Shown: positions 1 to 64,000 of the stretch, one piece after another
How positions within the stretch are numbered: the first letter of the stretch is position 1
Layout of the letters: each line of letters begins with the position of its first letter
Assembly (NCBI GenBank): GCA_023898485.1
Contig: CP060225.1
Span: forward strand, 548,848 to 612,847
Direction of reading: 5' to 3'
Length of the DNA: 64,000 nucleotides
From: Candidatus Peribacteria bacterium
GTDB lineage: Bacteria; Patescibacteriota; Gracilibacteria; Absconditabacterales; Absconditicoccaceae
Program-made: the position numbers and the translations under genes
Notes under the pieces: generated by a model
Seen by the model: the letters and a program-made list of their open reading frames with translations, nothing else
Told to the model about the DNA's origin: nothing
Databases searched by the model: none

Positions 1-401
1 GGGTAAAACAAGCAGTCAGTGATGCACAGTGTGACTTCGTCTGGGATTTGCCACAGTGACTACAGACAGAGATAGGTGAGAGATGAGTGAGACTGAGTGG
101 TGGACAGAGACAGAGACTCGCTATTGCCAAGATCTTCCTCAAGGATCCAGAGATAGTACTGCTGGATGAGCCTACTTCTGCTCTCGATAGTCAGTCAGAA
201 GAACAGGTCACTATTGCTATGAATAGATTATTTGAAGGTAGGACAGTAGTAGTTATAGCACATAGACTACAGACCGTAAAGCATGCAGATAGAATATTAT
301 ATATAGAAGATGGACAGGTAGTAGAAGAAGGCAATCATAAGGAGCTTATGAAAATGAAAGGGAAGTATTATACGATGGTAGAGTTACAGAGTGGGTTTTA
401 A
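1..401 (+). CDS. ABC transporter ATP-binding/permease protein, C-terminal part (5' end outside window)
   Basis: The frame is open from the window start. Translation reads VKQAVSDAQCDFVWDLPQ(G)LQTEIGER(G)VRLSGGQRQRLAIAKIFLKDPEIVLLDEPTSALD...IAHRL. The ABC signature, Walker B and H-loop are present. Both in-frame TGA codons sit on conserved Gly positions. TAA stop at 399-401. Confidence 0.85.
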
Positions 402-465
402 AAATAATAATAATCCTATGAAAAGCTATACGCCAAGTGCCGCTAGAACTACAGTACCCGAAGTA

Positions 466-540
466 GGTGTCGAGGCACGCGCTGGCTGCCGAGACTTGAT
501 CTTTTTTGGTTCGTTTTTTGTATCAAGACAAAAAATGAAC
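466..540 (+). repeat. Short copy of the dispersed hairpin-ended intergenic repeat (family shared with 2760-2897 and 43168-43305)
   Basis: It shares gtcgaggcac and ctgccgagact with the other copies. It ends in the hairpin gttcgttttttg/caaaaaatgaac (509-540). It lies directly 3' of the ABC gene stop. Confidence 0.5.
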
Positions 541-583
541 AAATAAAATCATACAACAATAACTCTTATTTCTCCTACATCCC

Positions 584-2743
584 ATGACCTATCATATCAA
601 CAAAAACACCACCTTCCTCGCCTTCGATTTCGAGACGACATGACTCGACGTCAAGAAGGATGAACCTATCCAAATCGGCATCGTACGTGCAGATAGTCAG
701 TTTCATATTCTTGACACCTACACCAGTCTCATCCGCCCCAAGAAAGATATCAAAGAACTCAAAAACATCGTCCAATTCATTACTTGACTCTCACTAGATC
801 AGCTCAGCGATGCACCGACTATGGAAGAAATTTTACCAGACATCCGTGAGCGATTTACCGACGATGTGGTCGTCCTGTGACACAATATCGCGTTCGATAT
901 AGCCATGATGCAGCCATTCTTACCTGATCGAAAACCACAGCAACAATTCGACACCTTCACCCGATCACAGACACTCATCCACTACCCTCCCAGCTACGCA
1001 CTCGAAGTCCTCTGGTGACAAATCACTGATGACTACGCCAAAGATCCTTTCATCCTGCCTGATGGGACAGAGTGGAATTATAAAGACGAATCACATCATG
1101 ACGCACTCTACGATAGTTTCACTTCACTCGCGCTCGCTCGCCACCTCCTCCAGAGGATAGAGACATTAGAAGAAACCTATGATCGGCTTCCACAAATAGC
1201 TGATAATCACTCACTTCTCTCACACATCATCGACCCAAAGACCAAAGACCAAAGACCAAAGACTATCAACCTTCCCGTATTAACCAAACCCATCCCCAAA
1301 AACGCCACCGATGTAGCACCTACGGATCCTATCGTCGATCTTCGCACACTCGAACCGAACAAAACATGGTTTAATGGCCATATCCCCCTCGAGCAGATCC
1401 TCCTAGCTGCGGTAGCTGCCAAACCCATCATCATCGCCACTCATACATGACAGAAGCTCGAAGTGATCAAAAACATCCTCAGCAGTCATGGCTATCATGA
1501 TATCGGTTTTGCCAAACCTGAGCAACATATCGACTATGATGCGTTTACGACACTGCTCAGTCAAGAGGAACTCTCCGACGACATCGTCACCTTCGTACTC
1601 AAATATCTCTCCCACCATCATCAGGGTCTGCGTGTCTTGCAACTCCTCACCGAGGATGAAAGAGCGATTTTTGATGCGATCGAAAAAATCACCGACAGAC
1701 ACACGAACGATATCATCCTCTGTAGTCACGGAGGGCTCTACCGACTGATCGAGCAGTGACTGTATCCTAACTATCTCATCCTCTATCTGGATGCAGACCG
1801 ACGATACCACAGTTACAATCGTTTTCGCTCTATCTCTTTCGATCCGTATCAGGCACTCACCAGCCTCGAACGCATCCAGCGCAGCTATCAGATCAGACAG
1901 CAGATCGCACATAACGAAGAAAATCAGGAGATCTTAGATCAGCTTGAATCCACCATCAGTGAGGCGACACTCTTTGTCGGCACCATCGGCATAGAGACGA
2001 CAGAACTTTTCACGGGTCGTCCATCTGACACCGTAGAGACGGGCCCTCTCATCACCAAACTTGAACGACATCGCACTGCCAAATCCTGGCCAGGACTTCG
2101 TGATCGTCTGGATGAGCTTTTGGCGATAGAAAACCTTCATAGTAAACCCGTCATCCAGCAGCTTCGCGATCATCTCGAACTCATCATGACCGAAATCATC
2201 ACGATCCAGCGCGGTGTCCGTGACCGCGGCTATCTGCACTATACCTACCAGACGACACATGATTATAGTGATTTTAGCGAGTTTATGGGGCTCTTCACTG
2301 GTCGTCAGGCCATCATCACTTCTCACGTCCGCACTACCAATAAACCACTGGTACAACTAGAAAATCACACTCACACACCACCGACCTATCCATTCACTCC
2401 GACTCCTCCTCAACTCACCCAAGAAATCCACAAACTCGATCCGACCCAGTCGATGACATTTTTCGTCCTCAGTAGCAGCAAAAGTTCATCACAAAGCCTT
2501 TTTCAAAAACTCCAAGCAGACCCGCACTTCTCATCCTACTCGCTCATCGTGGACGGCATCACCGGATCGACTGCCAAAAATACACACAAAGCACAGGCAG
2601 GCTGACCCACCATCATCATCGGTGGCTACTATTTCTACCTCAATCTCCTGGCCAAGAAGGTTGCTATCGATCACATCATCATCTACGCACTCGGTGGAGC
2701 GATGAAACCGCTGATACTCGGTGATGTGGCGTATTATTCGTAA
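584..2743 (+). CDS. DnaQ-type (DEDDh) 3'-5' exonuclease domain protein with a degenerate DinG-like C-terminal region
   Basis: ATG at 584. N-terminus reads FLAFDFETT(G)LD...VVL(G)HNIAFD...HHDALYD, the Exo I-III motifs. The track ORFs 1463-1759 and 2120-2605 are in the same frame and are joined by in-frame TGA. TAA at 2741-2743, 719 aa. I saw no Walker A motif in the C-terminal two thirds. Confidence 0.6.
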
Positions 2744-2759
2744 CGGAAAGATAACAAAA

Positions 2760-2897
2760 AACGCAATAGCAAGACAGGTCGCAGCACCGAGATATGGAAA
2801 AATATGCATAGATATGGAAAAATCAATGGACCTGCTGCGACTAGAGTTTTTGTTTACTTTTGGGTCACGCCAAAAGTAAGCCTAGCGGAGCGTAACC
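2760..2897 (+). repeat. Dispersed intergenic repeat, long copy (inverted counterpart at 43168-43305)
   Basis: The reverse complement aligns by eye with 43168-43305 (acgctYcgcta.g.cttacttttg...tgacccaaaagtaa.caaaaactctagtc..gcag...agatatggaaa...). Terminal hairpin ttacttttgg/ccaaaagtaa at 2854-2879. It lies directly 3' of the preceding gene. Confidence 0.6.
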
Positions 2898-2961
2898 AAA
2901 AATACATAAGACATAAAAATACTTCATCATTTTTTGACAAAGTGTCATTATGTAGATATGA

Positions 2962-3963
2962 TTGATGCATCATTTATATGATATGTCAATGATACGAATG
3001 GCATCACTCACGAGAAAATGGCGAGAATATCCACTTATGGCAGTCACTGCTACTACTGTAGCATTCGCTATTATTCTAATCTATGATCGATCGACCAGTC
3101 CTGATCGTATCTCCGAAAAACCACTCCTCGACATGGACTACACACAGATCGACGAAGATGAGTCACAATCCGAAACGGGTCTGGATCAGTTTTTCCAAGA
3201 AGAACTCCTCCAAGAACTAGAGCCCCGTCATGGAGCTCCTGATAGTGCGTTTTATAACGACAAACTCAACACACTCTGCTATAGCTTTCGTGATGTGTGT
3301 GACCGTGTCAATCTTGTAGACTCATTCAGCAGTAGAGATCGCTATTTCTACACCGCGATACCGATCTATCTGACACACTATATGGATCGCTATGGTGATC
3401 TCGATTATGAGATAGAAGACATTCTCCATACTATCTCCATTTCCTCAGATCCTGGCCGTCGCGGCTATGCCAATCACGATAGTATTATCATCAACACCAG
3501 CGATATCGATTCCGTCCGTGAGTATCTCGAGATCATGACACACGAGCTTGGACATATTGTCGATCTTGGATCTGTCACTGGCACCATGCGCAGAAAAGAC
3601 ACCACCTACACCGAATTTGGTCAGGCGGTCTTCGCACTTGATGATCCATCACTCGACTATTATCGCCTCTCACGAGCCAATGAGACGACAAGAAATGCTG
3701 GTCAGACTCGCGACGACTTCTGTAGTGGCTATGGACAGCGCAATCCCTTCGAGGATTTCTCCGAATGTATGAATCTCTATATCAACCATCACGATCTCTT
3801 CGAATACATCAGCAGTCGTAGTCGCACCCTTGAGCGTAAATACACATATATCAAAAAACTTTTCGATGGATTTTATCTCTACAGCGATACTGCATCTATT
3901 CGCCAATATAGTCATCCCTCTGACTTCTACGTCTTCGACACCAGCAAAGTTTGGCAATCATAA
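2962..3963 (+). CDS. Membrane-anchored hypothetical protein with HExxH zinc-protease motif
   Basis: Complete 333-aa ORF ending in TAA. An N-terminal hydrophobic helix (LMAVTATTVAFAIILIY) is present. The motif THELGHIVD is present. The exact start among several ATGs is uncertain. Confidence 0.55.
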   Translation: MMHHLYDMSMIRMASLTRKWREYPLMAVTATTVAFAIILIYDRSTSPDRISEKPLLDMDYTQIDEDESQSETGLDQFFQEELLQELEPRHGAPDSAFYNDKLNTLCYSFRDVCDRVNLVDSFSSRDRYFYTAIPIYLTHYMDRYGDLDYEIEDILHTISISSDPGRRGYANHDSIIINTSDIDSVREYLEIMTHELGHIVDLGSVTGTMRRKDTTYTEFGQAVFALDDPSLDYYRLSRANETTRNAGQTRDDFCSGYGQRNPFEDFSECMNLYINHHDLFEYISSRSRTLERKYTYIKKLFDGFYLYSDTASIRQYSHPSDFYVFDTSKVWQS

Positions 3964-4085
3964 AACCTTATAGATACTATTTTGTCTGCTCATAATAATC
4001 TTAGCTATGTAGATCATCACAGTATATTGCAAATCAGCCTACAACTCATATATAGTATACAATCATTTATCATTGCATATCTATT

Positions 4086-4793
4086 ATGAGACTTTTTATA
4101 CTGAGTGATGACACTTCATATCATATTACAAAGAATAGTGATTGTAATACACTAACGCTCCATGAATGAAGAATCATCAGACATGCACATGTGATCAGGC
4201 TGCGCTATGGAGAAGATATCACCATACAGATCGGTAACACAAGGTATCTATGAGTTGTAGACCAACTCGATAGGGCAACACTCACTATCGCTATCCATTC
4301 ATCACAGCTGCAACCACCATCATGTGCTGACAAACCCATTACCATGGCTATCGCATTGCCCAATACTGGCAATAAACTCGATATGATCGTCGAGAAGCTG
4401 ACTGAGGTGGGTGTACATCACATCATCTTTTTCTCTGCAGAAAGATCACAGATCAGAACACTTGAAGATAAAAAGCTCTACAGGCTCCATATTCTCGCCA
4501 TAGAAGCTGCAGAACAATCCCATAGATGGACTATACCAACAATACAATATATACAGCACATCCATGATGTATTATCAGTAGATGGTAGCAAAGTTATCTT
4601 CGATAAAGAGGCAACATGAACCATGCCTCATGAAGCCACTATCTGATTAGTCTGACCTGAATGATGATGGAGTCCATCAGAATTGCAACAGATGGAGCCT
4701 ATTGCCTGCGTTACACTCTGAGAACACATCCTTCGTATGGAAACGGCTGCAATAGTAGGCGGCTGGACACTTGCACAACACTCAACCACATAA
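4086..4793 (+). CDS. rsmE: 16S rRNA (uracil1498-N3)-methyltransferase RsmE
   Basis: ATG 4086, TAA 4791-4793, 235 aa with 8 in-frame TGA. The C-terminal motif reads (G)LV(G)PE(G)(G)WSPSE, so the RsmE GPEGG motif has its glycines written as TGA. Track ORF 4344-4619 is its central piece. Confidence 0.8.
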
Positions 4794-4877
4794 CTATGAG
4801 CACCATGAGTGCTAAATTTGACAAACAAAGGTTCTGACAGTATACTTGTATTACTTTATGACTTCTGTCATCATAGT

Positions 4878-5330
4878 ATGTCCAAGGTTCTCTTCCCTAG
4901 AAACGTCCAAAAAGGACTCTTCAACATGAATATGGCGATCGGACCACTCACGGTGAGTCTGGTACAAGTATTTTTATTGATGGTGGGTTTGGGTGCTGCG
5001 TTGGGTACATTTCAGCTGGTCTCCAATGGCAGTGCCGGCAACAAAACTGCTGGACTTATTGTTGCGATACCGGTATTACTCGTGTTCGTAATTATTGCTT
5101 TTTTTAAGATTTCGGAAATGGGGCTACTGGAGTTCGTGACCAAAATGGTAAGGAATTACTTTTTCGATAGTAATCAAAAATTTCAGACCCAATATACGAG
5201 AATCACCGATCCGCAGTCCGTCCTCCTGGAGCGCGTTCGCACCAGCGAAAAAACAGAAAAAATCGAGACCAAAAAACTTCTTATGGATGAACAGGAGCTC
5301 GAAAATATAAGGAAGGGAGGGTTACTGTAA
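4878..5330 (+). CDS. PrgI-family small membrane protein (type IV secretion/conjugation-associated family)
   Basis: MSKVLFPRNVQKGLFNMNMAIGPLTVSLVQVFLLMVG..., a second TM helix, then a basic/acidic tail. This architecture is typical of PrgI-family proteins annotated in CPR genomes. The start was chosen at the internal ATG 4878 of track ORF 4809-5330. Confidence 0.5.
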   Translation: MSKVLFPRNVQKGLFNMNMAIGPLTVSLVQVFLLMVGLGAALGTFQLVSNGSAGNKTAGLIVAIPVLLVFVIIAFFKISEMGLLEFVTKMVRNYFFDSNQKFQTQYTRITDPQSVLLERVRTSEKTEKIETKKLLMDEQELENIRKGGLL

Positions 5331-5349
5331 TAAATTCTTTTCTCAATAT

Positions 5350-5375
5350 AAGAAAAGAGGCGTACGCCTCTTCTA
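5350..5375. terminator. Bidirectional hairpin between the convergent PrgI-like gene and recA
   Basis: aaaagaggcg-ta-cgcctctt perfect stem, flanked by A-run and T-run. It overlaps the recA stop codon. Confidence 0.6.
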
Positions 5376-6440
5376 TTCAGTATCTGATTCGTCTTCCATT
5401 TTGCCTGTTTCGAGGACATTCATAGCGTCATCGTCGAGGACCTGCTCACCCATGCGCATTTTCTTGATAGCGGTCTGGATTTGTTTTTCGAGTTTTTCAC
5501 GAAGTTTGGGGTCGGATGCAAGTGCTTCGATGAGATTGGCTTTGCCTTGGACTTTGTGATCACCGATACTGTAGTATGCTCCAGCACGATCGATTGCCTT
5601 GAGGAGAATACCCGCTTCGATGACATCAAGTTCTTTATCATATCACACGTTTCGTGCGACAGGAAGTTCAGCTCTCTTAAACGGAGGTGCGATCTTATTT
5701 TTGACGACTTTGACTTTGATATTGTAGCCGACTTGTTCTTTGCCTTCAGTGATAGCTTCACCTTTGCGGACTTCGATACGCTGTGATGCGAAGAATTTGA
5801 GTGCGTGTCCACCGGTTGTTGTTTCTGGATTGCCATACAAGACACCGATTTTCATACGGATCTGGTTGATGAAGATAACGGTTGTCCCTGTCTTGGCAAG
5901 GATAGAAGTGAGCTTTCTGAGTCACTGAGACATCATACGAGCTTGGAGACCGACAAAACTATCGCCCATCTCTCCCTCGACTTCTGCACGAGGCACAAGC
6001 GCTGCGACAGAGTCTACGACGATGAGTTTGACTGCTCCCGTCTTCGCGAGTTCTTGAGTGATAGAGAGCGCTTGCTCTCCATAGTCTGGCTGAGCGAGTA
6101 ATAAGTTGTCAGTATCTACACCGAGTGTGCGAGCAAATGCTGGATCCAATGCGTGTTCTGCATCGACAAAGGCACATGTTTCACCACGTTTTTGGAGTTC
6201 TGCGATAGCTTGGAGCGTGATCAGTGTCTTACCAGAAGATTCAGGACCATAGATCTCGACGACACGACCCTCGGGCATACCGCCTCCCAAGATCATGTCT
6301 AAGACGTAAGAACCCGTGTGGAAGGTGTTGACCTGACCAACGTTGGCACTGTCGCCCATACGCATGATAGCTCCTTTTCCAAATTGTTTTTCAATGTTTC
6401 ATAGCGCCTCTTTGAGGACTTTGTCTTTGCCGTGTGACAT
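5373..6440 (-). CDS. recA: Recombinase RecA
   Basis: Track fragments 5922-6365 and 5643-5855 are in one frame. The joined translation reads [13 protein letters not shown](G)[16 protein letters not shown]...GPESSGKTL...ARMMSQ(G)LRKLTSIL...[23 protein letters not shown].... ATG at 6438-6440, TAG at 5373-5375, 355 aa. Confidence 0.95.
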
Positions 6441-6482
6441 TCGTTTTTATAGTGAGAAGAGTATAAAACTTCGCAAAGGATT

Positions 6483-6564
6483 ATGGAGGGTAATGAAGGA
6501 TCATAAAGGGTGATAAAGGATGTGTTTCCTCTATAAACCTTTCTTAACCTTTATATACCTCTAT
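6483..6564. promoter_or_regulatory. Inverted array of 10-bp-phased heptamers (4x ATrrAGG, then 4x CCTyTAT) upstream of recA
   Basis: ATGGAGG 6483, ATGAAGG 6493, ATAAAGG 6503, ATAAAGG 6513, then an 8-bp spacer, then CCTCTAT 6528, CCTTTCT 6538, CCTTTAT 6548, CCTCTAT 6558. The same architecture recurs at 31052-31136. Confidence 0.55.
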
Positions 6565-6642
6565 CGCCCTCGATTTTTATCAGAAAAATGGAAAAATGCA
6601 AGACCAAGGGAGTCAGACCCGAACCCTTTTTGGAGAAATGTG

Positions 6643-9600
6643 ATGAGAGTCAGTATACTGGGGGAAGTATTTTATGTAGTTTTTCTCAAACTTATGAATC
6701 CCACTCTCGATAGTTATGAGGCAAAAGTATCACAAGCTGAGCAACTTGCAAAAAATGAAGCTATAGCAACTAATAAAAAACTAAAGAAGGAGCTCTTCAC
6801 TCTTACGCAAGAATTGGAGGAAGAGGAAAAGATTCTTGCAAAAAGTATCCTTGAAAAAAGCGGGAAAGATATATTACAACAATTGCAACAAAGAAAACTA
6901 GAAGCTATCAAGGATATTGATTTTTCTGATATCAAAGAAGAGCTTACTAATCTCAAGCATACTACTACTGAAACAGTAGATAATGGTATCGTGAGTACTA
7001 CTACGACGACAGAGGTGATAGATGGAGATGACGTAACTGAAGAAAAAAAAGGATCCTGGGATAAGACAAAGGAAAGGCGAAACAAGATGTCTACTGGAGG
7101 CAAAGTTTTGACTAGTGGAATCGTTGTGTGATGAGCAATATTATTATGGAAATGAGTAAAAAGTATCTTCTCCTCCAAAGAAGAGGACACGGAAAAAAAG
7201 AAAAGTTTTCGAGAAAGTACGACAGGAAAAATTGTAAAGTGGACTGGTATTGGTTCTGCTGCCTACTATGTTAGTCATGGTCTTGCTACAGGAAAACGAT
7301 GACTATGAGATCTTCTTGACTGGGATAATAAAAATGCAGATTGAAATGACTCACCAGAAAATCAGGTAGAAAGCTATGAAGAGCTACAAAAAGAAAATCC
7401 AGAAAAAGTAGAAAAATACGAACTACTATGAGATAATGTAGATAAGCTCTATACTAAAATGTATGGACCAGAACTTCGTGCAGGACGAGAAGATGATGCT
7501 AATATGAGTACTTTAGCACAAAAAGTAAGCAACGGAGAAAGGCAATACACATGAGTGGTACCATTCTGTCTTGATAATCAATTTAAAAATACCGATAGAC
7601 TTTTATCCGAACGTTGACAAATTGAAGCTGCCGTTTCAAATAAACTAAAATGAATGCGGGAATATCTGAAAGGACGATGAGAGGATGGTCTTAAATTTTT
7701 TGCACAGACAGCACTGAGTGGATTACCCTCATGGACAAAATATCTCACATGAACATGAACATGGGAAGAGAAAATAGGTAAGTGGATAGTGGACTATGGC
7801 TCTGAAGCAGAGACTAATATGGCATTTTTCTTTAGACAAAGCATGAGGGTGCAGACATACCTCTTACAGAAGAAAGATCAGCTTATGCTTCAGATCGCGT
7901 ATGAAAAAACTGGAATTAAAGATGAAGATAAACTACGGAATAAGATTCATGATGAAGAACGGTTTGCAAATAATATTGCTCAAGATAGTCGCTATGTTAA
8001 TTTTTCCAATGGGACCATAGCTGAAGCAACAGCTATACTGAAGCAAGAAAGCATGCTCGATGATACTATTGGAGAAACGCTACAATGAAGTGTAGATGCT
8101 TTGGATAGGCAAAGAGCAACTATTCTTATAGAAAAAAATAAGAAAGATATTGTAGTGAGAGGAAAAGAATCTCTTACTGCAAATGGCAAACTCTCTGAAG
8201 AAGAAACACAAGATACTATTACTGCTTGCGACAATGTCATAAAAGATATTGATGATGAGATTATTGATGTCGTAGAGGAAAGTGCTCATAATATCTATGG
8301 TGATCTTCTCAATACTGATGATGCCGCTATGAGAAAATATTTTGATGGTAGTAAGTTTCGCCCACTTTTTGATGAAGCTAAAAATACTATCAATGAAGCT
8401 AAAGGAAAACTAAGAGCTGGTAAACTTACATCAAAACAAACTAGAGATCTACTTGATAGCCTTAATAATATGATGGCACTCAAAAAAGAAGCTATTATAG
8501 GAAGAGAAACGATACAAAAAGAAATAGATGAAAATGGGAATATTATATATAGGATACCTTCATTCTTACAGTGATCACTAAAAAACTTCTTTGTAACTGG
8601 CTTACGAAAAGCTGGATCGTGAATAGTTCATGGTGATATGGAAGAGATAATAGGGGGATTAGAAAATATCTGATCTGGATGGCTAGGTACATGAATTACA
8701 ATTACTATTATTGGGTGAGTAATCTGGATCAAAAGTTGATTTAAAAATGCAACTCTTATAAAAACTGGAATTAAGATGAATACTCTCCCCATTTACTGGC
8801 TATGAAAACAAGCTAATAAATTCGAAGTAGTTCGTAATCTTGGGAATAAGGTTAAATATGGATCTACCTCACGACTGCACATGCAAACATTCTGGAGAGG
8901 TGAAGCGTGACCAGATAAACTTATGAAACTGCTCAGAACAGGTGATATCAATATCGAAATGGCAGAATCTATCATTCGCAAGAAATGTAAACCATGACGA
9001 TGAATAAGTGGTAATCAAGCATGGATGGATTCATTCAATATTAGTAGAACAATGAAAGCATCAGAAATTAATTTTAGAGAGAAAATACTTGTAGAACTTA
9101 TAGGAGAGCAAGATGAATACTGGAAATCACTCAGTGAATCAGCTCATTATGATGAAATACTTAAAAACCTTGATGACCCTAAGATCATGGATCAAATACT
9201 CAACAAAAAACCTGTAACAAGTATTATGCAAGAGATCAATAAGATCAATGCAGTGGTCGCTCCTGCTCTATCTCCATCCATTTCTACGGCCCCCAAAACC
9301 CTCTGAGTCTGATTAGAAGTTATCAGTGCCAACGGCAAAAGAGGAAAAATCATAGCAGAAATAAATGGACAATTCCAAGTAAGGTATGAAGGCGGAGGAA
9401 CAATTCTCACAAAGGCTGAAACCCTTACTCCTCTAGATCATACTACATTATGAATTGGGTCGGATGTCATCAGTACGAACGGTAAAAGGGGTAGGATAAT
9501 AGCAGAGATCAATGGACAATTTCAAGTAAAATATGAAAATGGAGGTACAATCCTCACAAAAGCTGAGACACTTACAAATATCACTGGCTTTACTGACAAT

Positions 9601-10059
9601 CAAAGAACTCTTACCACTACTGTAATAAATGAGATCGGTGATCTCAATCGTATTACCTATGGTGATGGAGCTGCAAAAGCACAAAGAATTGCAAGCATCA
9701 AAAAACTTGAATCCTTTACGAAAGAAATCTCATCACTCGATGATGCTGCTATCAAGGGGATTAGATCTCTTGCTGATATGGGAATGAAACCAAGATATGT
9801 AGCAAGCATGATTGAAACAGGTGTAGATATAAAATGATTTATAAAAACACTCGAAGCACAAAAAGGTCTTAACTCGCTTGATGACGTAGTGAGACAATCT
9901 CTCAAAATAAATGGCGGAGAAGCATTTTTGAAACAATTTGATAACGTAAATTTTAGCAAGTTTGCTCATATATTTGATGAAACCGTAGAAGTATGAAAGA
10001 TAGCTAAAATCGGTTCTCATCTCGACGAATTTGTCAAAGTACTGAAAGCAATCACATAA
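6643..10059 (+). CDS. Giant hypothetical protein A (about 1138 aa), coiled-coil rich with Gly-rich hydrophobic segments
   Basis: Track ORFs 6520-7131, 7789-8088, 8101-8574 and 9025-9306 share one frame. My hand translation between them meets only TGA. The first TAA is at 10057-10059. Start at 6643 has GGAGA 6 nt upstream. ATG 6694 is an alternative start. Confidence 0.7.
9319..9576 (+). repeat. Intragenic tandem duplication of a 37-aa module (period 147 nt) in giant protein A
   Basis: VISANGKRGKIIAEINGQFQVRYEGGGTILTKAETLT at 9319-9429 versus VISTNGKRGRIIAEINGQFQVKYENGGTILTKAETLT at 9466-9576. Confidence 0.8.
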
Positions 10060-10080
10060 TTTATCTGACCACCTCACTTC

Positions 10081-13000
10081 ATGCCACTCAAACACACCGA
10101 AGATATAAAGATTCAGAAAGCCAAAGAAGATTTGGCAGAACAGTATGTTGCTGAATTTAAGGATGAACTCACTGGTCTCAAGAAGATGGGTATTTCTTTG
10201 GTGGAGAAAAAAATGAAAGAGCTTCTCCTTCAAGACACAGAACTTACTGATAATAAAAAAGATTATAACCTGACTCGATGGCAAGAAACGCTTGCTTCGT
10301 TATCGCCTACACTCACTGATAAAGTCATCAATTTCCTCAAAGAAAAACAAAAACTCCTTCTCAAAGTCCAAACACAACAACAACTAGAAGCGCTTAAGCA
10401 GTGAATCGATCCAACAACAATCCCTGAAGAACAAGAAAGTGAATCAAATAATGCGCCACAAACCCCAGAAAATAATAATAATCCAGAAGATAATATCTCT
10501 CCTGAGGAGTCTCCTGACAATGTCCATATCGTCAATGCAGAAAATCCCATGATATGAGTAGGAGTATTGGGTTCAGGCATGGTCGGATGGGCAGGACAAG
10601 AAAGACGAGCTCATAATAAACTCTGATCTCGTGCTGAAAAACTTACAAACGCCATTAGTCAGAAAGAGCTCAAAACGTCGCTTCAAGAAATTCAGAAAAC
10701 CCTCGAAGCGCAAACACACAATCCCAAACTACTAAAATTCCAAAAGGATAATATCAAGAAAACACTCAAAGTATTCCAAGAAGCTGAAAAAAATAGTAAC
10801 GCTGTTGCTGATCTCAAGCTCCGAAAACAACTCGCCAAGACGAACAAAGTGTCTGGTGCACTTTTTGAAAAAATGAGCGCAAAAGAAATACAAGCTCTCA
10901 GCAAAAGTCTTGCCACTGTCGTCGATGATACTGCCTTTTTAGAGCAGATAGCGAAAACTTCTGATCCGACAGCCATCAAGTCCCTCCTCCAATCCAAAGG
11001 AATCACTACTATGACCGATACGATGGTCGAGTCGCTTGCGCGCATTGATAACGTGGATGATGTCGCATCACTGACGCGTGTCTTGAGTAAATGATCAGAA
11101 ATCAGTTCTCTTGCAAAAGCTGCTAAATTTCTTCCACTCATTGATGTAGCTGCATTATGATATGATCTCTACAATTGGAATCATGATAACAACCAGGCTG
11201 ATGCAATGAGAAATGCAGTAAGAAAAGACATAGCCCACAATCGTGCTAACGCCCATCTTGCTGCATGAGTAGCAAATGCTCTCTTAGGTGCTAGTGCCCT
11301 CTTGGCTTCCGGACCTCCATGATGGGTTGCTGTGGCAGGGGTTGCAGTCATAGAGTGATGAAGAGTAGCTGCAGATAAGCTCTACTACGATGTGCAAGAC
11401 TTTTATGGTCAAGATGAGGTAGATTTTGCTACACAGGAAGAGATACAAGTAGATCAAGCAATCCTTGACGCAGTGGCTGGAGGCGGACGAGACAACCTCT
11501 CTCTCAATGAGGGTGTCTGTGAGTTTTTTGGAGGTATCGATAAGAGCAAAAAGATGAATACCATACAGGATGCACTCTGGGCAAAGATATTTTTGGATGA
11601 AAAAGATGACTTCCCACTCGTCTATGAATATATGCAGATCCAGGCTTATAAAGCTAATCTAGAAAGCTATACTCCCGAACAACAGCAAAGCATCCATCAG
11701 CAAGCAAAAGCTTTTGAGTCTAAACAGACAGATTATGAAGCACAAAGAAAAAATCTCGATACTATTGTAGCTACGAGAATGGAATATATTACACCATTTC
11801 TCCCTGGTGGTAATCGCTTTGCCGAATTTACTCAGAATATCAAAAATAGTAAGGGTCTTGCTGCCATCAATACTATCGTAGCTCAGAGCAAGACATATCT
11901 CGAAATGAAGGCAGATCCCAACACACAAGCACAAACAGTAGAAGCATATCTTACAGAAAAAGAAACAGCGCTACAGCAAGAAAATCCTCATATATTCGGA
12001 GAGTTGAAAAAGATAGCAGACAATAACCCTCAGCAATATGATGAAATTATCCATCATACTCGTGCATTTAGCATGATAGATGAGGGTACCTATCGTGCAG
12101 AAAATACCACACTCTTCACTACGGCGGACTATCTCATCCGTTGGGATGACTGGTATCAGGCAAACCATCCCCATAATCGTACAACACTTACCATAGAAAA
12201 CGACTACAGTGGTATTGAAAAAACACTTACAGACTTATCACAATGAAAATCACTGCAATTTACTGTGACACCCTTCACACAAGAAGAATTATCCTTCTGA
12301 CTTGATAGTATAAGCAATAACAGTCAGGAGCAATATGCTGATGGTCTGTGACACAATGTATTGTATCGCTTCCTCCGTGAATTCTGTCATTATACTGGCC
12401 ACAATGACATGATAGAAATGCAACAGTTTGCTGAGGATGATGGTGGTGAAGCAAGAAATGATGCTCGTGGCATCTATTATGATCCAGCGGAAAAACAATG
12501 GTTCATCAATGACGATAATGCAAGAGATTGGCCCGTTAATCTCCATGATATGGAAACTATGACGCCTGAAGAGCGATGAAAAAAATACTTCTTCGGTAAT
12601 CCAGGCACAGGTAAAAAAGCTATCATAGATGGTGACACAGAAACAATAGATGCAGAAAAAACTGATGAATTTATCAACACCTTCATACGTATTATAGGAG
12701 AGGAAAAAGCACAAAGAACGCCAGAACACCAGAAAAAGGTGTCTGATGAAATCGTTTCTTATATCAAAAATAATGCTCAGACCAACTGATACATCCTCCT
12801 CCCTCATCATCTCATAGCTGCTGGTGTTCGTGCAGGCTTGGGTGAGATGCAATATTGGTTTTTCTCTCTCGACGCACAGTGAAAAATACTAGCTGTCACT
12901 GATGCTGCGCATATTTCATCACCACTACGTTTAGAAAACGTTGCCAAACAATACAACAGCACAAACTGAAATATACAATCTTTGCATAACTCCCAAGAAA

Positions 13001-13476
13001 AACAACAAGCAATCAGTCAGATAGATACTATGATACAAGAAATCAGCAAAACCATGGGAGAGTTGCAGCTTTCTGAAAGAGGCAAAATCTCCTATAATCC
13101 GGAAACGTGAGAATTATCATCATGGTGAACCACTATCACCTGTCTCTATGATACCAAGAAAAAAACACGAAATCTTGGTGATGCATTTCCTATTGTGTAC
13201 AAAAATATGAAAGATGCACTGTGGATAGCAAACCTTACCAATCGTATCAGGGCGTACAAAAAAGAACATGGAGATGCGGTATTTCAGCGATGATATATGG
13301 GTGTCAAAGATGGTCTGTATAACACTGCTACCACACCCGATACACAAATCCTTGATCCTGATACGATAGATTCACATTATGCTGCTAGCTTCTCCAAAAA
13401 ATGGAGAGAAACTATGATAGACTACTATAATAATTTGCCTGCAAAAGTTGACAAAGCAATATCTGAAAATGTATAA
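10081..13476 (+). CDS. Giant hypothetical protein B (1131 aa) with central hydrophobic Gly/Ala-rich segments
   Basis: ATG 10081 lies 21 nt after the stop of A, in the same frame. Track ORFs 10081-10404, 10849-11094, 11392-12246 and 12361-12579 are linked only by TGA. TAA at 13474-13476. Hydrophobic stretches include (G)VGVLGSGMVGWAG and AHLAA(G)VANALLGASALLASGPP(G)WVAVAGVAVIE. Confidence 0.7.
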
Positions 13477-13510
13477 TATATTATAATTCTTACTTCTTTC
13501 CTTATTTATC

Positions 13511-14386
13511 ATGCCTCTCACACTTGAAAACAAAAAAGATATTGCCTGACAGTTTGCTGAAGGTATTGCTGCTAAACAGGGTCTTCCTCTGCCTCAAGAA
13601 GCAAAAGACTTTTTCGTTGGTAATGTAATAAGCGAATGAGATAATGCTTTTGAAAAGGCATTTGATGCTATAGGAGATAAGCTGAAATCCAAATTATTGA
13701 CAGAAAGCGCTGCTAAACTTATTCCTGGCTTACACGAATTATCAAACCTAGAAGAACAAGTGAGAGAATCACTCGCAAAAGATGATCTTGCATGATTAAA
13801 ACAACTAGCTCAAGAAAACAATATTGTTGTCAATCTTCCTACCACTCAATATGAGTGAGAAGATCAACCCGCTCTCGCGGAAGTTAAAGAAGAAATTACT
13901 GATCAACAGCAACCAACAAAAACACCCGAAATCAATGAAACACTATGTGATACCAAACCACTAGAAGAAGCTAAAAAACACCTTGGTACCAAAGAATGAA
14001 CTGGAGCAGCAGATATATTTCTTACACCATTTATGGGTAAATGAGCTAGTGCAAAAAAGACCCCTTGGTGTGCTGGATTTGTATCATACTGTCTCAAAAA
14101 TACATGACATGAGGTTTCTAAAAATCCTGTTTCAGCAAAAAGTTATGCGAACGAACTTGGAAAATGACATATCGCTTTTTGGGATAAGGAAGCTAGGAAA
14201 ATGATAGCTGGAAACTATAGCGACAAAGTTGCTTACCAACCATTGCCAACTTCATTTGAGCGGAATACACCTGAAAGGATAGATCAAGGACTCTTTGATG
14301 GATTACCCGCACAGTCTCCTGATGAACTACCTGATGGCGCAATTATCATCATGGATCGCTGATCATCACAGCGCAATATGGCTTAA
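13511..14386 (+). CDS. Putative peptidoglycan hydrolase, NlpC/P60-CHAP superfamily (TIGR02594-like C-terminal domain)
   Basis: 291 aa with 10 in-frame TGA. The C-terminal region reads KKTPWCAGFVSYCLKNT(G)HEV...LGK(G)HIAFWDKEARKMIAGNYSDKVAY, which matches the WCaaFV ... GHVgf ... GGNQsdkV pattern. The candidate catalytic Cys codon is at 14069-14071. Confidence 0.55.
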
Positions 14387-14778
14387 TTTATAGCAACCTC
14401 CACTACATACATCGCCTCTTCATGTGATGTGTAGACAGGACAGGGATCGGCGAGGCAGGGCTGCATCGTGGTCTGATCGGCCACGTTTTTTTCAGAGTCG
14501 AGAAAATACATGTGGAGTGGGATGAGAGTGTTTTTCATCCAAAAAGAACGATACTCAGACTCCTCTCGGACGAACAGCATACCATATCACGCTGGGAGAT
14601 AAGTGCGATACATGAGACCTTTGGCTTTTTCGAGTGGCGTGGTGGCTACTTCGAGGATGGCACAGTGTTCGACACCAGCATCATATCGACAGTCATAGGT
14701 CAGTGGAAGCGGACGATAGGGAGTTATCATCGCCTGGAGTCATCGAGCGAGAGCTGTGGCTATGATAGATCATGTCAT
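14383..14778 (-). CDS. DUF192 family protein
   Basis: ...LEVATTPLEKAKGLMYRTYLPA(G)YGMLFVREESEYRSFWMKNTLIPLHMYFLDSEKNV...YVVEV. It extends track ORF 14383-14580 upstream through TGA. The convergent stop codons overlap by 4 nt. Confidence 0.6.
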
Positions 14779-14878
14779 CTGAACACTCCCCCAAAGAGAT
14801 AAAACAAGTACCTTGCACTACTCTACCAATTTACTATATTCAATACAAGAATACTTCATTATTTGTCATCTCTGCATC

Positions 14879-15526
14879 ATGCTCAAAACCATTAGACGAA
14901 TTATCACTATACTTTTGCTCGGTTTCATCGCGACGCTGCTTTGGAAGATCGTCCAGCAAAACAAAACACAGCTTGTCATCGATGATCGTGCACCACTCAT
15001 CGTCCAGCAGCTTCGTGCTGTCCAGAGACTAGAGACTACGGAGATGAAAGTGACCAAAATTCTCAAAGGAGAACAAGAATTATCAGACTATCTTCCAGGA
15101 TTTGATCGGGACAACATCGTGTCTGATTTTCTTTTTGGTGAATCAGTATCGATGGAAATTTATGGAACCGTCACAGCGGGGTTTGATCTCAGCCAACTCA
15201 CCACAGGAGCAATCATCAGTGTCGGGACAGGACTCGTGGATATCCAGTTACCGAGTGCGGAGATACTCCATGTCTCCCTCGATCCTGAGACACAGGTCTT
15301 CGATAGAGACCTCGGCGTACTCAACAAGGGCGATGCAACCACAGAGACCAAACTCAGAAACCAAGCACTCGATATAGTCCGTGAAGCTGCTATCCAGCAG
15401 TGAATACTTGATGAAGCTGCGATTAATGCGAAAAGTGCTTTGCAATCCTTGCTCGGCACCAGTGCCACTGTCCGTGATATTACCATCGTTCCCGCTACTG
15501 ACCAGACCAATTCGTCACAAGAATAG
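14879..15526 (+). CDS. DUF4230 family membrane-anchored protein
   Basis: MLKTIRRIITILLLGFIATLLW TM anchor, then ...VTAGFDLSQL...IQLPSAEIL.... One in-frame TGA (15401-15403). TAG at 15524-15526. Confidence 0.55.
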
Positions 15527-15584
15527 ATCATGAATCGTTACCTGTAGCAAAGATAGTTATCTTTTAGTATCTTCTTCTCATTCT

Positions 15585-17861
15585 ATGAAAACATCACTTG
15601 TTATCAGTATTGCGGCACTCTTGGTCAGTGTACCTGCGTTTGCTCAGACCATCAATGATGAACTTAGCGATCAGATACAAACAGAAACTCTCTCTCTTGA
15701 TCTCCAGTTTGAAGAGGTCGCGAGCTGTACTGCGCTGGATAGTCGTATCAAAGAGTGGATCGAAGATCATAAAGATATGCGAAATAAACGTAATTACTAT
15801 ATTATGGAAGATGCTGCATCATATGGTTTTGGTGTCAATCCAGCGCGTATGGATGTAGTATGAATAGCTGGTTCTGCATCGGACACCTCTGCTGTTGCAA
15901 ATGAATCTAGCATCCAATCCTCTACCAATGATTACTCTACTACCAATATCCAAAAGGTAGGAGTCGATGAGCCCGATCTGTACAAAACCGACGGTGACAT
16001 CCTCTACTACTACAATAATACAGACCACATGGTCTACCTCATCCAATCTCCACTCGACCGTGCGAACCAGACGATCACCCTGTCTGATATGCAAATTCTT
16101 GCGCAGATCAAAATACCTGACACACTACAGTCTAGTAATCTCTATGTCTACGATGATGAACTTATTATCATCGGTAGTAGACGAAAAGAAAATCCTCGCA
16201 GACGAGGATGGTTTGATGGATCATCGACGACATTTGTCGCGCGCTACGATGTCAGTAGTAGTACCAGTTCTACACTGATCAACTATACTGAATACGATGG
16301 CTATCTCCTGGATAGCAGACTCTCCCTCACCGATGGCACACTGATCGTCATGACGACGGTGTCTCCTTCATGGTATAGTATCTGGGAAGATGATGTCATC
16401 GCTGATGATGAAATGGTCCTCCCGAGGACTGTAAGTATCACACCTACTGCTACAAGTTGGGAAAGTAATGTGACGAGCATAGATTGTGCGCAGACATTTT
16501 TACTCTTGCCAAGTGATGATACACTCGAACAGATCGGTGACTGGCCATCGTTTACCACTGTCCATACAGTAGATTTGGCAACCGATACAACATCAGACTA
16601 TGCGACGTTTGGTTCTGCGGGTCAGGTCCATGTCTCCCAAGACCATATCTACCTCGCACAAAACATCTGGCTCCCACAGGGTCAGTACAGCTGTCCAGCT
16701 GATGCTCGCTGCGCGATGCCTCTCATTTGGGGCGGTAACAATAGTACACTGATTCACGGTTTCAAGAGAGATGGTATCCAGGTTTCTTATCAATGATCCA
16801 ATCTCGTCGAAGGATTAGGGCTCGGTGATCAGTATAGTATGGACGAACAAGATGGATACTTTAGGATCTTGACATCCGTCTGGTGGCCTGAACAAAATAC
16901 CCATCTCTGGGTACTGGATAAAGACCTCAATCTCGTAGGCAAGCTCACCGATATCCAAAAGGGTGAAAGTTTCCAGTGATCACGCTTTATCGATGATAAG
17001 CTCTATCTCATCACCTTCGAACAAGTGGATCCTATGTTTGTGATTGATCTCGCTGATGAAGAACATCCAGAAATTATCGGTGAACTCAAGATGCCTGGTT
17101 GGAGTAACTATCTCCATCCTATCGAAAGTGGTAATGATGGTAATATCCAATATCTCATCGGTGTCGGCTATGATGCAGGTGAGAATGAGTGGGGTGGTAC
17201 CCAAGCACAAGGGGTGAAAGTAGACCTCTATGCAGTCAATTATATCCAAAAAGAAACGACAGACTCCCTTTGTGGATCGCTTGATAGATCAAGTGAGGAA
17301 TACGCGACTTGTCTCGAAAACGTCGATACCAATCGCATACGTGTCGATCGTCTGGATAGTTTGATTTTTGGAGAAGATCAGAGCTATACTCCTGTCGCAG
17401 AAAATCCTAGACTCTTCGTCTATCGCGAAGATACCGGCGAACTAACACTCCCACTGCTTGAGAAAGCCAAGAGTAAAGAAATCAAACGCTGTACCGTGAC
17501 ATATGAAAACGGTGTCGCTACCGAAACTGGTGACTGCTGGGCGGAGACACAATATGCAGACACTTTCGCTGGATATAAGGTCATCAGTATCGACCCTGCT
17601 CAGTGAGATGATGCTATGAGTGTAGAGTTTGAGCGTAACTTTTTGGATCAGATCGTTGCAGCACTCGAAGCAAACAGTGGCAATGGCGACTACTACTACG
17701 AAAAACAATACGGACTCGGTTCATGGACCTTCGAACAGATGGGTCCGAGAGTAGCTTTTGCAGGAGATGCACAGCTGTTTTTGACGAATTTCTTCGTCAA
17801 TGCAACCATTGGTAATCAAGAATATACACTTCCACTTGCAGGGACAGAACTCAATGAGTAA
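15585..17861 (+). CDS. Secreted beta-propeller domain protein (Beta_propel/COG4880-like)
   Basis: Signal peptide MKTSLVISIAALLVSVPAFA. Track ORFs 15585-, 16029-, 17025- and 17616-17861 are in one frame. The motif (G)SRFIDDKLYLITFEQVDPMFVIDLADEEHPEIIGELKMPGWSNYLHP is characteristic of this family. 758 aa. Confidence 0.7.
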
Positions 17862-17901
17862 TATCGCATAACATTTATATCGTTCTATTCTATCAGAGAT
17901 A

Positions 17902-18558
17902 ATGAAAAAAGTACTAGCAATCATCACCGCCCTTATGCTCGGTGTCGGTATGTTCTCTCCTGCGCTCGCAGCGACCAAAGAACAACAACTCCAAGAAATC
18001 CTTCAGCTCCTCGACTCTGAACTCGCTAATTGGGAATCTACCCAAACCAATAATAGCGAAGAGCTCGCAGACGCAGTCACGACTATCTACAATCTGGGTA
18101 TCACAAAATACAGTACTCCTAGTACTTACATGGCTACCAATGCCATCAGAAGAGATGAAGCTGCGACTATGTTTTATAGATTAGCAAACAAACTTGACCT
18201 ACTTGGTAGCACATCGAGCAATAGTTGTACGTTTTCTGATATCAGTCAGGCACACAGCGATCTCGTAGATATCGTGGTCAATAGTTGTAAATATGGACTC
18301 TTCAAGGGCGATAATGGTAAATTCTTACCTACATCATCTATTACGAATGCGCAGGCACTCACCGTCCTGACTCGTATGCTCGATGGTACCAAATCAGAGA
18401 ATACTGGTGGACACTGGGCACTCAACTACTACAACTACATGAAAGGTGAATGATATACCACCAGTCTCGCTGCTAACTCGAGCAGCAACTTGGATAGAAC
18501 GATCACCAGAGGAGATATCGCTATCATGTTAGCGAGGATTTATGAGGAGAATAAGTAA
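17902..18558 (+). CDS. Secreted protein with SLH-like (S-layer homology) repeat
   Basis: Signal peptide MKKVLAIITALMLGVGMFSPALA. The segment FSDISQAHSDLVDIVVNSCKYGLFKGDNGKFLPTSSITNAQALTVLTRML fits the SLH consensus. One in-frame TGA. TAA at 18556-18558. Confidence 0.5.
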
Positions 18559-18608
18559 ACAATATCAAATTATATATGAAATCTCTGGTGTGGTGTTGGG
18601 GATTTTAC

Positions 18609-19400
18609 TTATCGATGATACTGCTCCACATATGTCTCAAAATGCTTTATGCTATCATCATACGCATTGAAAAGGAAAGGTTGCACATCACGTATCAGAT
18701 ATCCTTTATCTTGTGACTGGATGATATCTATCAGATATGCAATAGTAGACTGACGATCGTGCCATCATAATAACTGATCTAATATTTCATGATTTGGATG
18801 AATGCCCTTATCCATCAAAAATTTCAGATCGAAATAATCTCTTCCTTTTGCTCTTCTGCGCTGTCCGATAGTATATATTTTCATTGCCATAATGACTTCC
18901 AATGGCGCAACCTGTATTAATGCATTGGTACCAAAGGTGGTAAGAGGAATAATCATAGGCTCATATTGCAACTGTTGATCATGTGTATCTACTTTAATGA
19001 CAAGTTTTTCTTGCACTTCTTCTCTCGTAGTTGGAGCAAGTCCATAATTTGTTAGAATATTTGATAGTTTGATAGTAGCATGATACGCTTGCTTATGTGT
19101 ATATTTTACCTCTGTTTGCAATCACAAGAGTGCTAGCTGATCACAGAGATGTGCTATGATCACTTGAAACCTCTCATAACTAATACCTGTGTTATCAAAA
19201 TCAAGATCTTCAGAAAATCTTGGCAATCCATGCACTATCCTCAGCGATGTCCCACCGATAAAGATCAGCTCCCCTGCATCCGGTCATCTAAACAGATACT
19301 GCAATATCACACACTGCAAATATTCCCTCAAAATATCCCTCCTATGTATTTGAATAGGCTCAGGATAGACAGACAAGAGGCTGTCTCGACTATACAACAT
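18609..19400 (-). CDS. AbiEii/AbiGii-family nucleotidyltransferase toxin (type IV TA)
   Basis: MLYSRDSLL...RRDILREYLQCVILQYLFR(G)PDAGELIFIGGTSLRIVHGLPRFSEDLDFDN.... The track ORF 18765-19121 is extended on both sides through 3 TGA codons. 263 aa. Confidence 0.8.
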
Positions 19401-20013
19401 CCTCATAGATATATGCTATAAAACGATTTACTCTTTCTCTTAATTTTTGGTTGGAATAACGCTGACCGTAATACTCTAACTTCTCTCTATCGATCACCAT
19501 ACGTACCTCATCACTATCTATCCTCCACTCATCAAAAGCATCAGCATCATCCATCTCATGATGATAATAGAGATAATCGATGATTGCCTTTTCTGGTTCT
19601 GCCATCAGTATCGTGCGATCATCATAATGCAATAATTCATATCACCGGAGATACTGACTCGTGATGCTATGATAGTAGAAAATACTCACATCACTCACAA
19701 ACGACTGCGTCTTACGTGTCGTGATACTCGTCACTGATGGAACTATCTCTGGGATGAAGTTGTAGTAGCGTAGGGCAGTCTCCAAACTCACATATGATGG
19801 ATGATAGATATGATTGGCTATCTCTCGAAGATCTTCTTCTTGCACAAGACGATCGCGGATGGCATACCATCATCTTCTGATCTGCACTATCTTGGCAGTC
19901 TGCTGTCGATAGTAGAGATGTTGCGATGTTAGCGATGGGAAAAACTTCCTCACCTGTTGCGATGAAAAATACGTCTGTGTAGGGAAAATTTCTAACAACT
20001 CTTGTCGCTTCAT
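19390..20013 (-). CDS. AbiEi-family antitoxin/transcriptional regulator
   Basis: MKRQELLEIFPTQTYFSSQQVRKFF...RR(G)WYAIRD...YVSLETALRYYNFIPE.... Two track ORFs (19642-19845 and 19390-19632) are joined. Its 3' end overlaps the toxin start by 11 nt. Confidence 0.75.
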
Positions 20014-20027
20014 TTCTCTAATATATA

Positions 20028-20071
20028 AAATATAATGAAAAATTTATATATAATAGAAATATAATGAAAAA
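20028..20071. promoter_or_regulatory. Two copies of the 15-mer AAATATAATGAAAAA (29-bp spacing) upstream of abiEi
   Basis: Copies at 20028-20042 and 20057-20071, 15-60 nt upstream of the abiEi start codon. Candidate autoregulatory operator/promoter. Confidence 0.4.
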
Positions 20072-20145
20072 ATGGGAGAGTGCAAGGAAATAATACTGAA
20101 TTGAAGCATGGCGATGATATGAGTTAATCCTTCTAATGAAGGTTA

Positions 20146-23100
20146 TTATTTCTCTTCTACAATTAATAAAATCTTTTTCTTTACATGATCTACTTTATTT
20201 TTTAGTATTTTTCGTGGTGTTTGAGGCGGAAATAATATTTCTTTTTCTTTTGCTGAATGGTCACTTGTACTATACTTTTGGACATCTACTCATGAATGCG
20301 AATTTGTAATAACTATTTGAACTGAGTACTGATCATTAATATTTTGACTTACTTCATTATAGTCTATATCTAAATCTAAAATTATCTCATGTTGTTTATC
20401 TGATTTATTCGTGTGTCAGTCCGTTTGTGGCAAGTTATTTTTAAAATAACTTCACAGACTTTCCCTAACATCCCTAGTTGTTGAAAAATATCCATCATCC
20501 TTATAGGTATCACCCCTTTTCAGATTTACTATATATTGAATTAAATTTTCATCTTCTGTATTAAATCACCTATATAAAAGTTTTTTTTGGTTATATTTTT
20601 CAAATCTATTTTCCTTAAATCATTTCCTTAAAAAATATTCTCATAACACTGAAACCTTAGGATCATTCACATCTGGATTTTCAATCAATTTAGTTATCTT
20701 TCATCTCGATATATGATTATATCACTTATAATGATCTTGAGAATACAAGTTCAATGCCCACTGATAATAGTCTTTGTCTGAAAAAAAAGTTGTTTGAGGA
20801 CCAGAGAAAGATTCTAATCTAACACCCCCTGAGAGTATTTTTTTAAATATATACTTTTTTTGATGATCATTTAATGAATTTATATATTGAATATACTCCC
20901 GACTTATTTTGTTTCTATTTGGTACAAGCGCATTAACCTTCTCCCGGATATGATGGTTTTCTGAATTTTTATAATCAGTAAATGTTTCAAAAAATTCTTC
21001 AAAAAATGTGGCATTTGTACCATTAATGAATAGCTCGTCTGAATTATTTCTCGTTCAAAATATCGATTTTAAATCGTTGTATGATCATGCATCGTAATAA
21101 TAATAAGAAAGTTGCAATCAATATATTTCCTGCACAGGGATTCATATTTCTTTACTCAATTGCGCTATTTCTTTTTGATAAGCAAGAAATTCTTCTTGAT
21201 CCATTTTTCACTGTGCGTGTTTACCTATACTATCATTTGTCAGTAAAAATTTCGCAATCTTTTCTTCTTTTCAAGTAATACCTATGGCATTTAACAAATC
21301 ACTTACTATTATCTTTGCGATATTATGTTGTTTATCTTTTGATAGTCACATTTTGATTGCAATCGCCTTAGGTATATCATGTATGAGTAATATCTTTCAT
21401 ATTAAATCAATATATGACCTAGGTAACCTGTTGAATGATTTTCCAAACTCCTTCATAACTAGTTCAGTATGACCTCTTAATATTTCATGTCATGGATCGT
21501 CTACACCTGTTGGGAGATCAAAAATATCTTTGAACTTAAAAAAGTCATAATTTTCTTTATTAAATATTGCATCCTTTATTTCTAGAAATCACATTCATTT
21601 ATATTTCTCTAACTGATTTTTGAAATAATTATATTCAAAATCATCGTTAATTTTAGTTTTATAATGCATATTTTTTATCATACTAGGAATATCCCACTTC
21701 CCACAAAATCCACCTTCCAACAAAAATCTTCTGACTCCCTCGTCGGGTATGGTGGTTGTAAGCAGCTTAACTTTCGCTTTGAGTTCAGCTGGAATGAGTT
21801 TGCCGAGCTCTCCTGGGAGGAGATGGGTGCCGATGATGGTCTGGATCTGTGCATCAGTGAGATCTAGTTTTTGACCAGTCATGGTCTCGTATTGGGTCTT
21901 GATGCGGTCTCTGATCTGTTGGAGATCTGTGGTACTATCCATCCATCTACTGTTTTCTCTCGCCTGCTTACTATCAAATCAGAAGCGAGAGGATTTTCAG
22001 AAGTAGTCATTAAACTTCGCTGTCTCCGGAGAGAATGATCAGTCATTATTGATGGACTTAATATCAGTATCGTGAAATACAACTATCTCGTTTCTCTGTC
22101 ATTTTGTAGCAATCACTCCATCAAATCAATTACCTTTTAAGAATTCATCATAATAAGAGTCGTTCTTTATTCTTATTAATAGCGATAAACATTTTTCTAG
22201 ACTATAGTCTCATCATTCTTTAATATTTTTTGCAATGATATAATCCTGACTTCATGTATCGCCCTGTTGAATAATTTTACTTACTATATATTCATTGATT
22301 TCAGTAGAATATAGATTGAATCCATTTACTTGATCGAAGCCTTTATATGGATTCCTCACATTAAGAAACATAGCATACTGAACACTAGCATCTTCTGTTA
22401 AATGGAATTGTAATATAATATTATGTGTATCTGGTGTAAAGTAAAATCATTTACCAAAAGCATTATTTTTTGATTTTTTAATATCAAAATAATTAAATTG
22501 CTTGGAGGAGAGGTGATACACCATCAACGGCTCCCCATTTTCATCAACTACCTTACTTACCTGTGTCTTATCAGCACTAGTTCGATCACCAAATCGATTT
22601 GTAAACTCTGGTGTCCTGACCTGTAGCCATGTCTTGAGAGCTTGTTGTTCGCTAAATCAGTCAGCTTTCATCTTTGCAAAGAGTTGACTTGGTTTTTTCT
22701 CACCATTGACTTCTACCAATATACTTTGAATAGATCCATCTGGTTTGAGAGTAATATTTCCTCAGAATAGTTCATCTTGTAGAATAGCTTCTAAAGCTTG
22801 AGGGTTTATAATTCCTTTCAATAATTCTGGATGAGATTCGATAATGACTTGTGCCTGTTTACTCATTTTTTCATGTGTAATCTTCTCGTTTGGTGATTGT
22901 TTGGTTTCTAGCCCACTCTTATTATGTCTCATATGTTCTAGCATCTGAAGATCCTCCTCATATGATTTTACTAGGGCTTGGAGAGTTTTTTTTTCTTCTG
23001 TTCCTATTCATGGTTTTTGGAGTGTTTCTTGTGCTAGTTTCTTCGATTGCTCTCCTGACTGTTTGAGCTTCTGATAGTCAACTGTCTTGAGTCAAGTGAT

Positions 23101-33744: not shown

Positions 33745-34005
33745 GTAGTGGATGGTGACGATCATCTCCTACTACAACGATTTCTGCACCGTTTTTGATT
33801 GAGCTGTATGACAGTCCAATATGACAAAAAACGGGCTATCACGTGATAGAGCGTGATTGCTGGTTTCTTCTCGTATTGTGCTGCAGGGTGTCGTATCATG
33901 GACATCAGTCTCCGAGCTACAGATTCCAGCAGGAGTGCTCACTACTTCTCTTTACAAAATATAAATTCATCAAAAAAGACACCCTCACCAAAGAGGGTGT
34001 TTTTC
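33745..34005 (+). ncRNA. Candidate small RNA (orphan promoter-to-terminator unit, family not recognised)
   Basis: About 250 nt between the promoter above and the hairpin gacaccctc/gagggtgt plus T-run. No credible ORF under either genetic code. It contains the perfect 14-bp palindrome CTATCACGTGATAG at 33836-33849. Confidence 0.3.
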
Positions 34006-34012
34006 TTTATTT
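33978..34012. terminator. Bidirectional rho-independent terminator (sbcC 3' end / candidate sRNA 3' end)
   Basis: Stem gacaccctc (33978-33986) / gagggtgt (33993-34000), with an A-run upstream and a T-run downstream. Confidence 0.65.
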
Positions 34013-36484
34013 CACTTCCACCACCTCTTCCCAGACGCTCATCTGTTGGATATGCGGACTGTGGGTGACGACATAGAGTGTCATATCTTGTTTGCGAATC
34101 ACGTCGTCGATCAGCTCCGCGACACGTCCGATGAGGTCTGCGTCTAAGTTATTGATCGTTTCGTCCAGAAGAAGGAGTGGCAGACGCATATACGACGCTA
34201 CGGCGAGAATTCGCGCGAGTTTGAGGATGACTTTTTGGCCACCGGACAATGAATTAATAGATCTACGACCTCTGCTATCCTCTACTTCGACTTCGAGCTC
34301 CAGACGGTCAGACGAGTTTTTGACGAGAGCAAAGTGTAGCTGATACTCGACCACCTGTGCAAGGAGTGCATTGATGATGGAGAAAAGTGATGGAAGCGCC
34401 GTCTCTAAGACAACGTACATGAGTTCCTTAGAAAGAATATGATGGAGATTTTTGAGTCTCTGGTCACGGATTTCGAGGTCTTTGCGCTGGAGGATCTGCT
34501 GATGGAGATCGGTGTGAAGCTCGGCCAGACGCTGCATGGACGTCTGGATTTGTTGTAATGAAGCAAGTTGTTTCTTGGTCGTCTCGAGAAGCTGCACATC
34601 AGGTTTGAATGTAAGTGATTGCTCGTGTTCAGTGATAGCTTTTTGGAGATCAACAACTTGTGTAGTAAGTCCATCTTTTTGTGTTTGTAGCTTCGTCAAT
34701 TCGATCTGTTTGGATTGGAGCTGATCGGCCTGCTGACGGAAAGATTCATATGTTTTGGTGGCTGCATCAATGAGCTTCTGCTGCTGTTGGAGCGTATCAA
34801 TCATTGACTGGAGTTCTTTTCGCTTGATGGTCTGCATGGTCTGAGCAAGTGCATCGATTTTTCTTTGCTCTTTGGAGATGTCTTTGGTTTGTTTGGGTAC
34901 CTTCTTCAGTTCTTGGAGTTGCTTCTCATAGTCAGCTAGTATGTCTGCTGTAGTTTTGATTTCAGTTGCAAGTGATTGCTTCTGTTTTTCAAGAGTAGTC
35001 ATCAATTCTTGCTGTGAGTCAGTATGGTTGCACACGGATGAGATATCCTCACCACAATGAGGACAAGATACCTTTTCTTTTTGCTCTGCTTCGGTTCTCA
35101 CCTTCTGTATCTGTGCTTCCATATCTTGGATCTGACGCTGTTTGACGTCTCTCTGCGCGATGGTCGTCTGGATCAGTTTTTCTGTTTGAGCGAGATCTTT
35201 CTGCCTCTGAGCTTCTGCTTGTTCAAAAAGTTTAGATTCGTTCTCTTGAGCAGTGCGAAGTTCACGTCCATACGTAATAAGTGTATCGATGATGCGCTGT
35301 AGTCCAGCTGGATCATGATCAGCCAGTGCATTGAGCGAGAATCATTCAATCTGCCCGACTCGTGGTGTGAGTGTATCGACAATGCCTGATCGATCGATAG
35401 TTTCAAGTGTTGTGTTATATGTGTTACTGGCATCGATTTTAGTCTGTTTCGCCTGTTGGAGTGTTTGCTGATCGACTGATTGCAGTGACTGCTGGAGTTG
35501 AGCTATTTGTCTATCTAGCGTCTGTGACTGCATTTGAAGTGAGGTGAGATTTTTTTGCGATTCGGCAAGTGTTTTGGAGTGCTGTTCTCGTTTGGCTTGT
35601 TGTACTTGGAGTGATTCAAGCGTAGAGTTCGTGATCTCAATATCTGACTGGATAGCGGCTTCTCGTCCCTGTGGAAGTATGGTCTGCTCTATAGCGAGGT
35701 CATCAAGTGAATCAAGAGGCTCTAGCCATGTAGCAAATAATATAGCGAACTGCTGCGCTTCCTGATACTTGTTACCTGCTACTTGTTGCTCTATAGTAGT
35801 AATAAGTTCTCTATATTTGGTCTGCTGACGTGAGGTGTCGGACAGGACGCGGATACGGGTCTGAGTGTCTCTTTTGGCTTCAGCGATAAGGTCTTTGGCT
35901 GCGTCGATATCGAGCAGATTGAACAGATGTTGAAACACGGTGATCCTATCCGCGGGCGACATGGTGAAGAGATTGTCACTATCCTGGAGCAGAAGCTGAG
36001 TGTTGGTCAGGACGGAGCGAGGTGGGAGCATATCATCCAGGATAGCTTGAAGTTCGGTGTCCGTTTTGGTCGGGATCTCTTCGAGGATAATGGAAGATTG
36101 TTGCAGTGCATCTCGCAATGAGTGATCAGTGTGCAAGATCATGTCGCCATACTCAGCAGATAACCATGTGCGAACACCATCTCCGACACGATAGAGTGTA
36201 CTCTGAGCACGATCTCTCGTATTGCCATGGGTAAGTGTACGGCGGACGAGATAGGTCCCATCGCGCTGCTCTCGCAAGATGGACACTGCACCTGACTCGG
36301 CTTGATGACGTAGGAGGGGTCTGCTCGAATATTTGTAGAGCCCATAGACGATACCATCGAAAAAGAGAAACGATTTGCCCGACCCCACCGGCGCCTGGAT
36401 GAGCGTCGCGTGCGACTGAAAAATCACGGTCCTCTCCCCGTCAAATGGTCATATATTGCTGTAGTCTGCGGCGAGAAGGTGCAT
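34007..36484 (-). CDS. sbcC: SbcC/Rad50-family DNA repair ATPase (825 aa)
   Basis: MHLLAADYSNI(G)PFDGERTVIFQSHATLIQAPVGSGKSFLFFDGI (Walker A), a long coiled coil with CPHCGE zinc hook, and C-terminal LSGGQKVILKLARILA...LLLLDE. Track ORFs 35342-36427 and 34007-35122 are joined in frame. Confidence 0.8.
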
Positions 36485-36534
36485 GGAATAAAGCAAAAAG
36501 CTAAAAGCTGTAAGCGATAGATAGTGTATATTGA

Positions 36535-37368
36535 TTATGATAGTAGTCTATCAAGAGGAGAAATGATCTTGTCTAGTGCGGGCTGCATGACGTGCGTATA
36601 GATCTGTGTCGTACGGATATTGGCATGACCCAGCAGTGTCTGCACATAGCGGATATCAGTCCCTTGTTCTAGAAGATGGGTAGCGAAACTGTGGCGTAGT
36701 GAGTGAAAGGAAACCTTTTTTGTGATTCACGCTTTTTTGCACGCTTTAGAAAAAATCGCCTGTGCTGTTCTAGTTGTGATTTTCCCTCATTGATCATTAT
36801 AAAAAACATACGGAGATGATGGTGATGATTTTCTATGACGTGCTAATTGTTCTTCGGTTGACTGAGGTAATATTACCACTCTATCTTTGGCTCCCTTACC
36901 GTGTTTGATATGAATAGTGTAGCGATCACCATCTATATCATTCCATCTGAGATTCACTATCTCAGAAATACGCAATCCACATCCATATGCCAACGATAAC
37001 AGCAGTGCGTGCTTTGGATTGGTGGTCACTTCTATGAGCTTACTTACCTCTTGCGTAGACAATACCACAGGCAAACTACGTGGCTCACGGGATAGTTTCA
37101 ATGCAATATCAAAAGTACGATTATACAGGAGAAGAAAATATTTTTTCAATGCTTCTTTGTATACATTGATCGTCTTAGATGCCTTGTCTGATGCAACCAA
37201 TGTCATCAAATAGTTGGTAAGTGTCATATCATCAACATATTCTCCCTCCTGCTTATACCAGAGGAAGAATGATTTTACAGACTGTGTGTAGGATTTCACT
37301 GTCTTGGGACTAAAATGTTGATTGATAAGTAGCTTTCTAAAATAGTGTAATTTTTCGTTTTCTGTCAT
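36535..37368 (-). CDS. Tyrosine recombinase/integrase (XerC/XerD-IntI-like), intact
   Basis: Track ORF 36787-37368 continues through 2 TGA codons into ...(G)[46 protein letters not shown].... The R..HxxR..Y catalytic set is recognisable. TAA at 36535-36537. 277 aa. Confidence 0.8.
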
Positions 37369-37571
37369 TTTTCTATATCTTATACGAAGTAATTATTCGC
37401 TTTGTATACATATATGGAACAAAATCAACACAATCACGTTTTTTACTTGTATTGCACTACGATTTCTCTACTCTATTTCGTATAAAGTTTAGTTATACGC
37501 ATTCAAAAAAGACTTTTAACAAATTGAAAAAACCTTTCTTACAAATATTTAAATATCTAAAAGAACTTATC

Positions 37572-38492
37572 ATGATTATGATTCCAAAAAAATTACAAAA
37601 AAGCGACACAATCGGAATTGTTTCTCCATCTGGTGGAGTATCAAAAGAATTGGAAAATCAGTTTAATAAAGGACTTGATTTTCTCAAAAATCTTGGATTC
37701 AAAATTAAAATTGGAAAAAATGCTTTAAGTACAACATTAAAATATTCTGCAACCCCGCAAGAAAAAGCAGAAGATATAAACTCAATGTTTGCTGATAATG
37801 AGGTTAAAGCAATTATTTGTAGTCAAGGAGGAGCCAATTCAAATTCAATTTTGCCTTTACTGAATTTCAACATCATCAAAGACAACCCCAAAATATTTCT
37901 TGGTATTAGTGATATTACTGTATTACTAAACTCAATCTATCAAAAAACTGGATTGATTACTTTTCACGGTAATGATGTTATGTGGGGACTTGGAAATGAA
38001 CTTGCAAAATACGATGAAGAAGAATTTATTGATAGGTTGGTTAAAGGCAAAATTGGAGAGGTAAAACATAACTCTGAATGGAAATGTATTAGGGAAGGTG
38101 TTGCAGAAGGTGTTTTAATTGGAGGGAATTTGAATTGTCTCAATAAACTTGCGGGAACAGAATATCAGCCAGATTTTGAATCCAAGATTTTATTGCTTGA
38201 AACCTTTGATGAGTCTAATGCACCTGATGATGTTGAATGTGAGTTATCTCGTCTAAAGCAAATGGGGGTTTTTGAGAAAATCAAAGGATTGTGGATTGGA
38301 TATTACAACCACAAAAGTAAAATTCCATATGAAGAAATAGTTATGAATGTGGTCAAAGATTATGATTTTCCAATTCTAAAATGTGATGATTTTGGACATA
38401 ATACACCAAATACAACAATTCCGATTGGAACAAAAATTAAACTTGATGCTACAAATAAGCAAGTCGTTCTTTTAGATAAATGTGTGGAGTAA
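37572..38492 (+). CDS. S66 family LD-carboxypeptidase / MccF-like serine peptidase
   Basis: MIMIPKKLQKSDTIGIVSPSGG...AIICSQGGANSN...GISDITVLLNSIY...TFHGN...GGNLN...FGHNTPNTTIPIG. AT-rich. 306 codons with no TGA. Confidence 0.75.
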   Translation: MIMIPKKLQKSDTIGIVSPSGGVSKELENQFNKGLDFLKNLGFKIKIGKNALSTTLKYSATPQEKAEDINSMFADNEVKAIICSQGGANSNSILPLLNFNIIKDNPKIFLGISDITVLLNSIYQKTGLITFHGNDVMWGLGNELAKYDEEEFIDRLVKGKIGEVKHNSEWKCIREGVAEGVLIGGNLNCLNKLAGTEYQPDFESKILLLETFDESNAPDDVECELSRLKQMGVFEKIKGLWIGYYNHKSKIPYEEIVMNVVKDYDFPILKCDDFGHNTPNTTIPIGTKIKLDATNKQVVLLDKCVE

Positions 38493-38837
38493 GAAAGGGG
38501 CTTAATAAGGAATAAAAGTCTTTTTTGAACTTCTCGCTATCGCTCGACCACGTTGCACTCTCGCTCCGTAAACTCCGCTCGGGGCGTATAACACAGTATA
38601 TCTGGCTCACTCGTGCCCTCGCTCGACCCATATTTGCCAAAAACTAATTGATTTTTAAAGGAAATTTGGCAAACATCAGATATACTGAAACGTTGATCAA
38701 AATCGCCACTCTACAAAAAACCCCTCCCATCATCAGACAGAGGAGGTTTTTTTCTTTCATATAACAAAACAAATCCTTGAGCTACAAATGAAGAGAAAAT
38801 GAGCCGAAAACATCAGATAGCAAGTAAATATCCCACT

Positions 38838-38970
38838 CAGCTAAAGCTGGGGGCTTTTGGTCGCTTTGCGACCTACCTATCGGGTCTTTCAGCTATGAAA
38901 CTGGATCTATAGGGACTTCGTCCCTACGTGTCCAGCTAAAGCTGGGGTTTTCACCCATCCCACGACGTGG
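38838..38970. other. Cluster of short perfect hairpins in the rnc-distal intergenic region
   Basis: cagc-taaa-gctg appears twice (38838-38850 and 38932-38946). ggtcgc-ttt-gcgacc at 38859-38873. agggac-ttc-gtccct at 38911-38925. ccacg-a-cgtgg at 38960-38970. Confidence 0.5.
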
Positions 38971-38982
38971 AAATAAAACAAT

Positions 38983-39687
38983 CTATGTCCTCTGTAGAAA
39001 GGTCTCCGCTGCTACCTCTTGTGCCTTTTTCTTGCTTGCGCCAGTGCCCGTAGCTACTTCCTTGCCATCGACGATGAGTACTGATTGGAAAAGCACAGGA
39101 TTGTCGTGATCATCCGTCTGAGCGATCGATTCTTCATACACAGGGAGTTGCTTATGAAGTCACTGGACGTATTCTTGGACGCGAGATTTGGCACTTTTGA
39201 TCGGGAGAAACTGGTCGATTTGATCCACAAGGACGAAAATATTATTCTCTACGAAATCATATGCAGCATCATATCATGAGTAGATAGCAATCATGCCAAT
39301 CAGTGCCTCTAGACAGTCAGAGATGATAGCAGCTTTTTCTCTTCCGCCAGATCATTCTTCGCCTTTGGAGATGAGGATTTGTTGATCGAGACCGATTCAT
39401 TTACCCACACGAGCGAGGGTTTCTTCTCTGACGAGCGCGATCTTGTAGAGCGAAAGTATCGCCTCCGTCTCATCAGGAAAATGGTCGTAGAGCATCGTTG
39501 CAATACATGAGCCCAATACTGCATCTCCGAGAAATTCTAACCTCTCATGATGAGACATCTCTTCGACATAGTCCATAGCATAACTTTTGTGTGTCAGGGC
39601 GGTCATGAGAAGCTCGCCATCCACCGTAGGATCGACACCGATGGTGGTCAGATACTGTCTTCGCTGATCGAGGTACTGCGCACGCAT
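38983..39687 (-). CDS. rnc: Ribonuclease III
   Basis: ...THKSYAMDY...HHERLEFLGDAVLG..., then through 4 TGA codons: K(G)EE(G)SGGREKAAIISDCLEALIGMIAIYS(G)YD..., plus a C-terminal dsRBD (GKEVATGTGASKKKAQEVAA). TAG at 38983-38985. Confidence 0.9.
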
Positions 39688-39713
39688 AGAGAGTATGATA
39701 CAAAAACTAAATA

Positions 39714-41222
39714 TTAGTCATAACTATTCCAAAAACGATTCGTCAGACTTTCTTGACTATCCAAAAAGTTATCGCCAAGATAGAGTTCGATAGCGCTTTG
39801 ATAGGTGTGTCATGTGAGGAGTTCTCCTGTGTAGAGATCCACATCCATGAAGAGCTGAAGTGCATCGAGCGTATCGGTGTAGTCTCCTGTTCCATAGATA
39901 TACGCCATCGTACGAGGACGAGATTCATCTGCATTGAAAATATCACTCACCGAAAATCCATACTGTACGAGCTTGCTAGCTACATCGTTTGCTTTGCCAC
40001 TGACGACAGTATTATGTAGTGCTGCAGCTTCTTTACTAATGGCATTGTGGATAGTGAGATCACCTCCATCGGTAGCTATTTGTGGATAATTGATCATAAG
40101 GTAGACGAAGTCACGAATCTCATCATAATTACTCAGGTTATTGGCAGTTGCAGCGACAGGAGCGAGCACAGATGCCCCACCAAATCGATCTCTCGGCGGA
40201 GTCGTGAGGAAACATCATGGCGTCATCTGTGTGAAGTAGAGTCCGCACTCATAACTCAATACATACGAAGAGAAACCATCAATATCATCTTTGTATTGTG
40301 CGAGGTAGAGCATATTTTTGAGCGTAAGGTTGGTCTGGATCATCTCTTCATAACGATCATAGAGTGTCTCTATCCCACCCAAATTAGTCAGACTGATGGA
40401 TCATTTGACCTGTGCAATGATGGCCTCGATGATCTGCTGTTGTCTATACGATCTCGAAAAGTCTGAGGTACTTTTTCTACTTCTGGCGTATTTGAGCGCA
40501 AGCGATCCATCCATGAGTTGGAGTCCTGGTTCGACGGTGAGCGGGTCATATCATTTCATATTCACGTCAGGAAATTCATAATCTACAAGTCTTTCTGGTA
40601 CATCGACAGTCACGCCACCGAGTTCGTCCACGAAGTTTTGGAAACCTGCGAAGCTGACGAGCGCATAGTATGGTATCTCGAGTCATGTGATGTCTTCGAT
40701 CTCTTGTATGGTATAGTGTGCAGATCGATCGAGTGTTTGGGTGAGATTGGTATCAGTTGCACCTGTCTCGAGCATCGCATGAGGGAAAAGACTATTGATC
40801 CTTCCTTGGTATCCTGTCGTCACGACCCAGAGATCTCTAGGGATAGAGAGGAGTGTCACTGCGCCATTATCCGGATGAAAACTCGCTACCATGATAGAAT
40901 CAGTGAGAAATCCACCTTGGTGGTCTGCTCATCCATATCCCATAAGGAGCACATTGAGCGAACCATATTCGTCGAGCTGTGGCTTGGTTCCAATCTGCTG
41001 ACTGACGACCTGTGTAGTCTTATCTGCGATAAAATTAAAAGCTGGTAGAAGAGCTTGTGCTACCCATTTTCCCGCCCACAGTACAGCGCCAATACAGATC
41101 AGCACAAAAACAACCCTCGTAAGTTTTCACCACGAAAATCCTCCTGAGCGAACGACGTCTCCGTAGGTAGTATAGTTGGTAGTGTCGGTAAGTTTTTTGT
41201 TTCCATAGCTCTTTTTCGCCAT
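39714..41222 (-). CDS. LytR-CpsA-Psr (LCP) family cell-envelope transferase
   Basis: TM anchor (VVFVLICIGAVLWAG), then ...LLMGY(G)(G)ADHQGGFLTDSIMVASFHPDNGAVTLLSIPRDLWV...INSLF.... Three track ORFs share one frame. The start at ATG 41220-41222 was chosen to avoid overlap with the upstream gene. Confidence 0.75.
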
Positions 41223-41247
41223 CACACGATGTACCAGATGAGGTAAA

Positions 41248-42108
41248 TTATTGCTGTCCATATATACTATTTGTGGCGACACTTGCAAGATGAGTCTCTC
41301 GCGTGAGTGTGAGTGGCGCTTGACTTGTGAAAGCATCTCCAGCTGGTGGAGCGATCGTACATGTTCCAAAACTCATATCAGACGACATGTCGCAGTCTCG
41401 ACTAGGGATAGTCTCTCGCTCAGGGAAATAACGTATGGCGATGGTGTCTGGGTGTTGTTTTCACTCTATTTTCTGTTGGTTGTGTGTGACTGTCCACTGA
41501 TGGTCGATGAGCGTGCCTGTCCAGATATTATCATCATAGACTCATGTGAGTGTGAATTGTGTATTGTTTCCTCGTCCAGTGATATTATCGACAGCGAGGA
41601 CATAGCCAGTTGCTGTTGCTTGGATGAGCGTCATATCTGTTAGTGGTGGTATTTCCTGTATAAGTCCAAGCATATATTGGAATGATAGCTGCAGTGGTAT
41701 CTCATGATTGCTGCCAGTGAAGGTTATATTATTTGTATTTCTCGGACCAAACATAAGATGCCCACTCACATTATTGATTGCCAGTGTTGAACCACTCAGT
41801 TGTCGATTTCATTGAAGTGCACCATCACATGATTCATCTACCAGACCAAAATATCCTGAGAGGAGCAGGATGCCTGTTCATTGTAATGTATCGACATGAG
41901 AGAGACTGCCACTATATGATCAGTGCATATCGAGTGTATCATTGCTGAGTGATCGAGCAAGTACTCCTTCTGTAGATGAAGGAAGTGAAGGGAGTGCGAT
42001 TTCATCCTGTATTCGCTCTGTTTGCAGTTCCTCTCGTGGATGGAGTCATGGAGTACCACAGCCAGCTAGGATTAACGTAACAAGTAGTAGAGTATATCGG
42101 TATCTCAT
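41248..42108 (-). CDS. Hypothetical lipoprotein (286 aa)
   Basis: MRYRYTLLLVTLILAGC carries a lipobox. The frame is linked to track ORF 41542-41769 through several TGA codons. TAA at 41248-41250. Confidence 0.55.
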
Positions 42109-42175
42109 CATCTGTCACAGAGGAGATAAAGAGCTATCCTCTTTGTATGGGAGTGTGAGGGTGATGCAAATGATT

Positions 42176-43054
42176 TTACAATAAATTATGCACACTCTGC
42201 AGGTGCTGATCATCGACATGGGTGTAGATCTGTGTCGTGGTGATGGATGAGTGTCCGAGGAGTGTCTGGACAGCTCTAATATCTGCACCCTGCTTGATCA
42301 GTCTTGTAGCGAAGCTATGTCTGAGGACGTGTGGTGTGACTTTGGTGGTGATTCATACAAATGATGCATACTGTCTCACAAGACGCTCGACGCTGTTGCG
42401 GGTCAGGCCGCGCTTTCCCTCGCCACGATTGCTATGACTGATGAAAACGTAAGGATTCGCATCGTGTCTGAGATCGAGATAGGTCGTGATGGCTAGCTGC
42501 GCTTCCTGAGTCAGGAAGACTGACCTCATCTTGCTTCATTTTCCAATAAGTGAGAGTTGCTGACCCCCGTCACGTGGGAGCTGGTCGATACGAAGTCCGG
42601 TAAGCTCCGACACGCGGAGTCCGCTACCATAAAGTGTCCGGAGGATGGCTCTATCTCTGGCTTGTGTTGGTAAGTCTTCCGTGAACTCAAGCGGTGCGTC
42701 TAGGAGACGCATGACTTCCTCGTGGGTCAGGTGATCGATTTCCCTAGGCGGGACTTTGGCGAGTTCGAGTTTTTCGGGAACGAGACAGTCGATATCCATT
42801 TTGTGACATCGCTTCAAGAAAGCTCTGACCGCTGTGATATGATAGTTGATAGTTTTCGTACTCAGATCACGCTGTTTGAGTGACATACGCCAGTCGAGGA
42901 GCTCCATCTGATTGATGCTGGCGATATCCTTATCTCCTGTGTGTTCGATGAGTCTACCCAGCCAGAGCGAGTAGTTCTCAATAGTGTTGGGACTGGCGTT
43001 TTTTTCATACTCGAGGTAGAGGATGTATTTTTCTATCAGATCAGAGAGGAGCAT
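42176..43054 (-). CDS. Tyrosine recombinase XerC/XerD-like
   Basis: [28 protein letters not shown]...[19 protein letters not shown]...(G)SKMRSVFL...[42 protein letters not shown] at 42176-42178. An upstream alternative start exists at 43093. Confidence 0.8.
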
Positions 43055-43167
43055 AATACATGATTCTATGATAAAACAACATAGATTGTGCAACTATGAT
43101 AGGGAATATGTGTATTTTTTCAAGCCACTTTTATTACTTCGATAGATGTATCTTTTCTTGGTGTAGA

Positions 43168-43305
43168 CGCTTCGCTATGACTTACTTTTGACATGACCCA
43201 AAAGTAAGCAAAAACTCTAGTCTCGGCAGTCCGATAGGCTTTCCATATCTCTGTCCTGCTTTCCATGTGCTTGGTGCCTCGACATGTCTGTCGTCGCGTT
43301 TGTGA
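43168..43305 (-). repeat. Dispersed intergenic repeat, long copy (inverted relative to 2760-2897)
   Basis: See 2760-2897. Hairpin cttactttt/aaaagtaag at 43182-43209. It lies directly 3' of the minus-strand pyrophosphatase gene, the same relative position as the other copies. Confidence 0.6.
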
Positions 43306-43407
43306 TATTTTCCATAAGTGTAAGAATATTTTATTACATCGTGTACGTGAAGTGATTTAGTTTTTGTATGGAGTGTCAGCGTGTGCAGAGATATACTGTT
43401 CCGCTGT

Positions 43408-43833
43408 TCATTGGTCGAGGAATCTTCCTACCTTTACTTTATTGATCCTGATATGATCGAAAGCATGTAATACAAATTCGGATAATGTGTTTTGTATTTC
43501 GGGAGTGATGGTAACTATTGGATCATCATCTAGTGTGGCTAATATATTATGGTCCATCTCATCTTTTTCGAGAGATCTATCGTCTCGAGATTTTTCTATC
43601 TGCTCCATTATACCCACTATATTACATTCAACTATTTGTCCAGAGTGTAGATGATTCTCAGTTATTACAAAACAATCTATATTATCTCCGTCCTCCCCTG
43701 TGGTTCCTATTATGAATCCATAAGGGTATGGATACTCTCTTGATATAGTGACTGTTTTACGTTTTTTTAAGGTTTTTTCATTGTAGATATTTTTTTGATT
43801 AGAATGTGCTTCATTTTCGATAAATACTTTCAT
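43408..43833 (-). CDS. ppa: Inorganic pyrophosphatase (family I, short form)
   Basis: REYPYPYGFIIGTTGEDGDNIDCFVIT matches the YP.nYGfiP.T...DGDplD motif. 141 aa, AT-rich, no TGA. Confidence 0.65.
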   Translation of the reverse strand: MKVFIENEAHSNQKNIYNEKTLKKRKTVTISREYPYPYGFIIGTTGEDGDNIDCFVITENHLHSGQIVECNIVGIMEQIEKSRDDRSLEKDEMDHNILATLDDDPIVTITPEIQNTLSEFVLHAFDHIRINKVKVGRFLDQ

Positions 43834-43861
43834 TGTGATTTAGGTGTGGATAAAGGTTATT

Positions 43862-44548
43862 TTACTTCCCCTGTCTCGCAATCACGAGTCATCGTACTCT
43901 TTTGTCAGGATATTGTGATTTGATACTGCGACAAACGTGATGGAGGGTGCTGCCCGTTGTCGTGACATCATCGACGATCACGATGGTCTGATAATTTTTG
44001 ATATCATGGGTTTTCGATGAGAAAGCATTGGTAAGATTTTCCCACCTTTTCCCTCTTGAGAGCATGGTTTGCTGTTTGGTATTTTTGACTCTGCGAGCGA
44101 GCGACTGAAAAGGGAGTCAGTATTCCTTACTCAATGCTTGTGCAAGCAGCGTAGACTGATTATAACCTTTTATCATTCGCCTTCTCCGTCGGTGATTGGG
44201 GACATCGGTGAGCAGGATCGGTCCCATGCGACTATATCAGGGATGACTGATGAGATGAAGTCCTAGCTGATGAGCAAGTGTGGGGGCAAGTGAAGAAATA
44301 TGGCCGTATTTGAGTTTGAGAATAGCTTTTTTGATACTTTCATGATATCTGAAACCGATGATCAGACCATCTAGTCCATCAGGATGTGATTGACGACAGT
44401 CTCGACAGGTCACACCTTGTTGCGAGAAACAATGGCAATAAGGACAGATTTCGGAGTGAGTATCCAGCTCTCTCAGACATGCATCACACAGATACTGACC
44501 AAGAGATCAGCAGCCTATACAGTAGGTCGGGAAGAGGAAGGAGAGCAT
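43862..44548 (-). CDS. comF: ComF family phosphoribosyltransferase-like protein
   Basis: MLSFLFPTYCIGC(G)SLGQYLCDACLREL...CPYCH (zinc finger) ...TIVIVDDVTTTGSTL (PRT motif). 228 aa with 4 in-frame TGA. Confidence 0.75.
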
Positions 44549-44772
44549 GAGTATACAATGGGACTAACTACCTCGTTATAGTACAAACTCTTACCATAAT
44601 ATGCAAGGGCTTCGTAATGATGTAAGCAGACCATAACCCATAGTCTCTCCATACTCATTCATAACCGCTTGCTTGAAGCGATTCTATCATTTTCCATTTA
44701 GTTCTCTAAGTCCGCAATAGAAAATTTAACTTGTGGTAAAAAAGTACACTGAAAGAATCAGTACAATAACTA

Positions 44773-46506
44773 CTACACTCACACCTGCTGTCTCCACAGT
44801 GCTGCGTAGAGTCACTGGTGAGCAAGGAGTTCTGTATGGGAACCTGATTCAATAATGTTTCCTGCTTCCAAGACATAGATCGTATCTGCATACATAATCG
44901 TACTCAGACGGTGGGCAACGAGAATAGTCATGAGTTGATTGTTTTCGTGGGTGATTTCTTTGATCGTGTCGGTGATCTGTGCCTCGATCAGTGAGTCAAG
45001 TGCAGAAGTAGCCTCATCGAATATGAGTAGATCAGGATGACGTAGGAGAGCGCGAGCGATGGCAAGACGTTGTTTTTGTCCGCCGGAGAGTTTAAATCAT
45101 CACTCACCAATCGACGCATCCAGACCCCTGTCATGGGAACGAATCAGGTCAGCAAGCTGTGCCTGTTCTAGGGCTGTTCGGCACTGCTCATCGGTAGCTT
45201 CTGGCGCTACGAATAATAAGTTATCTCTCACTGATCCAGTGAACAGCTGCGTCTCCTGCGCGACGACACCCAGGCGCTGTTTGACGGAAGTCCGAGCAAT
45301 TTTTCTTGAATCTTCATCATTAAGTAAGATCTCTCACTCATTAGGTTGATAGAGTCCAGTGATAAGCTTCAAGATGGTAGATTTTCCTGCGCCTGATGGT
45401 CCAACGAAAGCGATGGTTTTGCCTGGATCAAGAGAAAAGGTAATATGCTCCACTGCTACCGTATCATCGTATGAAAACGTCACGTCATCGAAGCGGAGCG
45501 ACGTGATCTGACTAATAGCGCGACCCGTATCGGTGTGAGTTTCTTGAGGAAGATCCATGATGTCTTGGATAGTTTGGCTGCTGGCTTTGGCTTCTTGTCG
45601 GTTTTTCACGACATCAGGTAACAGATACATGGGATTGAAGAGGAGGAATGAGTAGAACAGCAGTGAGAAAAACTCACCTACGGTCACATCACCCGTGAAA
45701 ACCATCCAGAGCATCACTCATTGCAAAATCGTACGGAGCAACTGGATCAGTGTACCCTGCGAGAAGGAGAGTGTTTTGACTAGCTTGAGTTTGTCGATCT
45801 CTAGATCAATGAGCTTATTGTTCACTGTAGTGAGATGGTTGATTTCTTGTGATTCAAGACCGAGTGATTTGATCAGAGTCACATTTTTGATGTTTTCGAC
45901 AGTCGATCCACTGAGTTCGGCAGACTGAGCGACGATGGAGGTCTGGGCGTTTTTTATCCTACGAGAGACGCTGAGTGAGGTCACGATCAGTATCGGTGGC
46001 AGTGAAATAAATAATACTCCCACCAATCGATGAACCCAAAACGCATACACCATCACGATAATCACACCAATCCCCGTGAAGAAAACGTTGCTGATGAGGT
46101 TTTTGAGGAGGTTTTGGATGTCGGTGCGAGCCTTCAGGAGTTTGTCGAGTAGTGATCATGACTGCCAATCTTCAAATACTCTATAAGGAAGCGAAAAAGC
46201 ATGTCCGACTCCTTGAGCGTAGATCTTGGAACCGATCGTCTGACTCATCAGGTTCACGTAGTATTCTTGGAAAGTGCTCGCCGTACGTGCTACGAGTGCT
46301 GCTCACACAGAGATCAGCGACCACTTGATAATACCAGCAATAAACTCCGACTGCGTAAACTGATCAATATGGCTCGCATACTGATCGATCAGAATACGAA
46401 AAATCTGCGGATTGACGAGTGAGAAGATCTGACTAATCGTCGCCAATACGAGCGCAAATGAGAGTAATGTGCGATAGCGGCGGAGATATCATCGGATGAG
46501 AGACAT
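44773..46506 (-). CDS. ABC transporter permease/ATP-binding protein (MsbA-like exporter)
   Basis: Six-TM N-terminal half. GPSGAGKST Walker A. ASIGE(G)(G)FKLSGGQKQRLAIARALL, where two consecutive TGA codons encode the conserved glycines. LLIFDEATSALD. 577 aa. Confidence 0.9.
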
Positions 46507-46582
46507 GGGAAAAAGAAGTTGATAAATATTCCACTACGATTGTGTTGATAAAACTCACAACATCATACAATATATGTCACAA

Positions 46583-47653
46583 TTATTGTAACTTTTTTCT
46601 CGAGAAAAATATTATTTTTGCAATAGGCTGGAGTATTCTTGTTATAAATACCCACTCTATCATTCGATTTTTTATTATATAGATATAGAAATTACTCGTT
46701 CGTCTTTTATATGTAAAGTTTGGCAATCTCTTTTCATATGACTGAATTCGTTGTGATGTATGTTGATCTATGTGTTGTGCTAGATTTTCTCAGAGCATCC
46801 TACCATATCTCATGGCAGTATGAATTCATCACGCTGTCAGTGGCGATACTGCACCTATTGCATCTCCTACCAAATAAATATTATCCCTTTGTCGCAATCT
46901 TACAATACCATTTATAGGTATGCTTCATCCCCTCCTTCCAACAATATACTGTTCTTCCAGTGAAAAAATATTTTTTATATTATATAAAAAGCGATCAAGA
47001 TCTGGTTTTTGTGTTTGGAAACTTGCAACTCCCACCTGTATTGTCTCTACTCATGGCACCACTCGACCCAAATATCACAATGTTATCTGCTGATCCAAGA
47101 AGCAGTGAAAGGCATCTAAATTCTTGCCCATTAGTGCATCATAAGAAAAATCATATTCTCTTCCCTGAAGAAATCTTGTATTTCTTCCTAAACCACACAC
47201 TTCTGCCACTTTAGAACGAGCGCCATCTGCTCCTACCAAGATCTGGCAAGATCATATGTTGGGCAGGATATAATGACCATTCGTGTCTCTTTGTATAGAT
47301 ACAAAACCAGTACCTAACATCACCTGTAATCATTTCTTTTGGAGTCTATGGTAGAGATCTTCAATCATGCTTCATGTGTTGGTGGTATAGAATGTATAAT
47401 CCTGTGAATCTATAGATAATATTCTTTGTTTCGGTGAATAAAGTACTACTTTATTGATTTTTTTAACAAATGTATCATCAGGCGATCGTTCTTGAAATGC
47501 TTCATCTACGATAATACCTGTAGTATTAGCGTTGATATGTAATGATTTTTTATGATCGATGACCAATACATTTCTTCATGATTCAAGGAGTGCTTGTGCA
47601 CAAGATAGTCATGCAAAACTAGCTCACACAATGATCACATCATAATGCTTCAT
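46583..47653 (-). CDS. FAD-dependent oxidoreductase, geranylgeranyl reductase-like
   Basis: MKHYDVIIV(G)ASFA(G)LSCA dinucleotide fold with UGA-encoded glycines. ...LVGADGARSKV...YLVGDAIGAVSPLTA(G)(G)IHTAM. 356 aa. Confidence 0.7.
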
Positions 47654-47819
47654 GCTGCTTATGATTTTATAGTAAATATGTTGGTGAACTATAATTATCT
47701 TATCTTTGTATGCAACGTCATCTTCCTTGCTATGTCATACACCAACTATTCTCATTGTACTTGTAAAATCATCATCAATCTATAGTATCTGCGATGTTTA
47801 GTTGTCAGTGAGCTGCTCT

Positions 47820-49352
47820 ATGAAATTCTATGATACGGTAAAAATAAATCTCCACTCTGGTAAGGGTGGAAACTGAATCGTCGCTGCACGCAGAGAAGCC
47901 AAAGTCGCCTATGGATGACCAGCTGGAGGAAATGGCGGTGATGGTGGTGATGTGATTTTCGTAGGTAATGATGACGAGAATACACTCCAAAAATATCTCT
48001 TCCATCATGACTATAAGGCAGTCGATGGCGAACCAGGTAAGACCAAAGACCAATATGGCGCAGGTGGTGACGATCTCGAGCTCACGGTCCCGCTCGGTAC
48101 GATCATACGTGATCAGGAGTCTGGACTCGTTTTGCATCAGATTACTCAGGATGGAGAGAGACGGACTGCACTAGAGGGTGGGCAATGAGGGATCGGTAAT
48201 ATGCACTTCGCGACCTCAACCAATCAGTATCCTGAGTATGCGCTGCTGGGTGAGCCTGGTAGGACGAGAAGTGTCGTCTTGGAGCTACAGCTGCTCGCGG
48301 ATGTCGCGCTCATCGGTACGCCGAGTGTAGGCAAATCGACCCTGATCAATGCAAGTAGTAATGCGAAGGCAAAAGTCGCCGCCTACCACTTCACGACGCT
48401 GGTGCCGAATCTCGGTATGGTGACCAAGCATGGTCAGGACTTCTCGATGATCGATATCCCTGGACTCATCGAAGGTGCTGCTGATGGCAAGGGTTTGGGA
48501 AATGCTTTTCTCAGACACATTTTGAAAGCGCATATACGAAACTTCGTCCACGACCTATCGCAGTATGAGACATGAATGGATGATGGCACCAAACTCCTGT
48601 CTGAAATCCAGCAATTCATCACTGCCAAATACGAACATCAAAACGACCGAGAACAAGAACTCGATCATATCAGTTATGAAGTGAAGGTCATCGATGGACA
48701 CATCCATCTGCTCGTGCGAGCACATTTTGTCGGAGAGAAAGAGATGAAAAAACACCTTCTCTTGGATAAGATGCTTCTCTGGGTACTGAACAAATACGAC
48801 CTCGTCAATGATGATGAAATCGTCGAAGAATATAAGCATGCAATGTTTCAGCATGTCATCGCATATTTCAAAAAACAATTCGATGCAGATCTCACGGAAG
48901 AGCTTCTCGGACAGAATACCTTCGTCGTCTCGGGTGCTACTCACTATGGTACCGATGCATGGCTATCGAAGATGTCCGAAAGACTCCAATCACATGAATT
49001 CATCAATGAATTTCATCTGGATCTCATCGAATCAGAAGAACTCATCCACGAGAGTCGCATCATCGATATCACCGAAGAAAAACTCCCCCAACTCATCGAA
49101 GAGGGATACGTCGAAGAGGGAGATAGTCGTTTTCTCAGGGTCTGGTCGGTCTCTTCTCCTGATGTGATCCGCGCAGTCTACATCACCATGCGGGGCAAAG
49201 AAGATGGAGAGCAATGGTTTTGGGAATATCTCAAAAAGCTCTGATTCCTAGATGAAGCTACTGAAACAGGTGTCCGCTATGGAGACATCATCGTCATTGA
49301 TCCAGGCAATTACCGTGACACGGAAGAGAGATTTGTACAGTGGATGAGGTAG
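47820..49352 (+). CDS. obg: GTPase Obg/CgtA
   Basis: [18 protein letters not shown](G)[13 protein letters not shown](G)[14 protein letters not shown]...[12 protein letters not shown]...DIPGLIEGA.... An OCT-like C-terminus is present. Four track ORFs share one frame. TAG at 49350-49352. Confidence 0.9.
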
Positions 49353-49355
49353 ATG

Positions 49356-50474
49356 TTATTGTTTGGGTTGATCAGATGTAGCATGTTTTAATTTCTCCTG
49401 AGCTGCCTCATAACCCAACTGCCCGCAGGCAGATTTTTCTTTGCGGCCCATGTTTTGGCGAATAGTGACGGTGACATCATATGACTCGACGATCTTTTTG
49501 AAGCGCTTGATTTGCTCCGGGTCAGATTCATGTAGATCAATGGCAGGATTTTGGTTATAGGGGATCAAATTCAGGTGTCCGCGACGATTGCGAAGGAGTC
49601 TGCCGAGTTGATGAGCGACCTCATCGGTATCGTTTTCGTCACGGATCATCACGTATTCGTAGAAGACTTGGCGGTCAGAAACACGGACATATTCATCCAT
49701 AAGCTCCATAAGCTTATCTAGTGTGTAGAATTTGGCCATAGGAACAAGATGTGCACGGAGCTCTTGGTTCGGAGCATGGAGCGAGAATGCGAGAGAGACA
49801 GGAAGATTGTCAGTAATAAATTTTTCTAAACCCTGGTATACTCCAGAAGTTGAGACAGTAATACGTTTGGAACTGAGGCCGAAATAGTACTCACTCGACA
49901 AAAATTCACAGACCTTCTTCACGTTCGGATAGTTCATCAGTGGCTCGCCCATACCCATGAAAACAACGTTACGAACTGACCAGAGTGATCCATCTTCCTT
50001 TTTGCCAAGTTTTTGTTTTAAGTAGTTGTTGGCGTAGATGACTTGTGCGAGAATTTCGGTTCGATGGAGATTTTTTAGTAAGCCAAGTGTTCCTGTCACA
50101 CAGAAGATACACCCCACCGCACAGCCTACTTGTGATGAGATACAGAGTGTGACGCGGTTGAGTTTGATGACTCCTGTGTCTTCATTGGTGTGATAGTGGT
50201 ACATCAGGACAGTTTCGATCACTTTGCCATCCGTCGTACGAAAGAGGAATTTGGTTGTCTCCTCGTCCTCAAGGATTTTTTCGCAGGTGAATGGTATGAC
50301 GTCGAAAGTGTCGGAAAGAAGTTTTCTATCATCTTTGGAGAGTGTGGTTATTTCGTCGATATCCTTGATTCATTGGTGAAAAATAGCTGTCTCTATTTGA
50401 CGGATGCGGTATGGTTGTCGCTTGTGTTCGGTGCGAAATGCTTCGAGAGCTTCGTGGTCAAAAAGGCTATACAT
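49356..50474 (-). CDS. rlmN: 23S rRNA/tRNA (adenine-C2)-methyltransferase RlmN (radical SAM)
   Basis: ...LCISSQVGCAVGCIFCVTG (CxxxCxxC)...GMGEPL...SLHAP.... The N-terminus is extended through one TGA to ATG 50472-50474. Confidence 0.85.
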
Positions 50475-50501
50475 ATATCTGTCAAATGGTAATAAAAAAT
50501 C

Positions 50502-51296
50502 TTAATGGCTTTCTTCTATCTCCTTGATCTGATCACGGATGACAGCTGCTTTTTCGAATTCTCGTGCTTCGATCGCTGCATCAAGTTGTCCTTTCAGATC
50601 TTTCATGATGATTTCCTTTTCCTTTTTGGTCATACGTTTGAGACGCTTTTGTTTGCCACGAGTGAGAGAGGCAAAGTCTTGCTCGAGCAGTTCTTCATCC
50701 GTTTTGACGGTGTGCAAATCTTTGGCAAGGGAGACGGCTGTTTTTGGTGTGATACCATGTGCTTGGTTGAACGCATCTTGTACTCCTCTCCTACGATAGG
50801 TCTCTCGGAGCGCCATGGTCATCGCCTCCGTCATCCTGTCTGCATAGAGGATCACTTCTCCAGCGGTATGTCTCGCCGCACGTCCGATCGTCTGTACCAG
50901 CGCAGTGGTGGAACGCAAGAAGCCCTCTTGGTCTGCATCCAATATTCCTATCAGTGATACTTCAGGGAGGTCGATACCTTCTCTCAAAAGATTGACTCAG
51001 ACCAAAATATCGATCACGCCTGTCTTGAGCTTTTTGATAATCTCCCGACGTTCGAAAGTGTCGATCTCACTGTGCAGGTAAAAAGCCCTATATCCTTTGG
51101 AAATGAGGAAATTCGTCACTTCTTCAGCAGACTTTTTGGTCAATGTGATGAGGAGCACTCTCCCACCATCGCCCTTGTGCTGATCGATCTTGCCAAAAAG
51201 ATGCTCCAAGAAAGCGGGCTGCTGTCCACTCGGGAGCTTGGTAAGCTGGAGATACTGGTCAAGATTGGGGAGAGACATAGATCTATCGTCAAACAA
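50502..51296 (-). CDS. uvrB: UvrB C-terminal fragment only (helicase domain 2 plus UVR domain); N-terminal ~410 aa absent
   Basis: RVLLITLTKKSAEEVTNFLISKGYRAFYLHSEIDTFERREIIKKLKTGVIDILV(G)VNLLREGIDLPEVSLIGILDADQEGFLRS...TIGRAARH...EFEKAAVIRDQIKEIE. An in-frame TAA at 51327-51329 caps the frame upstream. Confidence 0.7.
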
Positions 51297-51415
51297 ATGG
51301 AGTCAGTATAGATAAGGAGGGAGATATTACAATGGATTATGTTCCCTCTGTATCAATCTACTTACTTGGTCTATTGAGATTATACACAATTTTGTATCAA
51401 AAAAATACTTTTAAG

Positions 51416-51442
51416 AAAAAGAGCCTAAAATTTTAGGCTCCT
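51416..51442 (-). terminator. Rho-independent terminator of the metzincin gene
   Basis: Perfect 20-bp palindrome gagcctaaaa/ttttaggctc (51421-51440), followed by a T-run on the minus strand. Confidence 0.7.
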
Positions 51443-51464
51443 TATTTACTATCTGGATCAATTA

Positions 51465-52403
51465 TCACCAGTAATAGTTAAGATTTGTTAAATCACAAGC
51501 AGTAAATCCATGTCCTGCCCATCCTTCATTATATGTTTGTGTTGAGTGCATAAATGAATGAGTGGATGAGTTTTCATTACACGTGGGATCAGTTGCAAAA
51601 ATCGTCGAACTAGTACTAGCATTAGTATGCTGAAAACCTATTGCATGACCAAGTTCATGAACCATCATTTTCTTTTTTGCATCCGCTGTGGGATCTGGAT
51701 TTGTTGTAGTTGTATTCACCATCAACCTTTCACCAAAGTATCCTGGATCTCCAGGAAGATCAGTACCAGCCCACCAATTTGTTTTACCTGCCATTGGTGT
51801 GCCAAACACATTAATATAACCTCCAACAATATTAGTATTACTGGCATTTACTACCACAAAATTTACATTAAGATCAAGTGCATTCCACTCATCTACCGCA
51901 TCCTCTAATGCGGTACGCCAAGCGGATGTAAGAGCTACTCGCCCATTGCCGCTTGTAATAAAAGCGCGACAAGTAATTGTGCCTCCTCCTGAATCGAACA
52001 TATGAGTATGCCGTTTCATCCTCATTGAAGTGTTATTTTGCATATCTACACTCTCTTCCATCATCTCCTGTAGTACATCTCTTTGGATTGTAGTACCATC
52101 CATATCTGTACTCTTACCAACTCGATAGAACTCTACGTAAATCATCTTCCCATCTTCTTCTTTATCATATGACTGTAATACTTGATCTGCTGGTAGTTGC
52201 AATAGTTGTTCGTATACCACAGAGTCAATCATATCGTGCTGATAGAGAAAATCAACTTCTCTTTTTACTGATGGATCAGAATTTTCAAGTGTAGATATTT
52301 CCTCCGTCTTGAGGGTAGTTTGATCGTCTTCCTGACAACCTGTCAAGAAAAATATACTTCCAAGAAGCATACACGATAATGTGAATAATGTAAGTGGTTT
52401 CAT
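51465..52403 (-). CDS. Metzincin-type zinc metalloprotease lipoprotein (HExxHxxGxxH; M57/HEIGH-like)
   Basis: MKPLTLFTLSCMLLGSIFFLTGC carries a lipobox. MMVHELGHAIGFQH. AT-rich. No TGA in the entire ORF. Confidence 0.7.
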   Translation of the reverse strand: MKPLTLFTLSCMLLGSIFFLTGCQEDDQTTLKTEEISTLENSDPSVKREVDFLYQHDMIDSVVYEQLLQLPADQVLQSYDKEEDGKMIYVEFYRVGKSTDMDGTTIQRDVLQEMMEESVDMQNNTSMRMKRHTHMFDSGGGTITCRAFITSGNGRVALTSAWRTALEDAVDEWNALDLNVNFVVVNASNTNIVGGYINVFGTPMAGKTNWWAGTDLPGDPGYFGERLMVNTTTTNPDPTADAKKKMMVHELGHAIGFQHTNASTSSTIFATDPTCNENSSTHSFMHSTQTYNEGWAGHGFTACDLTNLNYYW

Positions 52404-52642
52404 CGTACTAATACTTTTAAATAATTGTGTCATTTGTTTGAATTTTTTAGTTAATTGATACTTTGCCACATTAAGGTAGTGGTTATACCTATTTACTATC
52501 CTACTGTACTTCAGATAGAAAATAATGTAATTTTTAATGATCTTTATGAATTTATATTTTATTGATTTTTATTTTACAGCGGGAGTTTATACGACTATAT
52601 ATATATGATTGCAAGGAAAAATTTTTTCTCAATCACAAATAT

Positions 52643-53686
52643 TTATACCACATTCACCTCTGCCTCGAGTACTACGCCGAATTTCTCCTTCACTGCACGG
52701 ATAATATCCTGTGCGAAACTCCAGACTTCCGCTCCTGTTGCTGAGCCATGATTGACGAGGACGAGGGCGTGATGGTCATAGTTGCCTGCATCGCCGACTC
52801 TCGTCCCACGGGGATATCCTGCGAGTTCGATGAGTTGTGCTGCGGAGAGCTTATAACTATTTGGTCTCTTTCATCCATTGAGTCCATTTGGTCCATCATG
52901 AATTTCTCGTCACACCAAATCTCCATACTCACCCAATAGCTTCTCATACTCACTCTGTGAGATTGTCGGATTACGAAAAAACGATCCCGCTGTCCCTATC
53001 TCATGTCGATCAGGGAGCTTGGATTGGCGGACTTCTATCACTCTTTGGGCAACGTCCATGGGGGTCAGTCACGCCTTACTCTGTAAGTCTTCAAGCCCTT
53101 TGTATTCGAGTCTGGGTGAAGGATTTTTGGATAGCTGAAATGTCACATGCGTGATAAAAAATTTATCTTTGAGTTCGTGTTTGAACACACTATCACGATA
53201 GCCGAAATGACACTCGATAGGGTTGAGTGCACGAATATCTCTGGTCGTCAGATCAAAACCTTTGACAGACGTGATCACGTCCTTGACTTCGACGCCGTAT
53301 GCCCCGATATTCTGCACAGGAGCTGCGCCGACCGTCCCAGGAATGAGTGCGAGATTTTCGGCTCCTCGTCGGCTGCGCTCTGCTGCTCGCATCACAAAAT
53401 CATGTCGGATCACTCCTCCACCGACCATGACTTTCATGGTGTCACCATCCAGGGAGATGATGCGCATCGTGTCGATACTATTGTGGATCACGAGCCCATC
53501 GAAATCTTGCGTAAGCAACAGATTGGAACCGCCTCCGAGAAACAGTTTGTTCGCAGTATTTTGGAAAATCGGATCCTGCATGAGCTTGGAAAACTGGTCA
53601 GGAGTCTGGATGTCCACGAAGTAGCGAGCCGTGACACTGACGCCGAACGTATTGTAGGGTCTGAGATCGATATTGGATTGAATCAT
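52643..53686 (-). CDS. murB: UDP-N-acetylenolpyruvoylglucosamine reductase MurB
   Basis: MIQSNIDLRPYNTFGV...FLGGGSNLL...IPGTVGAAPVQNIGAYG...GSFFRNP.... Track ORF 53069-53686 extended through 3 TGA codons to TAA 52643-52645. Confidence 0.9.
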
Positions 53687-53784
53687 GATACATAGATAGA
53701 TAAACCTCTCCCAGTCTACAAAAAATCCCTCTTATAACAAGAGAGAAAGTGAAGGGAAAATATCATGCACAACTACACAAAATA

Positions 53785-55704
53785 CTACGTCACTTTTTTG
53801 TTCAAAATGGCATCATAAATTTCTGGATATATTTTATTACCCCAAAATTTCTTTTTGACAGGATCTATCATACTCTCATCTATTGATACAGACACATTAT
53901 GATTATTATAGTTATGATCCGTATAGTAAATAATAATTCTATTCTCACTGGGGCTCTGTAAGATATTAGTAATATAACGGAGACTATAATTTATCTTTTC
54001 TATATCGATCTCAGAACCCACAGATTTAGCATACGTAATGATTGAATCAATCATTTGTGGTCCGTTGTCACGTAAGGTCTTCGTAGCAGCTCTAAGATTG
54101 TCCTCTCGCTTTTCTTGTTTCTTCTCCTTTAGTAACTTAGCTGATTTCTCATTCATCAATTTGAGAATACACTTCTTAAGTTGATCATTATCAACAGCAT
54201 TCCCATCCCATATTTTCGATATACTAACAGTTCACAGACTTTTCCCATTGAGCTTTATACTTATTGTTGCCCTATTCAAATATGACATTTTATAGTCAAA
54301 ATTTTTTTCATCAAGTTGACGATTATGCCCTAAAATAACATCATATTCCTCCACTAATACACTGAAAGAGTCCTTATACTTTTCTTTAAAAAGGAATTTC
54401 TGCTCCTGTAGAGAGTTCATGAAATCAAGCTTTTGACCGGGCTCCAAATCCCTTCCTACAAAAACGTTATTATTTGCCATCTCTTTAGTCTTGGTTTTTT
54501 CCATCCACAGTGGCTTCTGCGTCTGTGATTTTCCCTGGTTGGGAAGAGTCAAAGCTACAGGAATATTGTTCTTTTTAGAATTATTTTCTATCTCTTTAGT
54601 CTTGGTTTTTTCCATCCACAGTGGCTTCTGCGTCTGTGATTTTCCCTGGTTGGGAAGAGTCAAAGCTACAGGAATATTGTTCTTTTTAGAATTATTTTCT
54701 ATCTCTTTAGTCTTGGTTTTTTCCATCCACAGTGGCTTCTGCGTCTGTGATTTTCCCTGGTTGGGAAGAGTCAAAGCTACAGGAATATTGTTCTTTTTAG
54801 AATTATTTTCTATCTCTTTAGTCTTGGTTTTTTCCATCCACAGTGGCTTCTGCGTCTGTGATTTTCCCTGGTTGGGAAGAGTCAAAGCTACAGGAATATT
54901 GTTCTTTTTAGAATTATTTTCTATCTCTTTAGTCTTGGTTTTTTCCATCCACAGTGGCTTCTGCGTCTGTGATTTTCCCTGGTTGGGAAGAGTCAAAGCT
55001 ACAGGAATATTGTTCTTTTTAGAATTATTTTCTATCTCTTTAGTCTTGGTTTTTTCCATCCACAGTGGCTTCTGCGTCTGTGATTTTCCCTGGTTGGGAA
55101 GAGTCAAAGCTACAGGAATATTGTTCTTTTTAGAATTATCTTTTCACATAACACTATTGTCTATCGGTATATGTTTTATACCTAGGAGTTTACTAATCAC
55201 TTGTTGACCCGCCCATCCATCATCAAGATCAAGACTATTATCTTTCTCAAAGTTACGCACTGCTTGCTTCGTATCCTTACCATACAGACCATCAATTGCA
55301 CCAGAAAAACTGTTATTCTTGGCTAACATATATTGCACTGCGATCGTCAGTGCCGCACCACCATTGCCATACACTTCACCAAAACTTTTGCCGCTATCAA
55401 ACTGAGCTTTCGCATCACCCAAGATAGATTTCATCGTACTTTCTACCTTAGCCTCATCAACTTTTGAAAGTTGTTCTGATAATTTACCTACCAATACTGT
55501 AGTCTGTAAGTTAGTGGTTTCTTTTTTTGTTTCGTCAGTGACTTTTTGCTCCTCCTTTTGTTCTGTGATAGCTGTTGCTTCCTCTTTCTGTACCAAAGCA
55601 TTAATATGAGGATTGGCAAGAAGCTGCTCTTTGAGCCATTTCATATCATTTTTATGATTTGATCAGTCACGATCAATCACTTCACTGAATTGTGGATTGG
55701 ACAT
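53785..55704 (-). CDS. Peptidoglycan-binding-domain protein with six identical 37-aa repeats (639 aa)
   Basis: Track ORFs 55144-55644, 54232-55107 and 53785-54159 share one frame and are joined by TGA. PG_binding_1-like segment: TIAVQYMLAKNNSFSGAIDGLYGKDTKQAVRNFEKDNSLDLDDGWAGQQVISKLLG. Confidence 0.7.
54466..55138. repeat. Perfect tandem repeat, 111-bp unit x ~6, in frame within the CDS
   Basis: Unit starts at 54481, 54592, 54703, 54814, 54925 and 55036. All copies are identical by eye. Each encodes TLPNQGKSQTQKPLWMEKTKTKEIENNSKKNNIPVAL. Confidence 0.9.
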
Positions 55705-55945
55705 TAGAAAAGAAAAATACACTAAAAACTACCGCTAGTATATTCTCTTGGTGTGGTTTTGTCAAAAAAAGCACAACAAAATTCCTTCTCTCTTTATTGT
55801 AGCATATATCACTCTCACCCCAAGAGTCAAATATCAATATACCATATCCTCTTGCAAAAGAATATTTCTGTCTTTACTCTCGACGCTAGTCATGAATGTT
55901 TTGTGTTTCGTTCGTGGATATGCTTTTATTACTATGATAGATATA

Positions 55946-56335
55946 ATGGACTTGAATAAGGTAATGATTATCGGTCGCGCTACGACCACCATTGATGTCA
56001 AAACTATTGAAAGTACTGGTACTGCGGTCGTTAATTTCGTCGTGGCCACCAATCGCAAGTACAACAACAAAGAAGGCAATACTATGGAAGAAGCAGAATA
56101 TCACAGATGTGTGTCTTATGGGAAGTGAGCTGAGGTTCTTGGTGAATATCTCCACAAAGGCAAAAGGATATATATCGAATGAAGGCTTCGCACACGCAAA
56201 CGAGAGGACGCTCAAGGTGTTGAAAAATATTCTACCGAGATTATTGTAGACAATTTTATCTTCCTGGATAGTAAGTACGACACCGAGCATACACATACAG
56301 AAAATGACGAAACAGACGATGATGTGCCATTCTAG
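55946..56335 (+). CDS. ssb: Single-stranded DNA-binding protein
   Basis: MDLNKVMIIGRATTTIDVK...FVVATNRKY...EYHRCVSYGK(G)AEVLGEYLHKGKRIYIE(G)RLRTRK...DDDVPF acidic tail. Confidence 0.9.
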
Positions 56336-56356
56336 ATATAGTACGTACACCTCATA

Positions 56357-56388
56357 TTGTCTAATGTAGTCCGTTGTCTAATGTAGTC
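56357..56388. repeat. 15-mer TTGTCTAATGTAGTC duplicated in tandem (17-bp period)
   Basis: Copies at 56357-56371 and 56374-56388, in the convergent ssb/GT4 intergenic spacer. Confidence 0.8.
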
Positions 56389-56400
56389 TGATATTTTTTC

Positions 56401-64000: not shown

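Follow-up and report, generated by a model that had tools for sequence, protein, structure and literature searches.

The DNA analysed here is a single stretch of 64,000 nucleotides (the window), in which long reading frames emerge solely when TGA is taken as a sense codon. Because RecA reads ...KEAL[TGA]NIEKQFGKG, we assign TGA to glycine. [quoted passage not shown] No clear Shine-Dalgarno motif was seen by eye at the ~30 gene starts listed.

Two arrays of short repeats lie in the window (Table 1). Array 1 is intergenic, between recA and a divergent giant gene (giant gene A), for which ATG 6694 is the most likely start because its MNPTLD... matches the MNPELL... of a homologue. Array 2 lies between rpmE and a membrane-protein gene whose start is backed by a full-length alignment with an 83%-identical homologue. 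A terminator-like hairpin followed by a T run was recognised by eye for rpmE at ~31174-31197, where the terminator scan made no call, and holB and recX are the other identified genes near array 2.

Neither array has a transcription-factor gene nearby, as judged from small ORFs in the gaps and Pfam scans of the window proteins. A search of the window for regulators returned RecX and an AbiEi-like protein, the latter recognised by eye from its N-terminus, with no match in Pfam, and neither is a plausible binder of the arrays. The window holds no gene for a transposase or a REP-associated tyrosine transposase (RAYT); no mraZ gene turned up in the scan of the window proteins, and no rep gene was noticed among them or in the gene table of locus L248.

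Table 1. Coordinates of the arrays, their neighbouring genes, and predicted or conserved elements in the window (L numbers denote loci from other genomes)
Feature	Position	Strand	Details
recA	5373..6440	-	355 aa; three in-frame TGA codons read as Gly
Conserved proximal recA leader, GTTTTATACTCTTCTCACTATAAAAACGA	6441..6469	-	28/29 identical to L252
Array 1 left arm	6473..6519	+	five decamer units; cores GCAAAGG 6473, ATGGAGG 6483, ATGAAGG 6493, ATAAAGG 6503, ATAAAGG 6513; found by TRF, mismatch search and phasing scan
Array 1 centre, ATGTGTTT	6520..6527	no strand	8 bp; loop in the predicted hairpin
Array 1 right arm	6528..6574	-	five units; plus strand CCTCTAT 6528, CCTTTCT 6538, CCTTTAT 6548, CCTCTAT 6558, CCTCGAT 6568; minus-strand reading ATAGAGG, AGAAAGG, ATAAAGG, ATAGAGG, ATCGAGG; found by TRF, mismatch search and phasing scan
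Predicted distal recA promoter, TTGCAT-16-TAAAAA	6574..6601	-	prediction only; pattern match plus conserved -35
Conserved 66-nt block	6575..6640	no strand	64/66 identical to L252
Giant gene A	6694..10059	+	1121 aa from ATG 6694; without Pfam match
Membrane-protein gene, family unknown	30416..31051	-	211 aa; ATG directly abuts array 2
Array 2 left arm	31052..31098	+	GAGAAGG, AGGGAGG x3, ATAAAGG; units 31052 to 31092
Array 2 centre	31099		single base
Array 2 right arm	31100..31146	-	ATAGAAG, ATAGAGG, ATAGAGG, ATAAAGG, AACAAGG; plus strand CTTCTAT, CCTCTAT, CCTCTAT, CCTTTAT, CCTTGTT
Predicted array 2 promoter, TTGATA-16-TATAAC	31144..31171	-	conserved in orthologous loci L247 and L249
rpmE (L31)	31227-31487	-	adjoins the array 2 region

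Architecture and placement of the two arrays

The initial annotation had described four ATrrAGG units (6483, 6493, 6503, 6513) facing four CCTyTAT units across an 8-bp spacer, in exact 10-bp phase and with a dyad-like layout, starting 43 bp from recA. The sequence agrees on every point, including the distance (recA starts at 6440), with the unit at 6538 differing from CCTyTAT by one mismatch. A search with mismatches allowed adds a weaker outermost unit to each arm, GCAAAGG at 6473 and CCTCGAT at 6568, and the full extent is thus 5+5 decamers over 6473-6574, larger than the earlier 4+4 description. Each decamer consists of a core A-t-r-R-A-G-G plus three unconstrained bases, and the two arms converge on the centre. 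The distance to the giant gene, previously given as ~80 bp, becomes 130 bp with the likelier start.

The repeat is real and beyond chance. A two-unit pattern with at most two mismatches has 20 matches in the 64-kb window, against 5.4 +/- 2.4 in shuffles, and 15 of the 20 fall at two places, 8 in array 1 and 7 in array 2. Phased AGG in three or more units exists in the 64 kb solely at period 10 and solely in these two arrays, with none at periods 7-9 or 11-13. Tandem Repeats Finder (TRF) reported each arm of both arrays independently, and it also described the left arm of array 1 as 2.3 copies of a 20-mer.

Array 2 (31052-31146) has the same convergent 5+5 layout and the same core. Its left arm contains three identical decamers, AAGGGAGGGT x3, forming a 30-bp perfect repeat. 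The arms have diverged into subtypes, AGGGAGG versus ATAGAGG, so that sense-strand pairs are lost and the phased RAGG is kept. The independent Logan assembly of SRR12358675 matches the window at 100% identity over 18 kb, array 2 included; array 1 lies outside the overlap.

Taken together, the 20 units of both arrays yield the consensus A(18/20) t r R(20/20) A(20/20) G(19/20) G(20/20), after which three bases are free. Pairwise identity between units, within each array and between arrays, is 0.8 at A1 and ~1.0 at A5-G6-G7, and it is 0.18-0.31 at spacer positions 1 and 3 against 0.257 for random sequence. Only the heptamer cores are conserved, the spacers being neither conserved nor complementary; in array 1 the spacers are randomised and AGG is invariant in 10/10 units. 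Conservation within the unit is bipartite, A1 and R4-A5-G6-G7 being conserved and positions 2-3 loose. We conclude from this pattern that the cores are under sequence-specific constraint, because uniform neutral decay of duplicated units would not yield it. The earlier suggestion of a sequence-specific, binding-type element is borne out to this extent, and a DNA-binding reading therefore stays alive.

The 10-nt period runs without any indel through 28 units, comprising both window arrays and an orthologue of array 2 in locus L247, and in every case the two arms match in unit number (five each in the window arrays, four each in the orthologue). The centres differ, with 8 nt in array 1, 1 nt in array 2 and 13 nt in L247, and the AGG-to-CCT distance between arms is 11, 14 (or 4) and 16 bp across the three arrays. 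So variable an arm-to-arm distance speaks against a single rigid, dyad-symmetric complex. H-DNA was discarded because the arms are inverted and not mirror repeats; a G-quadruplex, possible solely for the left arm of array 2, was rejected.

Upstream regions in the window share the pattern cTTGCAa-16/17-TAnnAT. In its loose form this pattern has 36 matches. Half of them, 18, lie in non-coding DNA, which makes up 15% of the window, and 12 are at most 200 nt upstream of a same-strand start codon. The predicted -10 of the distal recA promoter overlaps the outermost unit of array 1 by one base, and that of the array 2 promoter likewise overlaps the outermost unit of its array; transcription is therefore predicted to start, in both cases, just after the AGG of that unit. 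Array 2 fills the entire leader from the predicted -10 down to ATG 31051. Between array 1 and the recA ATG lies a conserved AU-rich stretch of 33 nt, and a TATACT -10-like box in the proximal recA leader may represent a second, proximal promoter.

The conserved 66-nt block holds the back-to-back -35 elements of recA and giant gene A and contains a palindrome, CCAAGGG-N13-CCCTTTTTGG. The predicted -10 of the giant gene (TATACT, 6654-6659) lies to the right of array 1, which therefore sits inside the leader of the distal recA promoter. Although intergenic between recA and the giant gene, the array thus does not lie between the divergent promoters. Consensus scans found no sigma-70 promoter or terminator inside either array. 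The units themselves were considered as tandem -10 elements (TATAGA-GG, TATAAA-GG) and set aside, the key -7 T being present in just 5/20 units.

The array sites in related genomes

The recA -35 (CTTGCAt/a) is present in 7/7 related loci, and the array is absent from recA in all seven, which is the outcome that the initial annotation itself had named as refuting it. In five of the loci, L242, L245, L265, L266 and L267 (RecA identity to the window 77%, 74%, 73%, 74% and 72%), no phased AGG/CCT array was found at recA or elsewhere in the 13-21 kb available. The remaining two, L252 and L241, are the 85% RecA relatives. In L252 the flanks of the array site are 97% identical to the window (64/66 nt on the promoter side, 28/29 nt on the recA side), recA coding DNA being 76% identical, and an unrelated 76-bp segment stands between them where the window has array 1. 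L241 has just GATAGGGGATAGAAATG at the site (13 bp). Because an array, an unrelated 76-bp insert or 13 bp occupy one site in three related genomes, the segment directly after the distal -10 is hypervariable between strongly constrained flanks. [quoted passage not shown] A purine-rich beginning of the recA leader (GATAGG.., AGGAAAGGG) is common to L241, L245 and L265.

The relatives differ in a further respect at recA. A GAAC-N4-GTTC sequence (GAACAATCGTTC or GAACAAGCGTTC), which we take to be a Gram-positive-type LexA box, occurs exactly once each in L242, L245, L265 and L266, immediately upstream of the recA -35; the full list of loci with one occurrence each is L242-246, L265 and L266. It has no match in the 64-kb window, L241 or L252, and the clade formed by these three has lost the SOS operator that its relatives keep at recA. 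In L267 a Peptidase_S24 protein is encoded two genes from recA.

At the array 2 locus, homologues of the membrane protein are 83% (L247), 65% (L249) and 33% (L250 and L251) identical to it. In L247 the rpmE terminator and the promoter match those at array 2, and the leader carries a 4+4 AGG/CCT array in 10-nt phase (AGG at 715, 725 and 745, with ATG at 735; CCT at 761, 771, 781 and 791; start codon at 799). Its units differ from those of the window (AAGAAGG, CCTTCTT, CCTCTTT), and it shows a fresh 20-nt duplication. The leader of L249, 65 nt long, passes from purine-rich to pyrimidine-rich with no clear phasing, and L250 and L251 have no leader. By eye, the L249 leader looks partly homologous, and on that judgement the leaders appear homologous and become progressively more repetitive from L249 to L247 to the window. 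Because L247 keeps a phased 4+4 AGG/CCT array with altered unit sequences, array 2 is probably an old element that has grown in place, its phase and AGG/CCT core kept while the remainder changed.

Competing readings of the arrays

We tentatively read array 1 as a lineage-specific stem-loop in the 5′ leader of recA mRNA, and not as a conserved recA operator, although we rate the chance of this somewhat below even. The array DNA would serve as template for a long imperfect 'zipper' stem-loop forming the 5′ end of the distal-promoter recA mRNA, in which, in the recA sense, five purine decamers (..A-t-r-R-A-G-G), an 8-nt loop and five pyrimidine decamers (C-C-U-Y-y-a-U..) follow one another. Short G-C-anchored helices would form between the cores, with a symmetric 3x3 internal loop from one helix to the next, at ~-27 kcal/mol. 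Array 1 would then be the lineage-specific version of a leader hairpin that recurs at the recA position in related bacteria, grown in place via slipped-strand duplication of 10- or 20-nt units on both strands; such growth would account for the strict 10-nt period and for the equal unit numbers per arm. Array 2 would be the whole leader of the membrane-protein gene. As 5′-terminal stem-loops, the arrays might set mRNA stability or processing, and the array 2 hairpin, which reaches the AUG, would also limit ribosome access in an organism without Shine-Dalgarno sequences. What the sequences show directly is how the arrays are built, that they are non-random and occur twice, that their cores are under selection, where they stand relative to conserved promoter-like sites, and which relatives have or lack them. 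Promoter activity, transcription of the arrays, RNA folding in vivo, and effects on stability or translation are what we infer; the finding itself is descriptive and local, and the functions are predicted.

Several observations point towards a leader hairpin. Both arrays begin in the -10/discriminator region of conserved promoter-like sites that are enriched upstream of genes, and their paired equal arms with a variable centre are compatible with a hairpin but not with a rigid dyad complex. For array 1 the predicted fold reaches -27.2 kcal/mol (z = -2.8, 0/200 shuffles as stable). At the same leader position, the recA leader of L265 forms an unrelated 100-nt hairpin (-28.7 kcal/mol, z = -3.3, 0/200 shuffles as stable) that is 9 kcal/mol more stable in sense than in antisense, a strand-specific RNA signature, and the 76-nt insert of L252 forms one hairpin, with -21.4 kcal/mol in sense versus -17.4 in antisense. 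The leaders bear signs of gradual growth in place, with recent 10- and 20-nt duplications still visible, and the clade lacks the LexA box found at the recA -35 of four relatives. There is a precedent in Acinetobacter baumannii, where, according to PMC7509114 (citing Ching et al. 2017), a 5′-UTR stem-loop stabilises recA mRNA.

Other observations weigh against the stem-loop. The arrays fold just moderately better than shuffles, with z between -1.4 and -2.8, and the antisense strand folds as well or better (-30.1 versus -27.2 kcal/mol for array 1, -32 versus -24 for array 2, and -29.1 versus -26.7 for L247), so the arrays themselves carry no strand-specific RNA signal. No covariation of partners was detected, true versus permuted pairing scoring 27/35 versus a mean of 26.8 and 24/35 versus 22.4. 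The bipartite conservation of the unit resembles a recognition site more than a uniform 7-bp helix, and an indel-free 10-nt period is the expectation of B-DNA phasing. A leader hairpin is also dispensable, because L241 has almost nothing at the array site and L242, L245 and L266 lack a stable leader fold. Finally, the promoters are all predicted, and the proximal TATACT box could yield recA transcripts that exclude the array. On balance, we regard the comparative evidence (position, topology, unrelated sequences and one sense-biased case) as slightly stronger than the pattern evidence. Searches for known RNA elements gave no match at gathering score in Rfam 15 for the whole window, permissive filters returning chance-level miRNA and snoRNA matches, and a tRNA search found nothing. 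The scan for intrinsic terminators (a short G+C-rich stem plus T run) found none at either array, and array 1 lies between divergent genes.

The chief rival, which we consider unlikely though more credible than those that follow, is that the arrays are double-stranded DNA operators. Each decamer would be the site of one subunit of a small, sequence-specific protein oligomerising along one helix face, and the two arms would bind oppositely oriented arrays of it, with MraZ, BldC, ParR/omega and OmpR-type regulators as models. With the DNA occupied from the -10 over the first 100 bp, open-complex formation, promoter escape or elongation would be blocked, and recA would share a small lineage-specific regulon with the membrane-protein gene. 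This reading takes its strength from the exactness of the pattern: 10 bp held without indels over 10 units at two loci and over 8 in the orthologue, random spacers beside a conserved A1 and A5-G6-G7 that hold between arrays too, and an AGG/CCT core that the L247 orthologue keeps despite the changed remainder of its units. A single motif read on either strand covers both arms, so no second RNA motif is needed, and partner covariation is missing. Other promoters in the window also carry 10-bp-phased arrays (GTAGCA/TGTCAC/TGCTAC at recX, and an AT-rich one at abiEi). Some proteins are known to bind short phased repeats cooperatively and in variable number: BldC coats them as cooperative multimers (PMC5859096), and MraZ binds short phased repeats, according to work cited in PMC5138195.

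Against an operator stands the absence of the array at recA in 7/7 relatives, L252 having unrelated sequence between its 97%-identical flanks. The differing arm distances leave no fixed shared helical register, and known phased arrays are mostly direct repeats upstream of or over a promoter, not balanced inverted arrays in a leader. The window scans yielded no candidate transcription factor, and single arms never occur alone in the window. The cooperative multimeric DNA-binding or looping element envisaged in the initial annotation is thus supported in part.

That the arrays are functionless by-products strikes us as improbable. They would be either a quasi-palindromic minisatellite that replication slippage and template switching made and reshaped where leader DNA tolerates it, or a decayed selfish palindrome of REP/MITE type. 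The recA leader site is indeed hypervariable (an array of ~100 bp, an unrelated stretch of 76 bp, or 13 bp), L241 fares well with no such element, and perfect duplications are recent in both array 2 (AAGGGAGGGT x3) and L247 (a 20-mer x2). Genome-specific decamer arrays, often convergent and between convergent genes, also occur in Bacteroidota and other phyla. Neutral decay, however, would erode all ten positions equally, whereas array 1 combines randomised spacers with AGG in 10/10 units; array 2 persists at an orthologous site with phase and core intact; and a selfish origin finds no target-site duplication, no other copy of the L252 insert and no transposase or RAYT gene in the window.

A contingency locus, in which gain or loss of decamers by slipped-strand mispairing would switch the recA, giant-protein or envelope-protein genes, is a very improbable explanation. 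It can draw on the tandem units, including the 30-bp perfect repeat of array 2, on neighbours that encode a giant protein and a membrane protein, and on a copy number that varies by lineage (5+5 versus 4+4). Most units are imperfect, which suppresses slippage; the array lies neither between -35 and -10 nor in a reading frame, leaving no obvious switch effect; and the independent overlapping assembly, which covers array 2 only, is identical.

Almost no weight attaches to a conserved SOS/LexA-type recA operator, a replication origin or an iteron array, which have in their favour solely the position beside recA and the repeated nature of the element: the relatives' GAAC-N4-GTTC box at the recA -35 does not occur in the 64-kb window and the array is not conserved; DnaA boxes (TTATCCACA-like 9-mers) have 20 one-mismatch matches against 20.5 expected, none of them near either array; the GC skew does not inflect at 6.5 kb or 31 kb; and the units repeat every 10 bp and not every 17-22 bp as in iterons, with inverted arms and recA, rpmE, holB and recX as neighbours. 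The initial annotation had likewise failed to recognise a LexA/SOS box, DnaA box or known iteron, and rightly so, as sequence, position, conservation and period all differ.

If the leader-hairpin reading is true, a CPR bacterium without a LexA operator would control recA post-transcriptionally, and duplication of a 10-nt helix-forming unit on both strands would be a way to lengthen and tune a regulatory stem-loop. If the DNA reading is true, the arrays would mark where a novel oligomerising regulator binds, in a lineage whose recognisable transcription factors are very few. Under either reading, A-N2-RAGG in at least three units with a 10-bp period, in convergent arms directly after a -10, offers a search handle for regulatory elements in uncultured Absconditabacteria/Gracilibacteria.

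Look-alikes and known systems

Genome contigs were scanned with RAGG x5 and metagenome contigs with AKRRAGG x4, both of them loose patterns. The matches listed in the two scans are mostly simple tandem repeats and microsatellites, eukaryotic-looking, and include no close relative; a TGA-recoding test meant to separate relatives among the scan loci was non-discriminating. Viral sequences gave nothing but (ATAAAGGTGG)n arrays, dismissed as unrelated; four stood in contigs of very low GC, and two of those contigs bear giant-virus labels. Among the matches listed in the genome scan there are also look-alikes in Bacteroidota (for example L033, L111, L005, L075, L085, L096 and L114), convergent decamer arrays with a 7-8-nt core plus 2-3 free bases, which lie mostly between convergent gene ends or co-directional genes. 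The order 'AGG arm then CCT arm' holds at at least six scan loci against one with the opposite order, again among the matches listed. The core and period that these arrays share with ours are imposed, because the search pattern required RAGG at 10-bp spacing; convergent pairing and its order bias are the sole findings there, and any kinship with the window arrays would be conjecture. A literature search for decamer or 10-bp repeat leaders returned nothing relevant.

As a long shot, both arrays, the L247 orthologue and the Bacteroidota look-alikes might form an undescribed class, a self-expanding 2xn purine-core array in strict 10-nt phase whose purine arm always leads. Its reader would be a dedicated trans-acting factor, whether an oligomeric protein binding DNA or RNA or the anti-Shine-Dalgarno tail of the ribosome, in lineages without Shine-Dalgarno initiation, and LexA control of recA would have given way to it in this clade.

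Several known systems resemble the arrays in part. REP/BIME elements are imperfect palindromes of 20-40 nt, present in hundreds of copies, dependent on RAYT and without decamer phasing. Like them, the arrays are lineage-specific intergenic inverted repeats that are present or absent between conserved flanks and can fold in transcripts; as far as the 64 kb reach, the distinctive REP traits were not seen, the two copies there sharing the core alone and no RAYT gene being present. Omega heptads are contiguous, with a 7-bp period, and ParR-parC iterons measure 11 bp; both belong to plasmid partition or copy control and are bound by ribbon-helix-helix dimers. The likeness lies in arrays of 7-11-bp units, direct and inverted, and the difference in the chromosomal leaders and 10-bp period of ours.

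MraZ boxes are 3-4 direct repeats upstream of mraZ and the dcw operon (mraZ-rsmH-ftsL), and MraZ-binding repeats were reportedly described by Eraso in 2014 and Fisunov in 2016. They share with the arrays a short motif with a short free spacer and a 10-bp period, which in the arrays is exact over five units per arm. Balanced inverted arms in recA and membrane-protein leaders, in a window without an mraZ gene, set the arrays apart. BldC, a very small protein, recognises a 9-bp motif, AATTXXXX(C), arranged head-to-tail, with a site length that varies between promoters (PMC5859096). Its operators resemble the arrays in their variable number of short direct repeats; they are actinobacterial and have no inverted second arm, unlike our arrays, which have an A-t-r-R-A-G-G core and a 10-bp period. 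No candidate for a BldC-like gene emerged in the window from small ORFs and Pfam scans.

Among RNA elements, the thermosensor in the cssA 5′ UTR of Neisseria meningitidis comprises two 8-nt tandem repeats and sequesters the ribosome-binding site. Like the arrays, it combines short tandem leader repeats with a weak, meltable hairpin, and copy number tunes expression; unlike it, the arrays have 2x5 decamers and no Shine-Dalgarno sequence, and array 2 alone reaches the AUG. Hairpins of the ompA and ermC type at the 5′ end also stabilise mRNA. PMC7509114 names stabilising 5′-UTR stem-loops on recA of A. baumannii and vacA of Helicobacter pylori. The array hairpin differs from these in consisting of phased decamers with 3x3 internal loops, in being absent or different in close relatives, and in that both its fold and its promoter are predicted. 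It is like them in that a long hairpin would stand only a few nucleotides from the predicted 5′ end, on recA, in a lineage without the LexA operator of its relatives.

The recA upstream region in the window and its relatives

In four of the more distant related loci, a single GAAC-N4-GTTC box abuts the recA -35 element (see table), and another recA locus, L267, encodes a Peptidase_S24 (LexA-like) protein near recA. This box is absent from the window and from its nearest recA relatives, L241 and L252, where a different, 97%-conserved block takes up that position. Within that block lies the palindrome CCAAGGG-N13-CCCTTTTTGG, which could be the real operator of the clade formed by the window, L241 and L252.

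At the place of array 1, the phased decamer array of the recA leader, L252 carries an insert containing the contiguous heptads TTGTAGC, TTGTTAC, TTATTAC and TCGCAAC, with a 5′ half that is partly complementary to this heptad run. The insert is an imperfect palindrome made of repeats, with a period and core unlike those of array 1.

Phased arrays at other promoters in the window

Other promoters in the window also carry arrays with a 10-bp period, including a second family built of hexamers. At recX, two copies of GTAGCA precede four alternating TGTCAC/TGCTAC units, with a perfect 20-mer present twice, and the array overlaps the -35 element of TTGCTA-16-TATACT, the predicted recX promoter. A lipoprotein-like gene is preceded by a comparable run (GTAGCAC/GTTACAA/GTGACAA), and an AT-rich array with approximately five copies of AATATAATGA sits in the promoter region of an AbiEi-like antitoxin gene. 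The gene adjoining this antitoxin gene is AbiEii-like by eye.

A promoter-like pattern, cTTGCAa-16/17-TAnnAT, recurs in the window, its -10 element often being TATACT; none of the ~30 gene starts inspected there showed a clear Shine-Dalgarno motif.

Genetic code and unusual genes

Reading frames across the whole window use TGA as a sense codon, as at ~6400 in recA, and judging from RecA it appears to encode glycine. Giant gene A, one of two large ORFs beside recA, contains 29 in-frame TGA codons. Neither giant gene A nor B has a Pfam match, and both retain synteny with recA in L245 and L265.

A 1971-aa protein, whose gene has 50 in-frame TGA codons, carries an ART-PolyVal (ADP-ribosyltransferase) domain on record and looks like a polymorphic toxin. 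Elsewhere, a 111-bp unit repeated six times at 99% identity gives a 645-aa product six near-identical 37-aa repeats. A 264-aa ORF appears to correspond just to the C-terminal portion of UvrB, with its helicase and UVR regions; no N-terminal portion was found in frame upstream, and the gene is possibly a split or decayed uvrB.

Positions of features in the window and in compared loci
Feature	Locus	Position
GAAC-N4-GTTC box	L242	9891-9902
GAAC-N4-GTTC box	L245	9865-9876
GAAC-N4-GTTC box	L265	9840-9851
GAAC-N4-GTTC box	L266	6179-6190
recA leader insert	L252	1390-1467
Conserved block	window	6602-6640
Palindrome	window	~6604-6635
Giant genes A and B	window	6694-13476
AbiEii-like gene	window	18609-19406
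AbiEi-like gene	window	19390-20013
AT-rich array	window	20020-20069
1971-aa protein	window	20146-26061
Hexamer arrays	window	29435-29489; 32984-33027
Lipoprotein-like gene	window	31617-32834
UvrB-like ORF (-)	window	50502-51296
645-aa gene (-)	window	53785-55722
111-bp repeats	window	54469-55139
Bacteroidota convergent array	L033	4385-4490
Bacteroidota convergent array	L111	7461-7584
Further Bacteroidota array loci	L005, L075, L085, L096, L114; also L049, L106	

Repeat arrays in viral and Bacteroidota contigs

Four IMG/VR viral contigs of very low GC (L253, L259, L261 and L264), at least one of them labelled as a giant virus, share a module in which a hairpin, CCACCTTT..AAAGGTGG, is followed by four to nine copies of ATAAAGGTGG.

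Among the matches listed, Bacteroidota MAGs contain decamer arrays in convergent arrangement, most of which separate convergent genes; CAAGAGGA is an example of their cores. In one Alistipes MAG, two loci have the same TTAAGGG decamer family, beside other tandem arrays.

Follow-up and report, generated by a model that had tools for sequence, protein, structure and literature searches.

Why do two giant genes stand directly in front of a gene for a putative cell-wall hydrolase, and on whose wall would such a trio (A, B and C) act? The answer begins with the genetic code of the window, by which we mean the whole stretch of 64,000 nucleotides analysed here. Table 11 splits the trio region into short open reading frames, and reading UGA as sense raises the open-frame content of the window from 8,873 to 30,771 aa (frames of at least 150 aa). 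The UGA codons of recA fall at what appear to be conserved glycine positions of E. coli RecA, and we therefore infer code 25 (UGA=Gly) rather than code 4. A, B and C are real open reading frames under code 25 only: in the table-25 translation that had been proposed for them, all three stay open across 29, 19 and 9 in-frame TGA codons, respectively. In the preliminary description, both gaps (21 nt between A and B, 34 nt between B and C), the common frame of the first two genes and the extents of B and C (1131 and 291 aa) are correct.

Table 1. Features of the trio and its surroundings, in window coordinates.
Feature	Position	Strand	Basis or remark
Conserved non-coding promoter/leader, recA-A divergent intergenic region	6578..6693	+	~95% identity to L001
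Gene A, 1121 aa (code 25)	6694..10059	+	A-family member; previously 6643-10059
A, first hydrophobic (TM-like) segment KVLTSGIVVGGAILLWKGV	7102..7158	+	hydropathy scan
A, weaker amphipathic segment after KVLTSGIVVGGAILLWKGV	7225-7293	+	hydropathy scan
A, second hydrophobic Gly-rich segment IGSGWLGTGITITIIGGVIWI	8668..8730	+	hydropathy scan
A, tandem repeats, 2 x 43 aa, LGVGLEVISANGKRGKIIAEINGQFQVRYEGGGTILTKAETLT	9301..9576	+	read from sequence
Gene B, 1131 aa (code 25)	10081..13476	+	B-family member
B, smaller Gly-rich patch	10549-10596	+	hydropathy scan
B, main hydrophobic cluster AHLAAGVANALLGASALLASGPPGWVAVAGVAVIEGG	11251..11361	+	hydropathy scan
Sigma-70-type internal promoter (TTGACA-18-TATAAT) across the end of B	13448..13477	+	12/12 consensus match
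Gene C, 291 aa	13511..14386	+	CHAP/TIGR02594-like
C, putative catalytic triad	14069..14215	+	invariant alignment columns
Cys187	14069-14071	+	TGT
His220	14168-14170	+	CAT
Asn235	14213-14215	+	AAC
Terminator-like hairpin CGTGGTCTGATCGGCCACG + T7 run	14467..14495	+	consensus scan only

The frame of A is thus genuine, but its start at 6643 is not retained: ATG 6694 (MNPTL..., 1121 aa) is most likely the true one, because DNA from about 6578 to 6690, some 95% identical to that of the closest relative (L001), carries a 2-nt indel that shifts the frame, and because a -10-like TATACT (6654-6659) sits downstream of the ATG at 6643. That hexamer forms part of a promoter-like TGGAGA-17-TATACT at 6631-6659; the AGTATACT/GATATACT motif is also found upstream of the A-family genes of L001, L083, L084, L093 and L095, and the TATACT motif recurs ahead of recA in other loci. 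Folding (z=+0.7) and Rfam (matches at chance level) show that the conserved leader is no structured RNA.

The A family is an uncharacterised one, whose members are large proteins predicted to be all-helical and membrane-anchored. With A as query, phmmer matched the upstream gene in each of L082, L083 and L084 (E=1e-70, 5e-56 and 7e-26), and A itself has zero matches in Pfam, NCBIfam or PADLOC and nothing significant in PHROG (two sub-threshold matches, E=0.029 and 0.064); the family profile found no relative in the PDB. The structure model of A is unreliable (pLDDT 44). About 136 polar, helical residues devoid of a signal peptide precede KVLTSGIVVGGAILLWKGV, whose position is kept among family members, and the position of IGSGWLGTGITITIIGGVIWI (~aa 630-690) is also hydrophobic in L082, L083, L084 and L086. 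The two 43-aa repeats are identical at 36 of 43 residues and match no family. Comparison with L001 marks A as fast-evolving: its ends align at 54% and 31% identity and its core is unalignable by BLAST in a genome pair whose RecA proteins are 86% identical.

B is 70% identical to its L001 orthologue over the full span and is helical to about aa 800, with an alpha/beta domain at the C-terminus. At E<=1e-3 its family comprises 87 cluster representatives, of which many are full-length proteins of 1100-1500 aa; no Pfam domain occurs among the 31 members scanned, and no relative was found among PDB sequences. For the L001 orthologue, P0002, an AF2 model (pLDDT 73, pTM 0.58) had no significant Foldseek match (best E=1.7 in the PDB and 0.09 in BFVD). 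The cluster at ~aa 345-440, modelled as three long helices, is kept in all B-family members examined. Structure models of the two giants are overwhelmingly helical, and their membrane topology is read from hydropathy alone; the Gly-rich hydrophobic segments attributed to them earlier do exist, at aa 154-172 and 676-696 of A (in the former numbering) and aa 157-172 and 391-427 of B. Their supposed kinship with the giant protein at 20146-26061 is one of composition and not of homology: the best BLASTP match has E=0.26 over 19 aa, and no shared modules exist in the all-against-all comparison. Neither family matched PADLOC or PHROG significantly, and domain scans of A and B recognised none for transport, ATPase or pore function. 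The two families seem to occur only in UGA-recoded Patescibacteria of the SR1/Gracilibacteria type.

C consists of an N-terminal module (~aa 1-118), an acidic linker and a CHAP/TIGR02594-like catalytic domain (~aa 150-291). The motifs reported for its C-terminus (PWCAGFV, GKGHIAFW and AGNYSDKV) lie at aa 185-240, and the proposed TIGR02594/CHAP-like fold finds support in a match at E=6.4e-10, but this match spans no more than positions 3-69 of the 132-position profile and stays, at 39.5 bits, below the curated cutoff of 70.55; Pfam CHAP and NlpC/P60 give no match at E<=1. These weak profile matches are explained by the lack, in C, of ~17 aa that four phage lysins carry after the Cys helix and before the His strand. 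In the alignment with these lysins, two of which exceed the Pfam CHAP gathering score, the columns of Cys187, His220 and Asn235 are invariant; the Cys/His dyad, whose loss would have spoken against a hydrolase, is therefore present. By alignment, C is a relative of the Cys/His(/Asn) papain-like amidases with its dyad intact, although it could be inactive or just a binding module, since those core residues are missing and both curated thresholds are failed. The hydropathy scan found neither a signal peptide nor a hydrophobic segment or membrane anchor in C. Its catalytic half is 74% identical to that of the L001 counterpart, and the N-terminus has been replaced. No immunity-like gene follows the hydrolase gene.

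C thus resembles the CHAP/TIGR02594-type (NlpC/P60-like, papain-fold) amidases and endopeptidases, phage endolysins and tail-associated lysins included, in keeping the W-C, G-H and G-N motifs, with ~30% identity to phage CHAP lysins in tblastn. It departs from them in the three sub-cutoff scores, the shortened core, a 140-aa N-terminal module of unassigned type that has no signal peptide, and a gene position behind two giant membrane proteins and not in a lysis or tail cassette. One could then suppose that the trio is a domesticated phage module, either a prophage remnant or a tailocin-like device, with A and/or B descending from tape-measure or ejection proteins and C from a tail lysin. The catalytic domain matches phrog_1259 (baseplate hub/tail lysozyme, E=1e-9) as well as the CHAP lysins, and long helical proteins that bear a few hydrophobic, Gly-rich stretches and precede a lysin recall the logic of T5 pb2 and T7 gp14-16, which have a muralytic domain adjoining or fused and are thought to span or breach the target envelope. 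Tape-measure and internal-virion entries also appear in BFVD, at non-significant levels (E=0.26-0.84, probability <=0.09). Against this, neither the PHROG matches of A and B nor the BFVD fold matches of B reach significance, no phage genes flank the trio in the 64-kb window, no capsid, portal, terminase, tail or integrase gene adjoins the cassette there or in 10 other loci, and the cassette is chromosomal and conserved across the clade. A and B thus do not look like pieces of known tape-measure or tail-fibre proteins, and we disfavour the phage origin as very improbable.

The preliminary description had linked the trio to Gram-positive conjugation through a PrgI-family gene at 4878-5330, which together with A, B and a PrgK-type CHAP hydrolase would make a stripped-down type IV secretion system (T4SS). 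The PrgI-like gene does match PF12666, but weakly (E=0.001; 20 bits, where the gathering score is 27). In L001 its homologue (88% identity) likewise adjoins recA and the cassette, and a weak T4SS_pilin-like gene lies ~6 kb ahead of the A-family gene in L082; no PrgI-like homologue was found in the 10 other loci that bear a B-family gene. Gram-positive T4SSs employ CHAP, M23 and NlpC/P60 hydrolases; VirB1, PrgK, CwlT and TcpG of T4SSs, FlgJ and EtgA are all wall enzymes encoded with the membrane components that they serve, and their catalytic family (SLT, CHAP, M23, NlpC/P60) varies by system. The cassette differs from such envelope machines in having no ATPases, VirB6/8-like proteins or linked pilins, no conserved PrgI-like adjacency, and a C protein that, unlike PrgK, has no TM anchor. 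A scan of all open reading frames of at least 500 aa in the window found no VirB4, VirD4 (coupling ATPase), VirB6-like or relaxase gene, in agreement with the first reading for VirB4 and the coupling ATPase, and A and B match no T4SS family. The link fails because VirB4 and VirD4 are absent from the window and the PrgI-like neighbour is limited to the closest relative; a T4SS is thus largely refuted, with only a very small probability left to it, and a dedicated wall-breaching module is the best reading, albeit unproven.

That the trio is a genuine functional unit, as suspected at the outset, is supported by its recurrence in distant relatives. The order A-family, B-family, wall enzyme holds in each of 9 independent loci that were examined outside the window (L001, L082, L083, L084, L086, L092, L093, L094 and L095; the A-family identity of the upstream gene was confirmed by phmmer or HMM in all but L095). 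The tenth locus, L002, has A and B as a single fused open reading frame of more than 2136 aa (A-HMM at residues 138-1074, E=2e-26; B-HMM at 1526-2045, E=5e-11), followed by two wall-enzyme genes, NlpC/P60 and VanY. The third slot is occupied by a CHAP-like domain in the window, NlpC/P60 in L092 and L002, M23 in L082 and L084/85, YkuD_2 in L086/87 and L094, M15_4/VanY in L095 and L002, and an unassigned Cys/His type in L083 and L093. One N-module is shared by the M23 enzyme of L084 and the NlpC/P60 enzyme of L092 (E=6e-47), and the hydrolase N-module weakly resembles the N-terminal module of B (hhalign score 26.0; 100 column shuffles reached at most 19.0). The third-gene products of all loci have neither a signal peptide nor a TM segment; ordinary signal peptides are present in nearby window proteins, e.g., MKKVLAIITALMLGVGMFSPALAA. 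The flanks are housekeeping genes, unrelated between loci, with recA/lexA-linked synteny in the window, L001, L084 and L002, and Bac_transf synteny in L083 and L093. The cassette is conserved and, on our reading, self-contained, vertically inherited and specific to UGA-recoded Patescibacteria.

Swapping of C-terminal catalytic domains, with at least five families in one slot, behind a conserved N-module is also the layout of polymorphic toxins, and C-type proteins might be antibacterial effectors delivered independently of contact by A and B, for competition and not for feeding. T6SS effectors (Tae, Tge, Tlde1) and T7SS LXG effectors share this layout, carry no Sec signal and need a dedicated apparatus; wall-targeting ones draw on the same families (Tae-type amidases, M23, YkuD-like Tlde1), and L002 would have two effectors. 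The cassette differs from them in the absence of a recognisable secretion-system core, of any LXG, PAAR, WXG, RHS or MuF trafficking domain in A, B or C, and of a conserved downstream immunity gene (the next open reading frame of the window is cut by the terminator); moreover, each locus has a single cassette, in a housekeeping context and not in a variable island. We regard a toxin locus as improbable.

The best overall explanation, which we hold tentatively and at a little under an even chance, is a membrane assembly of A and B with C as a recruited wall enzyme. A and B would be two unrelated, large, mostly alpha-helical proteins forming one membrane-embedded assembly, each with a polar N-terminal region that has no signal peptide and, after it, a few hydrophobic segments rich in Gly. 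C would be a modular peptidoglycan-cleaving enzyme, in which an N-terminal adaptor module carries an exchangeable catalytic domain, here probably a trimmed CHAP/TIGR02594-type Cys-His-Asn amidase/endopeptidase. Barred from the Sec route, C may rely on the A-B assembly to recruit it and to export or position it, and may cut the wall locally at the assembly site. We infer, in other words, that A, B and C physically interact and that C is exported and active on a given target. Absconditabacteria are documented as epibiotic predators that have giant membrane proteins and secrete wall hydrolases (PMC8080830). Should the mechanism hold, we lean slightly towards the host or prey wall at the attachment site as the target, the alternative being the bacterium's own wall; the trio points to an undescribed wall-opening machine, possibly used on hosts.

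The main rival is self-directed wall remodelling, in which A-B would act, by analogy with FtsEX, as membrane scaffold or regulator of a dedicated autolysin during the cell's own division, elongation or insertion of envelope structures. FtsEX controls PcsB (CHAP), CwlO (NlpC/P60), RipC and EnvC (M23-like), so that the catalytic family filling this role differs between lineages; in both systems a membrane complex would be coupled to a hydrolase with a helical N-module and a C-terminal CHAP, NlpC/P60 or M23 domain. YkuD and M15 enzymes often serve wall maturation and not lysis, and the L082 cassette has an ABC ATPase gene two genes ahead of it. The lack of an immunity-like gene, the context of housekeeping and envelope genes, the clade-wide retention of the cassette across distant members and the partly kept synteny with recA/lexA, or with Bac_transf, agree with a core cell-biological role no less than with one aimed at the host. 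Several observations nevertheless speak against the FtsEX parallel: A and B, at ~1100-1500 aa in their families, are devoid of ABC ATPase and FtsX-like domains; the window and most loci have no neighbouring FtsE/FtsX-like pair; FtsEX partners have signal peptides that the cassette enzymes do not; and the M23 domains, judged by eye, retain HxxxD and HxH as metal ligands, unlike the degenerate EnvC. Fast divergence of A, catalytic swapping and the two hydrolases of L002 would also be unusual for a core divisome. Self-remodelling as a whole appears possible but rather unlikely.

One observation weighs against the favoured explanation: C has a predicted promoter of its own. This internal promoter lies 34 nt upstream of C, and L001 keeps both hexamers and the 18-nt spacing over a diverged spacer sequence; its conservation shows that expression of C need not be tied to that of the two giants. 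The transcription unit probably ends at the hairpin CGTGGTCTGATCGGCCACG, which begins 81 nt past the stop codon of C.

The synteny survey proposed in the preliminary description, carried out on the genomic contexts of eight B-family representatives, returned the order A-family gene, B-family gene, wall enzyme in all eight of these further contexts: directly upstream of B lies an ORF of 947-1440 aa devoid of assigned domains (truncated at the contig end in L094), and directly downstream a wall-active enzyme (8/8 in both cases). The upstream ORFs are homologues of A in loci L082 (E=1e-70), L083 (5e-56) and L084 (7e-26), with L086 linked through L083, and an A-family HMM adds L093 (1.6e-147), L092 (2.5e-64) and L094 (4.7e-18); the upstream gene of L095 is too divergent for this HMM and is A-like by motif alone. 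The flanks of the cassette vary from one locus to another and are made of housekeeping genes. In another locus, L002, the A-HMM (residues 138-1074, E=2e-26) and then the B-HMM (residues 1526-2045, E=5e-11) match one and the same ORF of more than 2136 aa, which is followed at its 3' side by NlpC/P60 and VanY wall enzymes without signal peptide, then by lexA and recA. Taken together, these arrangements show that A and B are functionally coupled and work as one unit. As a separate observation, L082 carries at 3423-6596 a third large gene (1057 aa), upstream of its A-family gene, that matches only the C-terminal domain of B (B-HMM 1214-1318, E=1e-5), so that partial duplication can enlarge the cassette.

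While the first two genes are conserved in kind, the third is not: on at least five occasions, non-homologous catalytic domains have taken the place of the wall enzyme tied genetically to the A and B families (see table). Hydropathy scans of the third-gene products examined revealed no signal peptide, and in the M23, YkuD and M15 enzymes the catalytic ligands are seemingly intact as judged by eye. The exchange may affect either half of the protein. The M23 enzyme of L084 and the NlpC/P60 enzyme of L092 share an N-module (E=6e-47), apparently also present, by eye, in the NlpC/P60 enzyme of L002; between the window and L001, a 9.4-kb contig of the closest relative, it is the catalytic half of C that is kept (74%) and the N-terminus that is replaced, the reverse of the L084/L092 swap. 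We have shown a clade-specific cassette whose wall enzyme lacks a signal peptide, exchanges its catalytic domain and retains its catalytic residues. A suggestive lead, rather than a result, is the weak likeness between the L084/L092/L002-type N-module and the N-terminal module of B in profile comparison (hhalign score 26.0, E=0.0012, probability only 19%; maximum of 19.0 over 100 column shuffles). An N-module common to B and all hydrolases was discarded, an HMM search with decoys being significant for L086 only (E=0.0025 vs 0.0099 for the best decoy), and is not claimed for the C protein of the window.

Third genes of the cassette by locus, and further features of the window with their coordinates
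Feature	Locus or position in the window	Strand	Remarks
Third gene, Peptidase_M23	L082, L084/85		
Third gene, YkuD_2	L086/87, L094		
Third gene, NlpC/P60	L092		
Third gene, Peptidase_M15_4	L095		
Third gene, unassigned Cys/His type	L083, L093		
Third gene, CHAP-like	window		
DUF4230 protein and 758-aa secreted beta-propeller	14756-17861		PF09826, E=2.5e-86 (beta-propeller); downstream of terminator
1971-aa polyvalent-type protein	20146-26061	-	ART-PolyVal ADP-ribosyltransferase PF18760, E=2e-15, aa 1173-1340
XerC/D-type tyrosine recombinase genes (two)	36535-37368, 42176-43054	-	within 6 kb of each other
639-aa wall-associated protein	53785-55704	-	PG_binding_1, then about six near-identical tandem repeats (NNSKKNNIPVALTLPNQGKSQTQKPLWMEKTKTKEIE)

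Loci of this kind are invisible unless translated with code 25, the code of Gracilibacteria and Absconditabacteria. The standard bacterial code breaks the A-B-C region into short ORFs; reading UGA as sense raises the ORF content of the window more than 3-fold, from 8,873 to 30,771 aa (ORFs of at least 150 aa), and the three long frames, with A opened at 6643, contain 29, 19 and 9 in-frame TGA codons. Read from the sequence, the UGA codons of the adjacent recA appear to sit where E. coli RecA has conserved Gly residues, which identifies the code as 25 (UGA=Gly). In the public protein collection the families are stored as code-4 translations (UGA=Trp) or code-11 fragments, the entry P0003 being the table-4 translation of L082; as a result, Trp is inflated to about 5% and the families are hidden from word-indexed searches. 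Full-length members of the B family indeed display a median Trp content of 4.8% with depressed Gly, and 54 matches are short fragments, as expected if genes of UGA-recoded genomes are called with code 4 or code 11. One B-family source genome is labelled candidate division SR1, and the closest RecA among GTDB representatives, just 70% identical, belongs to a code-25 MAG labelled Peribacteria.

A word-indexed search of 5.8 billion proteins yielded one relative each for A and B, both on L001, where the gene order is that of the window (PrgI-like, recA on the opposite strand, A', B', C'), and no match for the domain of C; a GTDB scan with B gave none either. The B family was exposed only when the B orthologue was searched exhaustively with HMMER, which recovered 87 cluster representatives; 20 reach E<1e-30, and many are 1100-1500 aa long and align end to end at 26-36% identity. 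Neither A nor B matches Pfam, NCBIfam or PADLOC, none of the 31 full-length B-family members carries a Pfam domain, and the B-family profile has no sequence relative in the PDB; NCBI annotates one family member as a hypothetical protein. In PHROGs, B has no match and A just two sub-threshold ones (E=0.029 and 0.064) to families of unknown function. The AlphaFold model of the B orthologue, built on 31 aligned sequences, is usable (pLDDT 73, pTM 0.58) and predicts helices as far as about residue 800 and an alpha/beta domain thereafter; Foldseek found nothing significant for it (best E=1.7 in the PDB; best E=0.09, TM<0.15, in BFVD). The A-family model (seven sequences, pLDDT 44) is too poor for interpretation. 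Hydropathy indicates a conserved topology for each protein: A opens with some 130 polar residues, then has a TM-like segment and, around aa 650, another hydrophobic patch; B opens with some 160 polar residues and has its hydrophobic cluster around aa 345-440.

By profile comparison A and B are not paralogues (hhalign probability 1.3%). The preliminary description had also seen in A and B short, hydrophobic, Gly-rich segments resembling those of the giant protein at 20146-26061, the ART-PolyVal protein; BLASTP gives E=0.26 at best, over a 19-aa hydrophobic stretch, and shared modules among the three were abandoned. Comparison of the window with L001 had first presented the core of A as hypervariable and replaced, which was the wrong emphasis: the core in the window is canonical (E=1e-70 to L082), and the divergent one is that of L001, still weakly collinear by profile (E=1e-4).

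The assignment of C to a CHAP/TIGR02594-like fold, made in the preliminary description, was right, yet the match falls below the curated threshold: TIGR02594 (NCBIfam) gives E=6.4e-10 with 39.5 bits, where the cutoff is 70.55, and aligns only at positions 3-69 of its 132, and Pfam returns neither CHAP nor NLPC_P60 at E<=1. PHROGs places C, at E=1e-9, with 'baseplate hub subunit and tail lysozyme' and, more weakly, with endolysin families, and tblastn of phage genomes with C retrieves, at ~30% identity, proteins whose annotation is peptidoglycan hydrolase, endolysin or tail lysozyme. When C is aligned with four phage lysins (two exceed the CHAP gathering score of Pfam), the invariant columns are W-C (Cys187, in PWCAGFV), G-H (His220, in GKGHIAF) and G-N (Asn235). 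The Cys/His dyad, whose absence would have spoken against the initial reading, is thus in place at the catalytic positions of the CHAP/NlpC-P60 clan, and Asn235 (AGNYSD) aligns with the invariant Asn of GGNQSD, the third polar residue of the triad. Compared with all four lysins, C lacks some 17 residues that separate the Cys helix from the His strand. We regard C as a predicted hydrolase, a probable new member, in trimmed form, of an enzyme family already known. A hydropathy scan found no signal peptide or hydrophobic segment in C, while neighbouring proteins show ordinary signal peptides.

The gaps of 21 nt (A-B) and 34 nt (B-C) hold as first described, as does the frame that A and B have in common; the start of A at ATG 6643 probably does not, and ATG 6694 (MNPTL..., 1121 aa) is preferred. 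About 115 nt before ATG 6694 are ~95% identical to L001, where a 2-nt indel shifts them to another frame; a -10-like box (TATACT, 6654-6659) lies downstream of ATG 6643; and the motif AGTATACT/GATATACT recurs upstream of A-family genes in L001, L083, L084, L093 and L095. For these reasons A most likely begins at 6694 and the conserved stretch would be a promoter or leader. A riboswitch or structured RNA was considered there and rejected in favour of a promoter/operator region (fold z=+0.7, Rfam matches at chance level only). Upstream of recA, TTTTATACT is found. Within the divergent recA-A intergenic region (window 6441-6693; L001 1862-2042), positions 6578-6690 are ~95% identical vs 86% for the RecA proteins; two GAGTCAG copies and a CAGTATACTG palindrome surround the -10 box, and a 68-nt insertion with TAAAGGRT-like repeats at ~6480-6547 is missing from L001. 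A regulator-binding site in this region seems likely. A perfect TTGACA-18-TATAAT promoter at 13448-13477, with hexamers and spacing kept in L001 and a diverged spacer, suggests that transcription of C can also occur independently of A and B; a terminator-like hairpin follows C at 14467-14485. The DUF4230 and beta-propeller genes beyond it are absent beside the cassette elsewhere and are therefore not part of it.

The preliminary description had envisaged a conjugation- or T4SS-like apparatus on the strength of a PrgI-family gene accompanying a hydrolase, while seeing no VirB4 or coupling ATPase. The PrgI call is itself below the gathering score (PF12666, 20 bits vs 27, E=0.001; no NCBIfam match), and six-frame code-25 phmmer finds a homologue only in L001 of 12 loci, which represent 10 independent places. 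Pfam detects no VirB4, VirD4, VirB6-like protein or relaxase in the window (every ORF from 500 aa upwards and most of the shorter ones), nor VirB4 (PrgJ) or the coupling protein (VirD4/PcfC) in the other loci, as judged from their precomputed Pfam lists; moreover, PrgK is a membrane-anchored, multidomain hydrolase whereas C has a single catalytic domain and no hydrophobic segment. Such an apparatus is thus very unlikely. A prophage was likewise dismissed: A and B have no significant PHROG or viral-fold match, and the window flanks (RsmE, RecA, DUF4230, beta-propeller, AbiE pair) hold no phage morphogenesis genes. A known anti-phage defence system was set aside as A, B and C have no PADLOC match at E<=0.01. 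FtsEX systems combine the FtsE ABC ATPase with a four-TM FtsX, domains that A and B lack (an ABC_tran gene lies near the cassette in L082 only), and their hydrolases are Sec-exported with a coiled-coil N-domain, unlike the signal-peptide-less products here. Polymorphic toxins resemble the L084 (M23)/L092 (NlpC/P60) pair in joining a conserved N-module to swappable C-terminal domains; in contrast, they have an immunity gene downstream, whereas no conserved downstream gene is found here, a terminator following C in the window, and the trafficking domains LXG, PAAR, RHS and WXG were not found in A, B or C.

The mechanism that we favour, with a confidence that stops a little short of even, is that A and B form a membrane assembly which would recruit the wall enzyme and export or position it, so that peptidoglycan may be cut locally. 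The logic of a membrane assembly with a dedicated, replaceable wall hydrolase is already known from several systems; what appears new is its construction from two families without detectable relatives, whether in Pfam, NCBIfam, PADLOC or the PDB, significantly in PHROGs or, for B, in fold libraries. Several points favour the wall of a host or prey as the target, namely the documented epibiotic predation of the lineage (PMC8080830), the fast evolution of A and the effector-like swapping of catalytic domains. A self-directed role, by analogy with FtsEX-PcsB/CwlO/EnvC, is in our view rather unlikely; in its favour are the housekeeping genes around the cassette, its retention across the clade, a neighbourhood in which recA/lexA recur (window, L001, L084, L002), the absence of immunity genes and the occurrence of wall-maturation-type domains. 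To our knowledge many canonical division proteins are missing from this lineage; if the target is its own wall, the cassette would represent a new means by which autolysins are controlled or exported without Sec signals. A bolder reading, which we hold improbable, is that A-B constitutes an unrecognised envelope-breaching or protein-export machine unique to code-25 Patescibacteria and unrelated to known secretion systems, which would export wall enzymes without Sec signal and insert Gly-rich hydrophobic helices into the host envelope as the long-sought feeding or attachment conduit, the catalytic domains tracking the wall chemistry of different hosts.

We know of no account of how ultra-small epibiotic or predatory Patescibacteria open the wall of their host cell, and the A-B cassette with its wall enzyme is a concrete, clade-wide candidate for this step. 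Its interchangeable catalytic domains are, in addition, an obvious place to look for novel lysins. PMC8080830 and bioRxiv 10.1101/2023.11.21.568195 mention giant membrane proteins and wall hydrolases of predators; the cassette itself is not described in the literature searched, these two papers included.

Several further features deserve a mention. recA adjoins the cassette in three divergent lineages, those of the window (5373-6440), L084 (9990-12078) and L002 (8503-11080), and a gene for a LexA-like S24 repressor also adjoins it in L084 and L002. This adjacency could reflect ancestral synteny or DNA-damage-linked regulation; SOS/LexA control was not retained, as the window encodes no LexA-like protein and no recognisable box was established. 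The 1971-aa protein carries the ART-PolyVal domain, whose family is named after the 'polyvalent' proteins of phages and conjugative elements, and its residues 808-869 form a Gly-rich block of strong hydrophobicity; the only mobile-element genes near it are an AbiEi/AbiEii pair (18609-20013). Finally, the two XerC/D-type genes flank genes for an LD-carboxypeptidase, RNase III and an LCP-family protein.
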